Source: a virus. From it: a DNA stretch of 64,000 bases. Both the position numbers and the translations under genes were made by a program. Each line of letters starts with the position of its first letter. Position 1 is the stretch's first letter. The stretch lies in the IMG/VR virus record IMGVR_UViG_3300017991_000051, positions 1 through 64,000 of that record; one strand, given 5' to 3'. Of this stretch, positions 1 through 64,000 are shown piece by piece. The notes below the pieces were generated by a model. The model was not told the DNA's origin. It worked only from the letters and a program-made list of their open reading frames with translations, and did not search any database.

Positions 1-226
1 ACTCGTGACCCACCTTTGAAAAGTATTGGTCGATCACTTCCTTCCTGGGCAGATCGGTCGGCATGTCCTCATTGGGAATCTCGCTCTCCCACCACTCCTG
101 AACGTATTCATAGAGTTGGTCGATCAGCCCCCGTTTGGTCCTGGCCGCATACACGTTCTGCCCGTGTCGATGCTCAACCACCGCCATCCACACTTTCATG
201 CTTCACCTCCAGTGCCCGTCGGCAAA

Positions 227-484
227 TCAGCCGACCAGTTGCTCTACTACCGCCTGCATATCCGCGATAGCGCGGTTGAGAACACGAACCGCTTCGTTGA
301 TCTGTTCTTCGTCCGAAGCGTCCGGATCGAACGTCTCGGCCATCTCAATGATAATGAAATGGGCGAGCGTATCCCCGCCGTCACGGTTGTTGCGTGGACG
401 CTCGTGAGCGGAATCCCAATACTCCAGAAGCTGGGCATACGGATATCCGGCCGCCGCCTTGTTTATCAGTTCGTTCAGTCTCAT
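227..484 (-). CDS. hypothetical phage protein
   Basis: 85-aa ORF with an SD-like GAGG upstream, co-oriented with its neighbours. Confidence 0.6.
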   Translation of the reverse strand: MRLNELINKAAAGYPYAQLLEYWDSAHERPRNNRDGGDTLAHFIIIEMAETFDPDASDEEQINEAVRVLNRAIADMQAVVEQLVG

Positions 485-721
485 TTTTCACCTCGCTTTC
501 CCTGTCCGCCCCGTAGCCTCGTGCGAGGGCGGATTGCTTGCCGCAGGACATCTTCCGCGGATTCACCTGTAAGCCAGTTGAAGCCGCAGGTCGCGAAGCC
601 ACGTAGAGTACTGTGTATACGGACGTAATTGCATACGTAACCTCCATATAATGAAAAACCAGCCGGGCACGCCCGGGGGCATGCGCGACTGGTTTCGACA
701 TGTTCAATTTTCTCGCAGGTG

Positions 722-1846
722 CTACTGAGTCTGCTCAGGCGCCTCCGGCGGTTTATGCTCGATGACCATCACCTGCATCTCGTATCCATGGAAGCCGAAG
801 GTCAGGCCCCAATTGCGCACATGGCACACCTCGGGACTCCCGTTCTCCTGCTGCACCGCGATGTGGTACACCTTCTCCACATTCGTCGGCGGGTAGATCC
901 TGCTTCCGTACTTGAAACTCGTATCGTAGACGAGGACCACGACGGCCCCCGTCTTTATCACCTCATGGTAGTGGGTGATCCACTGGCCGCCCTCTTGGTC
1001 GGTGATGGCGACTTGTACCTTCGGAGGCGGGCCCTCCGGATCCTTCTCTTCCGGTTGCGGATCAGGCTCCGGCGCTGGTGCTGGTGGTGCCGGCACCTCA
1101 TGCTGCACCTCGAGGATCCCCGGCCGCTCCGGCTGCAACCTGTCGGTTATCGCCCCGACAATTTGGGGTATGATCGCGCCGACGCTCTGATCGATGATAC
1201 CCGGCAAGATTTTGGAACACTGCTGTGCTATTTGGTCCTCCACGGAAACGGTCTCCGGTTCCTCCGCCGGTTCCGGTGCTGCCTCCGCAGCCGTCGGCTG
1301 TGTAGCCTTCGCAGTCTTCGTGGACTTCGCCGTTGAACTGGACTTCTTCGCCATGGCCTTATCTCCTCCCTTCACGGTTTCTTTCGAAAGCTTTTCGTAT
1401 GCGGCCGTCGGATCGTCCGTGCCCACCACGGCATCGACAACAGCCTTGCGATCCCGCATGTCCTCCGCGCGGATGATGATGCCGCCGTCCGGCCGGTCCG
1501 GATCGATGATCATCGGGATCTCGACCTTCTCACCCATCTGTGCGCCGTGCTCGCCTTTATGGCTGGGGATCTTGATTGAGCCTGGAAGGTCGGGGGATAC
1601 GTCGTACCCCTCATGAATCTCGCGCTTGATACCCGTCTGCTTGTTCTCCTCCCAGCGGGTAGAATCCGGCACAGTCTGAATGGGCGCCATGGGGTCTCCT
1701 CCTTGTATGATGTACGGTTCCATACGCTGGGTGCAAGTGTAGTACCCTGTGGGACGGAATGCAACACAAAAATTGCCCGTACCCTCGAATGGAGGGGGGA
1801 GCGCCGTCAGGCGCCTCCCCCCGACACTCTCTATCTTCACACGCAC
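722..1846 (-). CDS. hypothetical protein with Ala/Pro/Glu-rich linker
   Basis: 374-aa ORF; exact start uncertain. Confidence 0.65.
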   Translation of the reverse strand: MRVKIESVGGRRLTALPPPFEGTGNFCVAFRPTGYYTCTQRMEPYIIQGGDPMAPIQTVPDSTRWEENKQTGIKREIHEGYDVSPDLPGSIKIPSHKGEHGAQMGEKVEIPMIIDPDRPDGGIIIRAEDMRDRKAVVDAVVGTDDPTAAYEKLSKETVKGGDKAMAKKSSSTAKSTKTAKATQPTAAEAAPEPAEEPETVSVEDQIAQQCSKILPGIIDQSVGAIIPQIVGAITDRLQPERPGILEVQHEVPAPPAPAPEPDPQPEEKDPEGPPPKVQVAITDQEGGQWITHYHEVIKTGAVVVLVYDTSFKYGSRIYPPTNVEKVYHIAVQQENGSPEVCHVRNWGLTFGFHGYEMQVMVIEHKPPEAPEQTQ

Positions 1847-1904
1847 GGCAACGCCGGAAGTGTGTGATACTATCGAAGATAGTATTATAGCGGACTATCC
1901 GTAA

Positions 1905-2471
1905 TCATTTTTGAGAATCGGGACCGCTGTAGCAGAAGAAATCTCGCACTGTGGTAGCCGCCTCCTGCTCATCACGCACGTGTGCGCTGATGCACTTTGC
2001 GTTGAAGGGGTGCCTCGCGTAGAAACCCACCTCCTCGCCGACGATGGCGATGACCGGCATGTTGAAGACGTACTCGCACCAGCATAGCTCATGGATCGTG
2101 CCGATGGGCGGCTTCTCCGGCGTTATCAGCGCCAAGTTTACGACGGTGAGTTGACATCCCTTCATCAGTTGGAAGTCCTTTAGGGGCAGAAGCCCCTGCG
2201 AACGCTGAAGCGCCAACTTCTTGAACTCAGCGCCGTCGCCGTCAGAATCGGATGACAGCCGCTGATTGAAGTTGTTGAGGCATGGATCTACGGTAACGAC
2301 GTCGAGGTCCTTGACCGCCTCGGTAAACCGCATTCGCCACAGGTATGTCTCACGGTTGGCAGAGATATTGCCGGACAGGTAAATGTGAAGTCGCTTATCT
2401 TCGATCAAATCGAGTCTCCTTTCGGGCTGATAAACGGGAGGCGGCCACCATTGACCGCCTCCCGGTAACAC
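1905..2471 (-). CDS. nucleoside 2-deoxyribosyltransferase-like protein
   Basis: IYLSG strand, D...MKGCQLTVVNL and PIGTIHEL motifs typical of the NDT/Rcl fold. Confidence 0.7.
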   Translation of the reverse strand: MLPGGGQWWPPPVYQPERRLDLIEDKRLHIYLSGNISANRETYLWRMRFTEAVKDLDVVTVDPCLNNFNQRLSSDSDGDGAEFKKLALQRSQGLLPLKDFQLMKGCQLTVVNLALITPEKPPIGTIHELCWCEYVFNMPVIAIVGEEVGFYARHPFNAKCISAHVRDEQEAATTVRDFFCYSGPDSQK

Positions 2472-3308
2472 TCATTTGGCCGCCATCTTAAGCGGTCGTT
2501 CCTTAACTCCCCGCATTTTGTAGCGTTGCCGTCGTAGGCGCATGAGACACTTCCCGAAGGAGTTCTCAACACCACCGGCCTCATAGCGTAGGAGTCCTGG
2601 CAAATAGGGTTTGCAGTCACTAAGCAGTTTAGTGCATGCACTCGTCTTCGCAAACGCGTAGGCGCTACGATGTAGGTTGTTGTACACCTTGACGCAGTTG
2701 CATATCCGTCGGAAGTAGTCCGTCCTAGCACGACAACCCCAAAAGATCTGCCACTCGCGCTTGGTGACCTCACGTATCTTCTGGTAGATGCCATCTTGAA
2801 GGAAGGCTAACGCCGGCCATAGCATGTTGCACGGCACCACGCCGTCGCGGATCTTGCTCTTGGCCCTCGTTGCCTTACTCCGGACGCACCGAATAGCCTT
2901 CACCGGGTCGTAACGCAGATATATGTCACGCCGTACCAACCCGACGGATAGATACTCGTCGGCGGTCAGGGACCATACGCCTTCATAACGTACGCCCCCG
3001 TCCATCTTCGCGACTTCCACCAGCTTATCCATAGACGCATCGCGCTCGACGACCGGGAAGTCGTATACGCATACGCGACCTCGGTACTCACGTGCCACAC
3101 GGCTGTATCCGCTGAGAGTGGGATACCGCGCTTCAAGGATCGCAATCAGTTCCCCCGTTGACTCCACGAACTCGGGGTCCTCGGCGGCAAGGATTTCGTC
3201 CATTTTGTCGGTAATCTTCCACGTCTCAGATGACGTGTAAACAGGGTCGCGTCCTTGGCCCCACAGCTTGGTTTCTTTTCTTACGCGGACAGCTGCACGT
3301 CGCGGCAT
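2472..3308 (-). CDS. hypothetical basic protein
   Basis: 278-aa ORF tightly packed between neighbours. Confidence 0.65.
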   Translation of the reverse strand: MPRRAAVRVRKETKLWGQGRDPVYTSSETWKITDKMDEILAAEDPEFVESTGELIAILEARYPTLSGYSRVAREYRGRVCVYDFPVVERDASMDKLVEVAKMDGGVRYEGVWSLTADEYLSVGLVRRDIYLRYDPVKAIRCVRSKATRAKSKIRDGVVPCNMLWPALAFLQDGIYQKIREVTKREWQIFWGCRARTDYFRRICNCVKVYNNLHRSAYAFAKTSACTKLLSDCKPYLPGLLRYEAGGVENSFGKCLMRLRRQRYKMRGVKERPLKMAAK

Positions 3309-3310
3309 GG

Positions 3311-3982
3311 TTAGCTCTTCCTGCAGCGTGCCGGAAGCGCCGGCAGCTTGCTGACGGTTACAGTGTTCAACTGTGTCAGAAGGGCCTTGCCCTCCTTCGA
3401 CTTGTTGAGGCTCGCAACGGCCATCTGCGCGCGGGCCCGACGTTCGAGCAGAGCGATCTTGCCCTGTTCCTTGTTGATCGTCGTCAGTACGCGTTTCGCG
3501 CCTATGAGGTCGTCCGTCAGGCGATCCCGCTCCTTCAGCAGCTTCTTCAGCGCTGCGGGCAACGGCTTCTTCACCTTCGACGTGAGGGAGTCGCGGCTGT
3601 AGTAGTTTTCCTTCTGCTTGATGACCACCTCGACCAGTACACGCGCGGAACCTTGTGTAGGCTCGTCGAGACTGCTCGTGACCTCCTTGCTGAGATTCTT
3701 GAACCCAGCCTTGGTCAGCGCGGTCATCGCCGCATCGATCGCCGTCGTCGAATGTTTCTTCGCGACGTCCTGCCCACTCTTGACGATCTTCTGGTTCAGT
3801 TCCTGCAACTCCTCGGACATCGATTTGATAGCCTCGTCGGCTTCCGCCCTCGCGGTCTCGAGATCCGATTCACGCTTCGCGACCGCAATCGCCAACACGT
3901 CTTCTTTGTCGATGCCGACGGAGGTGTAGATTCCCTCCCGCAGTCCCGGTAGTGTTTCCATCGTACCTGCTTCTTCTGTCAT
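3311..3982 (-). CDS. hypothetical coiled-coil protein
   Basis: 223-aa ORF, AGGAG SD, heptad-rich. Confidence 0.65.
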   Translation of the reverse strand: MTEEAGTMETLPGLREGIYTSVGIDKEDVLAIAVAKRESDLETARAEADEAIKSMSEELQELNQKIVKSGQDVAKKHSTTAIDAAMTALTKAGFKNLSKEVTSSLDEPTQGSARVLVEVVIKQKENYYSRDSLTSKVKKPLPAALKKLLKERDRLTDDLIGAKRVLTTINKEQGKIALLERRARAQMAVASLNKSKEGKALLTQLNTVTVSKLPALPARCRKS

Positions 3983-4004
3983 GACTGTTCAATGCTCCTA
4001 TGGT

Positions 4005-5048
4005 TTATTTTGCTGCCAAGCGGCCGGCATCACCGTGCACGGGCCACCCGAAGTCGGCACGTCGCCACTTCATTGTATGACCGAGTTTTTCGATCACGTA
4101 CAGCTCCCTCGTGGGCAGACCCTCGTGGGTACGCCACTGTTCCCATAGGTGCGCAAGAAACACCTTCTTCACAATGCGCAGGGCAGCGAAGTAGCACCGG
4201 CCTTTGGGCCAGTCTTCCTTCTTGTCGTACTTCGCCCGCGCCTCATCGTAGACCCGGCGGTAGTGATAACCATCACCCGTCCGGATCAAACTCTCTGCGA
4301 TCTGATGCATGGTCACCTTCAACCGTGCGTTGTAGTGCAGGACTTCCCCTGCCACCGCGCGCTCAGCCGAGCGCCCGAGGGCAACGAGTTTCCCGTCCTT
4401 GATAAGCTGTCCGACGCTGACACCCTCGCCGAAGCGGGGGACGCTGACGAACAGTCGGTTCTTCTCCGTGTGGTAGGTGTACTTCTTACCGCCCTCGTCC
4501 ACGACTTGGGAGTGCATCCACTCGTCGGGCTCGCACGGAGTAACCTTCTTCGCCTTGATGAGGGCCTCTACGGTCTTGCCCCCGAAAGCTTCCTTCTTCG
4601 TGGTGAGGACATCGGAGTCCTGAGTGTACGGGTACTTCGCGTACTTACCATCCTTGTTCTTCTCCGCCTCGCGAGCCCACAACACCGGCGCATAGCCGGA
4701 GAAGCGCCACAACTTGCTGACGGTATCGGAACGGAAGATGTTGATGAGGACATACAGCTTCGCCGCCGAAAAGTAATCGATACCCTTCAGCTCCACGAGA
4801 TCCTCAACGATATGTACACCCTTCACGAGGCCGATCACGTCGCTGCGCAGAGACTTCTCCGTCTCCGCGAACTGCGTGAGGTACTTCTCCAACAGCGCCC
4901 TCTGCGCCGGGTCAGTACTGTCGTCGGCACCCTGCATGATCGCCCTTATCTGACTCTCGAGCCTGCAGCGATCCTTCTGGAACTGCCAGAATGTATCCAG
5001 CAGCGTTCTGGTGATGGCTCGTCCTCTATGCCAGTCCATGAATCCCAT
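4005..5048 (-). CDS. Nop-domain / IS110 C-terminal-like RNA-binding protein (TIGR-Tas TasA-like, no nuclease domain seen)
   Basis: coiled coil, then LKGID..SAAKL, SKLWRFSGYAP, YNARLK, YRRVYD, AALRIVKKVFLAHLW..WR..EGLP; about 110-aa insertion after SGYAP; no N-terminal DEDD/RuvC motif; GGAGG SD before the ATG at 5048. Confidence 0.7.
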   Translation of the reverse strand: MGFMDWHRGRAITRTLLDTFWQFQKDRCRLESQIRAIMQGADDSTDPAQRALLEKYLTQFAETEKSLRSDVIGLVKGVHIVEDLVELKGIDYFSAAKLYVLINIFRSDTVSKLWRFSGYAPVLWAREAEKNKDGKYAKYPYTQDSDVLTTKKEAFGGKTVEALIKAKKVTPCEPDEWMHSQVVDEGGKKYTYHTEKNRLFVSVPRFGEGVSVGQLIKDGKLVALGRSAERAVAGEVLHYNARLKVTMHQIAESLIRTGDGYHYRRVYDEARAKYDKKEDWPKGRCYFAALRIVKKVFLAHLWEQWRTHEGLPTRELYVIEKLGHTMKWRRADFGWPVHGDAGRLAAK

Positions 5049-5491
5049 TACTGATCGTCCTCCTTCTCCAACGTGACTGCACGCTTCTCCGGTGGAATTA
5101 CCAGACGCACGTCCCGCAGCCACTGCGGTTTGTAATACCCTTTGAGATGGTTCCACAACTCGACGACGTCGACGATGCTCTTCCCCGTGAACTCAACGTC
5201 CCACGCTGCCTCCCGGTGCGTACCCGACTGTTTGTTGCGTACCTTCCCCCAGCGTAGACGCTGGGCCGACAACTTCCTCCCGATCTTCTTCGAGAAGAGG
5301 TCGAGCGGAGAACAGTACGCGAATGCGATCCGGATCATTCCCTCCGGAATCGCTGGCGTCTCCTCCGACGCCTCCTTCGGTCCGATCGCATAAGCGGCGG
5401 TGATGATGCCGTTGTGCTTCGCCCCGTTCGTTCGTCCGAAATAGTAGTGACCGATCATTTCCTTTACTCCTCCGGTATCTTGCGTATCCAT
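5048..5491 (-). CDS. conserved phage hypothetical protein
   Basis: AFAYCSPLDLFSKKIGR motif of a kind seen in small phage proteins; start could be 5458. Confidence 0.55.
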   Translation of the reverse strand: MDTQDTGGVKEMIGHYYFGRTNGAKHNGIITAAYAIGPKEASEETPAIPEGMIRIAFAYCSPLDLFSKKIGRKLSAQRLRWGKVRNKQSGTHREAAWDVEFTGKSIVDVVELWNHLKGYYKPQWLRDVRLVIPPEKRAVTLEKEDDQ

Positions 5492-5703
5492 GTATGACTG
5501 CGGAGACGCTCGAATACCGCTTCCAACGGTTCTGACTGTACGTCAACGGACACTTCTCATCCGTCTCCCAACTTGAAATACCGATGCAGGTGGTAGCCAT
5601 GCTCACCCTGCAGTACGACGAAGAGGAGCGACAAGGTGTCCGGTATCTCAACCAGCAACTTGAGGCTCTTCTCCCACTGTTTTCTCAGTTTGCGAAGCGA
5701 CAT
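5464..5703 (-). pseudogene. 80-codon ORF interrupted by an in-frame TGA at 5557-5559
   Basis: AGGAGG SD + ATG 5703; the frame continues ...FKLGDG*EVSVDVQ... to TAA at 5464. Confidence 0.45.
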
Positions 5704-5862
5704 AGTTCCTCCTGAAAAGTGAAGGCCCGGCGGGCGTAACCCGCCGAGCCGTTTAGGTCCGCCCAGGCAAGATTCATCTCATTCCCGCGGTTGCCATCGC
5801 GGCTGAGGTCAGTTCATTCTGCGAGGCGGGGAGGCTTTGCCAGACCAACCAGCCCCGATCGT

Positions 5863-5900
5863 AAATAGGCCCGGGAGGTTTAATGTCGCCCGGGTCGACA
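5863..5900 (-). repeat. orphan copy of the array pseudoknot repeat
   Basis: minus strand tgtcga-cccggg-cgac-attaaacct-cccggg-cctattt, same two stems as the 7606-8771 repeats. Confidence 0.8.
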
Positions 5901-5987
5901 TCTGCGCCTTTACCTACGAATGCCACAACGTAGATATTGTCTGGTAAATAGGGAGCCCAGCGGGCGTGAACCCGCTGGGGTGAAAAA

Positions 5988-6542
5988 CTACTTGGCTGCT
6001 TTACGTACCAGCCTACGGAACAGCTTGTTTGCCTCTGCACGCACGCCCGCCAGCTCGCTGAGCGTACGATATTTGTTGATGAATGCCCGCAACTCGAGTA
6101 GAGCCTCATCGAGAACGTTGTAGCGTTCAATTGGGTCCGAAAGGCTCTGGCTCTCTGATGCGTACACACGGACCGGTCTTCCCGACCCACCAACCAACCC
6201 TGTATGGATCATCGCGGTTACGCGCCAGCTACGCTCTTCCTCTTCACCGTTCGCACGGATGACTACCTTCGTCACTGCGGCCATGATGTACTTGGCTTGT
6301 GACTCCCAGCACGTCTGTGCAGCTTGATGTATATTCCACGTGAACTCGGCGTGGAGCGGACACTTCGGATCCTTCGCCAACTCGACGACATCCCTCACAG
6401 TGTACTTCTTTTTGTTAGCCAGTTTGTCGATGAACTGACCAATCTTTTGGATATCGCCCTTGACGTGGTAGCCAGATCGCTTACGGTATTCGATACGCGC
6501 CCGGCGCCGCGTAGATTTCTTCGCCTTCTTCTTTGTAGCCAT
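5988..6542 (-). CDS. conserved partner protein of the phage Cas7/RAMP-like gene
   Basis: VVELAKDPKCPLHAEFTW...AA....QAKYI and ALLELRAF..KY..LSEL motifs; directly downstream of the RAMP-like gene. Confidence 0.7.
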   Translation of the reverse strand: MATKKKAKKSTRRRARIEYRKRSGYHVKGDIQKIGQFIDKLANKKKYTVRDVVELAKDPKCPLHAEFTWNIHQAAQTCWESQAKYIMAAVTKVVIRANGEEEERSWRVTAMIHTGLVGGSGRPVRVYASESQSLSDPIERYNVLDEALLELRAFINKYRTLSELAGVRAEANKLFRRLVRKAAK

Positions 6543-6610
6543 CGTATCCCTTTCTCAGCATTGTTGGGAGGGGGCCGGCACAATGAGTGCCGACCCCCTC
6601 GGAAATGGAC

Positions 6611-7360
6611 TTACTTCGCAGCCTTCTTCGTCAGCTGTGAAGGCGGCGTGAAGTAATGCAACGGAATCTCACCGTCCTTCTTCACGCGCGCAACCGCGTC
6701 CTTCATCTGCTTCTGGAACAGCTTCTCGTCCGCGGCGCCGGTACCGACATGGAACAGGCCGTACTGGCCAGTACCCGTGCTGGTCTTGCCCTGCGGGCGC
6801 CAGTCGCCGATCCCTACGTGGAAACCAGCGTGCTGGATCAGATTCAACACCTGTTCCTTATTCAGAACATTGGCGTTGAAGTTGATGGTCGCCGTGATCT
6901 TCCACGGCCAAAACTGCGGCCGGTAGCGAAGATCCATGACACCGCTCGCTAAGCGGACGGTATCCTCACGGCATGTACGCACGCCTTCGATATGCACCAA
7001 CGCACCCAGTGGGTCGTCGGCGTCGAACTGGACGAAGCACGCGCCCTTCGTCTGGGCCATGGCTACGCCATCGACGTACCGGCACGCCTCGATCATGCTC
7101 TTCTTGATGCAGATCGCGGGGATGCCGAAGCTGCCATCGGGAAACCAGTAGGTTGCCTGATGGTACTCCCCTTGAACGTCGCGGTCGGATTTGGCCAGTT
7201 TCGGCCAGCCCTGCTGCTTCGACCGAATGGAGTTCTTACTGGTGTCCGTCGGCTGGTTGGTGATGAGTGGAGAGTCACCGTACATGATGTACTCCGCCAT
7301 CTCCCGAACCATCTTCGGGACGTCGATTATTGCTGCTTGTTGTTTTGCTTTCGCTGGCAT
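6611..7360 (-). CDS. stand-alone Cas7/RAMP-fold protein (Vipr-like putative RNA-guided effector)
   Basis: N-terminal strand + GDSPLI, GIPAICIKKSMIEA helix, DLRYRP.F.PW, C-terminal Gly-rich loop AGFHVGIGDWRP...GQYGLFHV; GAAAGGT SD before ATG 7360. Confidence 0.8.
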   Translation of the reverse strand: MPAKAKQQAAIIDVPKMVREMAEYIMYGDSPLITNQPTDTSKNSIRSKQQGWPKLAKSDRDVQGEYHQATYWFPDGSFGIPAICIKKSMIEACRYVDGVAMAQTKGACFVQFDADDPLGALVHIEGVRTCREDTVRLASGVMDLRYRPQFWPWKITATINFNANVLNKEQVLNLIQHAGFHVGIGDWRPQGKTSTGTGQYGLFHVGTGAADEKLFQKQMKDAVARVKKDGEIPLHYFTPPSQLTKKAAK

Positions 7361-7488
7361 CGATGTACCTTTCGTAGTTGTAGGACCGCACAGAATCACA
7401 ATCGCTCCGCGCTAATCCAATAGTTGTTCGATACACTCGTCAACACCTGTACCCTGTAGCTTTACCTCCTTTCATTGGGTGGGTTGAG

Positions 7489-7520
7489 GGCGGAGGGACC
7501 AGATGTTACGTCCCTCCGCC
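7489..7520 (-). terminator. GC-rich hairpin closing the 3' end of the array
   Basis: ggcggagggac-N10-gtccctccgcc perfect 11-bp inverted repeat. Confidence 0.5.
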
Positions 7521-8846
7521 ATACTTACCTGAACGGGCCGGGCCGGACCTTGACTCGGCTAACCTTGCAACTGCATTCCACGCGGCTGACCAGCCTCCAT
7601 AGATAAGTAGGCCTGGGGTTTAGCGTCTCCCAGGAAGACACAACCGTCCTCGACGGGCCCCCGCCTGTCCCCTCATCACGGCGGCTAACAGCACCACGTC
7701 AAATCCGTAGCAGAAAATGGATCTGGGGTTTTGCGTCTCCCAGAAGGACAGAACAACACAAGGACTGACGAGGCCATAACTCACCGTCCTCACAGTAGCA
7801 GGCCTTACCCGACCCGACCTTTCCGTATCAGAAAAATAGGCCCGGGTTGTTTAGCGTCGCCTGGGACGACAAAAACTCACCCGACCTTTCCGTCATCAAC
7901 ATGCCGTGACGTTCGCCTACAAACGAGGCCACACCTTATCAAAATGAAATTGGCCTGGGGTTTTGCGTCTCCCAGGAAGACAGCACGAAACTAGCCCGAC
8001 AGTACCCGACACCAACCTAACTTACCCAGCCTCTACACGCGCAGCCGTGTCAAACGAAATAGGCCCGGGGTTTCGCGTCTCCCGGGAAGACAGGTACGTG
8101 GCCAGAACTAACCTCACGCACGACAACAGGCACGACCCGACCTGACCCAACCTGACCTCGTCAAAGAAAATAAGCCTAGGATGTTTAGCGTCGCCTAGGA
8201 CGACATCAACTCAACATACCGTGCCCGGCATGACCAGACTGCGCCGAACCCCGCCAAGCTGCACCAGGTCAAATGAAATAGGCCTGGGGTTTTACGTCTC
8301 CCAGGAAGACAAGTGGACGTACCTTGGCCGGCATTACCAGACCAAACTACGCCGCGGCAAGCCCGACCAAACCTCGTCAAATGAAATAGGCCCGGGGTTT
8401 CGCGTCTCCCGGGAAGACAATGCTCACAGCGCTATAGCATGCCGCAGCTCGCCCGAACAGGCGGCAACAGACCGAACCCAACGGCGCCCCTCCCAGCCGT
8501 GTCATAATAAATAAGCCCAGGGTTTTACGTCTCCTGGGAAGACAAGCTTTACGGACCCAGCCCGAACGTGCCTTACGAACGCTGACTTAACCAGCCTCTG
8601 CAGGCCGCCCCATACCTTAGCAAAGAAAGTAGGCCCGGGATTTAGCGTCTCCTGGGAAGACAGCTCGGGCCGTACCTTGCCGTCATTACCGTACTACACC
8701 ACGACTCAACTAGCCCGACCAAACCTCGTCAAATAAAATAGGCCCGGGATTTAGCGTCGCCCGGGACGACATACCCGTAACAAACCGAATCTTTCCATAG
8801 GCGAACCTACAGCGACGAACCCAGCCTAACCTAGTCAAATGAAATA
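7521..8846 (-). ncRNA. array of 12 putative guide RNAs built from GGY-NN pentamers, separated by 11 pseudoknot repeats
   Basis: about 40-nt repeats end (+ strand) at 7640, 7750, 7871, 7982, 8092, 8205, 8311, 8419, 8544, 8662 and 8771 (period 106-125 nt); intervening segments are 5-nt periodic, e.g. 8206-8270 minus: gacCT ggtGC agcTT ggcGG ggtTC ggcGC agtCT ggtCA tgcCG ggcAC ggtAT gttGA gttGA. Confidence 0.85.
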
Positions 8847-8847
8847 A

Positions 8848-8873
8848 GCCCGGCGGGCGTGAACCTGCCGGGC
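8848..8873 (-). terminator. hairpin + U-rich tail at the array 5' boundary; related hairpins at 5724-5750 and 5956-5979
   Basis: gcccggcaggttcacgcccgccgggc followed by ttatttcattt on the minus strand. Confidence 0.5.
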
Positions 8874-8960
8874 AGCTAACGAAGAGGCCCGTTCCAGGGT
8901 CGGTCTACCTCGCGTCACGGGCCAACGACACGACGTCCGATTGATTTTTGTACAGAGGAA

Positions 8961-9318
8961 TGGAGCCGCTGGGAGTCGAACCCAGGTCCGTTCGAGAGTC
9001 ACCTAGTGACTCATTCACGTGCGTAGTCGCTGATCTGTATACGGCTCATGCGACAAGCCTCTCACGTCTTTCCGTGATTGCCAGCTCTCCCGCTTTTACA
9101 CCACTGTGTTCGGGTAAGCATCCCACACAGCCGGCGACCCGATGTCGTCGTCAGCACCCGCTATCGGGCGTCACCGGGCTGACGATGGTGGCCTAAGCCG
9201 CCATAGGTAGTGCTTCGTTATCGGCACTTGAATGTTTCCGGATGTTTAACGAGGCCAACCGGAGTCCTCGGCACGCAATCACACAGATCCTTCTCGACGT
9301 CGAATCCATTACGGCCCC
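8961..9318 (-). ncRNA. ssrA: tmRNA, tag peptide (A)ADNEALPMAA
   Basis: 5' GGGGCCGTAATGGATTCGAC; 3' CTGGGTTCGACTCCCAGCGGCTCCA (CCA not encoded); tag ORF 9225-9193 GCC GAT AAC GAA GCA CTA CCT ATG GCG GCT TAG. Confidence 0.95.
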
Positions 9319-9327
9319 AAAGCAGAA

Positions 9328-9356
9328 AGTATAACGCGTTAAACGATTACGCGCAA
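9328..9356 (-). promoter_or_regulatory. sigma70-like promoter of the tmRNA
   Basis: TTGCGC-17 bp-TATACT ending 10 nt before the tmRNA 5' end. Confidence 0.7.
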
Positions 9357-9651
9357 TACCTATTGAGCAGCTTTCTTCACGGCGTCCGCCACCAGGCTCC
9401 GATCGATCATCGCCATCCCGTTCTTGCCCCAGACGATGACCTTCTCCCCGCTCGATACCAAGCTGGCGTCGAACGGCCCGGAGAAGTGATCGAGAGCGCG
9501 CATAAACGCCATATTGAACTCTTTCAACTGCTCTTTCAATTTCTTGATTTTCCGCCGGCGTTGCGTTTCCGTCCCGCCGTTGGTTCCCATGATAGCGTAG
9601 GCTTGACGCAGCGGGTAGCTGGGATAATACCTGCGTGCGTGCGCCACCACC

Positions 9652-9963
9652 TCAGGCGGCGCGTGCCTCTGTGCTCTGCTCGCCAATATCCTTCCTCCTC
9701 TTCCTTCTGTGCTTCCGCCCCCGAAGACGAAGGCTGTTAACGCGCCGTGCCCGCCGAGCATTCTTCCGCCGCTTTTTCTTCTCGCGGGCGCGCTTCGCCT
9801 CCAACGGAGTCCGCGGCTCGAACTTCCGCAGCGTAGGCTTTTTCTTCTCTTCCTTCTTCGGGATGAAACCGTCCTTCTTCTTGGCGTCCGGGCTCCGGAG
9901 AGCCCAGCAGTTTCTGACCTTGTGGGCCAGCTTGTTCAATCCTGCGACAAAGTCACGTATCAT
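9652..9963 (-). CDS. small highly basic hypothetical protein
   Basis: 103 aa, K/R-rich, AGGAGG SD. Confidence 0.55.
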   Translation of the reverse strand: MIRDFVAGLNKLAHKVRNCWALRSPDAKKKDGFIPKKEEKKKPTLRKFEPRTPLEAKRAREKKKRRKNARRARRVNSLRLRGRKHRRKRRKDIGEQSTEARAA

Positions 9964-9992
9964 CTTACAGTACCTCCTTGCTGGTATTGCAG

Positions 9993-10637
9993 TTAACTGA
10001 GATCGTACTCAGTGTTTCCGTATTGCCCCTTCAACATGAAATCGAATGTGGAGAAGGCCACCGGCTGATGAAACGCCGGCATCTCGCAGTAAACGAAGTA
10101 CACGCCCCGCAGCTCGCATAAGCGTGTAGGCAGGACGACGTCCCGCTCTTGCCCGTGCAGCAGCGCATCCTTCATGCGGTCTGCCACAACTTGATACTCG
10201 GTGCCAGCAGAGATATGGGCGTGGGTCTCGCTGTCGCCGCGGTAGTAGGAGAAGTATGGACTGAATGCAGTCGTCAGGTAGTCCACTTTTTTCGAACAGT
10301 GTTTGCACTTTCCAACGTTTGGCCCTCTTTCCCACACGGGTGACGAGCGGTATTCCAACTCGTAACACGCAGGGCAGATCCGCCGGCCAATAGCGGCGTT
10401 CATTTTGTAGCGCACTCGATCGGCCCCGCCGATGCGTAGGCGCCCGTCCTCGTATGTCGCTCCGTACCCAGTCATGAACAACTTGGGTATTCCCTTAGGC
10501 GTGGGTGACGGCGTGACACTCATCACGATCACCTCCAAGTCGTCAACCGGCATCTTCACCACTCCCGGGTTCTGCCGATTGCGTATGCGTAGCACCGCAC
10601 GCGTAGTCAAGTCGCGGTCGCCAACTGTGCTCGTCAT
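9993..10637 (-). CDS. hypothetical protein with Zn-ribbon
   Basis: CPAC...CKHC; AGGAGG SD. Confidence 0.65.
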   Translation of the reverse strand: MTSTVGDRDLTTRAVLRIRNRQNPGVVKMPVDDLEVIVMSVTPSPTPKGIPKLFMTGYGATYEDGRLRIGGADRVRYKMNAAIGRRICPACYELEYRSSPVWERGPNVGKCKHCSKKVDYLTTAFSPYFSYYRGDSETHAHISAGTEYQVVADRMKDALLHGQERDVVLPTRLCELRGVYFVYCEMPAFHQPVAFSTFDFMLKGQYGNTEYDLS

Positions 10638-10760
10638 ACCTCCTCCTCTTTACCTAATTGCTAAAAAAATGGGCACCGGGAAACATTTCCGCGCACCCGC
10701 GGAAAGTATTTCAGGGTGCCCATAGAATTATGCCGTAAAGTACGGCATAATTTAACCAAG

Positions 10761-11459
10761 CTATTTGTCCTTCAGGGACACGCTGTCGACCACCGTCGCC
10801 TCCTGTACGACCTGCGGTGCGGGTGTCGCACGGCGCAGTCGGACCGGCGGGTACTTCCCGATGGGTTCCGTCGCCACCTGATAGCGGTTACCGCTCGGCA
10901 GGAAGAGGGCGATGATCGCCTTCTTGTTACTGTCCTCCGGATCATACTCGTTGCGGTCGACTGCCATCGGGTCGGGTATCACCAACTCCACGCAGTTGAC
11001 CGTCCAGTAGGTCTGTGTCTCCTTCTGACGGATCCGTTGGGAGGTCATGAACTTGACCAGCTGGTCGAAGCCCGCCTTCTCCTTCTCGTCCAGCCACACC
11101 CCCTCCAACACCGCGTTCCACGGGCCGAGGCCGGCGAACACGGGGTTCTTGAAGTTGAGGACGATGCGCGGTCCCTCGTACCGCTTCTTCGTATCCTCCA
11201 GCATGGTCCGGAATTCACCGAGGATGTCGAAGGGTACGCTGCAGCACATGTACACGGGACCGAGGCTAAAGAACCGAAAGTCGGACAAGTCCGACAATCG
11301 CTTCGCCTCGCTCAGCTTCGTGCTCCCCGCAGGGCGTCCTCCGATATCGATCTCGTCGATGACGTGGTCCTTCTCTCCCGTGAACTCGATACACTTGTCA
11401 CCGAACTCAACGAGCCGAAGCCAGTCCTGCATCATGATCTGTTTGTCTGCTTCGTCCAT
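10761..11459 (-). CDS. hypothetical protein
   Basis: 232-aa ORF in the operon. Confidence 0.65.
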   Translation of the reverse strand: MDEADKQIMMQDWLRLVEFGDKCIEFTGEKDHVIDEIDIGGRPAGSTKLSEAKRLSDLSDFRFFSLGPVYMCCSVPFDILGEFRTMLEDTKKRYEGPRIVLNFKNPVFAGLGPWNAVLEGVWLDEKEKAGFDQLVKFMTSQRIRQKETQTYWTVNCVELVIPDPMAVDRNEYDPEDSNKKAIIALFLPSGNRYQVATEPIGKYPPVRLRRATPAPQVVQEATVVDSVSLKDK

Positions 11460-11460
11460 A

Positions 11461-12057
11461 TCAGAATCCCATCATAGTTGAGATGCTTACGGCAGCCGCC
11501 GCCCACAACTCGGCGTCGCACTCCGCATCACGTTTCAGGATATCCCTCGCGTTCTGCTGAACGTCGGGGATCCACGTTGCGATCATCTCCGCGGCCGTCA
11601 TAACCCCCTTCGCGCCACTGCACGAGTAGAGATTGATGAGGTTCACAGGCTCTGCCGGAGCGAACTGCGAGTTCCATATCCACCCCGGCGGAACAACGCC
11701 TTGACTTGCGGCGGACCAGCCACACAGGCGGAGGCTGTCCAGCAGTTCGAAACCGAAAACATCGGCATCCGTTTCCTCCCCGATCTTCTCATCGACGAGC
11801 CACTTCATGAGGCCTACTCCGTCCGTCACCTGAGACACGATCGGTGTCTTGCCGGATCCGACGGTGGCAATGCACACTCGGTGCGCGTCGCCTGCAGCTA
11901 CATGCGTCGCCGCCGTCTCCGCCTGCTTCGCCTGCAGTTCGGGCAGTTTAGCTTCGTAAGTCTCCTGCTTCCAGTTCGACGGCTTTTTCGGCGGCCCGAT
12001 GATTTCCTGCCAGTTGTCAGCAGCCTTGAACTCAAAACCCAAAAAGATATCTCTCAC
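11461..12057 (-). CDS. probable inactivated 3'-5' exonuclease-like (PolB-exo/DnaQ fold) protein
   Basis: IFLGFE replaces the usual DIE ExoI motif; P.KPSNWK...A....GD..RVCI pattern resembles phage PolB-exo-like proteins. Confidence 0.4.
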   Translation of the reverse strand: MRDIFLGFEFKAADNWQEIIGPPKKPSNWKQETYEAKLPELQAKQAETAATHVAAGDAHRVCIATVGSGKTPIVSQVTDGVGLMKWLVDEKIGEETDADVFGFELLDSLRLCGWSAASQGVVPPGWIWNSQFAPAEPVNLINLYSCSGAKGVMTAAEMIATWIPDVQQNARDILKRDAECDAELWAAAAVSISTMMGF

Positions 12058-12137
12058 ATCTTCCTCCTGTCCAGTTATTTGTAGCGGATTGGCTGTAAGG
12101 AAAACTACCCCGTTTTCCTTACAGAAATTTAGAAAAA

Positions 12138-12701
12138 CTACCCCGTTTTTCTAACTATGAAACGCATCTTACTGTAACGTTTCTTCTCCCAACCCTTCCG
12201 GCGAAACGCTTCATACAAAGCTTTCTGGTAGCGGAGGCATGCCGCCTCCGTATTCATGTAGCTGTCCTTCGCCGGGTACAGCTCGACCATGAGGTAACAG
12301 CCGGGTGCTGCTACACGCAGTATCTCGTTGAATATCTGTTTACATTCTTGACCGTCCAAGAACATTAGCACGTAGTTGCAGAGTATAACATCCGCATATC
12401 CTTTTCGAAATGGCAGAGGATCCTTACCCAATACACACGTGATGCACTTATTGGGGGGAGCCATATCCACCGGCTTAACCTCGTGAAACCCCTGATTACG
12501 CATGAATCGCGTGTTACGGCAGTTACCGCAACCGATGTCGATAACATGCGTTTTGTACTTTGGTCTCCCGTCTTCGGTGAATAGTTTTATGTTATCTCGT
12601 AGGTACGGGGTAGGTATGTCCCTCCTGCTACAACGTACGCACCACCGGTCATTCAGATACTTACGGCTCACTTGTCTCCCCCTCCGGTTTCGTAATCTCA
12701 T
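12138..12701 (-). CDS. class I SAM-dependent methyltransferase
   Basis: VIDIGCG, ADVILCNYVLMFL, EILRVAAPG. Confidence 0.8.
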   Translation of the reverse strand: MRLRNRRGRQVSRKYLNDRWCVRCSRRDIPTPYLRDNIKLFTEDGRPKYKTHVIDIGCGNCRNTRFMRNQGFHEVKPVDMAPPNKCITCVLGKDPLPFRKGYADVILCNYVLMFLDGQECKQIFNEILRVAAPGCYLMVELYPAKDSYMNTEAACLRYQKALYEAFRRKGWEKKRYSKMRFIVRKTG

Positions 12702-13104
12702 CCGCCGTCCGCTGAATCTCCTTCATCTTCCGGCGATTATCCTCCTGATGCTTCTTCGACATTTTGGCGACGAATTTGACGACTTCCTTCTTCAAGTTGT
12801 CTGCCATCGCCACCTCGTCGAAGGGGCGCGGTGTCCCGTCTGGGAGCATCATCGACTGTTGCAGCGTACCGATAACGGCCGTGGCAGCCGCGGAGCTGTA
12901 GCCTTTCATAGTCATGAGGTACTGGTGGGCCCAGCTGTACAGCTGTGACCCGACTATCAGCGTGCCGGCATACTGTTGGACCAGCGGGTCCTTCAGCATA
13001 GCCGCTACCTCAAGTTGCAACTTGTGCAGATCGATTTCGACCGGCGGGGTGTCCCCCGCCGGCTGTCCGTCTGGTCCCAATATCTTAAGGTGTGGCTTAC
13101 CCAT
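12661..13104 (-). CDS. hypothetical protein
   Basis: 147-aa ORF overlapping its neighbours. Confidence 0.6.
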   Translation of the reverse strand: MGKPHLKILGPDGQPAGDTPPVEIDLHKLQLEVAAMLKDPLVQQYAGTLIVGSQLYSWAHQYLMTMKGYSSAAATAVIGTLQQSMMLPDGTPRPFDEVAMADNLKKEVVKFVAKMSKKHQEDNRRKMKEIQRTADEITKPEGETSEP

Positions 13105-13490
13105 TAGAAGATCCCCAAGAATTTCTTTCGCTTCTTCGGTACTGTAGGCACGTTCGTTACTGCAGGCGCGTTCGTTATCGGCTGGAGGACGGCATGTGCT
13201 CGCAACTGATGGGCACGCGCTACCAGCTCGTTGACCGACGCATTCTTCCTCTGCGCGATCGATTCGTTAATCGCCTGCAGGCCCCAGTACACACCGAGGT
13301 TAAACTGCCCAGGCCCTTCCGTGGCCGTCAGCATGTTCGTGATCACGGTCGTCTGCGCCGCAAAGTCCTCCCGCAACTCCGCATTCCGGATACTGTTCTG
13401 GAATTCGCTGTAGCCAGCCGATACCATGATTGCGATCACCAGCGCAAGCATGACAGTTATCAGATGTCCAACATTCACTTCACTTCTCAT
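13104..13490 (-). CDS. membrane-anchored/secreted hypothetical protein
   Basis: N-terminal hydrophobic helix LITVMLALVIAIMVSA. Confidence 0.6.
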   Translation of the reverse strand: MRSEVNVGHLITVMLALVIAIMVSAGYSEFQNSIRNAELREDFAAQTTVITNMLTATEGPGQFNLGVYWGLQAINESIAQRKNASVNELVARAHQLRAHAVLQPITNAPAVTNVPTVPKKRKKFLGIF

Positions 13491-14038
13491 TTTCTCTCCC
13501 TCGTTAGTTTAAGCAGCGCCTTGTACAAATCCGGGGATTCCTTTCTCCCCGCCGGCGCATTCCACTCCACTTCCATCCCGTACAGTTTAGCCTCCTCGCG
13601 GCTGATCTTCTTCTGCTCCCCCGCGTCGTAGGCCTGCCAGAAGGCATTATCCTCGATGGGAAACAGGGTCGTAAATGGCGGATCCGTCCTCGTCTTGAGA
13701 ATCCGCTCATTAAAATGCAACAAAACGAAACAAATTACGCCGAAGCGCGCCCGCCGCTGCATGTGCTTATACTGGTGCTTGAACGATTTGTGGGTACCCC
13801 CCGACAGATCGTAGCTCGGCTGGCTGGACGCCTTCGCATCGAAGATGAACTGCCGACCTCCCGACAGCACCCCCTCGAAGTCCGGCAGGGACTTGATAGG
13901 CGCCCACTGTCCATCGCGCAATGTCGCCATAACACCGTAACGTCCCATGCAGTATCTGCCTGCCAGCTCGTCGTGCTGACGAGCGCGCCATAGCAGCAGC
14001 TCCTCCAGTTCCTTACCCGTCAACTTCGGTACAATCAT
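13487..14038 (-). CDS. RecU-like Holliday junction resolvase
   Basis: G..LE, KSLPDFEG, FIFDAK, HQYKHM motifs. Confidence 0.7.
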   Translation of the reverse strand: MIVPKLTGKELEELLLWRARQHDELAGRYCMGRYGVMATLRDGQWAPIKSLPDFEGVLSGGRQFIFDAKASSQPSYDLSGGTHKSFKHQYKHMQRRARFGVICFVLLHFNERILKTRTDPPFTTLFPIEDNAFWQAYDAGEQKKISREEAKLYGMEVEWNAPAGRKESPDLYKALLKLTRERK

Positions 14039-14813
14039 ACTTTTGTGTTCTCCACTTTTTAGTTAGTATGTCAGGACGATAGCGTTTAAGGTGCGCTACA
14101 GCAAACGCTGTCAGATCTTTCACGCGCTGCCCTGGCGGATGCTTCTTTGTACGCCGGTCTGGATGTACGCCGTGTCGGCACAGTTCCAAGTTTTCAAGTC
14201 TATTGTCGTCGCGTTTCCCGTTCTTGTGATGTACACATTCATCGGAAAACAAAGAACGTCCCAAGTGTTGCTCCATAACAAGTACGTGCTCGCGCACATA
14301 GCGATATTTATCGCCGCGTTTCCGATCTGGTCGCAGTACGCGTATATACCCCTCTTGGTCTTTTGTACGGCCGCGCCGACCGGTAGTAACATCATCATCC
14401 GTTACACGCAGCTTACGTAGCAACTCCGTGCGTAAGCAGCCGCAACTCTTCGACACCCCGCTCTTCATAGAGGAGCCTAAAACAGACTTTTCAGTACCGC
14501 AATCGCAGCGGCAGATCCATCGCATGCCTCGTTTTGTCGTCGCGGCGCGGTCGCGCCGAAGTACGAGAAGGCGCCCAAAGCGTTTACCTGTAAGATCTAC
14601 AACAGATTTTTTCCTCAATTCAGCGGCCAAGCAACCACAGCTTAAAGTACGTCCTTGGAGTAGGCATGTTCTACTGGTAACGTGCTTTTTACCACAATCG
14701 CAAACACACTCCCAACGATCGTAACATATCCACTTCTTCTTCTCTTTGCAGCGAATGGCCGTAAGTCTACCGAACCGCTGTCCCGTTATGTCGGCCGGAT
14801 ATTTCTTTCTCAT
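14013..14813 (-). CDS. HNH homing endonuclease with tandem Zn-binding DxTGxRFGRL repeats
   Basis: two CxCDCG...SCGC units; EHVLVM...VHHKNG.RDDNRLENL. Confidence 0.9.
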   Translation of the reverse strand: MRKKYPADITGQRFGRLTAIRCKEKKKWICYDRWECVCDCGKKHVTSRTCLLQGRTLSCGCLAAELRKKSVVDLTGKRFGRLLVLRRDRAATTKRGMRWICRCDCGTEKSVLGSSMKSGVSKSCGCLRTELLRKLRVTDDDVTTGRRGRTKDQEGYIRVLRPDRKRGDKYRYVREHVLVMEQHLGRSLFSDECVHHKNGKRDDNRLENLELCRHGVHPDRRTKKHPPGQRVKDLTAFAVAHLKRYRPDILTKKWRTQKYDCTEVDG

Positions 14814-15636
14814 CGTTACACCCCACTACTTCAGCACCTTGGGCTTCGGCTGCTAGTTCGCCGAAAACCAATTTCGTGATGTAACAATCATATCCTGCGT
14901 CGTGTGCTTGGGCAATGGAAACATTGTACTTTAATTCCATATTCCAATACGGTATGCAAAAACGTTCCAGCGCAAAATACACGCCATAAGCGCGCTCCTC
15001 ACCTACCCTTGCGTAGAACTTCCGACAGGACTCGTTGCCGAGGATCCTGCGCTTCAGTATCGCCGCCTTGATCAGCATACCCGTATCGACTAAACCGTCT
15101 TCAGGAAATCGGAAGTCGATGCCGTACTTCTTACAGTTGATCTCGATGAACGGAAGGTCGAACTTCGCTCCGTTCTGCATGACTATAGGATGGCCACCAT
15201 CAACAAACGTCTGGACGATTTCAGTAATCGTCCGAAGACCTTCCCTCGGATCCACGCCCTGTGACCGGACTTCTCCGATGAATTCGGCCTCTGCTTTTTT
15301 ATACCCCGCATCTTCGCGGTTTACCGGCGCTTTAGGGTTATGCGGTATACCCAAGGCCTTCGCGCGCCGGCGTGAGATTTCGAACGTAGCCTGCCGAAGC
15401 TGGTTCTCCTCCAGCTTCAGATAGAGCGTAGACCCCTTAACGGGGTCACACTGCGGTTCCCCGTGCATGACGGGATAGAGCCCTATCTGCCAAATAAATC
15501 CGTTCGCCGGTTCAACGCCCGTAGTTTCCAAGTCGAGGACGAGGAAACTATCCGGGAGTTTTAGTGAACTATCGTTCATTATCCGGCGCAGGTTGTATTG
15601 CAGAGTCTCCGGATCAGGTTTTCTCAGCTTTTTCAT
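14767..15636 (-). CDS. DEDDh 3'-5' exonuclease (DnaQ-like)
   Basis: LDLETTG, QNGAKFDLPF, AHDAGYDC. Confidence 0.88.
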   Translation of the reverse strand: MKKLRKPDPETLQYNLRRIMNDSSLKLPDSFLVLDLETTGVEPANGFIWQIGLYPVMHGEPQCDPVKGSTLYLKLEENQLRQATFEISRRRAKALGIPHNPKAPVNREDAGYKKAEAEFIGEVRSQGVDPREGLRTITEIVQTFVDGGHPIVMQNGAKFDLPFIEINCKKYGIDFRFPEDGLVDTGMLIKAAILKRRILGNESCRKFYARVGEERAYGVYFALERFCIPYWNMELKYNVSIAQAHDAGYDCYITKLVFGELAAEAQGAEVVGCNDEKEISGRHNGTAVR

Positions 15637-15788
15637 TGGTGTCTCCTTCTACGGGCGGCATGATTCGATCAACAAGCTCATGTACGCGGTCGGACTTGGC
15701 GATCACCGCCCCAGTATATGCCGTACATAAGTTTGCCGGCGGACACGGGTCGTCCTGCAACGCTTTCTCTATTAGTCGTTTCCGGCGC

Positions 15789-16217
15789 TTACTCACACGT
15801 ATCCTCCAGTTTCGCCATCAGCTCCGTTACGCCCAACGGCTTTTCACCCGGATGCAACGCCTCACGTATACTCGTAAAGTAGAGTCCGAACATGGCGCGG
15901 GCCAGCCACTTTCCGAACAGCCCAACTACCCACGGCGGGAAAGTCAGTAAGCCTACACGTTCCATTAATTCCGCAACTGTGTCAGGACTGTTGGGCCCTA
16001 CGCACCCGTTGACAAACTCGCCGAGAGTCTTACCATACTGCGCCATTTGCTGCTTACTAACTTCGTCAAGGTTGTTATAGGCTTTATCGGTCTCCATCGC
16101 CTCCAGCGCTTGCTTGACCACATATGGAAAATTATGGGCCACGTCACGCATCGGATTGACCCATACTCCTCTTACATTAGTTCCCGTCGGATCCGGTGCT
16201 CTCTGCTGCATTGTCAT
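15789..16217 (-). CDS. hypothetical protein
   Basis: 142-aa ORF with SD. Confidence 0.6.
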   Translation of the reverse strand: MTMQQRAPDPTGTNVRGVWVNPMRDVAHNFPYVVKQALEAMETDKAYNNLDEVSKQQMAQYGKTLGEFVNGCVGPNSPDTVAELMERVGLLTFPPWVVGLFGKWLARAMFGLYFTSIREALHPGEKPLGVTELMAKLEDTCE

Positions 16218-16290
16218 CGTCTTCCTGATTTATACAACTTATAAAAAGTTGTAATGGGTGCCTTTATCACCCGTTACTTGTTTATGTGTA

Positions 16291-16430
16291 TTTCCTGCTT
16301 CACAGACGCCAGTTTCACTACTGTTGCCAGCAGCCGGAGCTTTCATCTCCACAGGCTTAACTTCCGAGCAACCCACCCGTAGTATGTTGATTGCAGCGTT
16401 GAAGTCTCTGCCGAGTCTCAAGCCGCATTT
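16291..16430 (-). mobile_element. IS200/IS605 tnpB 3'-end remnant
   Basis: CGLRLGRDFNAAINILRVG (TnpB C-terminus) followed by cctgtggaga...gaagcaggaa, a right-end-like sequence. Confidence 0.7.
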
Positions 16431-16467
16431 TTTTGTCAGAAAAACAGCACACAGTTTCTGACAGGTG

Positions 16468-16911
16468 TCAGATAATCGCCGACCCCAAATCAATTCCGTA
16501 TTCATCTATGAGATTGCACAGGTCTTCCGCACACCACTCCAGCGCTTCGTCCGCCGTCTTGAAGTCATGGCCGTAGCGCAATTTTCCCGATAGGTGGTCT
16601 CTGTTGTTCACCAAATCCCATAGAACGAGAAAGGCATCCAGCGCCTTTACGAGCCGGTACTCTTCGTGGCGGTCCTCCGCCTTCACCCACATTTCACGCC
16701 CCGGTGTCGGTTCTCTCGCCGGTATAGGCGCCGGCCGGTTATACAGTCTCGATAACTGGTCGTACCAGCGCTCACTAAAGTGACGTGTCCAACAGGAATT
16801 ACATTCCGGTTTATGCTCCTCGCATGTGCCGCCCGTCTGGCAAACGAAACTCCGCATATATTTCAGCTCCTCGAGGAGCTGTTCCATCGTCTTCTTATCA
16901 ATCTGTACCAC
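16468..16911 (-). CDS. hypothetical protein
   Basis: GAGGAGG SD + GTG at 16911. Confidence 0.55.
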   Translation of the reverse strand: MVQIDKKTMEQLLEELKYMRSFVCQTGGTCEEHKPECNSCWTRHFSERWYDQLSRLYNRPAPIPAREPTPGREMWVKAEDRHEEYRLVKALDAFLVLWDLVNNRDHLSGKLRYGHDFKTADEALEWCAEDLCNLIDEYGIDLGSAII

Positions 16912-16924
16912 TGTTCCCCCCTCC

Positions 16925-17848
16925 TCAGAATTTTGATAGCCACCGCTTTGCCCTGCAGTGGAGACAGTAACCATTTGTCTGTTTCGGATCGTAGTATCCT
17001 TTGTGTCCGCCCGGGCACGGGCTTGGTATGTAGTCGCGCCTGTGTGTCCCCAGCGGGCAACTATCGTATCCCATGTGGCAGAAGTGACACGGCCAGTCCC
17101 CAATCTGGGCACGTACGTCCCCAGAAAGGGGACATACCTTCTTGTAGTCACGCCGTTTGGCAACTCGTGCCTTGTTCCTCTTGTTGAGCGATTCCCGCTC
17201 CATGTACTTTTCCGCATGCAGGTCATGTCCCGGCCTGATCTTCAGTAGAAGGTAGGTACGGACCAGCTCACGTGGATGCAGGATCTGCTGCGATCGCCGC
17301 TTCAGGATACCGATACGGTAAGCGAGCCGGCGGAACGCATTGTTCGTGAAGAACTGCGTAAGCGTCTCATCTGCCGGACCGCCGGAGACGATGTAGAATG
17401 TGACCATGACGCCTCGTATATGCCGGCGTGGTGTCCTGTACTCCTTGACCGAACGCACCATGCCGATGACCCACTCGGGCGTCATCTGGCTTGTCCACGG
17501 GGTTATAGGGGTCCCCGACTTCAGTATGATCACGTTACCCGCCATTCGGGCGATCACATGTTCCGCCAGCTCCGGTGAAAGCACCCGGCCGCCGACCGCG
17601 GCCGTTAGGGTCTCGCGGACGGCGGGGAATGCATTTACTTTATCAAACCGTGCGATCTCATCCGGTATGGGACGGTTGCGGCTCTTATCGAGCGGGCGGC
17701 TCACGGCCTTGGCCGCGGCGTCCAACGTGGCACAATCCATGTCCTCCGCCACAAAGTCGGGGACGAGCACGTCCCCGAACTTACGCCGCCACCGAAGTAC
17801 CTCGTACAGGCTGATGATGGGTATACGTTCTTTCTCTTCTTCAGGCAT
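16925..17848 (-). CDS. hypothetical protein with Cys/His-rich C-terminus
   Basis: 307 aa; CHFC..C..H...C...CLHC. Confidence 0.65.
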   Translation of the reverse strand: MPEEEKERIPIISLYEVLRWRRKFGDVLVPDFVAEDMDCATLDAAAKAVSRPLDKSRNRPIPDEIARFDKVNAFPAVRETLTAAVGGRVLSPELAEHVIARMAGNVIILKSGTPITPWTSQMTPEWVIGMVRSVKEYRTPRRHIRGVMVTFYIVSGGPADETLTQFFTNNAFRRLAYRIGILKRRSQQILHPRELVRTYLLLKIRPGHDLHAEKYMERESLNKRNKARVAKRRDYKKVCPLSGDVRAQIGDWPCHFCHMGYDSCPLGTHRRDYIPSPCPGGHKGYYDPKQTNGYCLHCRAKRWLSKF

Positions 17849-17983
17849 CGTTCATTTGTTCTTCACGGGCAGCATATTGCTATCAATTCACACGAACTCT
17901 TCGGGTAACTCGTCTGCTCTTGGTTCGTAACGACTGGTCGGGTATCACTCATGCGTCGACTTTGTAGCAACGATACAAACTCT

Positions 17984-18340
17984 TCAGGCGACCTGTGATT
18001 TACGTTCCGCCTTCCACCGATCGTAATCATCTTCATCACGGCGATGGCTTTCGTAAGGTATCTGCTCCAAAAAAGTGGCGTCAACGTCCACCAAGCAGAA
18101 GCCATCGTTGGCCTGCCATATAGCGCGTGCCAGCCTGTCGGTGAATTCCTCCTCCGACTCGCCCCCGCAGAGATTATCCTTACCGTTAGCGATCAGCTCC
18201 GGAAGTTCACCGTTTGCGACGGCCTGTGTGAATGTATCTCGGTCGAAGTCCCACTCTGCCGTACACGCCTCGACGATGGCATCTTCCTTGTCTAGATTGT
18301 GTCCCGTCACCTTCACGTACATTTCATAATACCTACTCAT
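17984..18340 (-). CDS. acidic hypothetical phage protein
   Basis: 118-aa ORF. Confidence 0.6.
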   Translation of the reverse strand: MSRYYEMYVKVTGHNLDKEDAIVEACTAEWDFDRDTFTQAVANGELPELIANGKDNLCGGESEEEFTDRLARAIWQANDGFCLVDVDATFLEQIPYESHRRDEDDYDRWKAERKSQVA

Positions 18341-18725
18341 CTTTCGTCTCCACATTCTGCAGATACTTCGGCATGTCGTCGATCTCCGGCGGCAGTATGC
18401 CGCGCTTGACAACCTCCTCGTTGTGGATGATAAACATGATATTACACGCTATCGCTGCGAGGTGATCTTCATCCGTCTTCCCTTGATTCCACCACATGAT
18501 GTGTCGCCTGAGCGACGCATAGCACCGCGAAATCGGTATGCCTTTCTCCCAGTTTCTGTCGGCGTACCGCTTGGCACCGAGCATAAGCCAGTTCCCGAGG
18601 CGCTCCTCGAAGAACGGACTGATAAGGTCAGGGCGGGGCTTATCCTCCGATACGTCCCGAACCGCTCCGGTTTGGAACTGCTGCTCCTTCCCCGACGATT
18701 TCACACGATCAAACTTTTTTCCCAT
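18333..18725 (-). CDS. dATP/dGTP diphosphohydrolase-like (DUF5664 family)
   Basis: TGAVRD..KPRPDLI, GAKRY..RNWEKG, DHLAAI.CNIMF. Confidence 0.8.
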   Translation of the reverse strand: MGKKFDRVKSSGKEQQFQTGAVRDVSEDKPRPDLISPFFEERLGNWLMLGAKRYADRNWEKGIPISRCYASLRRHIMWWNQGKTDEDHLAAIACNIMFIIHNEEVVKRGILPPEIDDMPKYLQNVETKDE

Positions 18726-19851
18726 CGTACAGATCCTCCTCCAATATGTTAATGATACGTTCCGCCGCATGCCCGTCCCCATAGGGGTTAACGGCCTTCG
18801 ACATCCTCTCCCGTTCTTCCGGATGCTCCACCAGCAGGTCGAGCATCGCCGCGATCTTCAGGTAGTCGGTACCCACCAGCCGACACGTGCCGGCATCAAC
18901 ACCCTCCGGCCGCTCCGTCTTATCTCGCAGGACGAGAACCGGAACACCCAGTGACGGTGCTTCCTCCTGAACGCCCCCTGAGTCCGTGAGGATGAACAGG
19001 GCGTGTTTCATCGCATGTGCGAAGGTCACGTAGTCCAGCGGCTCTGACAGTATCACGTTCTTGACGCCGTCGAGGATCTCGTACGCCGGCACCTTCACCT
19101 CCGGATTGGGGTGTACTGGATACCAGAACCGTAGATCCTTATGAACTGTTGCAAAATCTGCAACAGCTGAGAATACCTCTCGGATTGGTGTCCCGAACGC
19201 CTCGCGGCGGTGACAGGTCATCAGCACGTAAGGCTGATCCTTCATCTCCACGACGCCCGGCGTATGTATCGTAACCGCCCCCGGCCACTCTGTTGTCGCG
19301 AGGATGTGCTGCAGGGCGTCGATCGATGTGTTACCCACGTTGTGGATAGCCCCCTCATCGACGTGCTCGTCCAGCAGGTTACTCACCGCCGTTATCGTGG
19401 GCGCAAAGTGCCATTTTGTTGCTAACGCCGCAACACGGCGGTTGAACTCCTCCGGCCGCGGCGCGTCCATATCCCATGTACGCAGGCCGGCCTCCACGTG
19501 CCCGAACGGGATCTTCATGTAGAAACATACCATGGCAGCAGCCGTCACCGTCATGGTGTCGCCTTGTGCCAGTACCGCCCTCGGCGGATCGGTTTGGAAG
19601 GCCGCGCGTAGCTTATCGACCGCGGCTCGGAAGAAATCCAGAGTAGTCTGGTTTTCCTCCATCAGGTCGTAGTCGATAGCTGGCTCGATCTGGAAGGCCT
19701 CCAGCGCCTGCTTCAGCAGCTCGTCGTGCTGACCTGTCGAGATCAGCTTGTGGGGAATGTCCCGGTTCATTAGTTGGTGCACAACCGGCGCCATCTTAAT
19801 GGCCTCCGGCCGCGTACCGATTACGATGTGAATCCTTTTCCTTTTGGACAT
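18709..19851 (-). CDS. wecB: UDP-N-acetylglucosamine 2-epimerase (non-hydrolysing)
   Basis: GTRPEAIKMAP, TGQH, QGDT, HVEAGLRT, PEEFNR, TDSGGVQEEAP, ERPE, NPYGDG. Confidence 0.95.
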   Translation of the reverse strand: MSKRKRIHIVIGTRPEAIKMAPVVHQLMNRDIPHKLISTGQHDELLKQALEAFQIEPAIDYDLMEENQTTLDFFRAAVDKLRAAFQTDPPRAVLAQGDTMTVTAAAMVCFYMKIPFGHVEAGLRTWDMDAPRPEEFNRRVAALATKWHFAPTITAVSNLLDEHVDEGAIHNVGNTSIDALQHILATTEWPGAVTIHTPGVVEMKDQPYVLMTCHRREAFGTPIREVFSAVADFATVHKDLRFWYPVHPNPEVKVPAYEILDGVKNVILSEPLDYVTFAHAMKHALFILTDSGGVQEEAPSLGVPVLVLRDKTERPEGVDAGTCRLVGTDYLKIAAMLDLLVEHPEERERMSKAVNPYGDGHAAERIINILEEDLYDGKKV

Positions 19852-20375
19852 ACTACCTGTACCACCCTCCACGTTACCTGCGCGCGCCCAGGTACCTTCG
19901 GCTCCGCCACCTCGTGGATCAACCGGTACCGGAAGTTGCGCTTCAGTACTTTCAGAAATTGTTTGAAATGACGGAAGTCATCTATGAGTAGAATCGTTCC
20001 CTGCCTGACATGCGAACGCAGCAGCGGATACCACTGCGTACGCGTGAGTCCCGCCGGCCCGTCGATGATGACGAGGTCGTAGATGCCTTTCACAAGCTTC
20101 TTAGGGAAGTCCGTCCAGAACACGGTCTGCACCTTCGGGTGGTCGCACACGAATCGCTCGTCGTTCTCGTACGTTACGTACTTGAACCTGATGCCCTTCC
20201 TGTTCAGCATACGCGCCATGACGTACGTCCCCTTACCGGAGCCGAACTCCAGTATCTTGAGGACGCGCCGATAGGTCACATGCGACAGCGCCGTGTACAC
20301 CTGTTCGGGGTTTAGACTCCACCTGCCAGGGAAATTCTCGCAGTCCTTCTCTGTTATCCTCAACTCCATATGCAT
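19821..20375 (-). CDS. class I SAM-dependent methyltransferase
   Basis: ILEFGSG, DLVIIDGP, LIDD. Confidence 0.75.
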   Translation of the reverse strand: MHMELRITEKDCENFPGRWSLNPEQVYTALSHVTYRRVLKILEFGSGKGTYVMARMLNRKGIRFKYVTYENDERFVCDHPKVQTVFWTDFPKKLVKGIYDLVIIDGPAGLTRTQWYPLLRSHVRQGTILLIDDFRHFKQFLKVLKRNFRYRLIHEVAEPKVPGRAQVTWRVVQVVCPKGKGFTS

Positions 20376-21025
20376 ACCCTCTTCCTCGTCGGTCGTGTCT
20401 TGATATGGTAGCCACGGGTCGGATGCCCGTGTATCTTCATATCCAGCACGGATCCAATATCCAACACGATCTGCTTGCGGGGCGCCCGCGTCCAATAGTC
20501 ATGAATGAGCCGGCACTTCAACGGACCGGCCGCGATCAAGATCGTCTTCCTTACCTTGAATAACTCGCGCAGTAACGCGTCATGGTCGTACGGGTTCTCA
20601 ATAGCGTTCTTCGGTACGCGGATGTCGCCCTTCCGGCACGACACCAGTACGTACTCCGATCGGTCAAGCGCCTTGAACTTCTGCATGAAACGTACCCAGT
20701 TCGCGTTCACAAACAGGTTGGCGTACGTGAGCCGCCGGCGTGGAACGTTCACGTGCTTCAAGTACCACTGGTGTGCCTTCTTATCACAACAGGGACACGA
20801 GATCCCGATGAATAGACCGGGGAGATTCGCCGCAATCGCGCGGTCCACGCCCTTCGCTATCTCGGAGTCGGAGCCGTCATACTTCCACTCGCCACAGGTC
20901 ACGATCGGCCGTCGGTCGCAGAACGCGCGCTCCCCGTCCCCAAAGCGTATGAACGCGTACGGCTTCCCCCTGAAATAGATCTGCTCCAGATCACTGCGAA
21001 AATCCTGTGTGAATCGGATAGGCAT
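20360..21025 (-). CDS. GT-D fold glycosyltransferase-like protein (DUF1792-like)
   Basis: FIRFGDGE, AAGP, LDIGSVLD. Confidence 0.7.
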   Translation of the reverse strand: MPIRFTQDFRSDLEQIYFRGKPYAFIRFGDGERAFCDRRPIVTCGEWKYDGSDSEIAKGVDRAIAANLPGLFIGISCPCCDKKAHQWYLKHVNVPRRRLTYANLFVNANWVRFMQKFKALDRSEYVLVSCRKGDIRVPKNAIENPYDHDALLRELFKVRKTILIAAGPLKCRLIHDYWTRAPRKQIVLDIGSVLDMKIHGHPTRGYHIKTRPTRKRVCIWS

Positions 21026-21645
21026 TATTTCCTCCTCAGCTCCCAGTTGGGTCCGTGTCCTACGCGCCTGTATGCTGGGAACTCCTTCATGCACCGGCGC
21101 ACCGCTTCCTTCACGCCACCGCGGGACCAGTCGTCACCGACTATAGCCGCCTTCGGGAAATACTTCAGCGCCGCGGAGATGTCCGCATAGGCGCCCTCAT
21201 AATCGTGTGCGGCGTCGATGTATAGCAGGTCCGGCTCGAATCCCATGTCGTGTATGATCGACAGCGCTGTCGTCGAGTCTTCACGCATGGCCACCAATCG
21301 ATGTCGGTAGTTCCAGCAGTTGACAACGAACGTTTCGTACAGGACGGGCAACACATCTCGCCATTTATCCTCGTCTTGGTGTTCGTCCGACCCCCGCCAA
21401 TGATCTACGGAGATGCCCATGGAGTTGGGCGCACTGTCGAGCATCCAGCGCATGGAAGCCCCCAGCCAGCTACCCAGCTCCACGACCAGTCGAGTACCGG
21501 TTGTCAGATGTTTCTGTAATGACTTACGATCGGCCCGGTTGAAGAAGCCGTGGTCATTCGGCGCCACGGCCGGCTTCTCCCTCGGCCACGGGTAGGACCT
21601 TGTCAGTTCGTCCAGTTTGTTTCTCAAGCCAGCCATCGTTTCCAC
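21025..21645 (-). CDS. class I SAM methyltransferase (Methyltransf_24-like)
   Basis: VELGSWLGAS, VDHW, YIDAAHDY, GDDW. Confidence 0.85.
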   Translation of the reverse strand: METMAGLRNKLDELTRSYPWPREKPAVAPNDHGFFNRADRKSLQKHLTTGTRLVVELGSWLGASMRWMLDSAPNSMGISVDHWRGSDEHQDEDKWRDVLPVLYETFVVNCWNYRHRLVAMREDSTTALSIIHDMGFEPDLLYIDAAHDYEGAYADISAALKYFPKAAIVGDDWSRGGVKEAVRRCMKEFPAYRRVGHGPNWELRRK

Positions 21646-22442
21646 TCCTCCGTATTATCCAGTATTGCCGTCGGGTAGGTATCATCCACGGGCACCTTCT
21701 TCCACATGACGCCCTTGCCGCGCATCAGCACGTCGTGACCCTTCCGGATACATTCAATAATGTGTTTACGATTGGTGAAACGCGGCCGGTTGTAATGCTT
21801 GGCCGCAATGGACTGCAGCTTCTTCACGATCGCGCTCGGCGACATGAGGTAGCTGAAGTGGTGGCCGTTCGTGCGTATGACTTCCAGTTTCAGATCCTTC
21901 CTCGCGCCCTCACGCCACTTGCTCGACCACTCCCGACGCAGGTCATCGAAGGTGAGGCCGCTGGTCCGCAGGTACCGTCCGGTGACGGCGAAGCTGCTGT
22001 GCCACTGTGACCAATAACCCACCCCTGTGTAGTTGATTTTGTAACAATGGTTGTGTTGTCGGATGTGCACGTAACCTACCTTACTCGCACGATCGACAAT
22101 ACGCGGAATGTCCTGCCGGCGATGTACCTCGTCGAGATCCGACCAGATGATGACGTCGTCGTCCTTGAACCGGCGCATCAGCGCGTTGCGTTGCTCTCTC
22201 GCGTTCTTCCACGTGTTCACGGTGCTGATCTTCTTGAAGTGATGAAACACGGCCTCGACCTTCGGGATATTCAGGTACTGCTCCCGCGTCGGCAACCGCA
22301 GTGCGCGGGGCGTGCCGGAGAAGGTATAATCGCCCTCCACGATCAGCATCTTGTCCACGACGTCCAGCTCCTCCGCGAGCCGGAGGTCCAGCATCTGCCA
22401 CTCGTTCCTGAACTGGGTGCAACTGTAGATCATTTCCGCCAA
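21624..22442 (-). CDS. GT17-like glycosyltransferase
   Basis: NE..MLDLRL, VEGDYTFSG, EQRN, SDLDE, GHHFSY. Confidence 0.8.
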   Translation of the reverse strand: MAEMIYSCTQFRNEWQMLDLRLAEELDVVDKMLIVEGDYTFSGTPRALRLPTREQYLNIPKVEAVFHHFKKISTVNTWKNAREQRNALMRRFKDDDVIIWSDLDEVHRRQDIPRIVDRASKVGYVHIRQHNHCYKINYTGVGYWSQWHSSFAVTGRYLRTSGLTFDDLRREWSSKWREGARKDLKLEVIRTNGHHFSYLMSPSAIVKKLQSIAAKHYNRPRFTNRKHIIECIRKGHDVLMRGKGVMWKKVPVDDTYPTAILDNTEEWKRWLA

Positions 22443-22990
22443 CTGTCCCTGTCGTATCCGTACTTACTGAAATCGTTATGCGCCCAGCGGTATACCATGT
22501 CCGCTATCTTCCGCGTGTACAGCTTACGCCAGTCATCCTTCCCCAACCCCGCATTGAGTCGGGGGAGACGGACGCCCTTGGCGAATGGGAGGACCCTGAA
22601 AGCACGTGGCAGTTCCTCGAACCGCAGTAGATGATCCACGTGTACCGGACGTAGGAACCGTGCCTGCGTGATCTCCTTGAACAGTCGCGGCCTGGCGTTC
22701 GGATTGGTGAACCATCGCACATACCGCTCGAACGACCACTTGGATGCCCACGGGTACAACGCCGCCGTGTCATGCCGGCGCCGGTACATGTAGTAGGACG
22801 CCGCCCTCGAGTACGGGTTCCGGACGCAAGCCACCACCGGATATTTCTGGTAGCGCTTCGGAATCTCGTTCGAGTGCTGCTTCTTCTTCGTATAGTTCTT
22901 CGAGCAGCGCATAAACGCCTTGTGCATGCTCGTCGACGCCGTACGCGGTACAGCCACGAACACGAACCGCTTGTCATGCGATATCAACAT
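22430..22990 (-). CDS. sulfotransferase family protein
   Basis: PAPS-binding FVAVPRTASTS and VRNPYSRAASYY, LRFEEL. Confidence 0.85.
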   Translation of the reverse strand: MLISHDKRFVFVAVPRTASTSMHKAFMRCSKNYTKKKQHSNEIPKRYQKYPVVACVRNPYSRAASYYMYRRRHDTAALYPWASKWSFERYVRWFTNPNARPRLFKEITQARFLRPVHVDHLLRFEELPRAFRVLPFAKGVRLPRLNAGLGKDDWRKLYTRKIADMVYRWAHNDFSKYGYDRDSWRK

Positions 22991-22993
22991 CGT

Positions 22994-23623
22994 CTATCCC
23001 CTGTAGCCGTATTGTTGTACCAACGCGTTGAACTGTGCCCGCACCCGCGGGTTGACAATGTCCGACTGCTTCAGCGTCTTGTGCCGTCCCCGTGTATTCG
23101 TCGTCCGCGATATACCAGTTATCGACTTCGCCCCCAACAGCCTTGTCAGATCCGCAAGCGTCGACTCAACGGGGTATACAATACGTCCGCGCTTACCGCA
23201 AGCTTGTTCGATACGGCGTGTCCACGTCACTATCCAGTACGCGATCGCCGTCACCTCGTTCTGATAGAGGAGGATGTCCGGCAGATGTTCACGGATGAAA
23301 CGCGCGTACGGGCTCGAACTGCGCGGGTTAAGCACGTGCCTGAAGAAATGGATGGATCGATATGACGACAGTACGTCGATAGGATGGCGCGTAGCATGGA
23401 TGACGACCGCCTCCGGAAACTTGCCCAGGAAGGGGACGGCCATCCAACTGGCATCCGCGCTCAGCCACGGATATCGTTTGAGGCGCGCCGGTATGTTCTT
23501 CATACCCCCGGGCGTGAAGATCCGCTCGTGGCCGCAGGCTATACCGGCATTCGTCATCAACTTGGACATGTAGCCCGTGCCGCACCTGCCAGTCCCGGTA
23601 ACAATGTACTTCAGTGCCCTCAT
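22994..23623 (-). CDS. sulfotransferase-like protein
   Basis: VTGTGRCGT, CGHE, RHPIDVLSS. Confidence 0.7.
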   Translation of the reverse strand: MRALKYIVTGTGRCGTGYMSKLMTNAGIACGHERIFTPGGMKNIPARLKRYPWLSADASWMAVPFLGKFPEAVVIHATRHPIDVLSSYRSIHFFRHVLNPRSSSPYARFIREHLPDILLYQNEVTAIAYWIVTWTRRIEQACGKRGRIVYPVESTLADLTRLLGAKSITGISRTTNTRGRHKTLKQSDIVNPRVRAQFNALVQQYGYRG

Positions 23624-24192
23624 CGCCGCCTCCAGCTCCGTAGGCCGTAACCGTACAGTTTGAAATCCTGCGCCGCCCACTCCGCGACCCGGCGCGCGAT
23701 AGCCGCCGTGTAGAATGGTTGCCACGGCTTTGATTTCAGGCAAGCGTTCCGGTTCGGTAGACTAACGCCCGTCTTCTTCACGATGGGAATCTTGTAGAAC
23801 GCATCAGGGAGATCCTCGAAGCGTAACAGCATATCCACACGCACGCTATGCAGGTGTGTCGACACCGGCTTGTCGTGGAAGTCGTGTGGAGGGATCTCCC
23901 GCGAAGTACTCCATCGGATGTATTTCGCAAAACCCCAGTCTTTCACCCACGGGTAGAGCGCGTTGGCCGGCTTCGTATGCCGGTACAGATAATGGGACAC
24001 CTCCCGAGAATAGGGGTTGCGCGTGAAGGCGATCGTGAAGAACTTGCGGTACTGCTGCGGGATCTTCATATCGTGTTTGCCGGTGTAGATCGCACCGGGC
24101 CCAGCTACGCTCCGGAGGGCCACGTACATAGACGTAGTCCCCGTCCTCGGTATACCGAGGAATACGAACTTGTGCTTTGGTGATATCAGCAT
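23620..24192 (-). CDS. sulfotransferase family protein (paralog of 22430-22990)
   Basis: FLGIPRTGTTS, RNPYSREVSHY, LRFEDL. Confidence 0.85.
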   Translation of the reverse strand: MLISPKHKFVFLGIPRTGTTSMYVALRSVAGPGAIYTGKHDMKIPQQYRKFFTIAFTRNPYSREVSHYLYRHTKPANALYPWVKDWGFAKYIRWSTSREIPPHDFHDKPVSTHLHSVRVDMLLRFEDLPDAFYKIPIVKKTGVSLPNRNACLKSKPWQPFYTAAIARRVAEWAAQDFKLYGYGLRSWRRR

Positions 24193-24194
24193 CG

Positions 24195-24785
24195 TTACTT
24201 CCTCAACACGCAACAGAATACCATCCGGCGTGTCGATGACTGCACCTGCTTGGCATGTGCCGCCGGCTCCACGAGTATGTCCGCCGGCCGCGACCAGCGT
24301 ACCCTGCCGGCGAAGGAAAAGATAGAGTGTGCTACTGCGTTACGCCACGCCGGTAACCGGATGGTTGGGACGTCCAGTGTCACGATCACCCACCCCGTCC
24401 GCTTCAGTACCCGGTCGAACTCCGCCAAGGCTCCCTGCAGATCCTTCATATGCTCGAGGACGCTGATGCACACGATCTTATCGACGCTCTCCGTCTCGAT
24501 CGGCATGTCGGTGAGGGACGCCTGAACCAGCTCCAAGTTCGGATGCTTGTGCTTCAACGACAGCAAGCGCATATCGGTATCAACGGCATAGACCCTCCGT
24601 GCGTGTTCGGCCAGCCAGTACTTGAAGAAGTGGGTGATGCCGCAGCCGGCGTCGACCACGACGTCGTTCATCCTGATGAACTTCGCTGCCCACGGATACT
24701 CGTATCGACGTGACCACCATTCATCAGGAATATTGTAGCCGCCCAAGCTCTTTTGACAGCCGGACTTCGTAGCAAAGCCGTTCAT
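24195..24785 (-). CDS. class I SAM methyltransferase (Methyltransf_11-like)
   Basis: WSRRYEYPW, VDAGCG, CISVLEH, RVLKRTG. Confidence 0.85.
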   Translation of the reverse strand: MNGFATKSGCQKSLGGYNIPDEWWSRRYEYPWAAKFIRMNDVVVDAGCGITHFFKYWLAEHARRVYAVDTDMRLLSLKHKHPNLELVQASLTDMPIETESVDKIVCISVLEHMKDLQGALAEFDRVLKRTGWVIVTLDVPTIRLPAWRNAVAHSIFSFAGRVRWSRPADILVEPAAHAKQVQSSTRRMVFCCVLRK

Positions 24786-24797
24786 ATGGCCCTCCTC

Positions 24798-25550
24798 CTA
24801 TATGTTCACCAGCGTGGGCATCCTCAATGCTTTCGCCGCTGCACGCAGCGACATGGACCGCGTAACCTTCCGTCGGTCCCGCAGCATACGCACGTTGTTG
24901 GCGATGTTGAACGCGTGGACGATGATCACCCACCCGGGCGGCTCCGCCACTTGGACCTTCGGGTACTTCCGTGCGATGGCTATGTGCGTCCCGCCGTAGT
25001 ACACGGTATTCACCGTCTTGGCCGGTTCCACGAGGCTGATGAACATGCTTGCATTGTGCTTCAGTTCGTACACAAGGCGGGTTGCGGTGTTCACGCCGAA
25101 GCCGTGCTTGAAGTTGATGACGCGGCGCTTCCCATCCTTTAGGGTCCCGCAGCGTATCGCCCTCCGTTTGGTGATCGCAACGAACGATGGGTGCAGTCCG
25201 TCGTCGCTATCCAAGCGGCTGGTCACAATGATCGTCTGCTTGTGTTTCCTCGCACGTATCCAGTTACGGAAGGCAATGGACGGGTAGACGCCGAAGGGAA
25301 CCGGCACCAGCACCATGTTCTTGTAGGCCGCTGCCATCTTCCTCAATGCTCGACGCTGGCGTATGGGCGTCTTGTCGTAGATACCCACCAACCATGTAAA
25401 GTTCTGGTCCGTCTGGTGCTTCACGGACGGTAAGGTGACATTCCGGAACACGGCCATGCGGTGCCGACACCACGCCGGGGTCTGCCGCTTGATGTGCGCC
25501 TGTCGGTACACGCAGTTGTACCGCGTGAGTATGTAATGTTTTACCGGCAT
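24798..25550 (-). CDS. putative rhamnosyltransferase-like GT-A protein
   Basis: ILTRYN, TLPSV..QTDQNFTWL, SRLDSDD. Confidence 0.75.
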   Translation of the reverse strand: MPVKHYILTRYNCVYRQAHIKRQTPAWCRHRMAVFRNVTLPSVKHQTDQNFTWLVGIYDKTPIRQRRALRKMAAAYKNMVLVPVPFGVYPSIAFRNWIRARKHKQTIIVTSRLDSDDGLHPSFVAITKRRAIRCGTLKDGKRRVINFKHGFGVNTATRLVYELKHNASMFISLVEPAKTVNTVYYGGTHIAIARKYPKVQVAEPPGWVIIVHAFNIANNVRMLRDRRKVTRSMSLRAAAKALRMPTLVNI

Positions 25551-26254
25551 GTCGGCAGCCTCCCCACGTGTTTCATGTACCGCCTGTACTTCACATTATC
25601 GATCGCCTTCGGATGCTTGAAATTCCTGTCGCCGACGTGGTCGATGATAGCCGGCGGATAACACCAGCCGACCTTCCAACCCTTGATCCTCTTCTGGTAG
25701 TCGCCCCACCCGAACAGTTTGTTGCGTCCGCGCATCCGCTTCGGCCCGAACACCTCCCGGCGGGCGAGGAACCTGCCGCCTACGAACTTGGCGGGGAAGT
25801 AACCCATGCCATTACGCTTCACGGCGGTACGGCCCTTCGGATCCAGTATGCTGTGCCCCAAGCCCGGTGATTGTGCTCCTACGACACCCAGCTTCGGACA
25901 CGTAGTCAGCGCATTGAGCATCTTACCGAGCCAGCCGTGTGTGAAAATACTATCGTTGTCGATCTTCCCGATAAAGGGTGCGCCCGTAGTGAGCGTAAAC
26001 CTGAAATCCTCAAAACCACCGACAACTCCGGCGTTCCGCTTCCGCACCTTCAGCTTGGTCACGACATCCGGGTTACGTACCATGAAGGATCGGATACGGT
26101 CGACGGCGCCATCCGCCGATGCGTTGTCGAGGATAACGAAGTTCACATGACTCCAGTCTATCCCCGCCGGCGTATGGAGAAGCGACTCCAACGTCATCAT
26201 CGTATACTCCCACCGGTTGTAGGAGAGCATTACTAAGTCTATCAGGTGCTTCAT
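25541..26254 (-). CDS. GT2-family glycosyltransferase
   Basis: SYNR, LDNASADG, NAG, KIDND. Confidence 0.8.
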   Translation of the reverse strand: MKHLIDLVMLSYNRWEYTMMTLESLLHTPAGIDWSHVNFVILDNASADGAVDRIRSFMVRNPDVVTKLKVRKRNAGVVGGFEDFRFTLTTGAPFIGKIDNDSIFTHGWLGKMLNALTTCPKLGVVGAQSPGLGHSILDPKGRTAVKRNGMGYFPAKFVGGRFLARREVFGPKRMRGRNKLFGWGDYQKRIKGWKVGWCYPPAIIDHVGDRNFKHPKAIDNVKYRRYMKHVGRLPTCR

Positions 26255-26298
26255 CGACGCCTCTTCAATCGACGCAACTGCGCCGCGCGGTTACCGCC

Positions 26299-27036
26299 TC
26301 ATTTCTTACCCTTCCGCATGGCCAACGTCTTCCACCCGGATTTGATGTACTGGCCGTGCATCACCGTCTTCTTCGCTACCTCTCCCTTCACACGCCATAA
26401 CGAATGTTCATCGCGGCCGATCGTACCCCCGTAGAGTGACCCCCACATGCGTTTACAGTTAGGAGGGTGGGGTGGTACGTATGTACCGAGCCGTAGATGC
26501 TTCTGCAGCGCCACGCTGAAATGGTAGTCCTCGCCGAACGTGGGTCCGCCCTGTCGTGGCTCCAGCGCATAGTAGCGTAGCCAGTCACGGCGGAAGAACC
26601 AGCTGTGACCGACGAGATCGACCTCTTCCACCTTCGTATTCGGATTCCGCCAGCCGAAGCGGACGTAGGGTGTTCGTCGCGAACACTTGAATCGGAGACC
26701 GATGGTACCGAGCAACCCCTTATGCGTCCGCATCGTCTTCATGCAGTTCTCCAACCACATAACGCCGGGGATCGTATCGTCGTCGAAGACGCAGATGAAT
26801 TCCGACTTCATCTCCATCCCCGCGAGGAACCGAGGCCATACCCCCATATTCGGTTTGGCATAGATGTGCCGAACACCCTTCAGCAACGCCGGATCCAGTG
26901 AAACCTCCGGCTTCGCCGCATTCTGCCACAACATTATTTCCGTTGGTTTGATAGTCTGCGAACGAAGCGCTTCCAACTGCATCGGTATCGAGTCAGGGCG
27001 TTTGTACAACGTCAGTATGCAACCGATATGAGGCAT
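26299..27036 (-). CDS. GT-A fold glycosyltransferase
   Basis: LYKRP, QT..P, FDDD, VDLVGHSWF, GED. Confidence 0.8.
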   Translation of the reverse strand: MPHIGCILTLYKRPDSIPMQLEALRSQTIKPTEIMLWQNAAKPEVSLDPALLKGVRHIYAKPNMGVWPRFLAGMEMKSEFICVFDDDTIPGVMWLENCMKTMRTHKGLLGTIGLRFKCSRRTPYVRFGWRNPNTKVEEVDLVGHSWFFRRDWLRYYALEPRQGGPTFGEDYHFSVALQKHLRLGTYVPPHPPNCKRMWGSLYGGTIGRDEHSLWRVKGEVAKKTVMHGQYIKSGWKTLAMRKGKK

Positions 27037-27041
27037 ATGGC

Positions 27042-27965
27042 TTACTCTCCCATTGTCCGCCATGCAGCGGTATTGCTGTACTTATATCCTCTCCGCATAG
27101 CCATCAGCCTGCGGTTGATCTTGGTCGCCTGCGGCGTAAAAATCGTGCTGTTGTCTCCCGTATGATCGACAAGGCTCGGCATGTGCACCTTCACACCCAT
27201 CGGCGGCTCCATGTGGTTACGGAATGTATCACCCACCACGTAATCCAGCGCGCGCACCGAATCGTGTTCTATGAACCGTTTGTTCTTCAATAGCTTATCG
27301 AGGGATTCGCGCGGGAAGCAGAGCGCGAGCGCGCCCCACAAACTCGTCGTCTTCCCGTAGAACCGTGCCTCCGTCCACCCGTACCCTGTAGCGGCCGGAG
27401 ATACCATAGCCGGACTCGTATAGGGTGAGAGGACGCCCAGCCTGTAACGGGGGATGCCGACACCCCTGTCGCAGCAGTTGAGCGTATGGGCCATGATCTC
27501 CTGCCCGGCCGTACACCATGAGATGTCGTCCTGCATGATCATGATCCACTCCGCTACGGTATTCGACAGCATCCACGTTGCACAACGTTTCCAGTTAGGG
27601 AAACAGCCGGTGATAGTCTTCTGCCGGAAGATCATCAGCTTGGGATCGCCACGAAGTAGCCGCTTGTCGGATACGGATCCGGCTTCGGTGAATATGTGGA
27701 CCGCCTGCTTGAAACCGGCCGCGCGCAGGCTGATTAGGGACGAATGTATCGTCGGATGTCCTGGCCGGTCCGCGGTGATCATCGCCAAGGCCAAACTCGG
27801 CGGCTTGTTCGGCGCCGAACACTGAAAGGTTGGTAGCTCGGTCATGCCCGTGCTCGACAGCACGGGCGGTCCGCTACGCTTCGACTGCTTGTGCTGCGCG
27901 CGTATGTGTACCAGCTTCTTCCTTAACTGTTTCGCTATATCGGGACGGCCTGTTCGTTTGATCAT
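27042..27965 (-). CDS. GT-A fold glycosyltransferase-like protein
   Basis: IMQDD, GALAL, PSLVDH.G. Confidence 0.65.
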   Translation of the reverse strand: MIKRTGRPDIAKQLRKKLVHIRAQHKQSKRSGPPVLSSTGMTELPTFQCSAPNKPPSLALAMITADRPGHPTIHSSLISLRAAGFKQAVHIFTEAGSVSDKRLLRGDPKLMIFRQKTITGCFPNWKRCATWMLSNTVAEWIMIMQDDISWCTAGQEIMAHTLNCCDRGVGIPRYRLGVLSPYTSPAMVSPAATGYGWTEARFYGKTTSLWGALALCFPRESLDKLLKNKRFIEHDSVRALDYVVGDTFRNHMEPPMGVKVHMPSLVDHTGDNSTIFTPQATKINRRLMAMRRGYKYSNTAAWRTMGE

Positions 27966-28684
27966 GGTATGCACCTGTAATTCAGCGGCGAACGCCGGTC
28001 CTTGCGCGGCATCGACGGTAGCTTGGGTCCAAATGAATGTGAGACGAAGCCTTTCCCCTCCACGCCGGTCAGCCAATGCTTCTGCGCCAACACGAGGGGG
28101 AGTACTCCCGTTTTGAAAATTGCTCTGATTAGCGCCGTCTGATCCTTACCGCCGAACACCTTCCACTCCGCGTACCACGCGTCGAACAGCTTCCGGACCT
28201 GCTTGTCGTCGCGTCGGAAGAAGATCAGGCCGCTCGCATACTGCGGCGCCCACCGCATACCGCCCAGCGCCTTGATCGTGTACTGCCGGTCGGACGCGCC
28301 GGCGTGCGCTACGGTCCCTATCGATGGGTGATGGTGTGCGTGCGTCAACGCAATAGGTACGTGGTCCAGCATCCTGAACTGTGCAGACAGCTCCTTGTTC
28401 ACCCAGCCATCGGCATCCAGCAGCAGCGTGTACTCCCACGGCGTGTACTTGTACAGCTGGGTCTTGTACGCCCGGACCATATTCGTCGGCGCGTTGACGT
28501 ACTTCAGGCGAATCTTGTTCCGCTTGCAAAACTTCGACGCCATGTCATCCTTCCGGTTGGTAATAACCAGTGCCGGCGTCTTCGGGGCGTGACGTACCTT
28601 TGACTTCAGGGCCGCTATCGTACAGTCCGCGTAGTTCTTCCCGAACGACAGATAGACTATGCCAAACGGCTTCACGATACACAT
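27962..28684 (-). CDS. GT-A (GT8-like) glycosyltransferase
   Basis: TLLLDAD, ASGLIFF, KDQTAL. Confidence 0.75.
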   Translation of the reverse strand: MCIVKPFGIVYLSFGKNYADCTIAALKSKVRHAPKTPALVITNRKDDMASKFCKRNKIRLKYVNAPTNMVRAYKTQLYKYTPWEYTLLLDADGWVNKELSAQFRMLDHVPIALTHAHHHPSIGTVAHAGASDRQYTIKALGGMRWAPQYASGLIFFRRDDKQVRKLFDAWYAEWKVFGGKDQTALIRAIFKTGVLPLVLAQKHWLTGVEGKGFVSHSFGPKLPSMPRKDRRSPLNYRCIP

Positions 28685-29088
28685 ACCTCCCGCCTCTTAT
28701 CCGCAGCAATCTGTCGTACACGGCTACGACGATTCGACTTCCTCGGCGTAGCATGCTTCCGTTTGACTGCTTTCATTACCTCCTCCTCGTGTTTATACTG
28801 TAATTTGAATTTGTGAATCAAGCTGTTTCCGTTGGTTTCCGCGTGGATGAACGTATCCGATTCGAACAGCAGGTTCAACAACTCGACAAAACCCAAGAGC
28901 GGTCGCTCGTAGAATGAACGGTGCGACAACATCTCCGGATTCGTGCGCTTAATCCGGCCGCAATCTACCCGTAGTGCGGCCAGCTTGGTAATCGCTTCGG
29001 GATCCTGCTCAACCAGCTGGTTGAGACGTTGTAGGACGTCGCATATCGTCAACGCCTTTTTCTTAGACTTTCTCCGGCAAGAAGCCAT
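28672..29088 (-). CDS. hypothetical protein
   Basis: 138-aa ORF. Confidence 0.55.
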   Translation of the reverse strand: MASCRRKSKKKALTICDVLQRLNQLVEQDPEAITKLAALRVDCGRIKRTNPEMLSHRSFYERPLLGFVELLNLLFESDTFIHAETNGNSLIHKFKLQYKHEEEVMKAVKRKHATPRKSNRRSRVRQIAADKRREVCVS

Positions 29089-29102
29089 GTATAAGTCGCC
29101 CC

Positions 29103-29624
29103 TTACATAATGGTGCGTTCGGTGATCTTCGCTTTCGGCCAGTCAAAACGACCACCCGCCAAGATATCCATCAACTCTCCCCCGTGTACCATGGCAAGCT
29201 TCGATGTCTTGTACAGGGCTGGCCCCATCTTGATGTCATCAGCCGTCGTAACCAGTAGGATTATCCGACGCTTCGCATCATCCGGCGATAGAATCAGACG
29301 TGCAGCCCACCCCTGCATCTTGTAGTCATTACGGAACTCATCGACGGCTAGGCGTACCTTCGGGCGACGAAGGTTGGGATTGTCGGTACGAACTGCTTGT
29401 AACATCTGGCCCAATGCGTAGACCTTGTCCGGCATGAGCTGAATGTTCTTCGTCAGTTCCAATGTATCCCCCTCCTTGGTCATCGGCAACAAACGGTATG
29501 GACCTGCCTCGATCAGTGCAGTAAATCCAATCTCTCCGCCCATTTGAAACTGGATTGGACTTATGCCGATCTCGTAAGATGCCTCCGGCGGCATGCTATT
29601 CTCCAACTTTCGATTCGACGTCAC
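29103..29624 (-). CDS. hypothetical protein
   Basis: 173-aa ORF; start may be 29594. Confidence 0.6.
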   Translation of the reverse strand: MTSNRKLENSMPPEASYEIGISPIQFQMGGEIGFTALIEAGPYRLLPMTKEGDTLELTKNIQLMPDKVYALGQMLQAVRTDNPNLRRPKVRLAVDEFRNDYKMQGWAARLILSPDDAKRRIILLVTTADDIKMGPALYKTSKLAMVHGGELMDILAGGRFDWPKAKITERTIM

Positions 29625-29627
29625 GGT

Positions 29628-29657
29628 ATACTACGCCCCCTTGCGTACTTCATGCAA
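29628..29657 (-). promoter_or_regulatory. sigma70-like promoter upstream of the glycosylation cluster
   Basis: TTGCAT-18 bp-TAGTAT. Confidence 0.45.
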
Positions 29658-29663
29658 GCCTTT

Positions 29664-30230
29664 TCAATCAATTTTTATATCCCCTTTTTTGGCCATATGT
29701 GTGTAAACCGCCGCTACCCATATTAGGAACTGTTCAAGCGGTGTATCATTCTTAGCCTTGTTGCATCTCTTACAGCACGGGACGCAGTTCTTCTCGGTAT
29801 ACCCAACCGACGAATCAACTCGATCTATTCCACTGTAGGTAAAACCTTGTCTGTGATTTTTCGTTATCTTAACGTTAGACGGCGGTGAGTTGCAGTAGTG
29901 GCACGACAGAGCGATGATTCGGCGTACTGCCGATACCGACAAAGCCCACCGCAAGCCGCGGCGCTTAGCGTGCCGCCTATAGCCCAGTATAATCTGATTG
30001 ATTACACCCGCGTTGTTCGGTAATCGTCGCTTTTGCGCAGATCGCTGCACGCGGCAGCCGCAGCTCTTAGTGTTACCGGCGGTAATAAGCGAACCTTGTA
30101 TCACCTTTGTATTTCCGCAAATGCACCTACACAGTAAGAATCGTCGACTTCTGTGATCGCGATGATGAACCTCCAATATGAGAAGATCATGCATGCGATC
30201 GCCGGGCTGTAGTATCTTCCTTTTTTTCAT
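29664..30230 (-). CDS. HNH endonuclease
   Basis: CRCICG...SCGC, CHYC, GIDRVDS..GY...NCVPCC..CN..K. Confidence 0.88.
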   Translation of the reverse strand: MKKRKILQPGDRMHDLLILEVHHRDHRSRRFLLCRCICGNTKVIQGSLITAGNTKSCGCRVQRSAQKRRLPNNAGVINQIILGYRRHAKRRGLRWALSVSAVRRIIALSCHYCNSPPSNVKITKNHRQGFTYSGIDRVDSSVGYTEKNCVPCCKRCNKAKNDTPLEQFLIWVAAVYTHMAKKGDIKID

Positions 30231-30238
30231 GATTCCCC

Positions 30239-30267
30239 ATTATCGGGGTAGTTCGGCCGTATGTCAA
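30239..30267 (-). promoter_or_regulatory. sigma70-like promoter of the HNH gene
   Basis: TTGACA-17 bp-GATAAT. Confidence 0.65.
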
Positions 30268-30274
30268 TACATGT

Positions 30275-30952
30275 CTATCCCCAAGTTTTTGCCATTGCTT
30301 TCGCTATTCCAAGGTAGGTGCGGCTGCGTATCTTCCACCGGTCTTTAGATGGACCGAGCTTGTTCGCTCCGCATGGCGACTGATTCGCCCACCGCGGGTT
30401 TCCGTGGTCCGCCGTGTAGTGTGTCGGCGAATATCGTTTGCCCTTCTTGTCTCTATAATCGGAGCCGTCCGGATTCGTATACCACAGCGGCTCCATAATC
30501 TTCGTCGGCTTGAGCTTCGGAAGATTTTTCAACCACAGGCAGGTCTTTTTGCTTTCCGGATGCCCAAACTGATATGGCTGGATAATCTGGTCCGGTTTTC
30601 GCCACACGGTGGACATGATACCCACCGGATTCTCCACGCATATCATTGGTACTGGCGCATTCGCCAGCTCCATGAAGAAATCGATACCGGCCTGTTGCCG
30701 CCCGTCCTTCCGCTTCTCCGGGAACCATCTAGCCCCACTCACCGCCAAATGTGTACAGGGCGGAAAAGCAATCATCAGGTCCCAGCCGAACTTGTTCTTT
30801 TTTCTGTACAGCAAATCGAGGACATCGCCCTGTATATGCCACTTCGGATCGCCCTCACATGGTTCGATATCGCAACTCCACGCGTCGTGTCCACGCTTGC
30901 GGAATGCGTCCCTCACCCGGGCTGAAAACTCACACGCTATCAATACTTTCAC
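30275..30952 (-). CDS. phage DNA cytosine methyltransferase-like protein
   Basis: VLIACEFS..VRDAF, SCD, AFPPCT (motif IV), ENP (motif VI). Confidence 0.8.
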   Translation of the reverse strand: MKVLIACEFSARVRDAFRKRGHDAWSCDIEPCEGDPKWHIQGDVLDLLYRKKNKFGWDLMIAFPPCTHLAVSGARWFPEKRKDGRQQAGIDFFMELANAPVPMICVENPVGIMSTVWRKPDQIIQPYQFGHPESKKTCLWLKNLPKLKPTKIMEPLWYTNPDGSDYRDKKGKRYSPTHYTADHGNPRWANQSPCGANKLGPSKDRWKIRSRTYLGIAKAMAKTWG

Positions 30953-31011
30953 GTTTCCCCCATACATATATGTACGGCGGCGGGAATGTAACCCGCCGCC
31001 ATACATTTCGA

Positions 31012-32073
31012 TTAGGCCGCAGCTATCGCAGACCAGTCGCGCGGGGCAAGTTCAATGATCTTGCCGCCTGCCCGCTCCAACTCCGTCGCCCGGTCGTAGT
31101 CTTCAATGTCCTGTGATACCGACGTAATGGCGTTGGCGAGACCCCAGCGGGTCAAGTCGCCACCCTCCGCCAGTCGCTTGAGGACGCTGTCGCCCTCCGC
31201 TTCCGTCAGGTCCATTGTCTTCGACGTACGCTCAACGACCTTCGGAATGTCGTCGGACTCAATCCGGTCATCCGCAGCCGACCGCAGTTCCTCAAGGACC
31301 TTGTTGAAGAAGTCCTCCTTCAGAAACGCTTGGGCCAAGTCACGAGCCTGCATGAACACAGCCTTGTCCGACTGTAATTTTGTAGCATCGCTGAACAATT
31401 CCCACGCGTCGCCGGCACCGTTACGGTGCTTGCTGCCCGCGTGGACCTGTCGCATCTGATGATCCTGCCGGATCATACCGTTGAGACATACGAGCCTGTA
31501 GATGAGCGGCTGTACGCTCAGCGCCCCGGATCCGACCTCGCTGTTGGAGATCACGACCCCAGCCTGCACCACGTCGCCCTTCTTGACCTCGCCCTGTACC
31601 TTCGGGCTGATCGCCTTGAGGTAGAGCCGGCGTTCAGTCAGCTCACAGCTCGCGATGTTGAGACCAGTCTGCTCCAACGAGGGATAGACCGCCTCCATCA
31701 GGTCCACGTTGTCCAGCGGACGGTAACGGTCGGACAGAAACGCGCGTGCGTTGCCATCCATCGTACGGATCATCCTCGTCGCCGGCTGCTCCTCGAACCA
31801 GTGATTCACGTTCCGCACGAGGAGTTCCGGCGCCTGCGTACGCATCCTGTCGTAGTACGGCTTCGGAATCTTCGTGTGCTGGCCGATCTGCCCATGACAG
31901 AGGTCCGTCACGTCGAAGATGCTGTCGTTCTCCGACAGCGCCATCGTCATCTTGATGCCGCTATCGTTAGTGGTCAACAACGCCTTACGCGTATCGGCCA
32001 TGTAGTCGTGCTTCGTCTGCGCCTGCTGCATGAGCAACGCAGCCAATGATTGCAATGTCTGCCCCGTCTTCAT
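31012..32073 (-). CDS. DUF932-family phage/plasmid protein
   Basis: RAFLSDRYRPLDN, ISNSEVGSGA, YRLVCLNGMI. Confidence 0.85.
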   Translation of the reverse strand: MKTGQTLQSLAALLMQQAQTKHDYMADTRKALLTTNDSGIKMTMALSENDSIFDVTDLCHGQIGQHTKIPKPYYDRMRTQAPELLVRNVNHWFEEQPATRMIRTMDGNARAFLSDRYRPLDNVDLMEAVYPSLEQTGLNIASCELTERRLYLKAISPKVQGEVKKGDVVQAGVVISNSEVGSGALSVQPLIYRLVCLNGMIRQDHQMRQVHAGSKHRNGAGDAWELFSDATKLQSDKAVFMQARDLAQAFLKEDFFNKVLEELRSAADDRIESDDIPKVVERTSKTMDLTEAEGDSVLKRLAEGGDLTRWGLANAITSVSQDIEDYDRATELERAGGKIIELAPRDWSAIAAA

Positions 32074-32360
32074 TCTGTATTTTCTCCTGCTTCGTCAAAC
32101 AACTCACCGTCGGGATCGAAGTCCCGGTAGATGCCCCCGTTCTCGGGGACGTTCTCGTCACCGTGTATGGCGATAAACCACGTACCTTCATCGTCGTCGA
32201 ACGCGACGGTACCCAACGTGCCGCCGAAGTATTCGGTCACCACGTCGGCTAGGTCCTCGAGGAAGTGCTTGTACGTGTCAGCCTCATCTATCTCACCGTG
32301 ATCCGTGATCGCGCGCGAGAGTATAGTCAACAGCTCAATGTCCGTTAGTATCTTTGCCAT
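32070..32360 (-). CDS. acidic hypothetical protein
   Basis: 96-aa ORF overlapping the next gene. Confidence 0.6.
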   Translation of the reverse strand: MAKILTDIELLTILSRAITDHGEIDEADTYKHFLEDLADVVTEYFGGTLGTVAFDDDEGTWFIAIHGDENVPENGGIYRDFDPDGELFDEAGENTE

Positions 32361-32401
32361 AAGTAGCGGGGAGCCGGCGTTAACCGGCTCCCCACGCCCC
32401 T

Positions 32402-33256
32402 TTAGCGCGCAGCCATACGCTTGTTCTCGTAGGCTTGGATCGCAATCTTGATAGCGTGTAATCTTATCGTTAGATCATGTTGCTGCTGCCGCAACGCCTC
32501 CAGCATACCGCCAGCATCTTCTTCGACCACCGGTTGCGCCGTCGACTGCGATTCTTTTTTCGTCGCGGACGGCTTAGCCGCAGTGGCTTTATCGCGCTCA
32601 GCGCGCCGCGCGGCCGCGCGTTTCTTTTTCTCGTCCGCTAGTTCCGCATTGGTCTTGATTTTTTGCGTTCTGCGGTAAACGCCGGCCCATTCGCGGTATA
32701 TTCCGTTAAACCGATACAGCCATTTCGAACATAGTTCTTCATCGACCGACATGAACTCGTAGTATTCGTCGGTGAACTGTTTCTCGGTTACTTCCCCAGC
32801 ATTGACGCACGCGACCAGTTGTGTAATGTCAACAGCCGAGATGCTCTGCATGGTTTTTGTGTGTACCGGAACAATCCACCTATGTTTGAGGAATTCCGTC
32901 GCCTTAAACCAGCCTGCATCATGGACCTCAGCTGTCAGTTTTTGGACTATGATGGAGTACATAGGGTTTCCAGCTTCCCAGCCGGCCGCCGGCTCATCAC
33001 TACGCTGGCGAACTCGCGCCATCGTTTCCTCAGCCCACTCCGGTTTGAAGTCCATAAGGATTATCTCAGGATCGTCCCGCAGCTCGGGACAAAGATCTAA
33101 TTTCGTTGCCAACATGTAGCGCTTTCCGTCCAGCATTTTGCTAACATGACTGTTCGCATGCGCCCACGTTAGCGCACAAAACACAGCTGCGGCATCCTTA
33201 ATACCGGCCGTCGATACGCTGTATGGTACTTCTCTCTTCTTCTTTTTTCCCGCCAT
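32402..33256 (-). CDS. hypothetical protein
   Basis: 284-aa ORF, GGAGGG SD. Confidence 0.65.
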   Translation of the reverse strand: MAGKKKKREVPYSVSTAGIKDAAAVFCALTWAHANSHVSKMLDGKRYMLATKLDLCPELRDDPEIILMDFKPEWAEETMARVRQRSDEPAAGWEAGNPMYSIIVQKLTAEVHDAGWFKATEFLKHRWIVPVHTKTMQSISAVDITQLVACVNAGEVTEKQFTDEYYEFMSVDEELCSKWLYRFNGIYREWAGVYRRTQKIKTNAELADEKKKRAAARRAERDKATAAKPSATKKESQSTAQPVVEEDAGGMLEALRQQQHDLTIRLHAIKIAIQAYENKRMAAR

Positions 33257-33271
33257 TTGTTATCCCTCCCT

Positions 33272-34762
33272 TTACTTTGCAGCCCTCCGCAGCATCGCCT
33301 TCTTGACGAACAGCTCAGGCTCAAATTTCTTATACAGTTTGGGTTCGGATGCCAACAGCGCAGTATGCTCGTTAACCAAACGCTCGAACTCCTTATCGTA
33401 AACCCCGTCATGACCGGTACCCATACAGTGGGCTAACTCGTGGAGAACGATCGATGTCAGCTTTGACACCGGCTGCTCCAGTGCTGCCTTCTTAAGCAGC
33501 TTGACATTGAACGTTATGGACTGGCCGTGGCTGTAGAACGCCATAGTCGTGAACGAGTTCCACGTCGCGTATATGACCACAACGTTCTTCTCGTAGAACC
33601 GACGGCAGAGGAACTGCACGTACTTGCGCAGATGATCCCTCGCCGGGCTATCCTTCACCTCCCGGAAACCCTCCGGCAGCCCCGTTTTCTCCAGCTCGTC
33701 CCGGTCTCGGCAGAACCTCTCCTTCGTGGTCGCGATGCCTCCCGCACGCAGCTTGTGGTTCACGCCGGAACCGAAGGTGCGGGATGATACTATGGTAGCA
33801 CCCGACCGCGCCGCCTCCTGATCCGAGTCCGGATCGTGCGATTGGATAACCGCATTGTCACCGAACTGCTGGTGGAACATGTTGGCCGCCGTCTCCGGAT
33901 CCATCCGGTCATCCTCCATCGCCATCCGGACATGGGACTGGCCCAAATCTCCCGGTTTCATCCTGTCGTGGAGCGCCATCAGCATCTCCGCGTAGATGTC
34001 CTGTAGGAAGGACTGCGGTACCAACGTACGGTCCTGCGACAGCGGAACCTTCTGCTGTACATCGACATCGAACGTACCGCCTATAGTACAGACGGGGATC
34101 CCCATCTCACACAGGTGAGCCTTTTCCTGCCGCTTGTGGTAGAACCAGACCTTAGTGCGCCGGGATGTCTTCGTCATCATCTGTTGGCCTTTGACGGTCT
34201 TAACGTACTCGGTAGACAGCCGTGTGGAAATCTCCTTCAACGGCTTCACGTACTTTAGACGCTCGCCGTTGAGGGTGTATTTGATACCCTTCGGAACGTA
34301 CAGCGCGCAAAGGAATGCGAGCGCTTGATTCAGCTCCTTGTCGGACCAGCGCGGCAACGTTACGATCACCTTGGAGCCTTTGTCCGTCCCGTCCTTGGCG
34401 GCGTGACGGCCGCTCGCATTGAACATGATCGTACCCGTGGTGGTTCGTACCGAGGCAGATATCGCGCGCGCGATTACGAGCTTTTCTCCTAGGTTGTAGC
34501 GCCCCCGAACTGTTGGGTCGCTGCGCTTCTCGGTCGAGCCGAACAACGTATACGCGTCACGTATGTTTTTGAACCCGTCCGGATTGTCGTCCTCGACGAT
34601 CACCTTCGTAGTCTTTGCGTCCTGCTTGATCGTCACCGCACACAGCTTGCCGGCGGTATCCCAGCAGTTCTGTACGAGTTCCGACACCATCCGCTCGGGC
34701 GGAAAGTTCGCGAACATCTCCTTCAGCCCGTCTTTATCCACATCGAACCAACTCTTACTCAT
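33272..34762 (-). CDS. GHKL (Hsp90/MutL/MORC-like) ATPase with C-terminal HExxH domain
   Basis: ELVQNCWD, VEDD..DGF, RGRYNLGEK; LHELAH...GH. Confidence 0.75.
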   Translation of the reverse strand: MSKSWFDVDKDGLKEMFANFPPERMVSELVQNCWDTAGKLCAVTIKQDAKTTKVIVEDDNPDGFKNIRDAYTLFGSTEKRSDPTVRGRYNLGEKLVIARAISASVRTTTGTIMFNASGRHAAKDGTDKGSKVIVTLPRWSDKELNQALAFLCALYVPKGIKYTLNGERLKYVKPLKEISTRLSTEYVKTVKGQQMMTKTSRRTKVWFYHKRQEKAHLCEMGIPVCTIGGTFDVDVQQKVPLSQDRTLVPQSFLQDIYAEMLMALHDRMKPGDLGQSHVRMAMEDDRMDPETAANMFHQQFGDNAVIQSHDPDSDQEAARSGATIVSSRTFGSGVNHKLRAGGIATTKERFCRDRDELEKTGLPEGFREVKDSPARDHLRKYVQFLCRRFYEKNVVVIYATWNSFTTMAFYSHGQSITFNVKLLKKAALEQPVSKLTSIVLHELAHCMGTGHDGVYDKEFERLVNEHTALLASEPKLYKKFEPELFVKKAMLRRAAK

Positions 34763-35195
34763 CCTCCACGTCCTCCTGCAGGAATTCCGGTATGTCGTCC
34801 GGACACGTGTCCGGCGCGTCCACTACGTCCAACCAAGTATGCAGCTCGTCGTACTTCACCGCATTCATCAAATCCTCGTACATACACTGTTTGGCATGTT
34901 CCACCATCTCCTTGTTGTCGAGGTCGACCACGTAGTCGAGGTTCAAAACCACGCGACCCATTCGGCAGTCTGTGTGCGCTTTAGCTTCCTCGCGCGCCGG
35001 GTCATAGAAGTCGAGCCGGCCGGTGTTTATATCCTCGCATAGTGCGTCGACAGCCTCGTCCGATAACGGGGCCATACACTCCTCGTCCGGAGGCGTGCTG
35101 ACAAAGTGCTCCATGCACGCGAAGTCGATCTCGCCGGCATGTTCTTGGCAGTACCTGAGCGCTGCCAGTAAGTGCGCAACTGTTCTATCGTCCAT
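34755..35195 (-). CDS. acidic hypothetical protein
   Basis: 146-aa ORF. Confidence 0.55.
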   Translation of the reverse strand: MDDRTVAHLLAALRYCQEHAGEIDFACMEHFVSTPPDEECMAPLSDEAVDALCEDINTGRLDFYDPAREEAKAHTDCRMGRVVLNLDYVVDLDNKEMVEHAKQCMYEDLMNAVKYDELHTWLDVVDAPDTCPDDIPEFLQEDVEDE

Positions 35196-35394
35196 ACAGC
35201 CTCCTCATTTAACAACGTGGCACGCTTCCATGTACCACTCTGCAGGTTCGCTGGGATCCGGTTCGGGGATATCACCGATACTCACGGTCAGCTTGTCCTT
35301 GTCTATTTCCGACTTATCAATGCCGATATCCCTTACCTGACCACAACAGCTACAGGATAGTCGGATAAACTGACGATTCGGATCTATTATCAGT

Positions 35395-36063
35395 TCAAGC
35401 ATCGTCCATCCCCTTATGTTGAGCAAATGCGTGCATTAGCTCCGCCACCTCCGGAATAGCTTCCGCGTCATTTGGTGGATACTTTTCCAGCAGCGCCAGT
35501 GCTTGCTTAACTATATCGAGCATTTCACGCGTTGATTGCTGAAGCTTTCCGACCTGATTCATCAAGTCTTCTGCTATGGTGCTGGCCTTCCGACCTGTCT
35601 CGATATACTTCGCTACATCGTTCAGCAACGCACCCTCCGGCCATTCCAGCCCGTATTTCTTAAATATGCCGATCACTGCAGCAGTATCCCGCGCCTTCTC
35701 CTCACAGTTACTTTCGCTGTATATCGCGTCCAGCCACGGCTCCGCAGCATCCACCATCGCGTTGTTGATGTCGGAGTAGTCAGGGTGATAGAGCCAATAA
35801 TGGCCACCCATCTCGACCGACACACAGCCGCGGCGACGGTCAAACTGACTAAAGAACTTCCGCTTATCCTGCGGACGTACGAAATAGGTATCATAAAAGC
35901 CCAACCTGTTATAATGAGCTATGAAGGACGCATGCTGAATAAGGTGATTATAAAGCGCCTTCTTGAAGTGATCCAACTTGCACCCGTGTTTGAGGAAGGT
36001 CTTCCACTGCCGGAGTACCGTCTCCTTCTCCTTCGCTGTCATAAATTGAACATCTTTCATCAC
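35395..36063 (-). CDS. hypothetical phage protein
   Basis: 222-aa ORF, SD present. Confidence 0.65.
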   Translation of the reverse strand: MMKDVQFMTAKEKETVLRQWKTFLKHGCKLDHFKKALYNHLIQHASFIAHYNRLGFYDTYFVRPQDKRKFFSQFDRRRGCVSVEMGGHYWLYHPDYSDINNAMVDAAEPWLDAIYSESNCEEKARDTAAVIGIFKKYGLEWPEGALLNDVAKYIETGRKASTIAEDLMNQVGKLQQSTREMLDIVKQALALLEKYPPNDAEAIPEVAELMHAFAQHKGMDDA

Positions 36064-36677
36064 TCACTCCTTCTCTCCCATATTGCGTTTTTGACCATAT
36101 CGATCACAGATTGACGATCTAATTCCGGATGATCGTCTTCGTCACACAACCACGACAGTACATGCTGTAATGCTGTATTCATAACCTCAGCACGCAGTAT
36201 CAGCCCGTCAACGCGCGCATACGACCGCGAAGAGTTTTCGAAATCGCAACGAACGCCATCGTCTAAATCTTTCTCACGCTCCATAGCATCGAGTTGATCG
36301 CGCGCTAGTTGCAACACGCACTCGATATCGTCGTCGCGGCGAGCCATAGGTATATCGTAGCGGTCGGACCATTCGCGAAGTACGTCCTCGCTACCACTAC
36401 CGATGTCTTCCCACTTCCTGATAGCTTTACGAACATAATCGTAACCGTCCGATGTCAGCGGATTATCAAGAAAACATTGACAATAATCACAGTGTTGCGG
36501 ACAGTCCGCCTCGCCTCCGCCGTCCGAGTAAGGACCCTTCGGGAAATCATCGGAATCGAATGTGGCCTCATCGTCCGGATTCTCCGGAGCCTCACCGTTA
36601 TCTGTAAGATCCTTCCGGACCTCGTCACCGCACTGCTCGCACAGCAACGCCGCTTGGTATAGATATACGTTCATCAT
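36060..36677 (-). CDS. hypothetical phage protein with Zn-binding Cys pairs
   Basis: CEQC...DSDDFPKGP...HCDYC. Confidence 0.65.
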   Translation of the reverse strand: MMNVYLYQAALLCEQCGDEVRKDLTDNGEAPENPDDEATFDSDDFPKGPYSDGGGEADCPQHCDYCQCFLDNPLTSDGYDYVRKAIRKWEDIGSGSEDVLREWSDRYDIPMARRDDDIECVLQLARDQLDAMEREKDLDDGVRCDFENSSRSYARVDGLILRAEVMNTALQHVLSWLCDEDDHPELDRQSVIDMVKNAIWERRSE

Positions 36678-36684
36678 CGCTCCT

Positions 36685-36903
36685 TTATGTTCGTTTCCAA
36701 AACCGCGTCGCGTTTTTCCAGCGTACGCGTTCGCGTTCCGTACCTGGCGCCTGGTCGTACCCCACTACCTTGCGCCCGCAAACTGGACAACACTGCTGGT
36801 CGTCCGTTATCGCCGCCCCGCAACATTGCGTGAACATCGTACTGTTTGTTCCCTGTGGCATTAGCGGCACTATATCAACGATAACATCTTCGTTATAGTG
36901 CAT
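36685..36903 (-). CDS. small Zn-ribbon protein
   Basis: CCG...CPVCG; AGGAGG SD. Confidence 0.55.
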   Translation of the reverse strand: MHYNEDVIVDIVPLMPQGTNSTMFTQCCGAAITDDQQCCPVCGRKVVGYDQAPGTERERVRWKNATRFWKRT

Positions 36904-38580
36904 GATTACCTCCTCAGCTGTATCGCTGCTATAAACACAGTCGCAAACAATGCCCAGAAGAGCATCATCCCTATCGCATATTTTATTGCGTCACCATTAG
37001 TGGGACAGATATCCTGCGACGTACCGCGTTCCGGCCTGTTCACGCGTTCAGCGTTCCACCATTTTCTAAACCGATTTATCACTACTTCCTCCTTTCAACG
37101 CGAAGCTGAAGGCGACGCGGTAGATCGCGCGCCTTAGCTCAATCGTTGGAACTCTTGATGAATCTCAAAAGCGTAAATAGTTTTCAGTACGGCTATCACT
37201 GCCTCAATATGTGGCTTGGCCACAAACTTCGGTGTGCATACTTTTCCGTCTGGGCTATGCTTCCATTCGTCGGGGCTCTCGGCCCACGCTTCCAGCTGGC
37301 CGTCATCCAGCGTCTTGAAATGAAACTGCCAATCGTGTCGAGGTAAAACCGATAACATAGGAGAATCCTCCATGGCTCAGGTTATGAATGAACATTGCAT
37401 GCGTTTTGCTGGGCAGCTCCATACCGTTAGTCAGACATGGGACGAATACCAGCTAACCGTAACGATCAGTCCACCATCTAAGCCACTGGCGAAACGATTG
37501 TCACAGTTGTTGACACCGACGAACCAGCTAATGCTGATTTTCAACGAAGGTGCTTGGGAGTTCCAACAAGGAGCTGAAGGCGACGCGGTAAACCGCGCGC
37601 CTTAGCTCAACCGTTGAAAGGTAAACATTATGGAACTTGAACAGTGTTGTCAGAATCCGGCGTGTCCGGACAAAGGTGCCCCGCTACACACTTATACCAC
37701 GGAGCTAATGGCTCACGAGGATCCAGCTCTACCCACGTCTGACACAATAGCGGATACGGACCGCCCGACTTCTCACACAGAGTGTAGCCCAACTTTTCTA
37801 CTTCTTGTCTGCTCAGCTTGCGGTCTGACACGAATGTTTCATCATGAGACACAACTGCAATCGTCCGCCCGTCATCGTCCAGAACGGGGGTCACTTTTGT
37901 AACTTGTGCTGCAAACATTATAACCTCCTTTCAACAAGGAGCTGAAGGCGACGCGGTTGCCCGCGCGCCTTAGCTCAACCGTTGTCTGCATTGAACTGGC
38001 GCTGTACTGGCTGCGCCATGATGATGTGCTGTGCTGCGTGAATCGCGCGGCGAAATTCGGTAGTTTCGTCGGAATGCACCGAGTTAAGTCGCACAAACTA
38101 GTTCCATGCGTCTGCCAGTCTGCTCACGACCGAATTTTCGGCGGCAGACAACAAAGAGGTGGACGGCGACACGGAAACCGCGCCGACCTCCTCTGTTGCT
38201 TCGTTGCGTTGTTCAGCGGTTTCCATGCGCGTCACCTCCAGCGTTGGCAATGAAAGGAATACAGAGATGAAGTACGTTGTTTATCTTGTCGGCCTACCAG
38301 TTGAAAACGGTATAGAAATCCGAAGTGATGAGGATTTACTAACTCTGTTTCGACAGGACGCCGACCCAAATCGTATTATCTCCGTCTCCCGTTATAAACC
38401 AAACGACACACTACTCCGCGTGTCGTCTATCGCGCTTCTCTCCAAGAAAGATTGACGCGGCACGCTCAGCCGCGTTCGCAAGAGTAACTACGCGATCGAA
38501 AAACACCTTGTCCGGTTCTGCCGGATCTTTTTTACTGAGTTCACACTGAAGCACAATATTGAATCGTTCCTGCTTATAGT

Positions 38581-38865
38581 TCATTTTAACCTCCTAATGA
38601 AATTGCCAACAACGCACTGCACGCTATCGGCGTAGGACGCCGAAGCGTGAGTGCAAACGTTCTGCTTTAGGGTTTCCAGCGCCACCAATGCTTCGTCAAT
38701 GTCGCGGATGTTCTCTTGCTCGGCGTCGTCACCGTCAAGGAAGCGTGCCATGTATGCTCTGGCTTTCCACGATTTCCGTGTGTCACGCAGCACCCGCTCG
38801 ATTGTGTGCAAAGCAGAACAATCGGATGGACAACTACCTTCATTCGCCGCGCTTCGCTTTCTCAT
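38581..38865 (-). CDS. cassette ORF, hypothetical
   Basis: starts inside the loop of attC 38813-38892 and runs through attC 38604-38665. Confidence 0.5.
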   Translation of the reverse strand: MRKRSAANEGSCPSDCSALHTIERVLRDTRKSWKARAYMARFLDGDDAEQENIRDIDEALVALETLKQNVCTHASASYADSVQCVVGNFIRRLK

Positions 38866-38898
38866 TTCGGAGTGTCATCCTTTCCGTTAGACAGCAAC

Positions 38899-39144
38899 TC
38901 AGCGTGCAACGCCGCGAAGCTGCATGAACTTCTTTCCGATGCTTTCCACAACGCACTTAGCCTCTGCACCTTCCTCGTTGCGGACGTAGACCGTCTCACC
39001 GTTGCGGAAGATCGGCCACAACCTCTCATCTTGTAGGCTGTTGCGCTTCGGGCCTTCCATGCGGTCGAGGATCTCATCCCTCATGGACTTCAGGGTGGCC
39101 ACATCTTCCGCCGTCTCAAACGTTCCTGTATCTGGTCTTTGCAT
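38899..39144 (-). CDS. cassette ORF, hypothetical
   Basis: GAAAGGA SD; fills the cassette. Confidence 0.55.
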   Translation of the reverse strand: MQRPDTGTFETAEDVATLKSMRDEILDRMEGPKRNSLQDERLWPIFRNGETVYVRNEEGAEAKCVVESIGKKFMQLRGVAR

Positions 39145-39214
39145 GTCTGTCCTTTCTGTTGCTGTCTAACAACTCACTTGAACCGACGCCTAAAGGCGCG
39201 GCTCACTTCGGGCG

Positions 39215-39469
39215 TTAGATTGCCCTTGTGTTCCAGTTGTCCAACGCCTTTTCAAGCGTTTCTCCTGTTGTCTGCGGAGTCACAGGGCATTCCTCGTTGT
39301 CACAGCCCACAAAGTGTTTGGTCGGTGCGCCTCCGTGCCACGGCTCAATGTCTGGCAACATGCCGCAGAATGGGCAATCTAACAAAGCACTGGACTGTAC
39401 TTCTGAAAGCCGCACGTCCGACTTGCCTGAGTGTGATTCAAACACATAGCATCCATTCTCATTTATCAT
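39215..39469 (-). CDS. cassette ORF, Lar-like (restriction alleviation) Zn-finger protein
   Basis: CPFCG...VGC.N.EC...ALDNWNTR. Confidence 0.7.
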   Translation of the reverse strand: MINENGCYVFESHSGKSDVRLSEVQSSALLDCPFCGMLPDIEPWHGGAPTKHFVGCDNEECPVTPQTTGETLEKALDNWNTRAI

Positions 39470-39522
39470 CGTTGTTCCTTTCCCCGGCTTTCAGAAGCCA
39501 GTCAGTTTATGCGTTGGGTTGC

Positions 39523-39714
39523 TCAGTCCTGTCCCTGTCCATGTGACGGCCCCTGTACGAGCCGGTACATCTCCGGCGGAAGGCTGAAGTTTAGAAACTG
39601 ATCGCAGTCCTTCCAACCGTCTTCCCTCAACGCTTGCAGTTTGGTATCCGTCATTCCCCATGCAATCATCAGCTTGCCCATTTCGACTGCCTGTTCTCTT
39701 GTGTAGCCTTTCAT
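39523..39714 (-). CDS. cassette ORF, hypothetical phage protein
   Basis: AGGAG SD; fills the cassette. Confidence 0.5.
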   Translation of the reverse strand: MKGYTREQAVEMGKLMIAWGMTDTKLQALREDGWKDCDQFLNFSLPPEMYRLVQGPSHGQGQD

Positions 39715-39788
39715 CGTCCTTCTCCTTTCGTTCGCAACCCAACAACCCCGTGCACCCGACTCGCTAAGGCTCGCGGGTAACGGCGGCG

Positions 39789-40043
39789 TTAGATTTCCAG
39801 CCTTAGCAACTCAACAACTTTACGGTCCTGTTCGTTTCCTGTCTCAATCGTCAAACGGCCTTCCTCGAACGCCCTTCGCACGAATGGTCCCAACAAGCCG
39901 ACTTGATCCCCGTACACTTTCATCTTGTCATAGATGTAACCGATACTGTTGCCCATGTAGGTCTGGTTTGCCAACGAATGTTGTAGGTGCTCGATTTCAT
40001 CCTTCAACTCATTCAGATCGTCCAACTCAACCTCAACCTTCAT
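39789..40043 (-). CDS. cassette ORF, hypothetical
   Basis: AGGAGG SD; stop TAA overlaps the R' box GTTAGAT. Confidence 0.55.
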   Translation of the reverse strand: MKVEVELDDLNELKDEIEHLQHSLANQTYMGNSIGYIYDKMKVYGDQVGLLGPFVRRAFEEGRLTIETGNEQDRKVVELLRLEI

Positions 40044-41424
40044 ACCTGCCTCCTTTTGCGGCTGGAAATCTAACAACTGCGTGGACGTTATCGGCTACCC
40101 GCCGAAACGTCACGCGACGCGTTGGACATATTGACTGCCGCGTGCGCAACGGGCTTGCCGCAGATCACGCATTTCCCGGCGCTGTCCGGCCTGACTTTGT
40201 GCTTGCCGCCCATGTAGCAAGCGCCATAATACAACCCGCACCACTTACGATGCTTGGCCCAGTCGAACACCATGAGTCCGCATCTCGGGCACTTGTCACA
40301 CGTCACGTTGGTTCTCCTTCCTGCCCAACAACTCACTTGAACCGACGCCTATCGGGCGTATCATCCTCGCCTCGCTTTCTCGCACCGCTTGCACAGGCGA
40401 CGGTTCGGTGGGGGGTGGGTGGTTTCGTGCCAGCCAGCCCATTCGTGCCAAACAGTTAAGCAGTTGGTTATCCCCCAATGCTCGCGCTCGGTGACGTGAA
40501 ACCTGTGGCGGATTACATGGTACACCCTGCCTCGGGCGGTGTGGGCGTAGCGGGGGGTCATAATGCACCATCCTCGTCGGGCCGCTGGTGGTCGCTGGCA
40601 AGACGCCCCAAGCGCACCCGCACGTCGGGGTGCAGAAGGTTGTTGCCATCCAGCCAACACTCAAACTCATGTAGGATGCCGTTGACGCCAACAGTCACGA
40701 GGCACTCCTGAATGTTCTCTACGCGCTGGTCTAGGAATGTTCCGAATAATGATGGTCCCATTTTGCCCTCCTTTGTCGTGCCTTCCTCATATCGCCTTCC
40801 GGCAAATCTGCTCGCCACGGGGTCCAATATCCTGTTATCAGGCAAAATCGCCTGTCAATCAGTGGTTGGGCGTATCACTTTCACCGCCTCCCACGAAATG
40901 CGGAATGGTACACCCCGCAAACATCGCCGCCTTTTGCAGAAAGTCCTGCCGACCCTCGGCGGTGTCATCGGGAGGCCACACAAACTTCTCGATGATTTCC
41001 TTGGCCCGCGTCAGTTCCTCGTTCAACTCCGTGATCTTGATCGCTCGTCTGTCTGCCTTGTTCATCGGTCCTCCTCGCCCAACCAAGGGCTGCAATCTAC
41101 CTCGCTATTCGCTCGGAGCTTGAGCCCCGGCGTTCTGCGCCATTCGTTTCTTGGCCTCATTCTCAAGCTCAAGCCGTCGTATTTCATTTTCAACCTTCAT
41201 TTCCCAATCAAGCTCTTGCAGATTGTGGGCCTTAATCCATGAATCTACTCGCCGCTTCTTGATCCACTCCGTATAGCGCAGAACAAGGCGCTGGACACTA
41301 CGGCTTGCCCGCAGTTTCCAAACCCGACCCATTCTGCACAGCCATTGCCACAGATTCTCGTGCATCACGCCTCCTTGTTGTCGGCAAGCCGAGTGTCAGC
41401 TTGCACGTTGGAGTAACCAAAACA

Positions 41425-41667
41425 ATGAATAATGAAAATACCTTATGGGAGCAACTTGATGATGCTCTGAAGCGTATCGAGCAACTTGAGCACCAAGTAG
41501 CTACGATCCGGAGGAAGACTAGCGCGAGCATCAATGGGTACGCCCGCGTTCTCCACAAGATCGCCGCCCACTTGGGTCTCAGCCGGTGTTTCACATTTTG
41601 CAGCACGATCGATGTCGGCGATGCTGACAGAGTCGTTATGCGGCATATTACACCTCCTTTAGATTAA
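41425..41667 (+). CDS. cassette ORF, coiled-coil (paralog of 42898-43143)
   Basis: GGAG SD from the attC end; MNNENTLWEQLDDALKRIEQLEHQV. Confidence 0.55.
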   Translation: MNNENTLWEQLDDALKRIEQLEHQVATIRRKTSASINGYARVLHKIAAHLGLSRCFTFCSTIDVGDADRVVMRHITPPLD

Positions 41668-41736
41668 AAAACTCCAACAAGGAGCTGAAGGCGACGCGGT
41701 TGCCCGCGCGCCTTAGCTCAACCGTTGGAAACCGAT

Positions 41737-41964
41737 ATGAAAAAACAAAACACAAAAGCATTGCTCGACCGCCTAGACGAACTTATCGATCAGTTGCCAA
41801 CCGATGAACAACGCCAGTTCCATGTTCACGCGCTGTGGAATTTGTTGTCTCTGCATGCCATTGCTGATGTGCAACGTAAACTTGCTCTAATGTCAGGCTT
41901 GTTCGGTCTCCTTGGCGTGCTTCTCGGCGCGGCTCTAACATACATAATACAACGGTACAAATGA
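41737..41964 (+). CDS. cassette ORF, small membrane protein
   Basis: C-terminal TM segment LMSGLFGLLGVLLGAALTYII. Confidence 0.55.
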   Translation: MKKQNTKALLDRLDELIDQLPTDEQRQFHVHALWNLLSLHAIADVQRKLALMSGLFGLLGVLLGAALTYIIQRYK

Positions 41965-42097
41965 CCAAGCCGGTAACAATACCAATACAGCCACCGATAA
42001 TTCCATGGGATATCATAAACACCTCCTCTAATTGTTTCCAACAAGGAGCTGAAGGCGACGCGGTAGATCGCGCGCCTTAGCTCAACCGTTGTGAAAT

Positions 42098-42316
42098 ATG
42101 ATTATTCAAGTACCTAACTCATTACGTCGTCGGTTTGTTGCGGGCTGCCGAACGCTCGGGCTCGATCCGAGTCTAAGCGTTGATCTATCGAAAGATCAGT
42201 TGCCCGAGTATCATGTACAGACAGAGACCCCGGAACAGCGGGCGGGTTTGCATCGTCTCTGCGCAGCCTTATCGCTCTCGCAAGAACAACTGCCGCCGCA
42301 TGCCGAAGAGACGTGA
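42098..42316 (+). CDS. cassette ORF, hypothetical
   Basis: ATG immediately after attC. Confidence 0.45.
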   Translation: MIIQVPNSLRRRFVAGCRTLGLDPSLSVDLSKDQLPEYHVQTETPEQRAGLHRLCAALSLSQEQLPPHAEET

Positions 42317-42554
42317 GTAGAAATATGTCGTCAGGTTCAACGTATTTGCGAAGCTCGGGTTTTATCTCAAGCACACCCATGTCAAAATATGCGTACTCTC
42401 CGTCTTTGTTTATCAATGAGCCCGGTACTCTATCGTTCAAAAATTCCAATATATCGATCATGTATACCTCCATTCACAACAAACGGCTGGAGCTTACCGG
42501 CTAAGGCGCCGGAAGCTCAGCCGCATCGTTGGACTTAAGATAGGAACACAGTTC

Positions 42555-42815
42555 ATGAACGAAGTTATTCAACAGATCAAGGAGCACTTCGCCGCTGGGG
42601 CCTCCTCCGTGACTCTCGTCTACTCCGACCGCACTGTGTTCATACACGCTCTTCCGCGGAATCCGAGTCCGGAGCAGACCTACGCCTATCGCGCGTTCTG
42701 TTCTCGAATCGAAAAAGATCTCGATACTCTCCATGTTATTGACGTCCGGCAAGGAGTTTGGCTCCGCCAGTACGACACCGTTTCCGGAAAATTCAGTCTT
42801 GTCCGCCATGATTAA
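42555..42815 (+). CDS. cassette ORF, hypothetical
   Basis: AGGA SD; fills the cassette. Confidence 0.5.
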   Translation: MNEVIQQIKEHFAAGASSVTLVYSDRTVFIHALPRNPSPEQTYAYRAFCSRIEKDLDTLHVIDVRQGVWLRQYDTVSGKFSLVRHD

Positions 42816-42897
42816 AACCTCCTGATTGTCCAACAAGGAGCTGAAGGCGACGCGGTAAACCGCGCGCCTTAGCTCAACCGTTGGAGTAACCAAAACA

Positions 42898-43143
42898 ATG
42901 AATAATGAAAATACCTTATGGGAGCAACTTGATGATGCTCTGAAGCGTATCGAGCAGCTTGAGCACCAGGTTGAAACGATCCGAAGAGAGACCAATACGG
43001 TCATTAACGGATACGCCCGCGTGCTCCACCACATCACCACCCTTCTTAAAATCAGGGATGACGTTGTGCTTTGCGACACTACCGACGTCGGTAGTGAGAA
43101 CGTGATCATGCGTCGTGCCCATAATAAACCTCCACTAGATTAA
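42898..43143 (+). CDS. cassette ORF, coiled-coil (paralog of 41425-41667)
   Basis: fills the cassette; first 25 aa identical to the paralog. Confidence 0.55.
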   Translation: MNNENTLWEQLDDALKRIEQLEHQVETIRRETNTVINGYARVLHHITTLLKIRDDVVLCDTTDVGSENVIMRRAHNKPPLD

Positions 43144-43225
43144 AGAAGACTCCAACAAGGAGCTGAAGGCGACGCGGTAGACCGCGCGCCTTAGCTCAAC
43201 CGTTCGCAAATAGAAAGGAAACGTA

Positions 43226-43480
43226 ATGACTCCAGACCAGCAAGCCGATCTTGAAGGACGTCTCCTCATGCTGGAAGCGCTCGTTCAGATGTTTCTGGTG
43301 GAACATCTTCGCCGAGCGCCTGATATCGTATCGGATGCGGGAGCGCTGACCACCGACTGCCTGAAGTCGTTTGCTTCTGCGCCCCCTCCAGTTTCTGAGC
43401 GAGCTGCCGCAAGATTGCGGCAACTGCTTGACGCAAGTATCGCATGCGCATCTGTACTTCCTCCTTTTCCTTTGTATTGA
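43226..43480 (+). CDS. cassette ORF, helical hypothetical
   Basis: GAAAGGA SD; stop just before the next attC. Confidence 0.55.
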   Translation: MTPDQQADLEGRLLMLEALVQMFLVEHLRRAPDIVSDAGALTTDCLKSFASAPPPVSERAAARLRQLLDASIACASVLPPFPLY

Positions 43481-43544
43481 TGTTGCGAACAAGGAGCTGA
43501 AGGCGACGCGGTTGCCCGCGCGCCTTAGCTCAACCGTTGGCATT

Positions 43545-43778
43545 ATGATTGTAGATCTATCCAATCTTCCTCAATCCACGCTTGTCGCGCTAACGCAAGC
43601 CAGTCGCGAGTGCGGATTGACCGTTTCGAGTTCAGCTCCGGTATCTCCACTGGGCCCGACCAGCCTACGGATATATCTTGATCGGACTGAACTTCCGATG
43701 TTACAGCAGCTTTGCGCCGCACAAGGCGTTCGGCTAAATCCTTGGCCACATCTGCCAGACGCTTTGCAAGCCACTTAG
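43545..43778 (+). CDS. cassette ORF, hypothetical
   Basis: ATG 3 nt after attC. Confidence 0.4.
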   Translation: MIVDLSNLPQSTLVALTQASRECGLTVSSSAPVSPLGPTSLRIYLDRTELPMLQQLCAAQGVRLNPWPHLPDALQAT

Positions 43779-44134
43779 TATCCTCAAGCTCCAACGGCTG
43801 ATACGCCGCACGGACCGCCATCGCCCCAAAAACGATGCAGCGGTCATCAACAACTACGTCGATTAGCGGATGAAGAACATCTGTAACCTCTATCATGATA
43901 TTGACTCCTTACATGCCAACAATCGGCTGGAGCTTACCGGCTATGGCGCCGGAAGCTCAGCCGCAACGTTACGCAGGCCAACACTTGAACCCAGCAGGAA
44001 GGCGCCGTACGCCTTCCCACTCTCGGGCCCACTTCCTCGCGCCCGCCTCGTCAACGGGCTCCTCGAACTCGACAGGCCCCAGCGCATACGCGTCACGGGG
44101 AAACTTTACATACCATCTCTTCGCTATCATGACC

Positions 44135-44842
44135 TTACCTCACTACAAATCCTGTTGTGTCCCTTCGTGCATCCCCCTTCGCGCTCAATCCCACCACCGC
44201 CGGCGATGGATCGAGAAAGCGTAGATCACTGTCGTCACCCGTGAGTACGGGGTAACCCCAGTGGGTTTGCGGAATCTTCTCGAATATGACTGCTACGTTG
44301 TGCCCGGCCGCGAGGGTGCGCTTGCACGCCGCCTCGTTACATATGCCCCGACTGAGCAACAGGTAGTAGTTAGGACGCTTCACCGTCCGCACCCGCCTCG
44401 ATGAACGGGTGTAGTCGTAGAACTGGACCGATGGAAACCGCGCCATGATATTGCCGAACTCCGGCGAATACCACGGGATATCGCTCGTGCCATTCAGACG
44501 CACGGCCGGGCCCATACCCTGCCGGTACGCTTTCCTGACGAGCGCAGCGATATCGTCGCACAGCTGATCGATGAATCCCCCACGATCATCGAACAACCAG
44601 CGCGTCTTCCTGATCCTCGATTCCTTTACGCTATCAAACTGTCCTCGACCTGCCGTGTACAGGCAAGCCCTGCGACAGCCTCTGTCCGCGAATGGGCAGA
44701 CGTTATACTTTCGTCCTGCGTTTGTTGCCGACGCTAAGTGAAGAATTCCCGTGAGCCACCCCTTCTTCTCACCCTTCCGGGTCTTAGCGTTCGACGTCGT
44801 CAGTAATCTCATTGTGTGTCCCAATTTTGTATTACGATACAA
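44135..44842 (-). CDS. phage Gp88-like protein
   Basis: VCP.A..GC..ACL..AGRG, VRLNGTSDI, QFYDYT, GDDSDLRFLD. Confidence 0.75.
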   Translation of the reverse strand: MYRNTKLGHTMRLLTTSNAKTRKGEKKGWLTGILHLASATNAGRKYNVCPFADRGCRRACLYTAGRGQFDSVKESRIRKTRWLFDDRGGFIDQLCDDIAALVRKAYRQGMGPAVRLNGTSDIPWYSPEFGNIMARFPSVQFYDYTRSSRRVRTVKRPNYYLLLSRGICNEAACKRTLAAGHNVAVIFEKIPQTHWGYPVLTGDDSDLRFLDPSPAVVGLSAKGDARRDTTGFVVR

Positions 44843-44850
44843 ACTCTTTA

Positions 44851-45099
44851 TCAGAGTAAACCTAGTTCATCGACCAGCTCACCGAACGTGGGAGCCGGCT
44901 CGTCCAACGCTTCTTCGACGGCTTCCTTGCCGCCCTCTATCTGCTCCGGAGCATAAACGTCCCATGTCTCCACGTGGACGCCTCCCATCTCCGTTCGTTC
45001 TTTGCGGCAGAATACGCGACCGTCCGCCGTCCATCTCAGGGGCGTCACGGACACATTACCTTTCGCAAGCGTCACCTTCGGATCGTCGTCAGTGTACAT
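44851..45099 (-). CDS. hypothetical protein
   Basis: 82-aa ORF. Confidence 0.5.
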   Translation of the reverse strand: MYTDDDPKVTLAKGNVSVTPLRWTADGRVFCRKERTEMGGVHVETWDVYAPEQIEGGKEAVEEALDEPAPTFGELVDELGLL

Positions 45100-45174
45100 T
45101 ACGCGCCCCCATAAAGAAAACGCCCAGCGAGTCCCCCCGCTGGGCGTCGTTAACTGCTATCATGGTCGCGGCTA

Positions 45175-45939
45175 CTACCGCTTCTTGCCCTTCTTGGGCT
45201 TCGGCGGTTTGACAACCTCCGCTACGCGCTCGAACGCTTCCTTCGCAAGGTCCCGCTGCGTGTTCCACGTGCCGACGAGAGACTCGAACGCGCTGTTACC
45301 GGCGTCGAAATGCTCGTACGCCCGCTTCATCCGGTCCGGATCATCGCCGTAGCAGATGGTCTCAACATACCTGCCGATGGCCTTCAGCTTCTGCTCGAAC
45401 AGCAGAATAAGGTTCTCCGAGTTCTTCACCACGCGGACGGCCTGCGACATGTTCTTCGCATCCTGATCCACCTCCGCGGGCTTCCCGGATCCCAGCCGCT
45501 TGGCCAACGCGTCCTTGACATCGAACGCCGCCGGCTTCTGCATGCTCTTGACCGCCTCCTCGAGGATGGCATTGCGCACCTCGGGCGTGACGTTCTTGCT
45601 GCATAGCAACAGCGCCTTACGAAGCGACAGCGTCGCCTCCTGCGCCATCTGCAGCTGCTTCTCCGTGAAGTTCTTCTTGATCGACTGCGCGTCGTACAGG
45701 GATTCCTTACCGAGCCGGATCTTGCCGGCCTCGAACAGGTCCTGCGAGAACTTCTCCACGCTCTGCTTGCCGTACTTGTCGTGCTGGGACGTCAGCTCCT
45801 CGACCTTCGCACCCAGGTTCCAATAGAACTCGAGCGACCGGCTGTAGAACTGGCGGGCCATTACCACCGTCTCACCAACCAACTGTTTGTAGTTGACCGA
45901 CGGAGACTGATTCCTTCTCTTCGCTACTGCTTTACTCAT
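45175..45939 (-). CDS. hypothetical protein (N-terminus DUF1016-like)
   Basis: YWNLG...YGKQSVEKFSQDL. Confidence 0.55.
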   Translation of the reverse strand: MSKAVAKRRNQSPSVNYKQLVGETVVMARQFYSRSLEFYWNLGAKVEELTSQHDKYGKQSVEKFSQDLFEAGKIRLGKESLYDAQSIKKNFTEKQLQMAQEATLSLRKALLLCSKNVTPEVRNAILEEAVKSMQKPAAFDVKDALAKRLGSGKPAEVDQDAKNMSQAVRVVKNSENLILLFEQKLKAIGRYVETICYGDDPDRMKRAYEHFDAGNSAFESLVGTWNTQRDLAKEAFERVAEVVKPPKPKKGKKR

Positions 45940-45952
45940 GTGTTCCTCTCCT

Positions 45953-46408
45953 CTAGTCCAACGGCCGCGCCTGCAACACGTGATTTTTACGTGTGCGCAT
46001 GTCGCGGAACAAGCCGCCGAATACGTTGACCATCTTGATTCTCGCCTCAATGTTGAGCAGGCTATGTGCCGTACGTCGCGATTCCAGCGACATGCCGGAG
46101 GCGTCAGCTTCCATCAGGATGCGCCGTTCCTCCGGGCTGAGTCCGTCCTGCAAGACGTTCTCGATGTCCTTCGAGCACATCACGCCCAATACCGTCTTGA
46201 GATTCATCACCAACCGAATGACGGGTGATGCGTTAGCCAATTTCTTGAATAGCCCATACGTGGGCTGTGAAAGCCGCCGTTCCAACACCTCCGCCAACAA
46301 TCTCTCCAGACGGGGTGCAGTGGTCGCAATCTGTTCCAACCGCTCTATCGGCTGTTGCATACCCAGGTCGGGCTTAGGCTTGGAAAAACCTTTACCTTTG
46401 CTGCCCAT
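45953..46408 (-). CDS. hypothetical protein
   Basis: AGGAGG SD. Confidence 0.6.
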   Translation of the reverse strand: MGSKGKGFSKPKPDLGMQQPIERLEQIATTAPRLERLLAEVLERRLSQPTYGLFKKLANASPVIRLVMNLKTVLGVMCSKDIENVLQDGLSPEERRILMEADASGMSLESRRTAHSLLNIEARIKMVNVFGGLFRDMRTRKNHVLQARPLD

Positions 46409-46934
46409 AACATACCTCCTTGCTCAGCCTCCAATCGAATGCACGCTTCAGCATCGCAACGAACCCGGTTAGCGGGTCTACTACGTACTCGTCTCCCGGC
46501 AACTCCACGCGCCAGTACGGCTCCTCCTTACACAGGTATGCTTCCGTACAGTTGTGGATTACCATCTCCGGCATACCGTCGCCAACGCTGGCGAAGATAA
46601 CGCCGACCAGTCCGTCGGGATAGCTGTCTCGCGCCTCCTCCATCTCGGTGTAGATCCGGCTCTTCTCCGGTTTCTTCATCAGCGCCGTGAACGGAACCTT
46701 CTTCGCGGACTTGTACGATGCGAGCCGAACCGGAAAGTTCGGGCAAGCTTGCACGAACCACGCGAGTCCGAACTCGTCACCAACGAGCTTCTGCAGTCGG
46801 GACGCAAGTCCCGCTTCCTCCTCCAGGCCGCGGAGCAGTATGAGCAGAGCCTTCTGATCAAACCGCTCCTGCTTCTGCCTGAAGTCGCTCTTCTTCTGCA
46901 GGCCGAGGAATGTCTCCATCTCCGGATCATGCAT
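46392..46934 (-). CDS. hypothetical protein
   Basis: 180-aa ORF overlapping the RecA-like stop. Confidence 0.6.
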   Translation of the reverse strand: MHDPEMETFLGLQKKSDFRQKQERFDQKALLILLRGLEEEAGLASRLQKLVGDEFGLAWFVQACPNFPVRLASYKSAKKVPFTALMKKPEKSRIYTEMEEARDSYPDGLVGVIFASVGDGMPEMVIHNCTEAYLCKEEPYWRVELPGDEYVVDPLTGFVAMLKRAFDWRLSKEVCYGQQR

Positions 46935-48126
46935 CCTTAGTCGGCTCCATAGTCCCGTTGAATACGGGGTGTTGCTGGATGTGCAGTGCGTCCTCTATCG
47001 CCGGACGCAGCTCGTGCCCCTCAATAAGCTCGCCGAATTCGGCGGCCTTGAGCGGACTATCCTTCTTGATGCCCAGCGTATCGGACCAGAACACGGCACC
47101 GACAACCTGCTTCTGCGTCGTGTTGATGTCGAGGATATCCGTCAGGTATCGCGCGTTGGCGGACAGTACCATCGCCGTCGCCGACGACCAGTCCCACCAC
47201 GATATCTGCTTGTTGTCCTCGAACTTCCAGCAGAACGTCACCGGCAGCTTCTTCTCTACGTCCGAGCCCATCGATGACTTACGAACGCTCAACGTCAAGC
47301 TCTTCGCTTGCAGGGAAGTTCTACTGTACGTCACTGACTTACCCATGGCGGTTACGCCGCCCTTCTTGAACTGGATATCCAGTGTCGCGTAGAAGTCGGG
47401 CGCCTTACCGCCAGCGCGACCCATCCCCTGGCCGCCTATCTTCGGCTTCTCGTGATGCGACATATGCAACGTGATCGGCCAGCCCAGCAGGGTGTTGGGA
47501 AACGACTTCATGAACTGGCTGATGAGGATTGGTGCGTCTGAAAAAGTCCTTCCTTCCGCTTCCCCCTCCGACCTGATGTGCTCCAAACCTTCGGCGCTGC
47601 CGGATCCCAGCATGGAATCGACGGCCCAGAAGATCGGAAACGACGGCTTCTTCCCCATCTTGTCCACCAGTTCGTTCAGTTTCTCATACTGCTTGTTCAG
47701 CAGCCGTTGCCACTCGTTGATCGTCGTCGCGTTCAGAATGAGCAGCCGGCGATGCTTCGGATCGTTCTCGTCGAAAAACTCCGGCGGGATGATCGATCGC
47801 ATCAGCGATCCACTCGTCTTGTACTCGGTATCGATCAGGCAGGCGAAGCCGCCAGCCTCCAGATACCACGAGATCAGCTCGAAAATGAAACTGGACTTCT
47901 GCGTTCCAAACGCGCCCCCCGATTGCGTCACGCGCGCAAGCGGCCAGCCGTTCGACTCGATAAGCCACCGCAGTGCCAGTGGTTTGATCGGCAGTACCAC
48001 CTGCCGTTTTTCGTGTTCCGCTGCCACGTAGCAGCGCTCCGTACCGAACTCGCTCTCCGCCACGGCCAGCGCCGCGTCCACGAAGTCGTCGATATCCAAT
48101 GCTACTTTTTTCTTGGCTGCTGCCAT
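46927..48126 (-). CDS. RecA/UvsX-like recombinase
   Basis: GWPLARV, divergent Walker A GAFGTQKS, LIDTE, Walker B WAVDS, GGKAPDFYA. Confidence 0.8.
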   Translation of the reverse strand: MAAAKKKVALDIDDFVDAALAVAESEFGTERCYVAAEHEKRQVVLPIKPLALRWLIESNGWPLARVTQSGGAFGTQKSSFIFELISWYLEAGGFACLIDTEYKTSGSLMRSIIPPEFFDENDPKHRRLLILNATTINEWQRLLNKQYEKLNELVDKMGKKPSFPIFWAVDSMLGSGSAEGLEHIRSEGEAEGRTFSDAPILISQFMKSFPNTLLGWPITLHMSHHEKPKIGGQGMGRAGGKAPDFYATLDIQFKKGGVTAMGKSVTYSRTSLQAKSLTLSVRKSSMGSDVEKKLPVTFCWKFEDNKQISWWDWSSATAMVLSANARYLTDILDINTTQKQVVGAVFWSDTLGIKKDSPLKAAEFGELIEGHELRPAIEDALHIQQHPVFNGTMEPTKDA

Positions 48127-48208
48127 CTTATTTACCTCCAACCTGTGCAAAATATGCACAGGACCGGCCCGAAGGCCGGTCCCATGCGGTTATAGTCACT
48201 TGAACTGA

Positions 48209-49582
48209 CTATTGTGCTGCAGGTGTCCCTCCACGCAGCTGGCTCAGCTTCTCCATGGCCCCCTGCACGTCAGCGTCGTTGTTCGTCGCTGCCGCCGCGG
48301 GTTGTGCTGCTGCCGGTGCCTGCGCGGGTGCCCCGCCACCTGCTGCATGCAAGTCATCCGGCCTGATGTCGCGAGCGAAGCCGTTGTCGGCTGGCTCCGA
48401 GCCTTCAGGTGCCGGAGTGTTCGTATTGTCCCAATCGACAACCGCCGCACCGTCCGCTGCTGGCTGTGCGCCCTGCGCGGCTGGGGGTGGTACTGTCTGT
48501 GCCGGTTCGTCCGGCGACTGCGGGCCTGCGGCAGCCGCTTCAGGGCCACCCATAACCTGCACAGTCGCGTTCCCCTTCACGAAGTCCGGGAGGTACGCCG
48601 CGTAAGGACGCAGACACTGCAGAAGCAGCGCCGGCAGATCCTCATAGGCGCGAACGATCATGTCCACCATCTCCTTCTCGGAGAGGAATCGGATCGTCTT
48701 CTCCCATGGCGTGAACACCTGGCTTTCCACGGCGAACCGCAGTCTACCATCCGGCAGTCTCGGGAGTGGCAACGGCTGCCTGAGTTCGCACGCATAGCGC
48801 GCCAACGTCTGCTGTGACCGCTGCTGTTGGCCATTCCCCTTACCGGCATTACCCCAGTCGACGTTCTCGTTCGACGTCTCAGTGCCGGCATTGGCGTTGT
48901 AGAAAGATAGTATCCGGCCGGAATCAGCCCCGAGGATGTCGCCGCACACGAAGCGCTTATTGAAATCATCCGGGCTGCCGTTGTAACCTTCAACTTCCTT
49001 ATTCAGTGACTCCTCGAGCGCGATACACGCGGACTCGCTGAGCATCATGAGTGTCGGCAACTGCGGCCGAGTATAGTAGTCGTACGTCCCGTGTTTGAGC
49101 AGGACCGCCTGCACGAGGCCAAACGCCTTCAACTTCTTGGGAAGTGCAGGCCCTCGGTTCTGTGCTCCTTCGAGCAGGATATGCTTCAGCCGTCCGGTGG
49201 AGTCGTTCCACGCCGCCTTCTTCGCGCCGTCGATGAACTCGGTTACCGGTGTCGGATGAATATCCGTGTCCAGCGCATCGCCCGGACTGTCCGGATCTCC
49301 ATACGCGGGAATGAACGTCAGTGTACGCGCGGTACCGCCTTGGAAGATCGGTACGCGTACGATCCATGGACCGAAGTTGTTCTCTTCCGGGCCAAAGCGC
49401 CACGGAAGGAAGTCCTTCCCGTCCTCCGTGAGGGGACCGACCGGTCGGAAGTGGGTTTCCAACTTTACGTTCTTATCCCACTTCAGTTTCCAGATCGATC
49501 CTCGGTATTCCGAGGTTGTTACCAACATGCCCCGGGTACTTCTCTTCGTGTATGCCTGCGATGCGTCCTTATACGATTTCAT
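48209..49582 (-). CDS. putative single-stranded DNA-binding protein
   Basis: between polymerase and recombinase; low-complexity acidic/Ala-Pro C-terminal tail; largely positional inference. Confidence 0.4.
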   Translation of the reverse strand: MKSYKDASQAYTKRSTRGMLVTTSEYRGSIWKLKWDKNVKLETHFRPVGPLTEDGKDFLPWRFGPEENNFGPWIVRVPIFQGGTARTLTFIPAYGDPDSPGDALDTDIHPTPVTEFIDGAKKAAWNDSTGRLKHILLEGAQNRGPALPKKLKAFGLVQAVLLKHGTYDYYTRPQLPTLMMLSESACIALEESLNKEVEGYNGSPDDFNKRFVCGDILGADSGRILSFYNANAGTETSNENVDWGNAGKGNGQQQRSQQTLARYACELRQPLPLPRLPDGRLRFAVESQVFTPWEKTIRFLSEKEMVDMIVRAYEDLPALLLQCLRPYAAYLPDFVKGNATVQVMGGPEAAAAGPQSPDEPAQTVPPPAAQGAQPAADGAAVVDWDNTNTPAPEGSEPADNGFARDIRPDDLHAAGGGAPAQAPAAAQPAAAATNNDADVQGAMEKLSQLRGGTPAAQ

Positions 49583-49602
49583 CTTTTCCTCCGTTTTTTC
49601 AG

Positions 49603-52599
49603 TTACGCCGCATTCTTCAGTTCCAGTTTCGCTTCCTCGATTGCATCTTTCAGCTTCATCTTCTCACTCCAGCGTCGCATGACTTCAGTGTCAATATTGA
49701 TATGCAGTTTCGTATTCGGAATCCGCACGGATTTGGTCATGCATAACGGCAGGACCTCGTTGAGTACTTGATCCACCTCATCCAGTGGAGTATCCAAGAA
49801 GATCGCGTCGTGCACTGGGAGCACGATCTTGAACTTCATTCCCGCCTGTGCCCTGTACAGGAATACATTGTACAATGCCACGCTAAGCGCGTCGGCTACC
49901 GTCCCCTGAATAGGCATGTTCTGTGCCTGTCTCTCCTGCGACTTCAGCGTCCCGCTATCCTTCGTAGGATAGAAGTAGCGACGCCGGCCGTAGGCGTTTT
50001 CCACATAGCCCGGGTCGATTACTGCCGCATGACAGTCGGTCACGTAGTCCCGGACCTTTGGAAACTTCTCGAAGAAGTTGTTGATCAACATCTGCATCTT
50101 CGCCGAGTCGGCTTCGACGCCCTCGGTCATCGCCTGCCGGACCAGAGCGTTAGCTCCCCGCCCGTACGCGATTCCGAAGTTCACGTTCTTCGCCATCACC
50201 CGCTGCTTGGGATGCAGTTTCTTCACCTCGTTCGGCGCACAGCCCAGATTGAAGGCTGTAACCGCCATCTCCGAGTGCAGGTCCCGCGAGCTGTCGCTCA
50301 TCACCGCGATCATGTCCGGATCCCCGGACAGATGGGCCAGTACCTGCAACTCAGCCTGAACGTAATCCGCCTCGATCAGGATATGCCCCGGCGATGCCTG
50401 TAGGCAGCTCCGAAGCGAATAGTACCCCGGGTTAAGCAGACCGAGATCCTTAAGTTCCTGTACCTGCATACCACCCCACCCATGGGTGTCCAGCAGCTTC
50501 GGGAGGTTGGTGCTGAAAATCTGTATCAGCTCCGCCTCCTGCTTCTTCGGCAGGTTCTGCAGGTTGGGCTCCGATGACTTGTACCGGCCGGTGTCAGTCA
50601 GCTGGCTGACGCTCGTGCGGATACGTTTGTCGTGATCCACCTCGTACACCAGTCCGCCGTTCCATTCCAGCTCCCCCGTCTCCTTCGACGGTTCCGGCGG
50701 TCGCAGGAAGTTCTTGATGATCTGATCGACGAATCTCAGCTTCTGCAGCTTCTCCGCCAGCGGGTGCTCCGCCCCGTAGATCTGCAGCACCTCCGCGTCC
50801 GTAGACGGGAACACGAGGTTCTTATCGATGTCCTCGATGGGGACGCGGCCCCAGTCACGCGACGGCTTCTCCGTCGTCTTGATCGGATACAGCGAGAGCG
50901 TCATCGCCCCCTCCGGACGCTTGGGCTCCTTACCGAATGTACGGCTGAACAGGAACTCCCGCACGTTGTCGACCGATCGGAAGTTGAACAACGGCCACTT
51001 GATCTCCGTCTGGAAGTCGCTGACCATCGCATCGCGCTGGCGAACGAACAACTCCGTCAACCGCTTCATACGATCGCTGTCGCTGTAGACACCCACAGTC
51101 TCCACCTCATGGAGGGGAATGCCGCAAGGCTGCACCACGTACTGATACAGGTCCCACAGCGTACGTACTTGGACGCCGGGCAACAGCTCATACGGGTGTG
51201 TAACCGCTTGGGCCTGCAACTGCTCCTTGAGATGGTCCCAGCAACGCATTACCACATCGGTATCGGCAGGCGCATACACTGGGTTCAGCAGCTCATCGGG
51301 CACGAAGGCGAAACCATGCTTCCGCATCTTCCGCTTGCCGCTGTCGCTCTTCTTGGTCTTTGACTGCGACGTGTAACCGTTCTCCGACAGCCACTGTTTG
51401 ACCGGGAGGTCGTAACGTCCCATATCAGTAAAGCGTACTGCCAAGTTCTCCAACGCGTGCCCCTCCGCCGCCGGATGGCGCATATGGTACATCAGCATCG
51501 TATCCACGCCGTTCTTAAAGAACTGATCGCTGCAATCGATACCATACCGCTTCAACCACTTCAAGTCTCCGCGGAAGTTGTGGCCGCCTATCTGCACGTC
51601 GGGCAGACACATGATCCGCTTCAACTGCTCAACAGCCGCCTTCTCCTCGCAACACGTATCCGGATCGTACAGCAGGCCGCAGCGCCGGAGGATCACGCAG
51701 TAGGATCTGTGTGACGCCGGCGAGAACTGAATAGTCCTCAGCTTTCCCTTCAGATAATCCGCGCCGTTGAGACCGCCCCACTCGCAGTCTACGCCCAGCC
51801 GTTTCGGCTGATCGGGGTGTGCTTCCCACTCCGCGAGAATGCCGTCGACCACCTCCGTCAGTCTCCAAACGGACGTGATCTCCTCGTAATTGACCGGCGC
51901 CGCCTCCGGCACCGTGCCGTCCCCCCTCACAAGGCCCACGAATGTACGGAAGTCGCGCTCAAAGCCTGGGCGTAACTCCGGTGACTTCAGCACCGCTGCC
52001 GGGTGCGTGGTCACGAGCACGCGCGCTCCATTGTATGTCAGGTTGGTCGCGCCGCGGAACTTCTTGAGGGAAGAACCCTTCCCCATCACGGCCTTTACCG
52101 CGTCCGCGCCCAGCAGGAGTATGAACTCCGGCTCGAGCAACGCCAACTCCGCATCCAACAGGGGCTTGCACTCCTTCAGCCACGCGGCCTTCAACGTCTT
52201 GGCACCGTACGGCGGCATGAACCGAACCACGTTCGTTGTATACCAGTCGTCGTATTCGACGTTCAGGCTGCTCAGCACCTCACGTATCAGCTCCCCACTG
52301 GGGCCGACGAATAGCTCACGCTTTGATTGCTCTTCGCGCCACGGCATCTTCCCGATGATAACCACTTTTGAAGGCTTCTTCAGGTCGGGCCCGCGCCTGC
52401 CGCCCAGCGTATTGCCGGGGAGGAACGTGACGTTGGTCGTGTTCCCCATCTTGTCCGTCGTCGGCAAATCGACTGCATTGTACAGCATCTTGCACGTAAA
52501 GGTCTCGATATCGACGCCCGCCAACTCAGCGCCGGCGGTAACCAATGGACCGTATCTTATCCCCGCCTCCGGCGCTTCGTCTTTTTTCTTCTTAGCCAT
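49603..52599 (-). CDS. polA: family A DNA polymerase with N-terminal uracil-DNA glycosylase-like domain and 3'-5' exonuclease
   Basis: UDG-like (FVGPSG, TNVV, LLGADA, THPAAVL); exo DCE, HNFRGD, YAPAD; TGRYKSSEPNLQN; motif A DYVQAEL, B AKNVNFGIAYG, C VHDA. Confidence 0.93.
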   Translation of the reverse strand: MAKKKKDEAPEAGIRYGPLVTAGAELAGVDIETFTCKMLYNAVDLPTTDKMGNTTNVTFLPGNTLGGRRGPDLKKPSKVVIIGKMPWREEQSKRELFVGPSGELIREVLSSLNVEYDDWYTTNVVRFMPPYGAKTLKAAWLKECKPLLDAELALLEPEFILLLGADAVKAVMGKGSSLKKFRGATNLTYNGARVLVTTHPAAVLKSPELRPGFERDFRTFVGLVRGDGTVPEAAPVNYEEITSVWRLTEVVDGILAEWEAHPDQPKRLGVDCEWGGLNGADYLKGKLRTIQFSPASHRSYCVILRRCGLLYDPDTCCEEKAAVEQLKRIMCLPDVQIGGHNFRGDLKWLKRYGIDCSDQFFKNGVDTMLMYHMRHPAAEGHALENLAVRFTDMGRYDLPVKQWLSENGYTSQSKTKKSDSGKRKMRKHGFAFVPDELLNPVYAPADTDVVMRCWDHLKEQLQAQAVTHPYELLPGVQVRTLWDLYQYVVQPCGIPLHEVETVGVYSDSDRMKRLTELFVRQRDAMVSDFQTEIKWPLFNFRSVDNVREFLFSRTFGKEPKRPEGAMTLSLYPIKTTEKPSRDWGRVPIEDIDKNLVFPSTDAEVLQIYGAEHPLAEKLQKLRFVDQIIKNFLRPPEPSKETGELEWNGGLVYEVDHDKRIRTSVSQLTDTGRYKSSEPNLQNLPKKQEAELIQIFSTNLPKLLDTHGWGGMQVQELKDLGLLNPGYYSLRSCLQASPGHILIEADYVQAELQVLAHLSGDPDMIAVMSDSSRDLHSEMAVTAFNLGCAPNEVKKLHPKQRVMAKNVNFGIAYGRGANALVRQAMTEGVEADSAKMQMLINNFFEKFPKVRDYVTDCHAAVIDPGYVENAYGRRRYFYPTKDSGTLKSQERQAQNMPIQGTVADALSVALYNVFLYRAQAGMKFKIVLPVHDAIFLDTPLDEVDQVLNEVLPLCMTKSVRIPNTKLHINIDTEVMRRWSEKMKLKDAIEEAKLELKNAA

Positions 52600-52600
52600 G

Positions 52601-52942
52601 TTATCCTCGTATGAATTTGCTCGTTTCTATCCACATGTGAATAGCTTTCTTTCGTGACGGCTGCAGGCTCGCATGATTCGGGCCCATCCAGCCGCACTTC
52701 GGACAGCGGACCTGCCACCAGCCGGTCCATGGCCCCTTCGCCACCTCCTCCACGATCGGTTCGGTACGACACAGCTTGCATCGTCCCGGCTCCTCATCGG
52801 GTACCTCCGGAGGACGTCTACGTGACTTCGCATTGCATCCGGGGCACCGTTCGAACTGCTTAACGCTCTCGTATATGTAACCCTTCTTGCACGCGAGACA
52901 GCGTATATAGATGTCACCGTAGTGCTCGTACCACTTAGGCAT
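52601..52942 (-). CDS. small double Zn-finger protein
   Basis: CLAC..CPGC..CKLC..CPKC; AGGAGG SD. Confidence 0.55.
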   Translation of the reverse strand: MPKWYEHYGDIYIRCLACKKGYIYESVKQFERCPGCNAKSRRRPPEVPDEEPGRCKLCRTEPIVEEVAKGPWTGWWQVRCPKCGWMGPNHASLQPSRKKAIHMWIETSKFIRG

Positions 52943-54008
52943 TCTGACCACCTCCTCGCAACAGCGCGGTAAGCATCTCCCACAGGGTGTCAGACGGCAT
53001 ATCGCCGACGTCCTTGCCCTTCGGAAGAGGCAGTACGCAATACCGTTTCCAGCTGCGCAACCACTCCGCGAGATCGTTGGTCTCCGCCGTCGCATCCGGA
53101 TCCAGTGCCAGTACAGCCGTACCGCCCTTCGATCCCCAATGCTCGTACAGTAGTTGGCGTTGCGTATGCGACGCCGCCTTCCCGAACAGGGCCACTCCAT
53201 ACTCCGGACCGACCCGTATCGCATCCAGCGGACCCTCGCAGACGACCACCAGCTCCGGATGGTTCCGCGCGCGGTAGCCGTTGTACAGTGTCTGCGACTT
53301 ACGCGTTCCCGGCACAGTGAAGTACTTCGCCGCATCCTTCGGCGACTTCGCCGTCAGGTCGCGCAGGTCCATCCAGCGGGCCTGCCCTCCCATGAGCACG
53401 ACCTCACCCGTGTCGTCCACATCGTACAGCGGGAAGAACAGCCGATTGTCGGGCGGCAGGACGAGACTGAAGTCGCACCATGACACACCCCACTGGCTAC
53501 CCAGCTCCCCTATGTCGAACCGCCGGACGTCGCGCATGTAGCGCACCGCCGCGTGCTGTTCCGGGAGCTTGTCTATCCGTATGAAGTTACCTTCCACGGC
53601 CGGCCGCTGGTTCGGATCGAAATCAGTATCCGCTTCCGCGGCCTTGATCGCACGTTCCGGCGGTGCCGTATACCCGGCAACGATATTCTTCAGCTTCGTT
53701 CGGAAACCTTCTTCGTGCTGCTCACAATGCTCATTGTAGCAGACGACGAGGTGATCCAGGGAAACCCCGCTGAGATGCGTGCCCCACCGGTGGTTGACCC
53801 ACAGACGGAACCGCGCATCCCCGCAGAACGGACAGGAGACGCGATAGTACTCGCCGGCGCCGCCGGGAGCGACCTCAACGCGCTTCCTGTTCTGATAGGC
53901 GAGATCCTGCACTACGCGTGCGCGTAGGGGCGCTCCCTGATTCGAGACCCTCACGTCGCCGAACACGTTGAGGAGGGCCGTATACAGTGAAATGTTCAGT
54001 ACCTTCAT
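52935..54008 (-). CDS. DNA primase (Zn-binding + TOPRIM)
   Basis: CPFCGD, VCEGPLDA, ALFG, ALDPDA, KDVGD. Confidence 0.88.
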   Translation of the reverse strand: MKVLNISLYTALLNVFGDVRVSNQGAPLRARVVQDLAYQNRKRVEVAPGGAGEYYRVSCPFCGDARFRLWVNHRWGTHLSGVSLDHLVVCYNEHCEQHEEGFRTKLKNIVAGYTAPPERAIKAAEADTDFDPNQRPAVEGNFIRIDKLPEQHAAVRYMRDVRRFDIGELGSQWGVSWCDFSLVLPPDNRLFFPLYDVDDTGEVVLMGGQARWMDLRDLTAKSPKDAAKYFTVPGTRKSQTLYNGYRARNHPELVVVCEGPLDAIRVGPEYGVALFGKAASHTQRQLLYEHWGSKGGTAVLALDPDATAETNDLAEWLRSWKRYCVLPLPKGKDVGDMPSDTLWEMLTALLRGGGQNA

Positions 54009-55486
54009 CTTACGTCGTCATCCGTTATCGCCAGTCTGCGCCGCTTCTTCTTCTCGTCGTGCTTTGCTACCGACTCCAGATTACGGCTGGCTTCCTCACT
54101 GGAGCGACGGATGAACATACCGCCCGTGAACTCAAACATGTTCTCCGCCCAATTAAACTGCCAATACTCCGGATCCAGCTCAACGATAAGCGCCTGCTCG
54201 TCATCCTCGCGCGCTTTCGGTGACGCCAGCCAGCAACGCCGGTTGTGGTCCTGCGTGCCCAGCTGTACGCAAAAGTGAAGATTGTTATCGAACGACCGGT
54301 CCTCCGCCGCATCGCCCTTCTTCGGACGCCGGCTCGGAGACGCGGACTTCACCTCACTCCGGACCTGATGGAGGATGAATACGCAGCAGTTCATCTGGCT
54401 GGTCTGCGCCATCTCCCGGAGCTGCTCGATAAACAACTGCATGAAGATGCGCCGATTGTTAATGTCCTCGTTATGTGCGAGGATCCAACTGTCAACCATA
54501 GCTAGGAGCTGATCGATGATAACCACATCGATATGCTCGCCGCGGTCGTGATAGTACTTCAGCTGACTACGTAGCTCCTGCACGCCGCCAGACCCGGTGC
54601 CGTGGATGACATCCTTCTTCATATCGCAAGCTTTGATACGATGGCCGTATGCCCCCAACGCTTCCGCCAACTGCACACGATACGACTCAGGCAAGCCGTT
54701 CACGTCCTTGATGTTCTTCATCGCGTTGCGTGGGATATCCCCCGCGTAACCGTACAACTTGTTGGTCACCTGCGGGATCAGCTCAGTCTCGTAGGAGAAG
54801 AAGCCCGCGTACCGGCCATGACGCGCCACGTCGATCGTAATCGCGCTGCCCAGCGTGGTCTTCCCCCCGCCCGTAGGTCCGAGGATTCCATACACTTCGC
54901 CGGCGGATGTTCCGCCGCCCAGCAACTTATCTATACACTCCACGTGTGTGGGTACGCGCTCGGTATTCTTGAACGTGATCCCCGTGGGTGTGAACATATC
55001 GTCTAGGATCTGCGCGGTCGCCACCCGTGTTGATGCGTGTGTCGTCCGCAACGTTTCCAACTGCTTTTCGAAGTCACTACCGGCGGCTGAAAGCATAAGA
55101 CCTTGTGCCGCGGGCCTAACTCTACGCTCGTCCAGAAACTCCTGTGCGTACTTGATCATCTTCGTCGGGACGAACAGCTCATCCGGAAATGAGTATATGC
55201 CGTTGATGTCAAGGTACAGGCTCTGCACCTCACTATCCATCATCGCCCCCGGCGCGTTGTGCAGCCGCTGACGCACGTGCATCTCGAGATACTCTCTCGG
55301 TATCGTCTTGTTCTCTGACGCATACCACTCGTGCGAGATGGCCCACAACATACGGTAGCCCTGCTCGCCGGCACGGTGGAAGTCGTCAGGCTTCAGAATG
55401 TCCTGAAGCTTCTGTATCACCGGCGCACACCGTATCAGGTGCGCGACGAACAGTAACGTAAACTTAGGGTCATCAACTATCGCCAC
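54005..55486 (-). CDS. DnaB-like replicative helicase
   Basis: GPTGGGKT, FSYE, VIIDQL, LHQ. Confidence 0.85.
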   Translation of the reverse strand: MAIVDDPKFTLLFVAHLIRCAPVIQKLQDILKPDDFHRAGEQGYRMLWAISHEWYASENKTIPREYLEMHVRQRLHNAPGAMMDSEVQSLYLDINGIYSFPDELFVPTKMIKYAQEFLDERRVRPAAQGLMLSAAGSDFEKQLETLRTTHASTRVATAQILDDMFTPTGITFKNTERVPTHVECIDKLLGGGTSAGEVYGILGPTGGGKTTLGSAITIDVARHGRYAGFFSYETELIPQVTNKLYGYAGDIPRNAMKNIKDVNGLPESYRVQLAEALGAYGHRIKACDMKKDVIHGTGSGGVQELRSQLKYYHDRGEHIDVVIIDQLLAMVDSWILAHNEDINNRRIFMQLFIEQLREMAQTSQMNCCVFILHQVRSEVKSASPSRRPKKGDAAEDRSFDNNLHFCVQLGTQDHNRRCWLASPKAREDDEQALIVELDPEYWQFNWAENMFEFTGGMFIRRSSEEASRNLESVAKHDEKKKRRRLAITDDDVR

Positions 55487-56072
55487 GACTGAACACCTCC
55501 GGGTACGCCGATGTGTATACTTGACGATGCATCGGACGCTTGTACAATTCCATGGCCGGCTTCTCGAACCGGTCGACTATCTCCTGGAGCCCTGCCTTCT
55601 TCGCCGTGCACCAGATGAACAGTGAGCTGAATCCAGCCTTGGGATCCAGTAGGATCTTCGACAGCGGGATGTCGAGCGCCAGCTCGTCATGTATACGACG
55701 CAAGCTGCGTTGAATATCGCCCTCGATCTCATCCTTCTGTTTGGGGTTGTTGACGCGGCGGTGGTAGATACTGAGCGCGCTCTGACCAACAAGGCAGTTC
55801 CAACGCACGTGCGCGCCGTACTCCTCCGCAACCGCCAACACGAACATCTCCGGGTCGATATCGTTCTCGATCACCATCATAGCGACCTCGCGCCAGCTCA
55901 TCCTGCGTGTGCCGGCGCTCATTCGATACCCGGGCGTTATCGCCCTCCGAACGCCTATGAATGTGTTGCGGATGATTTCCACAACCTCATCCAGTTGATC
56001 CGGCACCATCTGGTGCCGAATCAGCCAGTCGTCCATAGTGGCCTGCTGCTTCAAGCGCTTCCTCGTATCCAA
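55473..56072 (-). CDS. hypothetical protein
   Basis: 199-aa ORF, AGGAG SD. Confidence 0.6.
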   Translation of the reverse strand: MDTRKRLKQQATMDDWLIRHQMVPDQLDEVVEIIRNTFIGVRRAITPGYRMSAGTRRMSWREVAMMVIENDIDPEMFVLAVAEEYGAHVRWNCLVGQSALSIYHRRVNNPKQKDEIEGDIQRSLRRIHDELALDIPLSKILLDPKAGFSSLFIWCTAKKAGLQEIVDRFEKPAMELYKRPMHRQVYTSAYPEVFSRGDS

Positions 56073-56084
56073 CAGCTCCTCCTG

Positions 56085-56747
56085 TTATCGGCAATATTCG
56101 TCGTACAGGTATATCCTGTCCAATGACATTTCCTGGTAGTTGGCACTGAGCGTCTTCGGCATAGCCGCTAATATCTGCGGCACGCGATAGGGTTCGCTGC
56201 CGGCCTTGTACCATTTTCGACGAATGCCCACCCACGTGTAGAAATAGACGTACGCGTTTGCATACTGCGCGTACTCTCCAGTATCCAGCGGGAGCGAGAA
56301 GCGTTTGATGTTCTCCAGTGTACGCCGTTCGCAATCCCACTCACATGCCTGCGTCCGCTTGATGATCTTCAGAAGCTTCTTCCGTGAGAATTTCTTCCCA
56401 CCCAACCAATCGAACAGCAGCCCGGAAGAGTCCTCGCCGCCCACGTAACCCTCACGCCACAACGGCGCATTGAAGCGCCACTGCTCGAAGTGCGAGTACT
56501 CATGGACGAGGACCTTCAACCACAATGACATCCGATGGTTGGTAGCCACCGCCAGTGTATGGGGCGGCTCAGTATCGAAAAAGCCGTTGATGCGCTCACC
56601 CTCACAAGCTACTGTCTTTGTGGGGGTCAGCTGCAGCGTAACGCCTGCTTGCTTCGTTTCGTTGTACACGTGTAGCAGGAACTGCTTCACGTCCATATCA
56701 CGAACGCGTGACCACTTCCAGCCACGTATCTTCGGATACTTCCTCAT
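56085..56747 (-). CDS. HExxH metallopeptidase-like phage protein
   Basis: LVHEYSHFEQW...EWDCE. Confidence 0.65.
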   Translation of the reverse strand: MRKYPKIRGWKWSRVRDMDVKQFLLHVYNETKQAGVTLQLTPTKTVACEGERINGFFDTEPPHTLAVATNHRMSLWLKVLVHEYSHFEQWRFNAPLWREGYVGGEDSSGLLFDWLGGKKFSRKKLLKIIKRTQACEWDCERRTLENIKRFSLPLDTGEYAQYANAYVYFYTWVGIRRKWYKAGSEPYRVPQILAAMPKTLSANYQEMSLDRIYLYDEYCR

Positions 56748-58204
56748 AAATCAGCCCCTTTCACGATTTCCCACTTGTTCTTCCTGTACGTTGTCATTCG
56801 TCGCTTGGCGCGACTATTGGCCCACGTATCCCACTGGTCGATCGAATCGATCAGCAAACCGAACTCCTTGTCGTCGTGCAGCCTGCTGTTGCGTCCGCCC
56901 CACTGCGTGGCCGTAATAGGACTCGGCTCGCCGGACATGTTCGCCACGACGTCTAGGTGAACGAAGTCAACGCCCTCGCCCCAGCATCCGGTGGCGATGA
57001 CGCTCCGCAGCCTGCCATCCTCGAAGTCCTTGAGCATATTGTCGCGTTGCGCGGTCGTCAGCGGCTTGAAACCGTCCGGTAACAGGCCCTGCGCGCGCAG
57101 CGCAGACTGCCTGCCCTTGTCCATGCCGGCGTATACGACCTCGAAACCCGGCAGGTGTCGAGCCATCCGGAACGCGTGCTCCGTAGTCTCCGTCAGAACC
57201 AGTGTCTGCGGGTTCTTGATCCCGCACTTCTCCGGCCATGTGAGGAGAGCATTCGCGAATCGCGAATTGCGAACCTCGTTGCGCCAGTAGCACCAACGCT
57301 TTTTCGCCGGCTTGGTCTTCCGATCGCAGCTACGGATACGACAGCAGCCGGACGGCATATCCACCATCGCTACCTTGATCTTCGCGATCAGGCCGTGCTC
57401 TGCCGCCTCCTCGTACGGGATCCGGTAGATTATCGGACCGAGTAACACCTCCATCGACAGGTCCGCCCCGTCCGAACGGCCTTTGGGCGTCGCCGTCATC
57501 CCGAATATCTTGACGGGATTCCGGATACGCGCGATGTCGCCGGATATCCTCGGCGCGGCCACCCTGTGACATTCGTCAATCAGGAGGATGTCGCACTGCT
57601 CGGGATTGGCGTGCATGATACTCTGGTAGGTACTGAGCGTAACGCGCCGCGGATCCTTCTGTCCGCCGCCGACACGTCCCACCTGTGTCGTAATGTTCAG
57701 CATACGTCGGTAGGTCCCGCGCAGTAGCGCCGTGGACGGCGAGGCCATGATGATATTCGCCTTCGGATACAACGCCGCGAGCGCCAGCATGATGAACGTC
57801 TTTCCGTACGCCGTCGGCGCTACGATCACGCCGCTCCCCTTCCCGATCAGATGGGCGAGAATCTCGTCCTGCTTCAGTCGGAACTGTAGCTCCGGCATGC
57901 ACATCTTCAGATGCTCGTAATCCGGCTCCAGATTACGCTCCGATCGTAGATCCTCGTACACGCATGGCACCTTGTAGCGCTTGAATGTATCAATGACGAG
58001 CTGCAACGCGCCCTGCGTGGTGTAAAGCTTGTTCCCATCCACGCGGTACAGGTCACGTTTACGAATGAGCATACTGCGATCGGCAGCATGTGGGTCGTAG
58101 TTCATGTACCGATGGTTGTAGCTGAGTACAGGATCCAGCAGGTCCTGCATGGCGGGAATGATTTCCAAGACGTTGCCCGAGCGCCTGATCCTTACTGGCT
58201 CCAT
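56744..58204 (-). CDS. superfamily 2 DNA helicase (UvsW-like)
   Basis: APTAYGKT, DECH, GMTATP, EGVD, QWGGRNSR. Confidence 0.9.
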   Translation of the reverse strand: MEPVRIRRSGNVLEIIPAMQDLLDPVLSYNHRYMNYDPHAADRSMLIRKRDLYRVDGNKLYTTQGALQLVIDTFKRYKVPCVYEDLRSERNLEPDYEHLKMCMPELQFRLKQDEILAHLIGKGSGVIVAPTAYGKTFIMLALAALYPKANIIMASPSTALLRGTYRRMLNITTQVGRVGGGQKDPRRVTLSTYQSIMHANPEQCDILLIDECHRVAAPRISGDIARIRNPVKIFGMTATPKGRSDGADLSMEVLLGPIIYRIPYEEAAEHGLIAKIKVAMVDMPSGCCRIRSCDRKTKPAKKRWCYWRNEVRNSRFANALLTWPEKCGIKNPQTLVLTETTEHAFRMARHLPGFEVVYAGMDKGRQSALRAQGLLPDGFKPLTTAQRDNMLKDFEDGRLRSVIATGCWGEGVDFVHLDVVANMSGEPSPITATQWGGRNSRLHDDKEFGLLIDSIDQWDTWANSRAKRRMTTYRKNKWEIVKGADL

Positions 58205-58208
58205 GTGG

Positions 58209-58685
58209 TTACGACTCCTCCTGTGCCGGATGGTCGGCTTTCGCAAACGGTGCGGGCTGTGTCAAGGCCGAAACCTCAAACCGTCCGTACCCGTCCTGCC
58301 AGCCGTAGGGGGAAATACCCCTATACTCCCCGGCCAAATTGATGATGGTCCTGAATTCATTCGGCGGCAGACCGTTGGGCAGCATCGCCCTGATCACGAT
58401 TTCGTCGCCCGTCATAAATGCTTCATGCTCCGTCCACCTGTTCGCCGCGTAGAAGCGTTTGAACCGCTGGACGTGCCCCTCGATACGCGAGTTCATACGC
58501 ACCTGTCGCACCAGCTTCTGATGCTTGCCGAACGCCTTGGCCCCGTACACGAGGATTCTCCGCCACCAACTGGCCATGAATATGACGGCGCCGCTTCCAT
58601 CACGCTCGAACCGATCGTAGTCCGGCCGGCGGATGCCGCCGAGGCAGGGAGTTATGAATTTGATCTTGACTGCAACTTCTTTCAT
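58209..58685 (-). CDS. small RAMP/Cas7-like protein
   Basis: KIKFITPCLGG, C-terminal AGEYRGISPYG...GYGRFEV Gly-rich loop. Confidence 0.65.
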   Translation of the reverse strand: MKEVAVKIKFITPCLGGIRRPDYDRFERDGSGAVIFMASWWRRILVYGAKAFGKHQKLVRQVRMNSRIEGHVQRFKRFYAANRWTEHEAFMTGDEIVIRAMLPNGLPPNEFRTIINLAGEYRGISPYGWQDGYGRFEVSALTQPAPFAKADHPAQEES

Positions 58686-58712
58686 TGTCGTCTTTCTCCC
58701 TCGCGGGTGTGT

Positions 58713-58803
58713 GGACGGCGTGGCATGACGCCCCACCGTCCCCCCGCATCGCGTAGCTGCGCCTCGCCGTGCCGGGCCTAGCCCCGCCTGGCTATGCAGC
58801 GTT
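58713..58803 (-). ncRNA. single GGY-NN pentamer guide-like RNA with 3' structure
   Basis: 11 in-phase pentamers tgcAT agcCA ggcGG ggcTA ggcCC ggcAC ggcGA ggcGC agcTA cgcGA tgcGG, then the ggacgg...ccgtcc stem. Confidence 0.75.
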
Positions 58804-58813
58804 TATTCAAAAA

Positions 58814-59380
58814 TCACGACCAGCGTGTTACATGAAACTTGCCGAACACGCCCCGGTACGTACCGAGGCCGATCAGCGCGCCCCCCTGCTCGAACAACCA
58901 CTTAACCTCGTGTTCATCGATATCCTTCGACTCCAACATGGTCAGGTTGAACTCGAGCGCCCACGGCAGATTCACTACCGGCCGTGGTTTCGGGTTCGGT
59001 ATTCCATGCTTCAGCCGCGGCGTCGCCCGACTTAGCACGATCCCGTTCTTGTCGAATCCCTTAAACACTATACGCTTGCCCTTCCGTGTCAAGGGGATAA
59101 GAAACGGGTCGATGGTAACGACGCCCCGCAGCTTCGTAGCCTTCCGCTTGTACTGCTTTTCCGGGTACAGCAGTTTCGCTGCACTCGTCGTATGCTCTGC
59201 GCATATGAAGCTCATGATGTTCAATGCCGGTATCACCAAACTCTTCCCGTCCGCATCAAAATAGAATTTCTTGTCAGGCGGGAGTTGTACAGCGTTGTCC
59301 CCGCTGTAGGGATCGAACATGATGTCGACAAAGCCCTCGAGCTTCACTCGTCGCGTAATCACTTTCACCGGTGTCGGCAT
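58814..59380 (-). CDS. second stand-alone Cas7/RAMP-like (Vipr-like) protein
   Basis: VKLEGFVDIMF, VIPALNI, RPVV.LPW.LEF, GG..IGLGTYRGVFGKFHV; GAGGAGG SD. Confidence 0.75.
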   Translation of the reverse strand: MPTPVKVITRRVKLEGFVDIMFDPYSGDNAVQLPPDKKFYFDADGKSLVIPALNIMSFICAEHTTSAAKLLYPEKQYKRKATKLRGVVTIDPFLIPLTRKGKRIVFKGFDKNGIVLSRATPRLKHGIPNPKPRPVVNLPWALEFNLTMLESKDIDEHEVKWLFEQGGALIGLGTYRGVFGKFHVTRWS

Positions 59381-59491
59381 CGTCTTTCTCCTCCTCACGA
59401 CTATGCATCTGCTCCAAGCGTCTACTCAACGACGCAGCGATTGATAAGCCGCGTCGTTTCGTTGCACGTTTCTGTTGCTTACACTTCACGA

Positions 59492-59755
59492 CTATGCCCC
59501 CTCGTCGGGCGGCGCTTTCAACTCCCCTTTGTTGATCGCGTCACGGAGCACCTTCTTGATGTCGGTGCCCTCCGGATCGTTGTACCACGTCGATAGATCA
59601 CGTACGTCGAACGCCTCGTCCTCCCCATGCCACGGTAGCAGGCAGTACCAGAACTCGCGAGGACCCTGATCCACATCGTCGTTCTTATACGAATGGTATA
59701 TCGTTACGCCTTTATGAGTTAGAAACTCGTACGCGTCAACCCACATCATCGGCAT
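59492..59755 (-). CDS. hypothetical phage protein
   Basis: 87-aa ORF. Confidence 0.55.
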   Translation of the reverse strand: MPMMWVDAYEFLTHKGVTIYHSYKNDDVDQGPREFWYCLLPWHGEDEAFDVRDLSTWYNDPEGTDIKKVLRDAINKGELKAPPDEGA

Positions 59756-60135
59756 CAGATCACCCCCTGCTCTTCCAGTTCCGCGGCGATGACGCTCTCG
59801 TGCTCCAAGATGTAGGCTTCGAGCGCCGGCCACTCCTCATGCAGCCAATCCTTGCCCAGGAGCCAGTCGAGATACGATGCAGGGACATCCCTCATCTTCG
59901 TACCCTTGTGCTTGCCGAACGGCATGGTATCGTCGTCCGTCAGAGGCGTTACGACCTCCTCCTGCTCCAATCGCTCGGAGACGTTGATGTACTCCACCAC
60001 CGCCGGCCAGTCACTGGTCCACTCCTGCTTCATAAACCAGCGCAGGTACTGCGTAGGGACCTCCCCCATGGGGACGCCCTTGTGTTTCCCGAACGGCATC
60101 GGGTCCGCCGCTGTCAATATGTCCGACATCTTCAA
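59755..60135 (-). CDS. tandem DUF3820-like domain protein
   Basis: two MPFGKHKG...VP..YL.W repeats. Confidence 0.8.
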   Translation of the reverse strand: MKMSDILTAADPMPFGKHKGVPMGEVPTQYLRWFMKQEWTSDWPAVVEYINVSERLEQEEVVTPLTDDDTMPFGKHKGTKMRDVPASYLDWLLGKDWLHEEWPALEAYILEHESVIAAELEEQGVI

Positions 60136-60146
60136 CTCCTGTTATA

Positions 60147-60218
60147 TGGTGGGCGGGGATGGATTCACACCACCGACCTCCGGGTTGTAGCCCGGCGCTC
60201 TTACTGAGCTACCCGCCC
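60147..60218 (-). tRNA. atypical tRNA (Val-TAC-like) with a 6-nt anticodon loop
   Basis: GGGCGGG/CCCGCCC-A-CCA acceptor, GCTC/GAGC D stem, CCGGG-CTACAA-CCCGG anticodon arm, T loop TGTGAAT. Confidence 0.75.
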
Positions 60219-60224
60219 GTAATA

Positions 60225-60515
60225 TTACTTCACATGCTCACAGAAACCCTTTTCGTTCGGGGCTCCCCATTTACGCGTCTTGTTGATCTCGTGCTTTTTC
60301 CGAGCCTCCTCGTACAGATCGTAACCGCATTTGTGGGCATGATGCAGTAACAGCAGGAGACAGTCTGCGCCTTCTTCGGGCGCATTCGATTCCAACAACT
60401 CGTCAACCTCGGTCTTAAGATGTTCGACGATGCCCGCCTTCGTTGACTGCGGAAAGGTCTTCTCAGCCCACTCTCCTTTGTCCCTCTGAAAATCTGCTGG
60501 TGACATACCATCCAT
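60225..60515 (-). CDS. MazG-like dNTP pyrophosphohydrolase (DUF550-like)
   Basis: WAEKTF, HLKTEVDEL, EGADC, K..INK.RKW. Confidence 0.75.
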   Translation of the reverse strand: MDGMSPADFQRDKGEWAEKTFPQSTKAGIVEHLKTEVDELLESNAPEEGADCLLLLLHHAHKCGYDLYEEARKKHEINKTRKWGAPNEKGFCEHVK

Positions 60516-60565
60516 GTGTAGCTCCCTGACGTTGGGGCGGCACGATAGCGTACCGCCCCAACCGT

Positions 60566-62731
60566 TTAACTCAGTTCAATAAGCGTCTCGAAACAGGGTT
60601 TCATCTCCTTGTGGTGCGTGACCACAATCGTCTGCACCCCCGACTCACGGCTCACCTGATGGATCTGTTCTATCAGTTCCCCCATGTACGCCACGTTGTC
60701 GTCGTCCATAGACGCCGTTGGCTCGTCGAGTACGAGCAGCCCCATATCCTTCGCGAACAGTTCGTTGATCGCGAAACGGATTGCGACGGAGAGCACACAA
60801 CGCTGTCCACCGCTAAGCCGTCCTGCGCTGTTCGCCGCATACCCGTTGGGGAATATGCACTGCAGGTCCATATCGCGGGCGATACGCACCGCGAATGGGT
60901 TGCCGAACATGTCCAGGAACTTGTTACACAGTCTGTCCAGCTCACCGATGTAGGAGAACAGGACCTCCTGCGGAAGCCTGTCGCGGTGTAGGGTATCCCT
61001 CACCGTATTCAGTAGTTCCCTGTACTCGCGGACTGCTGTCGCCTGCTCCGCGAGCTTCGCCGTACGCTCCTCGTCGGCTGTCAGTCGCTGGATCTCCTCA
61101 CTCTTTGCCTTGAGCTGTCCACCGGCCGTCGCCTTGTCGATCGTGAGCTGGGTATGCTGAGTTTTCTCCGCTTCAGCAGCCTTTGCAGCTTCAACAGCTG
61201 GCATTGTCGCCACAACTTGTGCAAGCGACTCGCACTGCTCCTGGAGGGCCGTGACCCGCGCTTCCGAGGCCGCTTGGGAGGAACGTAGCGAACCGGAATC
61301 ATCTTCCAGGTTCCTAATCTCCGATAGTAACGCATCGTATTCTCCCAGCTTGAGCCGTAGCTCATTACCACGTTTGGGGTCCGGCGCCGGCACCTCCGGC
61401 AGCCCCGCCAACGTCTCGTTCAATGACTTCAGACGCTTCGTCGCCTGATCCACCCATGCCAAATGCTTAGCCGTCTCGGACTTGAATGACTGTTCCGCCT
61501 GCTGCAACCTCGCGATCTTGCCATTGAGGTCATCCAGCTGCGGCGCCATCGTCGCCAGTCGTGCTGTACAATCCTGCTTCTCCGTCTCCGGGTCGTCGAA
61601 CTGCTTCCCGCACGTCGGGCACACGCCGCCCTGTTGCAGAACGCTCAGCACCTTACGCAGGGCCGTCACGTCCGCTGACAGAGTATCGCGCTGTGCCTGC
61701 AACGCCGGCAACTCCGACCACGGCTTACCGCAGTCATCGGGCGCTCCCGCGGAATCGATTTCCGACAGCAACTCCTTCAGTTCCGCGTCCGTCTTCTGCC
61801 TCGTGGCGTAAACGTTCTGGTTCTGATCCATCGTCGCCAGCTCAGCTTTCGCCGCCTCGGCTTCCGGTTTCAACGCCTTCTCGGTGTCTAACATCTTAGA
61901 CAGTGCCGTGTCCGTAGTCGCCAACCGCCCAGTCAGCTCCTGTACAGCAGCCTCCCGTTCCGCCAGCTCCGTCGTCAGCGGTACGAGCTTCTTCTCCGCC
62001 TCCTGCGCGTCCGCGTACGTGGCCAGCAGCTTAAGCGCCGCCTCCACATCTATCTTCGCGCGCGCGGCTTCGATCGTCTCGTACTCGCCCTGCAGGATGT
62101 CCCAACCGTCCTTCAACTCCTTGAGCTGCTGACGCATCTCATCCAGTCGGACGGCAACAGCGATCTCCGGAAACCTGTTCATTTCCTGCTGTAGCAGTAC
62201 GCGCAGAGGCTCCGCGCGCTCGACGCCAGGGATCAGGGCCAGAAAGCTCTTCATCCTGTCCGCCTTCTGCTGGAACAGTAATTGTGACAGTTTATCCTGC
62301 GATATGAAGATGTGATCTTCGATGATGCGCGGCGTTAACCCCGTAAGGTCGTCCAAAGCCGCCGTCACCTTCTTGACGCCCGTAATGGGCTTATCCTCCC
62401 CGATCGTGAGCTTGGCCGTCGAGCGGCCGGTCTCCCGGTTCATCGGGTCCCCCTCCACGCGCTTGGCCGTGAAGGTACGTGACACTTCGCCTACCACGTC
62501 GCCCTGCGCAAACGCGCAGGCGACGACGGTCTTATCCGCTTCGAAGTTGATGTTCTCATCGATAGTGTCCTGCGCCATCTTCCCCGTCAGCGCAGTAAAC
62601 GCACCATGCAACGCATTGGACTTTCCAACACCGTTGTTGCCAACGATCCCGTTGGTACCCGGCGAGAAGTCGATCCGTCGCTTCCGGTGCTGACACCAGT
62701 CAGTCAGTTCCAGCCAGTTCAGCCTGAACAT
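60566..62731 (-). CDS. SbcC/Rad50-like ATPase
   Basis: GNNGVGKS, coiled coil with CPTC hook, LSGGQ, LVLDEPT, VTH. Confidence 0.92.
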   Translation of the reverse strand: MFRLNWLELTDWCQHRKRRIDFSPGTNGIVGNNGVGKSNALHGAFTALTGKMAQDTIDENINFEADKTVVACAFAQGDVVGEVSRTFTAKRVEGDPMNRETGRSTAKLTIGEDKPITGVKKVTAALDDLTGLTPRIIEDHIFISQDKLSQLLFQQKADRMKSFLALIPGVERAEPLRVLLQQEMNRFPEIAVAVRLDEMRQQLKELKDGWDILQGEYETIEAARAKIDVEAALKLLATYADAQEAEKKLVPLTTELAEREAAVQELTGRLATTDTALSKMLDTEKALKPEAEAAKAELATMDQNQNVYATRQKTDAELKELLSEIDSAGAPDDCGKPWSELPALQAQRDTLSADVTALRKVLSVLQQGGVCPTCGKQFDDPETEKQDCTARLATMAPQLDDLNGKIARLQQAEQSFKSETAKHLAWVDQATKRLKSLNETLAGLPEVPAPDPKRGNELRLKLGEYDALLSEIRNLEDDSGSLRSSQAASEARVTALQEQCESLAQVVATMPAVEAAKAAEAEKTQHTQLTIDKATAGGQLKAKSEEIQRLTADEERTAKLAEQATAVREYRELLNTVRDTLHRDRLPQEVLFSYIGELDRLCNKFLDMFGNPFAVRIARDMDLQCIFPNGYAANSAGRLSGGQRCVLSVAIRFAINELFAKDMGLLVLDEPTASMDDDNVAYMGELIEQIHQVSRESGVQTIVVTHHKEMKPCFETLIELS

Positions 62732-63243
62732 TACTTCTCCTTAGATTTTGTAGCGTTGCTACCCGATTCAGCGAGTTCCAGTTCCATATCCTGTATGGTC
62801 TGCGACACCCAGCTGCCGGTATTGACATATTTCGAATCATTCTTCGTGACCACGACGGCGCCCCCGCCATACGCATCGACACGCGGCTTCGAGCAGGTAT
62901 TCGCCCACTCGAACCCGATAGCGATCGACAGGTCGAACTTCTTCAACGTCGCCTGTATCAACTCGACGCAAACATCGATGTTCGCACACTCGTCGTGATG
63001 GAACCACAACTCCGTCGGACTCTCACGTTCGACTTCGATTCCGTTCCACCATGAAACATTCGCTTGACGCTCTTTCAAGACCGCCGCAAACTCATCGTCT
63101 TCCAACTCACCGTCGGCAACCAACTGAGCGATATCGGTATCATCTTCGATACCATCACCCGCAGCGCGAAGTGCCTCCAGCCAATCACAGGCTTCTTCCG
63201 GCAGCTCCACGATGAAACTCGTCTCCGTATAGTAGTCAGCCAT
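62731..63243 (-). CDS. acidic hypothetical phage protein
   Basis: FEWANTCSKPRVDAYGGGAVVV motif. Confidence 0.65.
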   Translation of the reverse strand: MADYYTETSFIVELPEEACDWLEALRAAGDGIEDDTDIAQLVADGELEDDEFAAVLKERQANVSWWNGIEVERESPTELWFHHDECANIDVCVELIQATLKKFDLSIAIGFEWANTCSKPRVDAYGGGAVVVTKNDSKYVNTGSWVSQTIQDMELELAESGSNATKSKEK

Positions 63244-64000
63244 TATTGCGCCTTACAGAAGTTCTCTAGAGTCGGGGACATGTCCTCGTTTCGGTTGGTG
63301 ATGATGTACGGAACGTTCAGGTTCTTGCAGAACGTGAAGCGGTCCATGACCTGCTGATCGTTCGCGCCCTTATCCTCCGCGACCATCAACGCCATCCCGT
63401 GACCCAACTCACCGCGGATCCGATTCGAATCGAATCGCTGGTGGCAAATCAGGTCACAGTACTGCCGATGTGATACAGACGATCGAACCGGATGCAGGTA
63501 CACTGGTGCCTTCGTACGGCCGCGCGTAGCATTGGCCAGAGCAACACCGGTGTTGACGCCAGCGCTTCCGCCCTCGTCATACTCGGAGAGGGGGCAGAAC
63601 ATGACGCTGTATCGCTTCAACAGCTTCACCGTCCGCAGGTAGTCCTCCTCCAGCAAACCATGCGTATACTTTCCGAGGACGCCCTGATCGACGAACGTAT
63701 TCGCGACCACGACGCTGATGCCGGCACGGTTCGCACAAATCACGCGGTCCTCAACCTCTTCCCAGTACTTGTCGTTCCGTTTCAGAGTATTGTTGTCCTT
63801 GTACGGTGCGCCGCTACCGTTCGCTACGTACAGCGGTTTGCCCAGTCCTGGACTTCCGTACGCGACGTACAACGTGATCTTACGCTTCTTATCCTTGGCC
63901 ACCAACTTCTCAAAGTCAGAAAACCTGTTCGGCTGTACCGGCCAGTCGATCGACTTACCGAGGGGGAACCAGCGTTCACCACCACGCTCCCACTTGTCAC
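63243..64000 (-). CDS. hypothetical protein, probably truncated by the window edge
   Basis: frame appears to remain open beyond the 63905 start given in the ORF track. Confidence 0.5.
   Translation of the reverse strand, partial: DKWERGGERWFPLGKSIDWPVQPNRFSDFEKLVAKDKKRKITLYVAYGSPGLGKPLYVANGSGAPYKDNNTLKRNDKYWEEVEDRVICANRAGISVVVANTFVDQGVLGKYTHGLLEEDYLRTVKLLKRYSVMFCPLSEYDEGGSAGVNTGVALANATRGRTKAPVYLHPVRSSVSHRQYCDLICHQRFDSNRIRGELGHGMALMVAEDKGANDQQVMDRFTFCKNLNVPYIITNRNEDMSPTLENFCKAQ

What the first reader, a model, noticed from the sequence alone, without database searches (positions are those of the whole stretch)
5988..8873. Cas7/RAMP-like gene plus an array of 5-nt-periodic (GGY-NN) RNAs: a non-CRISPR RNA-guided system in a phage
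Seen: 12 variable 65-85-nt segments separated by 11 conserved ~40-nt repeats lie immediately upstream of a lone RAMP-fold gene (6611-7360) and a conserved partner (5988-6542). The segments are not random spacers. On the coding strand they are strings of pentamers whose first three bases are constrained (ggt/ggc/gtt/agt/tgc) and whose last two vary freely. No cas1/cas2/cas3/cas6 or effector nuclease is in the window. Established: Cas7-type RAMPs polymerise along guide RNA with fixed periodicity. Inference: one protomer binds each GGY while NN reads the target. This matches the VIPR (GGY/NN) architecture as I recall it, which I cannot verify here.
Basis: partly seen in the sequence, partly recalled or inferred. 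Interest (0 to 1): 0.95.

Follow-up and report, generated by a model that had tools for sequence, protein, structure and literature searches.

The report
Phage VIPR guide-RNA silencing system
A 169-kb uncultured phage carries a complete VIPR system, the CRISPR-related RNA-guided DNA-silencing system first described in 2026 preprints: a small Cas7-like protein, a partner protein and about a dozen five-base-repeat guide RNAs. It is a solid new example of a known kind, and its targets remain unknown.

Summary

- **Guide array:** Upstream lie 12 tracts of NN-GGY pentamers. The NN positions carry about 0 bits of information and the GGY positions 0.9/0.85/0.5 bits. Lag-5 autocorrelation has z = 9.
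- **Tails:** Eleven tracts end in a conserved 36-38-nt tail. I show it to be an H-type pseudoknot with four covarying pairs, the same topology as the published SUSP1 tail. A twelfth, solo tail lies downstream of the partner gene.
- **Partner gene:** ORF 5988-6542 (-) is the conserved accessory gene of this Vipr clade. A homologue was recovered, nearly always directly downstream of vipr, in most of 83 related loci.
- **Context:** The genome has no cas1 or cas2. It carries a second, divergent vipr gene.
- **Targets:** None were found by the published one-base-skip rule, neither in the phage itself nor in three public collections.
- **Local peculiarities:** Vipr and vap belong to the clade that otherwise uses tail-less continuous arrays. 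The array lies upstream, 85 nt from a phage tmRNA gene. The GGY scaffold is relaxed.

This scan has already noted VIPR on at least 71 other genomes. Verdict: new member of a known kind.

The parts
7531..8847 (-). vrRNA array. Twelve units, each with a U-rich linker (consensus TATTTCATTTGAC, in phase with the pentamers) followed by 11-15 NN-GGY pentamers. Units 1-11 each end in a 3' pseudoknot tail. Unit length is 106-125 nt.
   Evidence: Lag-5 autocorrelation z 9.1. NN positions carry about 0 bits and GGY positions 0.92/0.85/0.51 bits.
7605..8771 (-). Eleven conserved 36-38-nt tails (8771-8736, 8662-8627, 8544-8509, 8419-8384, 8311-8276, 8205-8168, 8092-8057, 7982-7947, 7871-7834, 7750-7715, 7640-7605). 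Each folds as an H-type pseudoknot: stem 1 of 5 bp, stem 2 of 6 bp whose 5' arm lies in the loop of stem 1, and an A-rich third loop.
   Evidence: Alignment A2: 97.7% of cells paired, 4 pairs with compensatory changes (12 cells), 0 of 500 shuffles reach the observed value, slid controls 25-55% paired. Model R1 scores 53-62 bits. The topology matches the SUSP1 tails read.
7489..7604 (-). Twelfth (last) pentamer tract, 7597-7532, without a pseudoknot. It is followed by a different 11-bp GC-rich hairpin (7520-7489) and then the vipr 5' region.
   Evidence: The same arrangement (last tract plus GC hairpin before vipr) is present in the 51%-identical relative L006.
6611..7360 (-). vipr: a 249-aa Cas7-like RAMP protein. 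Thumb R147 and G-loop GDWRP (D186, W187, R188) are conserved. A C-terminal helical extension (about 209-249) is shared only with the closest relative.
5988..6542 (-). vap-like accessory gene, 184 aa. Basic N-terminus, an alpha/beta domain with weak winged-helix resemblance, and a C-terminal helical hairpin.
   Evidence: PHROG 15946, E 4e-8. 31% identity (E 9e-33) to the gene after vipr in L006. E 2e-7 to Saal gp52, the gene after the Saal vipr homologue. jackhmmer gives 78 hits, nearly all directly downstream of vipr. AF2 pLDDT 89.4. Weak wHTH matches, E 0.04-0.5.
5863..5900 (-). Solo twelfth copy of the pseudoknot tail, downstream of vap. No recognisable GGY tract lies 5' of it and only about 4 GGY-like units lie 3' of it.
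   Evidence: R1 49.8 bits..
8847..8872 (-). GC-rich hairpin followed by the same T-rich linker, between the tmRNA 3' end (8958) and the first tract. Probably the tmRNA terminator. Similar hairpins lie at 5979-5954 and 5750-5724.
   Evidence: (family D6).

Best explanation
This is a VIPR (Viral Interference Programmable Repeat) system of a 169-kb phage.

Proposed mechanism:
- The minus strand between about 8847 and 7490 gives rise to at least 11 vrRNAs of roughly 106-125 nt.
- Each vrRNA consists of a U-rich 5' linker, 11-15 NN-GGY pentamers and a 3' H-type pseudoknot cap.
- The 249-aa Vipr protein (6611-7360) polymerises along each vrRNA, one protomer per pentamer.
- Its thumb arginine (R147) and G-loop (D186, W187, R188) sequester the GGY bases, so only the NN dinucleotides are presented.
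- The NN dinucleotides pair with double-stranded DNA, skipping every third target base. The filament then blocks transcription of the target. The most likely target is a gene of a competing phage, satellite or prophage in the same host.
- The 184-aa partner (5988-6542) is the clade's accessory protein (vap), probably DNA-binding, and enhances the effect.

Shown here: homology, fold, conserved contact residues, RNA periodicity, pseudoknot covariation, conserved synteny and absence of self-targets.

Inferred from the SUSP1 work: filament formation, the one-base-skip code and silencing.

Not known: transcription and processing of the array, the host and the targets.
For: Protein:
- phmmer hit to PDB 36pp 'SUSP1 Vipr protein', E 4.9e-6. 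Residues R138, D177, W178 and R179 of SUSP1 align to identical residues here. The paper names these as the G1/G2/Y3 contacts and shows that D177A and R138A abolish silencing.
- Profile comparison of family alignment A1 with SUSP1 Vipr gives probability 98.1%, E 1.2e-13.

RNA:
- Five-base periodicity and an NN-GGY logo.
- A 3' pseudoknot with covariation, as reported for SUSP1 vrRNAs.
- Unit length of about 110 nt against about 100 nt published.

Locus and genome:
- The vipr-vap pair is conserved across related loci, and nearly all of them carry GGY tracts, with one exception always on the vipr strand.
- The genome is a phage with direct terminal repeats, rated 100% complete.
- No Cas1 or Cas2.
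- No self-target above the shuffled controls, as published for other VIPRs.
Against: - No target was found for any guide.
- Only 44% of pentamers are exact GGY, so some guides may be impaired or this Vipr may accept a looser scaffold.
- Guide 2 looks like a copy of guide 5 with a 1-nt deletion, and several tracts need a 4-nt unit to stay in register.
- No sigma-70-like promoter was detected for the array.
- Only the C-terminal third of the protein aligns with SUSP1 Vipr by sequence, so H17, K33, E71 and M72 could not be mapped.
- The partner protein has no detectable similarity to SUSP1 vap1.
- Expression, RNA binding and DNA silencing are untested.
Confidence: 0.92

Rival explanations
1. A decaying or partly inactivated VIPR locus. 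The proteins are intact, but many guides have drifted (relaxed GGY, register slips, a tail-only remnant). The array would then be largely a fossil with few or no working guides.
For: Exact GGY occurs in only 67 of 151 units, whereas relatives have long runs of exact GGY. Several units are 4 nt long, and guide 2 is guide 5 with a deletion. The solo tail at 5900-5863 has no tract. No targets were found.
Against: - The 11 tails keep both pseudoknot stems through compensatory changes, which implies selection on the RNA.
- 92% of units keep at least 2 of 3 scaffold positions.
- The closest relative, L006, has the same relaxed scaffold, so relaxation may be a clade property.
- The paper notes frequent internal degeneracy of vrRNAs.
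Confidence: 0.06
2. A minimal CRISPR-Cas derivative (for example a type III or IV remnant). The 36-38-nt elements would be CRISPR repeats, the variable segments acquired spacers, and the protein an ordinary Cas7.
For: The layout of regularly spaced conserved repeats with variable inserts next to a Cas7-fold gene resembles a CRISPR array.
Against: - The variable segments are internally 5-nt periodic and G-rich at fixed positions, unlike spacers.
- They are 75-94 nt long.
- There is no Cas1 or Cas2 in the genome.
- The best sequence match of the protein is the SUSP1 Vipr protein, not any Cas7.
- Relatives carry tail-less GGY tracts instead of repeat-spacer arrays.
Confidence: 0.01
3. The array has a non-guide role, for example protein-sponge or decoy RNAs, terminator or attenuator elements downstream of the tmRNA gene, or regulators of the phage's own genes. 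It would not target foreign DNA.
For: The array starts 85 nt after the tmRNA 3' end. Each tail is a GC stem followed by a U-rich stretch. No external targets were found. Satellites are reported to use solo vrRNAs as decoy redirectors.
Against: - The NN positions are hypervariable between units while the scaffold and tail are conserved, which is the signature of programmable guides.
- No match to the phage's own genome exceeds the shuffled controls, so self-regulation is unsupported.
- The terminator scan does not flag the tails.
Confidence: 0.02

Closest known systems
Type II VIPR of Escherichia phage SUSP1 and the Pseudomonas fulva prophage (bioRxiv 10.64898/2026.04.26.720920; structures 10.64898/2026.04.26.720927, PDB 36pp)
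   Same: - Lone Cas7-like Vipr with the GDWRP G-loop and the thumb arginine.
- A small non-enzymatic accessory gene directly downstream of vipr.
- An array of discrete vrRNAs of about 100 nt, each a run of about 12 NN-GGY pentamers capped by a conserved 3' H-type pseudoknot with an A-rich loop.
- Phage-borne, with no self-targets.
   Different: - Only about 36% identity over the last 47-67 residues, with the N-terminal two thirds not alignable by sequence.
- The partner protein shows no similarity to SUSP1 vap1.
- There are 11-12 guides upstream of vipr, against 1 upstream plus 3 downstream in SUSP1.
- The tail sequence is unrelated.
- The scaffold is relaxed (44% exact GGY).
- The protein has a 40-residue C-terminal helical extension.
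Vipr-vap loci of actinophages and uncultured phages with continuous ('staggered') NN-GGC arrays, e.g. Mycobacterium phage Saal gp51-gp52 (NC_023580) and IMG/VR loci L010-L089
   Same: These are the closest Vipr sequences (33-40% identity over about 200 residues). They share the same vap family directly downstream. GGY tracts lie on the vipr strand.
   Different: Their tracts are long, continuous and punctuated by 4-nt aGGC units. They have no pseudoknot tail: R1 finds none in 85 loci apart from L006. Most lie downstream of vap, whereas here the units are discrete, tailed and upstream.
Class 1 CRISPR-Cas backbone subunits (Cas7/Csm3/Cmr4) with crRNA
   Different: - There is no adaptation module, no Cas5/6/10/11 and no repeat-spacer array.
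- The register is 5 nt with 3 bases sequestered and 2 read, not 6 nt with 1 base flipped.
- The target is read with every third base skipped.
- Sequence identity is 8-15%.

Membership tests
VIPR system | Vipr protein homologous to the founding Vipr proteins | tested here: met
   phmmer against PDB: 36pp_D 'SUSP1 Vipr protein', E 4.9e-6. BLASTP against the SUSP1 gene product, E 4e-11. hhalign of the 84-sequence family alignment against SUSP1 Vipr, probability 98.1%, E 1.2e-13.
VIPR system | Conserved GGY-contact residues (SUSP1 H17, R138, D177, W178, R179; K33, E71, M72) | tested here: inconclusive
   R138, D177, W178 and R179 align to R147, D186, W187 and R188. R147 and R188 are invariant or nearly so in the family. 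H17, K33, E71 and M72 lie in the part that does not align by sequence, and the 36pp coordinates were not in the fold library.
VIPR system | vrRNA made of at least 4 (typically 9-16) tandem YNNGG pentamers with hypervariable NN | tested here: met
   Twelve tracts of 11-15 units. Information content is 0.02/0.01 bits at NN and 0.92/0.85/0.51 bits at GGY. Lag-5 z is 9.1. The scaffold is relaxed: exact GGY in 44% of units.
VIPR system | Invariant structured 3' tail after the tract (a pseudoknot in the SUSP1 clade) | tested here: met
   Eleven tails directly 3' of tracts. The H-type pseudoknot is supported by 4 covarying pairs, 97.7% of cells paired and 0 of 500 shuffles. That the tail is 3' rather than 5' is inferred from the shared topology with SUSP1 tails, not from RNA ends.
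VIPR system | Minimal vipr + vap locus without cas genes or a CRISPR array, usually in a virus | tested here: met
   Two-gene operon. vap family conserved downstream of vipr. No Cas1 or Cas2 in the genome. 169-kb phage with terminal repeats.
VIPR system | vrRNAs are expressed and co-purify with Vipr, and the RNP silences DNA matching the one-base-skip code | not testable with these tools
   Needs sRNA-seq, pull-down and reporter assays.
VIPR system | Natural targets at 80% or more NN match under the one-base-skip rule, and none in the element itself | tested here: inconclusive
   No self-target: the best match is about 65%, equal to shuffled guides. No target was found in 80 related loci. Exact seeds of guides 1, 4, 5, 6 and 8 found nothing real in viral, metagenome or genome collections.
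VIPR type II (SUSP1 / P. fulva type) | vap1-type accessory gene and type II Vipr clade | tested here: not met
   No similarity between the partner and SUSP1 vap1. The nearest Vipr sequences belong to phages with continuous tail-less arrays. The type tables of the paper are not held, so no type is assigned.
CRISPR-Cas (class 1) | Adaptation genes cas1 and cas2, and a repeat-spacer array with non-periodic spacers | tested here: not met
   No Cas1 or Cas2 while control genomes ring. The 'spacers' are 5-nt periodic.

The most novel reading that the evidence does not exclude
This locus and its one known relative (L006) may define an undescribed VIPR subtype. Its features would be:
- a Vipr and vap of the clade that otherwise uses continuous tail-less arrays;
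- a long upstream array of discrete pseudoknot-capped guides with a relaxed G-K-Y scaffold;
- a C-terminally extended Vipr;
- a conserved tail-less last guide before vipr, whose NN code seems better conserved between the two relatives than its scaffold.

If so, tail-capped and continuous guide architectures can be exchanged between Vipr lineages. One phage would then field two unrelated VIPR systems, plus TIGR-like arrays, as a multi-guide arsenal.
Probability: 0.3. Interest if true: 0.5.

Novelty: new member of a known kind. Interest (0 to 1): 0.35.

Why it matters
VIPR was described only in 2026, and experiments exist for a handful of type II systems from Escherichia and Pseudomonas.

This locus adds a well-supported member from an uncultured 169-kb environmental phage. 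It has one of the longer discrete guide arrays, at 11-12 guides. Its pseudoknot tail has a different sequence but the same topology as the published one, which helps define what the tail must do. Its combination of protein clade and RNA architecture is not described in the text of the papers I could read.

It also shows that a single phage can hold two divergent VIPR systems. The 12 guides are a ready-made set of probes: once the host or its resident mobile elements are sequenced, they predict which genes this phage silences.

Tried and rejected
**Target searches**
- Own genome, all 13 tracts, both strands: best NN match 17-22 of 25-34 positions, the same as shuffled guides.
- 80 related vipr loci plus others (0.5 Mb): nothing above shuffled guides.
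- Exact 18-20-base gapped seeds:
  - Guide 5 in viral contigs: one hit (L008) whose next three units match 0 of 6 bases, so it is chance.
  - Guides 6, 4, 8 and 1 in viral contigs: 0 hits.
  - Guide 6 in metagenome contigs: 0 hits.
  - Guides 5 and 6 in genome contigs: 0 hits.
- These scans allow no mismatch, so the negative result is weak.

**Earlier reading of the same stretch**
- The note that the NN code spells PD-(D/E)xK nuclease motifs (e1-5659493) gained no support. The decoded degenerate peptides gave me no recognisable motif, and no matching gene was found. I could not search protein databases with degenerate peptides.

**Search for relatives of the tail**
- Strict tail pattern: 0 hits in viral contigs. 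It gave 8 hits in metagenomes, but all lie inside coding sequence without pentamer tracts and score 13-30 bits or not at all with R1, so they are chance.

**Host identification**
- The closest Vipr relatives are short metagenome contigs.
- The host remains unknown.

**vap fold**
- Foldseek gives only weak winged-helix regulator matches (AbfR2, PadR, MarR-type; E 0.04-0.5).
- There are no Pfam or PDB sequence hits.
- 'DNA-binding' is therefore a lead only.

**Vipr-vap complex prediction**
- The job returned no verdict. It says nothing either way.

**Other**
- Promoter and terminator scan of the locus: no sigma-70 promoter and nothing above the shuffled expectation.
- VIPR type assignment: the supplementary tables are not held.
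Full report
**What is there**

On the minus strand, a conserved 36-38-nt element occurs 11 times between 8771 and 7605, spaced 106-125 nt apart. It occurs once more at 5900-5863. A covariance model built from these copies finds exactly these 12 places in the whole 169,252-base genome and nowhere else.

The 11 array copies delimit 12 variable segments. Each segment starts with a T-rich linker ending in TTTGAC. It continues, in the same phase, as 11-15 pentamers of the form NN-GGY.

The periodicity is far beyond chance. Identity autocorrelation at lag 5 is 0.397 against 0.270 +/- 0.014 in shuffles (z 9.1), and z is 7.7 at lag 10. Over 151 pentamers, the two N positions carry 0.02 and 0.01 bits, and the three scaffold positions carry 0.92, 0.85 and 0.51 bits (G 78%, G 72%, pyrimidine 87%). 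Exact GGY is present in 67 units, and at least two of the three scaffold positions in 139 units.

Among 80-nt tiles of the window, the array tiles rank at the top for lag-5 identity. Only one other place in the window, around 58800, ranks higher.

**The protein**

ORF 6611-7360 (-) encodes 249 residues. Public gene calls on the same contig use the same start.

- Its only significant match among all PDB chains is 36pp, 'SUSP1 Vipr protein' (E 4.9e-6).
- The aligned stretch runs from the thumb to the glycine-rich loop. SUSP1 residues R138, D177, W178 and R179 align with R147, D186, W187 and R188.
- The cryo-EM preprint names these as the contacts that hold G1, G2 and Y3 of each GGY. It reports that R138A and D177A abolish silencing.
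- A profile of 84 family members matches SUSP1 Vipr with probability 98.1%.
- The family is large: 2,728 representatives of 50%-identity clusters at E<=1e-3. It corresponds to PHROG 4652.
- The AlphaFold model is confident (pLDDT 92.8, pTM 0.86).
- Residues 209-249 form a helical extension shared only with the nearest relative.

**The tail**

The alignment of the 12 copies supports an H-type pseudoknot. Stem 1 pairs columns 1-5 with 13-17. Stem 2 pairs columns 7-12, inside the loop of stem 1, with columns 26-31. An A-rich loop lies between them.

- 97.7% of cells are paired.
- Four pairs show compensatory double changes (12 cells).
- No shuffle out of 500 reaches the observed values.
- Sliding the partners by 1-3 columns drops pairing to 25-55%.

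The SUSP1 tails that I read from the phage record have the same topology, with a short stem 1, a 6-7-bp stem 2 and an A-rich loop 3, but an unrelated sequence. [quoted passage not shown] On that basis I read each unit as linker, tract and 3' tail, which gives 11 complete vrRNAs.

The twelfth tract (7597-7532) is followed instead by an 11-bp GC hairpin (7520-7489) and then the vipr leader. The same arrangement is present in the relative L006.

The solo tail at 5900-5863 has no pentamer tract in front of it. I cannot explain it. It may be the remnant of a downstream guide.

**The partner gene**

ORF 5988-6542 (-) encodes 184 residues, with no Pfam or PDB sequence match.

- It is 31% identical (E 9e-33) to the gene that follows vipr in L006.
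- It is similar (E 2e-7) to gp52 of Mycobacterium phage Saal, the gene that follows the Saal vipr homologue gp51.
- An iterative search seeded with it recovered 78 ORFs among the open reading frames of 83 related loci. Nearly all lie immediately downstream of vipr on the same strand.
- It is therefore the conserved accessory gene of this Vipr clade.
- It shows no similarity to SUSP1 vap1.
- Its model (pLDDT 89.4) gives only weak matches to winged-helix regulators. A DNA-binding role is plausible, and in line with what the paper says of several vap genes, but it is not established.

**Relatives and architecture**

- Nearly all of the fetched related loci carry strict GGY period-5 tracts (four of 84 scanned have none). 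With one exception the tracts are on the vipr strand, and most lie just after vap.
- In those I read (Saal, L011, L051), the tracts are long and continuous. They are punctuated by 4-nt aGGC units and have no tail. This fits the 'staggered arrays' of the paper.
- The tail model finds nothing in 85 such loci except L006.
- This locus thus combines the protein pair of the continuous-array clade with discrete pseudoknot-capped guides of the SUSP1 kind. Its array lies upstream of vipr and its scaffold is looser.
- I could not assign one of the seven published types because the type tables are not held.

**Genome context**

- The window is the first 64 kb of a complete 169,252-base virus record with direct terminal repeats.
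- A tmRNA gene lies at 8958-9318 (-), 131.5 bits. It ends 85 nt before the array. Between them is a GC hairpin with a T-rich tail that looks like its terminator.
- The genome has no Cas1 or Cas2.
- It has a second PHROG 4652 gene at 58814-59380 (-). That gene is followed by 11 pentamers of NN-GGC type, so it is a second, divergent VIPR.
- The two Vipr proteins are not alignable by BLASTP.

**Targets**

I applied the published rule, replacing each GGY by one wildcard and searching both strands.

- No guide matches the phage's own genome better than shuffled guides do. This agrees with the absence of self-targets reported for other VIPRs.
- No guide matches the 80 related vipr loci.
- Exact gapped seeds from five guides found nothing real in the viral, metagenome or genome collections.
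- The collection scans tolerate no mismatch and the host is unknown, so this is a weak negative.

**How it most likely works**

By homology with SUSP1, Vipr protomers bind one pentamer each. They hide GGY and expose NN, and the pseudoknot caps the 3' end. The filament invades double-stranded DNA whose sequence matches NN-x-NN-x, and it blocks transcription.

What is shown here is membership: protein, residues, RNA code, tail, synteny and viral context. Filament formation, the pairing rule and silencing are inferred. Transcription, processing and targets are unknown.

**Verdict**

The kind has been in print since April 2026, and this scan has noted it in at least 71 other genomes. The finding is therefore a new member of a known kind.

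Its local peculiarities are the architecture mix, the 11-12 guides, the relaxed scaffold, the neighbouring tmRNA and the second VIPR in the same phage. They give it moderate interest.

Noticed in passing
window 58745-59380 (-): A second, divergent vipr gene lies at 58814-59380 (188 aa; PHROG 4652 E 6e-9; SUSP1 Vipr E 0.006). About 13 nt after its stop come 11 in-phase pentamers of NN-GGC/NN-NGC type. ORF 58209-58685 (-) follows and ends in a glycine-rich loop, but it matches the Vipr profile only weakly (probability 8.6%).
   Followed up: partly
window about 58790-58767 (-) and L003 (Mycobacterium phage Saal) about 2293-2316: By eye, the tract after the second vipr gene and the Saal NN-GGC array share an identical run of about 24 nt, which is four consecutive units with the same NN code (ta, cc, ac, ga). 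I roughly estimate the chance probability as below 1% over all unit alignments. The two guides may aim at the same conserved target motif.
   Followed up: no
window 8958-9318 (-): The phage encodes a tmRNA (Rfam 131.5 bits; tag peptide ADNEALPMAA). It ends 85 nt upstream of the first guide on the same strand. No promoter was detected for the array, so read-through from the tmRNA gene is conceivable.
   Followed up: no
window 7597-7532 (-) against L006 40-110: The last, tail-less tract is partly conserved between this phage and the 51%-identical relative. By hand count on alignment A7, 12 of 18 NN bases are identical against 12 of 27 scaffold bases. This is not statistically significant. It hints at an orthologous guide for a conserved target (sense decoding roughly D-W-A-V/L-I-V/A).
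   Followed up: partly
window 8679-8771 and 8327-8419 (-): Guides 2 and 5 are paralogues, 83% identical over 93 nt. They share the first three and last three NN pairs, and guide 2 has a 1-nt deletion that breaks the pentamer register.
   Followed up: partly
window 8847-8872, 5954-5979 and 5724-5750 (-): Three copies of a similar GC-rich hairpin bracket the locus: after the tmRNA, after vap, and about 200 nt further downstream. Only the last is scored as an intrinsic terminator. They are probably the phage's usual terminators.
   Followed up: no
window 60147-60218 (-): ARAGORN could not assign the anticodon of a tRNA-like gene here (Rfam tRNA, 53.5 bits).
   Followed up: no

What the first reader, a model, noticed from the sequence alone, without database searches (positions are those of the whole stretch)
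7987..8836. The NN dinucleotides decode, wobble base skipped, into motifs of PD-(D/E)xK (Cas4/RecB-like) nuclease genes
Seen, concatenating NN and reading each pair as codon positions 1+2. 8772-8836: ta ta tg tc gc ag cg at aa tc tt = Y-Y-W-S-A-S-R-I-K-S-F. 8206-8270: ct gc tt gg tc gc ct ca cg ac at ga = L-A-F-G-S-A-L-H-R-T-I-E. 8548-8621 = K-I-A-L-D-W-K-S-S-K-T-R-W-P. 7987-8051 = T-x-V-D-W-K-S-G-R-T-R-Y. 8667-8730 = E-F-R-Y-D-V-V-T-K-T-K-T-P. 8314-8378 = E-F-R-F-A-V-L-L-K-R-K-T. SxS, GxxxH and DxK are standard motifs of the PDDEXK_1 family; KTKxP is one I recall from some members. Two regions are hit twice with different variants. Inference: guides recognise a gapped NN-x-NN-x target aligned to the reading frame, so synonymous escape is ineffective. 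They appear focused on a nuclease gene of competing phages or elements; no such gene is in this window. Caveats: I resolved two-fold ambiguous residues (D/E, W/C, K/N, F/L), and some units need one 4-nt step.
Basis: partly seen in the sequence, partly recalled or inferred. Interest (0 to 1): 0.95.

Follow-up and report, generated by a model that had tools for sequence, protein, structure and literature searches.

The report
Phage VIPR guides targeting a nuclease gene
The two variable letters of each five-letter repeat do spell, wobble base skipped, the conserved motifs of a PD-(D/E)xK nuclease gene, because this is the guide-RNA array of a VIPR system, a CRISPR-like phage DNA silencer first described in 2026 preprints.

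Summary
Observation confirmed and interpretation supported, but the mechanism is already published. Window 7480-8836 (minus strand) holds 11 complete guide RNAs and one degenerate unit. Each has 12-16 NN-GGY pentamers followed by a covarying pseudoknot tail. The array lies between a phage tmRNA and a Cas7-like gene (6611-7360). This is a VIPR locus (bioRxiv 10.64898/2026.04.26.720920, .720927, 2026.10.15.759431). In VIPR the NN pairs read double-stranded DNA, skipping every third base, which usually falls on the codon wobble position.

I re-derived the rule independently. Across 135 arrays next to homologous genes, only a one-base skip gave long exact matches (up to 12 dinucleotides). These were in frame in genes of related phages, while each phage's own copy was mismatched.

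For this window, a single metagenome pattern scan returned one hit. It lies in frame in a 270-aa PDDEXK_1 nuclease gene. The best guide matches 12/13 dinucleotides, and 13/13 at protein level.

The target family occurs in up to 8 copies per genome in Verrucomicrobiota-group bacteria, inside a mobile-element-like module. No phage carrying it was found. The scan has noted VIPR at least 20 times on other DNA. Verdict: a new member of a known kind.

The parts
6611..7360 (-). vipr gene: 249-aa Cas7-like RAMP protein
   Evidence: No Pfam hit; phrog_4652. AF2 model has pLDDT 88. All top Foldseek PDB hits are Csm3/Cmr4/type VII Cas7 (E 3e-6, probability 1.0). Homologous to the SUSP1 protein AVU07_agp039 (E 4e-11). 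125 homologues in the protein database, 261 in IMG/VR and 55 in bacterial and archaeal genome assemblies.
5988..6542 (-). Candidate accessory (vap-like) gene, 184 aa
   Evidence: phrog_15946. 25% identical (E 3e-10) to the gene that follows vipr in L010. No detectable similarity to SUSP1 vap1.
8728..8836 (-). vrRNA 1: repeats 8836-8772 plus tail 8771-8728. NN decode YY[CW]SA[RS]R[IM][KN]S[FL]T.
   Evidence: Hits the N-terminal motif wSfsslntf of the target family (16.5 bits, p=0.004). Best protein match is PHWSFSRINALV, 7/12.
8619..8727 (-). vrRNA 2: repeats 8727-8663 plus tail 8662-8619. Decode EFRYDVVTKTKTP.
   Evidence: 12/13 dinucleotides in frame in L215 and L224, and 11/13 in L227 and L220. 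13/13 at protein level in P0344. 34.3 bits.
8501..8618 (-). vrRNA 3: repeats 8618-8545 plus tail 8544-8501. Decode KIALDWKSSKTRWP (one 4-nt step).
   Evidence: 25.4 bits on kvlvDwKtaarkWp. 10/14 at protein level in P0351. 9/14 at DNA level in L227.
8376..8500 (-). vrRNA 4: repeats 8500-8420 plus tail 8419-8376. Target not resolved.
   Evidence: Not significant against the nuclease profile (p=0.33).
8268..8375 (-). vrRNA 5: repeats 8375-8312 plus tail 8311-8268. Decode EFRFAVLLKRKT.
   Evidence: Same target site as vrRNA 2, in a different variant. 19.5 bits; 9/12 on EFRFDVLVKNKT; 8/12 at DNA level.
8160..8267 (-). vrRNA 6: repeats 8267-8206 plus tail 8205-8160. Decode LAFGSALHRTIE.
   Evidence: 23.4 bits on llfGsafHkale. 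10/12 at protein level. 9/12 at DNA level in L223 and 8/12 in L215.
8049..8159 (-). vrRNA 7: repeats 8159-8093 plus tail 8092-8049. Target not resolved.
   Evidence: The sense decode is not significant. The opposite-strand decode scores 18.5 bits on the Cys-cluster region (p=0.02), which does not survive multiple testing.
7938..8048 (-). vrRNA 8: repeats 8048-7983 plus tail 7982-7938. Decode T[CW]VDWKSGRTRY.
   Evidence: 16.9 bits on vlvDwKtaarkW (p=0.006). Alternative site is the C-terminal ACREWHRGRTRTL, 9/13.
7597..7937 (-). vrRNAs 9-11: repeats 7937-7872, 7826-7751 and 7708-7641, with tails 7871-7827, 7750-7709 and 7640-7597. Targets not resolved.
   Evidence: The pentamers and tails are present. 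No significant match was found. vrRNA 9 shows a sub-threshold likeness to the segment after KTKTP.
7480..7596 (-). Degenerate last unit with irregular pentamers, ending in a hairpin. No tail follows it.
8958..9318 (-). Phage-encoded tmRNA. Its terminator hairpin (about 8848-8875) directly precedes vrRNA 1.
   Evidence: Rfam RF00023 at 131.5 bits; ARAGORN tag ADNEALPMAA. Sequence read.

Best explanation
Window 7480-8836 (minus strand) is the vrRNA array of a VIPR system.

Each vrRNA has 12-16 NN-GGY pentamers followed by a conserved 3' tail that folds into an H-type pseudoknot. The adjacent 249-aa Cas7-like protein (Vipr, 6611-7360) is expected to polymerise along the repeats. From the published structures, each subunit buries one GGY and presents the neighbouring NN. 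The NN pairs then read double-stranded DNA two bases at a time, skipping one base between pairs. Bound genes are silenced.

Because the period on the target is three, guides set in the reading frame read codon positions 1 and 2 and ignore the wobble base. Synonymous changes therefore do not give escape.

At least six of the 11 guides read invariant motifs of one gene family, a roughly 275-aa PDDEXK_1 (Cas4/RecB-like) nuclease. The motifs are WSxS...F, GSAxH, DWK...W and FRxD...KxK. Two sites are each covered by two guide variants.

That gene sits in a multi-copy, mobile-element-like module in Verrucomicrobiota-group bacteria. The phage has no such gene itself. Most likely the phage silences a resident rival element (or a nuclease that harms it) in its host.

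Shown here: the anatomy, the homology to the published system, the one-base-skip in-frame matches and the identity of the target family. Taken from the papers: filament formation, DNA binding and silencing. Inferred: the biological purpose.
For: Anatomy:
- Tail pseudoknot: 97.3% of cells are paired, 4 pairs show compensatory changes, and 0/500 shuffles reach the observed value.

Protein:
- Cas7/Csm3 fold.
- Homology to the SUSP1 gene that is flanked by one upstream and three downstream NNGGY RNAs.

Association of gene and array:
- 75 of 81 viral loci and 52 of 55 genomic loci carry a pentamer chain on the gene's strand, even in genomes of 25-45% GC.

The skip rule:
- Only gap 1 gives runs of 9 or more, up to 12. 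63 of 68 such hits have the skip at codon position 3. The skipped base is any of A, C, G or T.
- Guides match relatives but not the phage's own copy: 6/12, 7/12, 7/10, 8/11 and 8/11.

This window:
- One metagenome hit, in frame in a PF12705 gene.
- Independent in-frame matches of units 8206, 8545 and 7983 to the same gene.
- 13/13, 10/12, 10/14 and 9/12 at protein level.
- 12/13, 12/13, 11/13 and 11/13 at DNA level.
- Profile test z = 13.4. Guides fall on family-invariant residues.
- No self-target and no PF12705 gene in the phage.

Target context:
- 37 of 301 genomes carry the gene, with up to 8 copies, often at contig ends.
- The four copies in one genome share about 2 kb (79-89% identical); two of them share 4.8 kb at 98%.
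- Neighbours are a clamp-like gene, DUF932, a Rep-like YagK/YfjJ_C gene and a Dda/PIF1 helicase.

Mechanism: bioRxiv 10.64898/2026.04.26.720920, 10.64898/2026.04.26.720927 and 10.64898/2026.10.15.759431.
Against: - Only vrRNA 2 reaches the papers' threshold of at least 80% NN match to a natural sequence. The other five reach 58-83%, depending on the level compared. The exact target genome has therefore not been sampled.
- Five complete vrRNAs and the degenerate unit have no identified target.
- Exact gapped patterns of three units found nothing meaningful in IMG/VR.
- Expression of the array, its processing and the host are not shown.
- The accessory gene shows no similarity to SUSP1 vap1, so the VIPR type is not assigned.
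- The match for vrRNAs 2 and 5 in L215 was found by a pattern built from those same units. Independent weight therefore comes from the other units and from the homologues.
Confidence: 0.88

Rival explanations
1. The pentamer tract is only a periodic protein-binding RNA, as in TRAP, where a ring protein binds triplets separated by 2-3 free bases. On this view the NN are meaningless spacers, and the 'motifs' arise from resolving ambiguous residues freely.
For: NN positions are nearly random in composition (3.92 of 4 bits family-wide). A generic PDDEXK_1 profile gave only z = 1.2. Nothing was found in the phage's own genome or in the first IMG/VR scans. This was my own first reading.
Against: There is a gap-1-specific excess of long exact in-frame matches. 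The single in-frame metagenome hit lies in a PF12705 gene. One homologue matches 13/13.
Confidence: 0.01
2. The target is a chromosomal gene of the host itself, not a gene of a rival element. The phage would use VIPR as a counter-defence, or to switch off a host Cas4/RecB-like nuclease during infection.
For: All homologues found lie in bacterial assemblies, some on contigs of 3-8.6 Mb. The L215 neighbourhood holds ordinary genes: FGE-sulfatase, RecJ and a phosphodiesterase. The protein gives weak PADLOC hits to DruK and Cas4. Close relatives were not found in IMG/VR.
Against: The gene is patchy (37 of 301 genomes) and multi-copy (up to 8 per genome), and often sits at contig ends, unlike a core gene. 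Copies share a 2-4.8 kb repeated block and lie near DUF932, a Rep-like protein and a Dda-like helicase. Published VIPR targets are overwhelmingly satellites and prophages.
Confidence: 0.2
3. The guides act on RNA (mRNA or antisense RNA) rather than on DNA.
For: The protein's closest solved folds are RNA-targeting type III and type VII Cas7 subunits.
Against: The guides have the same sense as the coding strand, so they cannot pair with the mRNA. The papers show binding of double-stranded DNA, repression from either strand and an R-loop triplex.
Confidence: 0.03

Closest known systems
VIPR systems, type II as in Escherichia phage SUSP1 and the Pseudomonas fulva prophage (bioRxiv 10.64898/2026.04.26.720920; structures in 10.64898/2026.04.26.720927)
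   Same: A lone Cas7-like Vipr gene. vrRNAs of 9-16 GGY/NN repeats capped by a conserved 3' tail with a pseudoknot. Several vrRNAs in a row. One-base skip falling on the wobble position. No self-targets. Many guides converging on one locus.
   Different: The proteins are only distantly related (36% over 47 residues). This array is longer (11 guides against 1+3) and sits upstream of vipr, directly after a phage tmRNA. The accessory gene is not recognisably vap1. The target is a PDDEXK_1 nuclease in an element of Verrucomicrobiota-group bacteria, not an E. coli satellite recombinase or a prophage regulator. Nothing has been shown experimentally here.
Codon-periodic targeting of an essential satellite gene by SUSP1 VIPR (bioRxiv 10.64898/2026.10.15.759431)
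   Same: Guides follow the codon periodicity of a conserved gene across its variants, which blocks escape by synonymous mutation. Some guides are aimed at relatives' VIPR genes, which I also saw in L037 and L024.
   Different: Here several guides tile four motifs of one nuclease. Two sites are each covered by two variant guides.
Class 1 CRISPR effector backbones (Cas7/Csm3/Cmr4 filaments on crRNA)
   Same: The RAMP fold. One subunit per fixed number of guide nucleotides. A thumb that interrupts pairing periodically. Arrays of guides with conserved handles.
   Different: CRISPR pairs 5 of every 6 bases on both strands. It uses spacers acquired from invaders between near-identical repeats, and it needs Cas1/Cas2 and more Cas proteins. 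Here 2 of every 5 guide bases pair with 2 of every 3 target bases. No adaptation genes are present, and the tails vary with compensatory changes.
TRAP-type periodic RNA binding (trp RNA-binding attenuation protein; from my own knowledge)
   Same: A constant triplet is repeated with 2-nt variable spacers, giving a 5-nt period.
   Different: In TRAP the spacers carry no information. Here they carry the target specificity.

Membership tests
VIPR system | A Vipr protein: a minimal RAMP (RRM core, G-loop, thumb) related to Cas7 | tested here: met
   Top Foldseek hits are Csm3, Cmr4 and type VII Cas7. Homology to the SUSP1 Vipr gene: tblastn E 6e-4, pairwise E 4e-11.
VIPR system | vrRNAs made of about 9-16 tandem pentamers with conserved GGY and hypervariable NN | tested here: met
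   11 units of 12-16 pentamers. Position 3 is G in 72%, position 4 is G in 79%, position 5 is Y in 88%. NN entropy is 3.82 bits.
VIPR system | A conserved structured 3' tail after the repeat tract (a pseudoknot in the SUSP1 clade) | tested here: met
   Alignment of 11 tails. The H-type pseudoknot has 97.3% paired cells and 4 covarying pairs; 0/500 shuffles reach this.
VIPR system | Natural targets obey the 1-nt skip rule, with the skip mostly at the codon wobble position | tested here: met
   Family-wide, only gap 1 gives runs of 9 or more, and 63 of 68 are in frame. In this window: 12/13 in L215 and L224, in frame.
VIPR system | No self-targeting at 80% or more NN match | tested here: met
   The best matches in the phage's own 169-kb genome equal the shuffled controls for gaps 0-3.
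VIPR system | An adjacent vap accessory gene | tested here: inconclusive
   ORF 5988-6542 is homologous to the gene after vipr in L010, but not to SUSP1 vap1. The papers' vap families were not available for comparison.
VIPR system | vrRNAs are expressed, co-purify with Vipr, bind dsDNA and repress transcription | not testable with these tools
No experiments were possible.
CRISPR-Cas | Near-identical direct repeats separating acquired contiguous spacers, with cas1/cas2 or an effector module | tested here: not met
   The tails vary, with compensatory changes. The guides are gapped pentamers. The neighbours give no Cas hits in Pfam or PHROGs.
Target gene: PDDEXK_1 (PF12705) nuclease | The Pfam model is matched above its cut-off, and the catalytic and Cys-cluster motifs are present | tested here: met
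   L215 ORF: 85.2 bits against a cut-off of 22. L252 copy: 78.4 bits. Invariant G51, H55, E146, D148, D162, K164, Q180 and three Cys.

The most novel reading that the evidence does not exclude
This phage devotes at least half of an 11-guide VIPR array to silencing one nuclease gene. That gene belongs to a so-far undescribed multi-copy element of Verrucomicrobiota-group bacteria (clamp-like gene, PDDEXK_1 nuclease, DUF932, Rep-like gene, Dda helicase). The nuclease may act against the phage, which would make VIPR a phage counter-defence rather than only a weapon between viruses.
Probability: 0.2. Interest if true: 0.55.

Novelty: new member of a known kind. Interest (0 to 1): 0.35.

Why it matters
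The finding independently confirms, from raw sequence and public data alone, the published 'read two, skip one' code of VIPR guides. It shows the code at work in an uncultured 169-kb sediment phage far from the E. coli and Pseudomonas models.

The specific addition is a target class not named in the preprints I read. Several guides tile the invariant motifs of a Cas4/RecB-like PD-(D/E)xK nuclease, and that nuclease is carried by a multi-copy element of Verrucomicrobiota-group bacteria. This gives a host lead for the phage. It also gives a testable case of guide redundancy: two variant guides per site, which looks like coverage of target alleles.

The finding does not change what is known about the mechanism.

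Tried and rejected
- TRAP-like 'free spacer' reading. This was my first hypothesis. It was rejected by the gap-specific matches.
- Exact gapped patterns in IMG/VR. The 22-base pattern of unit 8206 gave 0 hits. The 18-base pattern of unit 7983 gave 0 hits. The 18-base pattern of unit 8772 gave 5 hits (2 distinct sequences), all outside long ORFs. The merged D-W-K pattern gave 3 chance hits.
- blastn of the array against GenBank phages found nothing.
- A generic PDDEXK_1 profile from 69 mostly AddB/AddA-type domains gave z = 1.2. DNA-level matching to those domains was at noise level. Its only use was the L152 lead.
- The L152-type nuclease family of Planctomycetes (120 proteins) gave at most 7/13, which is not above shuffles. 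It is a related family but not the target.
- PF12705 was not found in five related VIPR-carrying viral records.
- Opposite-strand decoding of all units gave only weak hints for units 8093 and 8772 (p about 0.02), which do not survive multiple testing.
- The first literature searches, on pentanucleotide periodicity and on Cas7-like filaments, found nothing relevant.
As a result I have no contexts for the protein-database hits and no read evidence.
- Genome G050 is flagged as unpublished.
Full report
**What is there**

The window is the first 64 kb of a complete 169,252-bp virus record with direct terminal repeats. A tmRNA gene lies on the minus strand at 8958-9318. Directly after its terminator hairpin, still on the minus strand, comes an array running from 8836 down to about 7480. 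It holds eleven complete units and one degenerate last unit.

Each unit is a tract of 12-16 pentamers of the form NN-(G/A/T)-G-(C/T), followed by a 42-46-nt conserved segment, TGTC...CCTATTTCATTTGAC. Aligning the eleven conserved segments shows an H-type pseudoknot: columns 2-5 pair with 13-16, and columns 7-12 pair with 26-31. In this fold 97.3% of cells are paired, four pairs show compensatory changes, and none of 500 shuffles reaches the observed value.

Next on the same strand is a 249-aa gene (6611-7360) with no Pfam hit. After it comes a 184-aa gene (5988-6542).

For 8548-8621 my automatic parse preferred another register.

**What the protein and the array are**

The AF2 model of the 249-aa protein has pLDDT 88. 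Its best matches in the PDB are all Csm3, Cmr4 and type VII Cas7 backbone subunits (E 3e-6, probability 1.0).

The family is large: 125 homologues in the protein database, 261 in IMG/VR, and 55 in bacterial and archaeal genome assemblies of many phyla. In 75 of 81 viral loci and 52 of 55 genomic loci, a chain of 13-196 NN-GGY pentamers lies on the gene's own strand. It sits directly upstream or within about 1.2 kb downstream, even in genomes of 25-45% G+C.

Over 4186 pentamers from the viral loci, position 3 is G in 88%, position 4 is G in 86%, and position 5 is C/T in 88%. The NN positions carry 3.92 of 4 bits of entropy.

**Testing the gapped code without prior knowledge**

My first guess was a TRAP-like periodic protein-binding RNA with meaningless spacers. 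I scanned them against about 1.5 Mb of fetched loci, with the arrays masked, allowing 0-4 skipped bases between pairs.

- Gaps 0, 2, 3 and 4 gave no exact run longer than 8. Gap 1 gave runs up to 12.
- With a mismatch-tolerant score, gap 1 gave 68 hits of score 9 or more, from 7 guides. The other gaps gave none.
- 63 of those 68 hits have the skipped base at codon position 3 of a long open frame. The skipped base is any of the four letters.

Examples of what the guides spell:
- The L037 array spells REDMVRVGMGTA, the most conserved motif of the Cas7-like protein itself, and matches 74 different genes.
- L024 spells MLDKQMKKAKQM.
- L061 spells GLIRAVVAVY, which lies in the gene following vipr.

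In each case the phage's own copy of the site is mismatched at the read positions. For L037 the own sequence is REDMVRLNLATA, 6/12. The guides therefore read relatives, not self.

**The window's own target**

Nothing in the phage's own genome matches any guide at any gap, and the phage has no PF12705 gene. Exact gapped patterns of three units found nothing meaningful in IMG/VR. A generic PDDEXK_1 profile built from 69 mostly AddB/AddA-type domains gave only z = 1.2.

A weak lead from a stand-alone nuclease (L152, VEFTVLVKTKTP) suggested a particular subfamily. I merged the two paralogous units 8663 and 8312 into one degenerate gapped pattern of about 41 bits. I spent the single metagenome scan on it, and it returned one hit, L215.

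That hit lies in frame in a 270-aa ORF that scores 85.2 bits on PF12705 against a cut-off of 22.
- Unit 8206 matches 8/12 at LVFGSAFHRTLE.
- Unit 8545 matches 7/14 and unit 7983 matches 6/13 at IVDWKSAARRWP.
- Each has p <= 0.007 against 300 shuffles. The other frames and the reverse strand stay at noise.

Among 120 homologues of this protein, the best matches at protein level are:
- Unit 8663: 13/13 (EFRYDVVTKTKTP in P0344).
- Unit 8206: 10/12.
- Unit 8545: 10/14.
- Unit 8312: 9/12.

At DNA level, in genomes of the Verrucomicrobiota group, unit 8663 matches 12/13 in L224 and 11/13 in L227 and L220.

The guides fall on family-invariant residues: S16, S18, G51, H55, D162, W163, K164, W170, F198, R199, D201, K205 and K207.

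Unit 7983 is ambiguous between the D-W-K motif and a C-terminal motif. Five complete units and the degenerate one remain without a target.

**What carries the target**

The nuclease was found in 37 of 301 genomes sampled from the phylum of a Lentisphaerae assembly. It occurs in up to 8 copies per genome, often at contig ends. In one genome the four copies share about 2 kb at 79-89% identity, and two of them share 4.8 kb at 98%.

The conserved neighbours are a Sel1-repeat gene, a sliding-clamp-like gene, a 145-aa ORF and DUF932. Nearby lie a YagK/YfjJ_C Rep-like gene and a Dda/PIF1 helicase. The clamp-like gene, small ORF and nuclease appear in the same order in L215.

This looks like an integrated mobile element, but its ends were not defined. 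Only four distant relatives (23-30% identity) turned up in IMG/VR. 'Competing elements' therefore fits better than 'competing phages', and a host gene is not excluded.

**Comparison with what is known**

A literature search found three 2026 preprints that describe exactly this system.

The first is bioRxiv 10.64898/2026.04.26.720920. VIPR systems consist of a Vipr RAMP protein and vrRNAs of 9-16 GGY/NN repeats followed by a 3' tail, which is a pseudoknot in the SUSP1 clade. The preprint reports that:
- the NN pairs read double-stranded DNA with a one-nucleotide skip;
- the skip bases fall overwhelmingly on wobble positions;
- no PAM is needed;
- no self-targets are found;
- the natural targets are satellites, prophages and other VIPR systems.

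The second (.720927) gives cryo-EM structures. A Vipr filament buries each GGY and presents the NN, and an R-loop triplex forms on the target. The third (2026.10.15.759431) shows that codon-periodic targeting blocks mutational escape.

The window's protein is homologous to the SUSP1 gene. In the SUSP1 record that gene is flanked by one upstream and three downstream NN-GGY RNAs, as the paper describes.

None of the terms RecB, Cas4 or exonuclease occurs in the first paper. The target class found here is therefore not described in that paper; I did not run the same term search on the other two preprints.

The scan's own notes list at least 20 earlier VIPR findings on other DNA. They also hold two related notes on this genome.

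**Verdict**

However, the mechanism was published in 2026. This is a well-supported new member of a known kind. The modest new points are an 11-guide array abutting a phage tmRNA, at least six guides tiling one PDDEXK_1 nuclease of a multi-copy element, and a lead to a PVC-group host.

Expression, processing, binding and the biological purpose were not tested here.

Noticed in passing
window 8837-8880 and the tails, e.g. 8728-8742: The sequence after the tmRNA terminator hairpin (CTTATTTCATTTGAC) is nearly the same as the 3' end of every vrRNA tail (CCTATTTCATTTGAC). The first guide thus starts as if the tmRNA terminator stood in for a preceding tail. This may matter for how the guides are processed or started.
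   Followed up: no
L037:5049-5211 with L037:4343-4378; also L024, L061, L097, L051: Guides in other phages spell the consensus motif of the vipr gene, or of neighbouring genes, of relatives. The phage's own copy is changed at exactly the read positions: REDMVRVGMGTA in the guide against REDMVRLNLATA in the own gene. This looks like weapon-plus-resistant-allele pairs.
   Followed up: partly
L250-L253 (four copies in genome G138); L215:4113-9687: A multi-copy module in Verrucomicrobiota-group genomes: Sel1-repeat gene, sliding-clamp-like gene (phrog_947), a 145-aa ORF, a PDDEXK_1 nuclease and DUF932. A YagK/YfjJ_C Rep-like gene and a Dda/PIF1 helicase lie nearby. It is probably an undescribed integrative element. 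Its ends were not mapped.
   Followed up: partly
window 4005-5156 (minus strand): A 383-aa ORF two genes beyond the vap-like gene hits phrog_4285 ('transposase', E 4e-29) but no Pfam family. Whether it belongs to the VIPR locus is unknown.
   Followed up: no
window 60147-60218 (minus strand): A tRNA gene (Rfam 53.5 bits) for which ARAGORN could not assign an amino acid (odd anticodon loop).
   Followed up: no
window 8093-8159 (vrRNA 7): Read on the opposite strand, this guide scores 18.5 bits on the Cys-cluster region of the same nuclease family (p about 0.02, not corrected for multiple tests). Published VIPR targets occur on both strands, so it may be a seventh guide to the same gene.
   Followed up: partly
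GenBank phages: NC_023580.1 36988-37560 and other Mycobacterium phages; MW534375.1 10364-10939 (Gordonia phage ODay): Cultured Mycobacterium smegmatis and Gordonia phages carry Vipr homologues 33-38% identical to the window's protein, all annotated as hypothetical. They are closer laboratory models than SUSP1.
   Followed up: no
window 7480-7596: The last unit has irregular pentamers and no pseudoknot tail, and it ends in a GGAGGGAC...GTCCCTCC hairpin. It is either a decayed guide or the array's terminator region.
   Followed up: no

Follow-up and report, generated by a model that had tools for sequence, protein, structure and literature searches.

What is the repeat that recurs on the minus strand between positions 7612 and 8770 of this phage genome, and what would it do in the RNAs that carry it? 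The window, i.e. the whole stretch of DNA analyzed here, covers the initial 64 kb of an environmental phage record of 169,252 bp with direct terminal repeats from IMG/VR; further assemblies of the same phage are 100% identical and contribute no added variation. Our analysis leads us to propose, with a probability of roughly 0.75, that the repeat is the 3′ tail of the phage's VIPR guide RNAs (vrRNAs), folded as an H-type pseudoknot and serving as a cap and handle in the style of Escherichia phage SUSP1.

VIPR (Viral Interference Programmable Repeat) is a CRISPR-like RNA-guided DNA-silencing system of phages (bioRxiv 10.64898/2026.04.26.720920), which was described in 2026 preprints and has been proposed to be older than CRISPR. 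By definition, a VIPR locus encodes a Vipr RAMP protein together with a vap gene, and its vrRNAs carry 9–16 YNNGG repeats ahead of a 3′ tail that does not vary (10.64898/2026.04.26.720920). In the window, a Vipr protein, GGY/NN tracts adjoining the vipr gene on the same strand and an accessory vap gene are all present, and positions 5724–8850 of the minus strand read as a VIPR locus in which 11, perhaps 12, vrRNA genes are followed by vipr and vap. In the direction of the minus strand the features are:

8958..9318, minus strand: phage-encoded tmRNA gene directly 5′ of the array (Rfam RF00023, 131.5 bits, E 3.5e-51; ARAGORN tag peptide ADNEALPMAA)
8832..8878, minus strand: GC-rich hairpin closing the tmRNA 3′ trailer, then the linker CUUAUUUCAUUUGAC, the same as after each tail (read from the sequence)
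7595..8831, minus strand: array of 11 vrRNA genes, each with 13–17 GGY/NN pentamers, a putative pseudoknot tail and a U-rich linker
7489..7594, minus strand: possible 12th guide just before vipr, a weaker xG-periodic tract in which a plain 11-bp hairpin (7489–7520) replaces the pseudoknot (read from the sequence)
6611..7399, minus strand: vipr gene, 262 aa from the GTG at 7399 (gene callers: ATG at 7360, 249 aa); phrog_4652
5988..6542, minus strand: vap-type accessory gene, 184 aa; by tblastn, about 60 related loci have a homologue immediately 3′ of vipr
5724..5979, minus strand: non-coding stretch 3′ of vap (sequence and terminator scan), comprising in order a hairpin (5956–5979) with CCUAUUUAC, a short RNA with a solitary tail and again CCUAUUUAC, about 110 nt, and a terminator hairpin (5724–5750)

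The vipr product has more than 120 homologues and belongs to no Pfam family. A profile of 31 Vipr homologues matches the PDB entry 36pp_D ('SUSP1 Vipr protein') with an E value of 2.8e-12 over 176 of 200 profile positions, and the best Foldseek matches of its AlphaFold model (pLDDT 87.9) are Csm3/Cas7 proteins of type III and type VII CRISPR systems. The vipr product is hence a Cas7-fold protein homologous to the Vipr of SUSP1. For the vap-type gene, neither similarity to SUSP1 vap1 nor a Pfam family was found. Among 81 related IMG/VR loci that were scanned, most carry GGY/NN arrays on the strand of the vipr gene. Since GGY/NN tracts, a Cas7-fold Vipr homologue and a clade-conserved accessory gene occur together, the stretch is a VIPR locus, and we regard this membership as demonstrated, as we do the anatomy of the locus and the covariation of its tails described below.

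The array is built from 11 tandem units of 106–125 nt each on the minus strand. About 45 nt at the end of every unit are conserved, and the initial 28–30 nt of these are the tail that had been described in an earlier note on this DNA. The motif GTCKTCCYRGGMGACG is matched 12 times at up to two mismatches, with 0.8 matches expected, and this count was reached in none of 100 shuffles. A covariance model of the tail (R1) likewise finds exactly 12 copies in the whole 169-kb genome and, weakly, also matches the tmRNA hairpin (8832..8878; 19.2 bits, E 0.16). Eleven of these copies belong to the array; the 12th is solitary and lies downstream of the vipr and vap-type genes. In the following rows, the higher coordinate is the start of the tail (in the array, the first G of GTCT/GTCG), and the segments are stem 1 (S1), loop 1, stem 2 (S2), S1′, loop 3 and S2′:

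8743..8770, minus strand: tail 1, GUCG-U-CCCGGG-CGAC-GCUAAAU-CCCGGG; R1 68.1 bits
8634..8661, minus strand: tail 2, GUCU-U-CCCAGG-AGAC-GCUAAAU-CCCGGG; one A-C mismatch in S2; R1 62.5 bits
8516..8543, minus strand: tail 3, GUCU-U-CCCAGG-AGAC-GUAAAAC-CCUGGG; R1 61.3 bits
8391..8418, minus strand: tail 4, GUCU-U-CCCGGG-AGAC-GCGAAAC-CCCGGG; R1 69.6 bits
8283..8310, minus strand: tail 5, GUCU-U-CCUGGG-AGAC-GUAAAAC-CCCAGG; R1 67.0 bits
8175..8204, minus strand: tail 6, GUCG-U-CCUAGG-CGAC-GCUAAACAU-CCUAGG; loop 3 of 9 nt; R1 62.3 bits
8064..8091, minus strand: tail 7, GUCU-U-CCCGGG-AGAC-GCGAAAC-CCCGGG; R1 67.8 bits
7954..7981, minus strand: tail 8, GUCU-U-CCUGGG-AGAC-GCAAAAC-CCCAGG; R1 65.3 bits
7841..7870, minus strand: tail 9, GUCG-U-CCCAGG-CGAC-GCUAAACAA-CCCGGG; one A-C mismatch in S2; loop 3 of 9 nt; R1 54.8 bits
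7722..7749, minus strand: tail 10, GUCC-U-UCUGGG-AGAC-GCAAAAC-CCCAGA; C-A mismatch in S1; U-A in place of C-G as the outer S2 pair; R1 58.0 bits
7612..7639, minus strand: tail 11, GUCU-U-CCUGGG-AGAC-GCUAAAC-CCCAGG; R1 61.6 bits
5870..5899, minus strand: solitary 12th tail, GUCG-A-CCCGGG-CGAC-AUUAAACCU-CCCGGG; the ~45 nt before it are without pentamer periodicity; R1 49.5 bits

The stretches between the tails are 60–83% alike over 93 nt and show a 5-nt periodicity, as the autocorrelation of G reaches z = 8.6 at lags of 5 and 10. Phase-aware parsing yields a pentamer logo of G (0.79), G (0.68), Y (0.88) and two flat positions, with 13–17 pentamers per unit. In our proposal each unit of about 110 nt would constitute one guide RNA made of the GGY/NN pentamers, the invariant tail of 28–30 nt and the U-rich linker. 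Each pentamer would be covered by a single Vipr protomer, and DNA would be read through the NN dinucleotides in a register that skips one base. An exact scan of IMG/VR with 10 units of the guide preceding tail 5 returned no match for a guide target.

The tails follow the plan GUCK-U-CCYRGG-MGAC-(7–9 nt with an invariant AAA)-CCYRGG. S1 (GUCK/MGAC) comprises 4 bp plus a possible fifth pair, U·G or U-A, and is followed by a loop 1 of a single nucleotide; S2 (CCYRGG/CCYRGG) comprises 6 bp. S2 abuts S1′ directly with zero nucleotides in between, which would permit coaxial stacking, so that both stems can stack on each other. In H-type pseudoknots, a single nucleotide suffices to bridge the deep groove of 6 bp, and 7 nt are enough to cross a stem of 4–5 bp. 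By this general knowledge the loop lengths of the tails are sterically adequate for such a knot.

The pairing potential of the 12 copies supports this layout. In their alignment, 97.5% of the cells of the interleaved stems S1 and S2 are paired, while sliding the partners by 1–3 columns lowers this value to at most 55%. Two-sided changes occur at four of the ten pairs (12 cells), namely columns 9-17, 11-35, 13-33 and 14-32, and the resulting covariation score of 0.273 was reached by none of 500 shuffles (0.119 ± 0.025). One of these covarying pairs (columns 9-17) supports S1 and the other three support S2; the remaining three pairs of S1 never vary. Seven copies carry S1 as GUCU/AGAC. The GUCG/CGAC form occurs in four, namely 8770, 8204, 7870 and the solitary one, and copy 7749 has the C-A mismatch. 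S2 occurs as CCCGGG/CCCGGG, CCUGGG/CCCAGG, CCCAGG/CCUGGG, CCUAGG/CCUAGG and UCUGGG/CCCAGA; copies 8661 and 7870 with their A-C mismatch are intermediates between CCCGGG/CCCGGG and CCCAGG/CCUGGG. The double change in S1 probably reflects only one or two events, because the copies with the G-C pair have further characters in common, namely GCUAAA in loop 3 and UAUUUU in the linker. The variation in S2 needs at least five events. A 5′ S2 strand that is not a palindrome, with its complement 13–15 nt downstream, is present in six copies, which argues for selection on pairing and not on a local DNA palindrome. In the solitary copy, a G21-to-A exchange preserves the possible fifth pair with U5. Since the 12 tails are paralogous copies from a single genome and the searches turned up no relative of them elsewhere, the changes do not amount to independent phylogenetic covariation.

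Most likely, the repeat thus folds as a small RNA pseudoknot. The interpretation given in the earlier note is supported in part: the H-type layout it had claimed agrees with the paired cells, every variant it had listed for S1 and S2 is present among the copies, and the compensatory changes it had reported are found in both stems. It was also right in stating that the repeat is not a CRISPR hairpin. We rejected a CRISPR array as the identity of the locus, with spacers that are pentamer-periodic and homologous to one another and with neighbouring ORFs that belong to no cas family.

For the SUSP1 clade, whose vrRNAs are classified as type II VIPR (structures PDB 36pp/36pk), a pseudoknot in the tail has been predicted (10.64898/2026.04.26.720920) and seen in a cryo-EM structure, where it caps the Vipr filament at its 3′ end (10.64898/2026.04.26.720927). 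There, the knot is used as a register mark, which the P. fulva complex lacks (10.64898/2026.04.26.720927), and the tail is treated as the part that confers on an RNA the competence for Vipr complex formation (10.64898/2026.10.15.759431). We read the SUSP1 tails from the locus sequence KT454805.2, in which they take the forms GUGG-A-UGGUAG-UAG-CCAC-GUUAAAAAU-CUACCA, GUAG-UU-AGUCUCA-G-CUAC-AUUAAAA-UGAGACU and AAGG-A-UGGCAG-UAG-CCUU-AUAAAAAAU-CUGCCA.

The tails of both phages lie directly 3′ of a GGY/NN tract, are invariant among the guides of one phage and follow the same H-type order of S1 with 4 bp, a loop of 1–2 nt, S2 with 6–7 bp, S1′, an A-rich loop of 7–9 nt and S2′; in both, paired stem positions change together from copy to copy. 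Under strict rules, a generic search for this knot layout recovers four of four SUSP1 tails and eight of the 11 array tails against a background of 1%. The order of the locus is also alike, with one or several guides, vipr, vap and a further tailed RNA. In contrast, the primary sequence of the tails is unrelated: R1 has no match in the SUSP1 locus, and only the A-run in loop 3 is similar. Between S2 and S1′ our phage has no loop whereas SUSP1 has 1–3 nt, and S2 can be described as GC-only and nearly palindromic, unlike that of SUSP1. The linker is about 15 nt long, U-rich and terminator-like instead of a spacer of about 35 nt, and 11 guides are found in one upstream array compared to 1 + 3 in SUSP1. 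The two Vipr proteins share 36% identity over only 47 residues (BLASTP), and the vap genes are unrelated.

Other explanations might account for the same copies. S2 and the U-rich tract could form an intrinsic terminator that ends each guide, with GUCK/MGAC being conserved as an unpaired sequence, e.g. for a protein contact. In line with this, the nested consensus of RNAalifold consists of S2 alone, three of the four covarying pairs belong to S2, the linker resembles the tracts behind real terminator hairpins of the phage, and three of the four S1 pairs are invariant and hence silent on pairing. We nevertheless consider this explanation unlikely, as the double change from U-A to G-C at columns 9-17 in four copies and the retained fifth pair of the solitary copy both speak for a paired S1. 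Moreover, the position and length of S1 recur in three covarying tail types of SUSP1, for which the knot has been resolved by cryo-EM, and a 6-bp stem with a loop of 11–13 nt makes a poor terminator on its own, consistent with the terminator scan calling none of the tails. A different view is that both stems form, though in alternation: a 5′ hairpin GUCKUCC/GGMGAC of 6 bp would form first and act as an anti-terminator that allows read-through of the 11 units, and S2 would form later in the processed guide. This extended hairpin (columns 6–11 with 15–20), which competes with S2, is paired in 97.2% of the cells and is the nested minimum-free-energy fold of copies 8661, 8204 and 7870; read-through would also be needed given 11 terminator-like elements upstream of vipr and no promoter-like sites in between. 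Covariation alone is unable to separate a knot from two alternating hairpins. Yet the additional pairs 10-16 and 11-15 lack compensatory changes, pair 10-16 is broken in the solitary copy, and the exchange of C11 to U in copy 7749 is compensated at column 35, its partner in S2, and not at column 15. Together with the SUSP1 precedent of a formed knot, this makes alternating stems even less likely than an S2-only terminator.

A very remote possibility is that the repeat serves to free the guides from a precursor, either as a ribozyme that cleaves itself or as a CRISPR-type repeat that a dedicated nuclease cuts. Hammerhead-interspersed vrRNA arrays do occur in other VIPR types (10.64898/2026.04.26.720920), and the guides of our phage are without obvious promoters of their own. 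Against this stand the results of an Rfam search of the tails that included the known ribozyme covariance models, with no match at the gathering score or at E values up to 10, and the size of the tails, which at 28–30 nt are too small for known self-cleaving motifs. The nature of the spacers as mutually homologous pentamer tracts argues against a CRISPR-type repeat as well, as does the lack of a recognisable cas6 or other cas gene nearby. RNAfold further proposed a nested closing stem between UGUC and the GAC(R) of the linker, in which 70.8% of the cells pair without any compensatory change; this candidate was rejected.

We thus retain the pseudoknot, in which S1 and S2 would form together. 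The knot would follow the last pentamer, cap the 3′ end of the Vipr filament and provide a constant handle that marks the RNA as a guide. The claim of the earlier note that the cap ends the filament matches the published behaviour of the family, with SUSP1 tails sharing the stem and loop plan, and by this analogy the knot presumably caps the Vipr filament in our phage, too. Its further statement that there is no need for Cas6 fits the minimal gene content of vipr and vap.

How the 3′ end of such a guide may arise is suggested by the linker. Successive guides are separated by the U-rich linker CCUAUUUCAUUUGAC, and only about 17 nt lie between S2 and the next tract. The linker is nearly identical to the tract behind the tmRNA hairpin and resembles those behind two other terminator hairpins of this phage, so that S2 together with the linker looks like a weakened terminator. 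The S2 hairpin has a predicted stability of −6 to −11 kcal/mol and, with its loop of 11–13 nt, escapes the terminator consensus scan. Between the array units no sigma-70 promoters were found; the TTGAC of the linker lacks a −10 element at the right spacing (judged by eye). The absence of sigma-70-type promoters between the units and the gap of about 17 nt favour a model of read-through, cuts in the linker and trimming limited by the knot. RNA polymerase would read through the weak terminators, and the 3′ end of each guide would be made at S2 and the linker by weak termination and/or by host RNases cutting in the unprotected AU-rich linker. The knot would then limit 3′ trimming.

To place the tail among related systems, we compared it to other VIPR loci and sequence collections. 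R1 detects no tail in SUSP1 or any of 85 other VIPR loci, and blastn retrieved no related tails from the phage collection. Searches of IMG/VR returned single chance matches only for the exact tail motif and none for a degenerate tail pattern; the latter matched 16 times in metagenome contigs, each time within coding sequence and never with a pentamer tract. The sequence family of the tail hence appears to be private to this phage. The closest Vipr homologue (71% identity) is encoded on a single contig of 2 kb that carries no array. The nearest relatives with arrays, among them the IMG/VR loci L061 and L108 and Mycobacterium phage Saal, have Vipr proteins that are 33–43% identical, homologous vap genes and GGY/NN tracts. 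In L061 and L108 the array lies upstream of vipr as in our phage and its units end in a similar linker, AUUAUCWYUGAC. In contrast to our phage, the arrays of these nearest relatives contain no knot between the guides, which directly follow one another with their phase shifted by one base or have only a short linker between them, and a generic knot scan of the relatives matched five of 138 tract ends against a background of 1%. This Vipr clade is very distant from that of SUSP1, and its members are mostly without structured tails. As close Vipr relatives work without them, the knot is not essential to the system.

The knot tail is either ancestral and often lost, or it has been gained more than once. 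Because a related AUUAUCWYUGAC ends the units of the knot-less L061 and L108, the comparison suggests that the linker rather than the knot is the older boundary signal. The resemblance of the tail to the phage's own terminator would favour a local origin. We tentatively consider, though with the odds against it, that the knot tail was gained independently from a tmRNA-type hairpin and linker by the addition of one interleaved 4-bp stem, so that the 45-nt element would both end guide transcription or processing and cap the filament. If this were true, a 3′ knot cap would represent a convergent, mechanistically favoured solution for Cas7-like filaments on RNA.

The earlier note had not named the system; as the array is one of VIPR vrRNAs, the idea of a knot-cap tail is largely in the literature already and the kind of element is known. 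Until now, the SUSP1 clade of coliphages was the only one for which a 3′ knot of VIPR guides had been described. What is new here is a private tail family, its occurrence in a very distant Vipr clade and the terminator-like U-rich linker after the tail. With the same knot plan in an unrelated sequence of an uncultured 169-kb phage and 12 natural variants with compensatory changes, the locus supports the knot as a functional cap or handle rather than a quirk of one clade. The tails are modular, because sister loci exist without them, and offer a compact alternative handle for engineering VIPR guides. The picture of how VIPR works is unchanged by the locus.

Small knots that stand in tandem or at RNA termini, acting as protein-binding units or as exonuclease blocks, are also known from ToxI-type antitoxin RNA repeats and exonuclease-resistant viral pseudoknots. 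Their likeness to the tails is an analogy only, as our locus has no toxin partner and sequence, size and context differ. The intrinsic (Rho-independent) terminators of the phage itself share with the tails a GC-rich helix that is followed by a tract of the YYUAUUUC type, as after tmRNA and vap, but the tails differ by their 6-bp stem, the loop of 11–13 nt, an interrupted U tract that starts 2 nt past the stem and the extra interleaved stem. Compared to the crRNA handle of CRISPR systems (Cas6-type hairpin), the tail is a knot and not a simple hairpin, the guide would be read discontinuously, and there are neither acquired unique spacers nor cas1, cas2 or cas6; what both share is a structured, constant part beside the variable guide, retained at one terminus of a Cas7-family filament.

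The VIPR array of vrRNA units begins immediately 3′ of the phage tmRNA gene, and a downstream linker is common to the trailer hairpin of this gene and to the guide tails, the probable H-type pseudoknots that end each unit.

Window 8832-9318, minus strand: phage tmRNA gene with trailer hairpin

Because the same linker follows both the hairpin and the tails, the sequence suggests either co-transcription of the tmRNA with the array or a boundary element of shared origin. A tRNA gene lies elsewhere in the window; no anticodon could be assigned to it by ARAGORN.

Window 60147-60218, minus strand: tRNA gene (Rfam, 53.5 bits)

Within the array (window 7612-8770), two adjacent units never carry the same sequence version of stem S2, and the GUCG/CGAC variant of stem S1 is found together with three different S2 haplotypes. 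Both observations hint at recombination among the units or, alternatively, at selection that keeps neighbouring units from mispairing within a precursor.

An additional pentamer tract follows the last knot.

Window 7489-7594, minus strand: additional pentamer tract

Its periodicity is weaker, with G mostly at one position per pentamer, and its 3′ end is formed by a plain 11-bp hairpin located just before the vipr ribosome-binding region. This tract may represent one more guide, the 12th, whose tail would differ from those of the array. A further copy of the tail itself is located outside the array, downstream of vap.

Window 5870-5945, minus strand: solitary tail with the preceding sequence

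The approximately 45 nt 5′ of this copy are devoid of GGY/NN periodicity, and it is therefore a tail without a guide, which could serve as a decoy or regulator or be a remnant. On its 3′ side it is followed by the linker CCUAUUUAC, identical to that of the array, by approximately 110 nt containing only four pentamers and by a strong terminator (5724-5750). Two genes downstream of vap lies a 383-aa ORF, for which no Pfam family was matched.

Window 4005-5156, minus strand: 383-aa ORF, match to phrog_4285 'transposase' (E 3.7e-29)

Arrays are also present in loci encoding related Vipr proteins.

L061:5467-5967: vrRNA array of a distant VIPR locus
L108:2416-2670: vrRNA array of a distant VIPR locus
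L165:2150-2400: staggered GGC-type vrRNA array of Mycobacterium phage Saal (NC_023580.1)

As in the window phage, the L061 and L108 arrays precede vipr. Nothing but a short conserved linker, (A)UUAUCWYUGAC, lies between their units; this linker is similar to the UUUCAUUUGAC linker of the window phage and is a candidate for a shared processing or start signal. The Saal array is located directly upstream of gene 51, which encodes a Vipr homologue (37% identity), and extends into the annotated start of this gene; in NC_023580.1, both array and gene are unannotated ('hypothetical protein').

Follow-up and report, generated by a model that had tools for sequence, protein, structure and literature searches.

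How does a phage that encodes no integrase come to carry some twenty integron cassettes? Integrons are commonly viewed as devices of bacteria, and to our knowledge the published phage examples of integron-type arrays are few and small. The locus lies in positions 1 to 64,000 (the window, 64,000 nucleotides) of IMG/VR record IMGVR_UViG_3300017991_000051; the complete genome, 169,252 bp (169 kb), is that of a contractile-tailed phage of virulent type. A first-pass annotation of the window had placed the array at 37093–43974, and there it is, in the early/replication region: site 1 begins at 37093, and 43974 is the last position of site 19. All sites share one polarity, the attC top strand being the phage + strand, and phage transcription runs on the − strand. 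We consider it likely that this is a genuine integron cassette array (an integrase-less attC cluster, CALIN) in an integrase-less phage, with cassettes inserted in trans by a host IntI and with genes that are mostly inverted.

Sites and borders of the array

The roughly 21 attC-like palindromes noticed earlier resolve into 19 well-defined sites, a decayed 50-nt site (40822–40871) and a truncated remnant at 40323. Counting the decayed 40822 site, the spacing of the 20 sites does not exceed about 750 nt; the CALIN definition of Cury and colleagues reportedly sets 4-kb limits on spacing and distance. The site types are mixed, with eight of the 20 near-identical (family A) and ten unique types. 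The right arm CGCGCGCCTTAGCTC is present in all eight family A sites and the left arm GAGCTGAAGGCGACGCGG in seven, site 1 having one change; every copy of these arms is a + strand one, and the rest of the genome has none.

Family A comprises site 1 at the left array end (37093–37151; R'' TTTCAAC, R' GTTGGAA; 68.7 and 44.7 bits with the covariance models R1 and R2 described below), the fold of which shows two extrahelical bases, and sites 2 (37561–37619; 80.2 and 62.8 bits), 3 (37929–37987; 74.6 and 56), 13 (41672–41730; 78.5 and 63.3), 14 (42036–42094; 78.5 and 64.5), 16 (42828–42886; 79.4 and 68.6), 17 (43150–43208; 76.4 and 63.2) and 18 (43484–43542; 73.4 and 61.1). Family B is made up of site 15 (42474–42534; 66.9 and 54.2 bits) and site 19 at the right array end (43914–43974; 62.4 and 50.5). 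Among the others, the models score the long, 104-nt site 4 (38146–38249; 39.1 and 31.2 bits; heptamers fitting on both sides), site 5 (38604–38665; 57.5 and 48.8), site 7 (39164–39220; 42.8 and 52.8), site 9 (39737–39794; 53.9 and 41.1), site 10 (40068–40127; 52.7 and 43.3) and site 11 (41077–41138; 32.8 and 33.8). Two further long sites have exact heptamers on both sides: site 8 (39377–39519; 143 nt, fold −20 kcal/mol), which both models miss because its long loop is penalised, and site 12 (41278–41413; 136 nt, −26.7 kcal/mol). Site 6 (38813–38892) is decayed, with a weak fold of −5.6 kcal/mol; neither R1 nor R2 finds it, and its heptamers match exactly those of sites 5 and 7. The 50-nt site (R'' GTCCAAT, R' GTTGGGC) lies between sites 10 and 11, and the remnant (40323–40360) retains only R'' and the left arm, with 91% identity to the corresponding left-hand half of site 7. 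All of these are on the + strand. The three or four decayed or truncated sites suggest that part of the array has lost the capacity to recombine.

Both array ends are adjoined by phage genes, and the flanks hold no bacterial genes. On the left, a 58-aa ORF on the − strand (36906–37082) adjoins site 1; the matching GTTGAAA boundary expected on its left is absent, and this end has no attI-type boundary. The right border is a simple G|TT: the R' of site 19, GTTACGC, overlaps the stop codon of the backbone ORF 43969–44130, and a − strand backbone gene with a PF17338 (GP88) match (44135–44842) lies directly to the right of the array. The assembly of the borders, for which the first-pass annotation had asked confirmation, is borne out by Logan contigs of run SRR6963352, which are 100% identical over both borders and the array middle. 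Other contigs carrying proteins of this phage have the same neighbouring genes, and distant relatives (45% identity) carry no attC sites.

The sites are integron-type attC sites

The sites are linked by a chain of heptamers. Each post-crossover heptamer had been described as reverse-complementary to the R'' that comes next, and this is exact in 17 of 18 intervals; the 18th is bridged, with one mismatch, by the decayed site 40822–40871, which closes the chain between sites 10 and 11. In the phage backbone about 5% of GTTNNNN words have their complement 100–1000 nt downstream, giving a binomial p of about 1e-21. As in gene cassettes, the first six post-crossover bases are complementary to the cassette's own R'' (17 of 18 exact). 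The paralogous cassettes c12 and c16 share the family of their right attC and differ in their left ones, identifying the unit as an interior plus its right-hand attC on the + strand. Judged from these junctions, each unit would be a former circular cassette joined at G|TT.

The architecture of the sites agrees with this reading. In the inverted R'' (..AAC) and R' (GTT..) cores, AAC and GTT are invariant in 19 of 19 sites and in a 14-site alignment. The L'' and L' stems, an imperfect palindrome in which structure rather than sequence is kept, covary, with 93% of cells paired and compensatory double changes in 10 of 12 L-box pairs, a result that 0 of 500 shuffles equalled. Two bases of the + strand 5' arm, 6 bp apart, are extrahelical, the second being an invariant A (a T on the bottom strand); in attC sites such bases on the R''/L'' arm set the polarity.

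We built two covariance models. R1, trained on the phage sites only, finds 16 array sites at 32–80 bits, all on the + strand, and nothing else in the 169 kb. Run on unrelated bacterial DNA (610 kb), it gives no match; in 50 kb of plasmid R100 it detects only attC_aadA1, on the aadA1 coding strand, and in phage TJE1 exactly the three published attC sites, on the gene strand. R2, trained on 27 external sites (aadA1, three from TJE1 and 23 metagenomic), of which 23 had themselves been found with R1, recovers the same 16 phage sites (31–69 bits) and nothing else in the 169 kb. Heptamer chain, both models and stem covariation together uphold the circular-cassette structure read from the sequence at first pass: these are real integron-type attC sites.

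The genome encodes no integron integrase

Matches to PF00589 and TIGR02249 are absent throughout the complete genome, extending the earlier statement that the phage has no integrase, and a six-frame search of the complete genome at E <= 1 returned no intI or intI pseudogene. The genome holds no convincing resolvase or Y1 transposase either. A CALIN is a group of at least two nearby attC sites without an integron integrase nearby (Cury et al. 2016, PMC4889954). The genome lacks a tyrosine recombinase, and the array is such an integrase-less cluster, with clustered attC sites and the integron integrase missing genome-wide; it is not a complete integron, in which intI, an adjacent attI and a cassette promoter occur together.

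Inverted coding polarity of most cassettes

The first-pass reading of the array stands as far as its structure goes; what it overlooked is the strand of the genes, for most of them the bottom strand of the attC. This inverted coding polarity is the array's most unusual feature: relative to canonical integrons, in which each ORF is read from the attC top strand and followed, on its 3' side, by the attC, the array is inverted, so that most of its genes are co-oriented with phage transcription. In about two of every three cassettes the gene is on the bottom strand, its Shine-Dalgarno sequence and start codon immediately following R'', and CAT-N(5-9)-CCTCC is present within 40 nt upstream of R'' at 14 of 19 sites. 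Top-strand purine excess exceeds zero in 2 of the 18 phage cassettes and in 50 of 54 metagenomic ones (p = 1.6e-10). Counting cassettes in which the ORF of one strand is longer, forward genes are found in 5 of 17 phage and 49 of 53 metagenomic cassettes.

Three genes on the bottom strand support the inversion at gene level. The first encodes an 84-aa Lar-like restriction alleviation protein (39215–39469, − strand; PF14354, E 5.5e-6; phrog_599, E 3.2e-7), and its start lies within the loop of site 8; by these matches, at least one inverted gene is a predicted phage-type counter-defence (anti-restriction) gene. The second (c9; 39789–40043, − strand) specifies a conserved small helical phage protein of 84 aa with nine homologues at 49–63% identity, those sampled being in phage-like contigs without attC; its AlphaFold2 model has a pLDDT of 83. 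The third (c18; 43543–43896, − strand; 117 aa) has a homologous cassette in the unrelated attC array L249, likewise inverted and also with the R'/R'' pair GTTGGCA/TGCCAAC. Other inverted genes are a 96-aa one (37628–37918, − strand), whose AGGAGG and ATG adjoin the R'' of site 3 and for which we found no homologue besides itself, and an 81-aa one called by the ENA gene caller (38899–39144, − strand; codon score 0.36). A run of small − strand genes spans 40088–41365 (40088–40306, 40361–40561, 40558–40818, 40859–41095 and 41105–41365), with ribosome-binding sites, phage-like codon scores and purine excess of −0.13 to −0.31.

A minority of cassettes, mostly with the cosmopolitan family A attC, appear to carry forward genes. 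The 80-aa ORF of c12 (41425–41667, + strand) and the 81-aa ORF of c16 (42898–43143, + strand) are paralogues; the former has a dN/dS of 0.22 in the + frame versus 0.55 in the − frame and a purine excess of +0.05, its antisense ORF also being open, and for the latter no database homologue was found. A 75-aa ORF with a C-terminal hydrophobic segment (41737–41964), for which the ENA gene caller chose the + strand, is a probable third. In five or six family A cassettes both strands are open and the coding strand is ambiguous.

Relation to known integron arrays

Family A is by no means confined to this phage. It occurs exactly in at least 100 metagenome contigs, where it follows diverse ORFs on the same strand and is found in arrays; as part of a canonical integron it also lies beside a partial, divergent IntI that has an attI junction (TIGR02249, 255.9 bits). 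A sample of 401 Planctomycetota genomes yielded no copy of it. The environmental integrons L137 and L146 share family A with the present array and, like the Vibrio cholerae superintegron, resemble it in their long series of small cassettes and partial attC homogeneity. Exact R'/R'' complementarity across each cassette is likewise common to sedentary or environmental integron arrays and the one described here, which differs from them in lacking intI, attI and Pc, in being embedded in a phage and in its mixture of attC types. From a captured fragment of a sedentary integron one would expect homogeneous attC sites, forward cassettes of host type and host DNA on either side; here only 8 of 20 sites are homogeneous, the polarity is inverted and the flanks are phage genes.

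The resemblance of site 7 to the aadA-type attC, noted at first pass, extends to detail. The site and attC_aadA1 from In2, the class 1 integron of R100, both have R'' GTCTAAC, R' GTTAGAT and the core CCGACGCC/GGCGCGGC, with an equal layout of extrahelical bases at 6-bp spacing. The two diverge in the sequences of loop and outer stem, and unlike attC_aadA1 the phage site adjoins no resistance gene; its neighbour is a small phage ORF encoded by the other strand.

The closest precedent is the Tetrasphaera phage TJE1, which Qi, Rajabal, Ghaly, Tetu and Gillings (2023, PMC9892861) give as an example of virulent phage genomes with CALINs; the same authors show that IntI1 recombines its attC sites. 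Like the present phage, TJE1 has an attC cluster without an integron integrase and is itself devoid of an integrase, and R1 detects its sites. TJE1 has three sites and four ORFs, whereas the present array, at about 20 cassettes, is about six times larger; TJE1 codes on the top strand of its attC sites, as is canonical, whereas the genes described here are mostly on the bottom strand.

Origin of the array

Since the phage encodes no tyrosine recombinase, we infer that the cassettes were inserted by IntI supplied in trans: an integron integrase of the infected host would insert them, and exchange may continue. The shuffling of phage accessory genes by a host or distal IntI, as proposed in the first-pass annotation, is the most economical explanation. 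IntI can insert cassettes outside att sites according to a study of bacterial genomes (bioRxiv 10.1101/2022.09.11.507474), a possible route for a first cassette into a genome without attI. The right border is a simple G|TT; the left border is not intact, and the study concerns insertion into bacterial genomes.

An unlikely alternative is that illegitimate recombination once brought in part of a chromosomal integron from a bacterium, and that this part has been passively inherited, cassette exchange having ended. The near-identity of eight of 20 sites is what sedentary chromosomal integrons show, several sites are decayed or truncated, the left boundary is damaged, and array variants are not seen among contigs carrying the same phage proteins; integron fragments of such a kind are described for Vibrio phages by Qi et al. 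2023 (PMC9892861). Against this, the coding polarity here is opposite to that of bacterial arrays with the same attC family. In the middle cassettes codon use and purine skew are phage-like and genes of phage families are present, the sites are heterogeneous with ten unique types, and bacterial genes do not flank the array.

We regard as very improbable an autonomous system in which an unrecognised phage-encoded recombinase, other than an IntI-type tyrosine recombinase, acts on the hairpins. Many large phage ORFs do belong to no recognisable family, and there are two candidates: a sub-threshold resolvase-like match at 65769–66056 of the genome, which scores a weak 15.9 bits and has a stop codon inside, and ORF 4005–5156, which matches a PHROG annotated as transposase but has no Pfam domain and is 33 kb away from the array. 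The sites themselves are indistinguishable from canonical attC and include the family of a real IntI-bearing integron. Least credible of all is an artefact, either an assembly chimera with host DNA, largely refuted by a second assembler's contigs being 100% identical over both borders (59-nt repeated sites might mislead short-read assembly, but these fall short of k = 141, the value that the contig name implies), or phage terminators or regulatory stem-loops resembling attC, which are intergenic as the sites are, but of which a terminator scan gave no excess over chance and which share neither the heptamer chain, nor the extrahelical-base architecture, nor identity to an environmental attC family.

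Implications of the inverted polarity

The bottom-strand cassette genes would be expressed by phage read-through transcription. If the inversion is as we describe it, such transcription could express every cassette, and the recombinogenic bottom strand would be the non-template strand. We find it almost as easy to believe as to doubt that phages keep an 'inverted' cassette pool of their own, exchanged by parasitising host integron integrases; translation of its cassettes would start right after, or even inside, attC, and the present array, in a virulent-type phage, would be among the largest of its kind. The locus suggests that host integron machinery can serve phages as a platform for exchanging accessory or counter-defence genes. 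It also offers concrete material on cassette genesis, with phage families that elsewhere lack attC present here as cassettes in the 'wrong' orientation.

Architecture and count of the attC sites

By reading 36.8-44.3 kb and then folding each candidate, we identified 19 attC sites of 57-143 nt in the array at 37093-43974, all of one design and numbered 1-19 from left to right. On the 5' side, a heptamer ending in AAC (R'') is followed by a 3-nt spacer and a stem whose 5' arm carries two unpaired bases, 6 bp apart; the loop then leads to the return arm, a 4-nt spacer and a heptamer beginning with GTT (R'). The stem pairs of the phage sites show strong covariation. Some of the array sites have decayed: with a 50-nt site at 40822-40871 and, at 40323, a truncated remnant, the total comes to 21, which agrees with the ~21 attC-like palindromes of the first-pass annotation. 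Its eight near-identical sites were likewise recovered as eight copies of what we call family A, and sites 15 and 19 make up a pair of their own, family B; the rest of the 169,252-bp genome contains neither motif.

The same annotation had read the heptamer after each crossover as the reverse complement of the R'' of the next site. This holds exactly for R' and the next R'' in 17 of the 18 intervals, against a background rate of ~5% for such pairing in the phage backbone, and the decayed site at 40822-40871 bridges the long interval 40128-41076 in the heptamer chain. As the signature is symmetric under strand reversal, it cannot by itself give the polarity of the sites. Three further lines of evidence do so: the extrahelical bases, the matches to the attC sites of aadA1 and phage TJE1 described below, and the paralogous interiors 41414-41671 and 42887-43149, which have the right-hand attC family in common and unrelated left-hand sites. 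Together these identify the + strand as the attC top strand and the cassette as an interior plus the attC on its right. Insertion of ORF-less attC circles between pre-existing phage genes was considered and rejected, since it would put the partner heptamer directly beside each R'' and not at the preceding site.

A covariance model trained on 14 of the phage sites matched 16 sites in the whole genome, exclusively on the + strand and within 37093-43974; unrelated bacterial DNA (610 kb) gave no match. Plasmid R100, searched over 50 kb, yielded one match alone, the classical aadA1 attC, on the strand that encodes aadA1. In TJE1 the model found three sites and no others; they lie at the head of the genome, on the gene strand, and agree with the three attC sites given in the available part of Qi et al. 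2023 (PMC9892861), where two of the three belong to the IntI1 assay panel. A second model was trained on external sites (aadA1, the three TJE1 sites and 23 metagenomic sites, the majority of this training set having itself come from the search with the first model), with the phage's own sites and family A excluded; it recovered the identical 16 sites at 31-69 bits and no other match in the phage. We conclude that the array sites are real attC sites of uniform polarity.

Inverted coding polarity of the cassettes

As a control for coding polarity we used 54 metagenomic cassettes, each bounded by two model matches. In 49 of these the longest ORF runs forward, and the top strand of the interior is purine-rich in 50. 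In the phage array the top strand is purine-rich in only 2 of 18 interiors (Fisher p = 1.6e-10 versus the controls), and 12 cassettes have their longest ORF in reverse. At 14 of the 19 sites, a Shine-Dalgarno sequence with a start codon lies on the - strand within 40 nt of R'', and the ENA gene caller places all but three array genes on the - strand. The array thus contains inverted genes.

Three of these genes support inverted coding independently. Site 8 (143 nt) contains, in its loop, the start of the ORF for a Lar-like restriction-alleviation protein. The 84-aa helical protein encoded at 39789-40043 (-) has nine homologues (49-63% identity), and for the four whose contigs were examined (12 contigs) these are phage-like and free of attC, which shows that cassettes can incorporate genes of phage families; the AlphaFold2 model of this protein, a helical hairpin, gave no fold match. 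Finally, the 117-aa protein encoded at 43543-43896 (-) has a 41%-identical homologue in an unrelated attC array, likewise inverted and flanked by the same GTTGGCA/TGCCAAC pair, which shows inverted cassettes to be mobile as units of their own.

A minority of the cassettes look forward. The paralogues 41425-41667 and 42898-43143 have a dN/dS of 0.22 in the + frame versus 0.55 in the - frame and a positive purine excess, and no database homologues of either were found; dN/dS and purine skew are what suggest that the forward ORF 42898-43143 is real. Within 41414-43483 several family-A cassettes are open almost full length on both strands, each ORF having its own start signal, so that either strand may be the coding one. 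Searches of the cassette proteins against Pfam and PHROGs were uninformative save for the Lar-like gene, tblastn against cultured phages gave no matches, and promoter and terminator matches were no more frequent than in shuffled sequence.

A complete phage genome without an integrase

The 169,252-bp IMG/VR record, of which the window is the first 64 kb, is classed as having direct terminal repeats (measured repeat 95 bp) and is rated 100% complete by CheckV. Almost all large ORFs lie on the - strand. Near the array are genes for a family-A DNA polymerase, helicases, a DnaB-like helicase, and UvsX-like, SbcC-like and GP88-family proteins; away from it there is a tail-sheath-like match. ORF strand, replication genes and the sheath-like match are among the evidence that the record represents a large tailed phage; no terminase or HK97-capsid Pfam families were found in it. 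The polymerase is only ~25% identical to those of SPO1-like phages, the closest cultured relatives. Megablast against cultured phages found nothing, and a search for relatives with the UvsX-like query found none.

Outside the window, at genome positions 137789-139660 (-) and 140182-142419 (-), lie genes for a protein resembling the RNA polymerase beta subunit (phrog_25354, phrog_3015) and for an ATP-dependent DNA ligase. The phage may possess a multisubunit RNA polymerase of its own, which would bear on transcription of the array. The family-A polymerase (49603-52599, -) combines exonuclease and polymerase domains with a PF03167 uracil-DNA glycosylase match in the ENA record's precomputed Pfam list. 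The window also holds a full-length tmRNA at 8958-9318 (-; Rfam RF00023, 131.5 bits; ARAGORN tag peptide ADNEALPMAA) and a tRNA gene at 60147-60218 (-; Rfam 53.5 bits) to which ARAGORN could assign no anticodon.

Logan contigs of SRR6963352 are 100% identical to the record over 33906-37133, 38204-41435 and 43511-53896, the first and last of which confirm the assembly at the array borders, and they break only within repeated attC sequence or at the repeat 41407-41483. The array thus appears to be no assembly artefact, with the proviso that the ENA assembly may stem from the same run as the Logan contigs. GP88 relatives at 45% identity carry no attC sites, and all large contigs with these cassette proteins have unchanged neighbouring genes. 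Proteins identical to two of the cassette products (P0001 and P0011) are recorded on a contig of 187,491 bp, longer than the record itself.

The absence of an integrase, asserted in the first-pass annotation, was borne out: a six-frame search of the complete genome gave no match to PF00589 or TIGR02249, even at E = 1. A Y1 transposase was not found in the same six-frame search space. A sub-threshold resolvase-like match (15.9 bits) lies at genome 65769-66056 (+) in a frame of 416 aa interrupted by a single TGA, and a 383-aa ORF at 4005-5156 (-) matches phrog_4285, annotated as transposase (E 3.7e-29), with no Pfam domain.

Family A outside the phage

Exact matches to the 29 specified bases of family A were found in at least 100 metagenome contigs, which came from many habitats. 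There the site stands 3' of diverse same-strand ORFs (BNR-repeat, MFS, LCM methyltransferase, URO-D) and belongs to arrays whose other attC sites have its polarity; one contig holds ten sites. In contig L137 it closes the first cassette, which adjoins a GTTAGGC junction of the attI type and a divergent, partial integron integrase whose available part scores 255.9 bits with TIGR02249. By these occurrences family A is a cosmopolitan attC. It was not found in 401 sampled Planctomycetota genomes. A 16-mer scan of genome contigs with its left arm gave chance single matches only (chance expectation ~280 by our estimate) and no attC supported by the phage-trained model; an 18-mer scan of viral contigs other than the record itself and near-identical ones gave two chance matches only, and the family-B pattern had none there.

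One BNR-repeat cassette with a family-A attC is shared by seven metagenome contigs (L124, L129, L139, L141, L148, L157 and L183). The R' heptamer and the neighbour that follow it differ from contig to contig, which we read as direct evidence that family-A cassettes move in nature. Metagenomic attC arrays also contain or adjoin ORFs of 329-330 aa that combine an IS200-like Y1 transposase domain with an HTH domain (L130, 4726-5712; L158, 1049-2035; L195, 3693-4682).

Cassette entry and comparison with other phage arrays

The cassettes would have been inserted by a host IntI acting in trans. The right border of the array is a simple G|TT overlapping the stop codon of a backbone gene, consistent with a secondary site as the point of first entry; on the left, no intact border is present. 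Phage read-through transcription could then express the inverted genes.

The available part of Qi et al. 2023 (PMC9892861) describes 17 phage CALINs (attC clusters lacking an integron integrase), all of them having two or more attC sites, and contains no mention of inverted coding polarity. TJE1 carries three attC sites, compared with 21 including remnants here, and the cassettes of TJE1 and PH101 have the orientation most typical of bacterial arrays, whereas those described here are mostly inverted.
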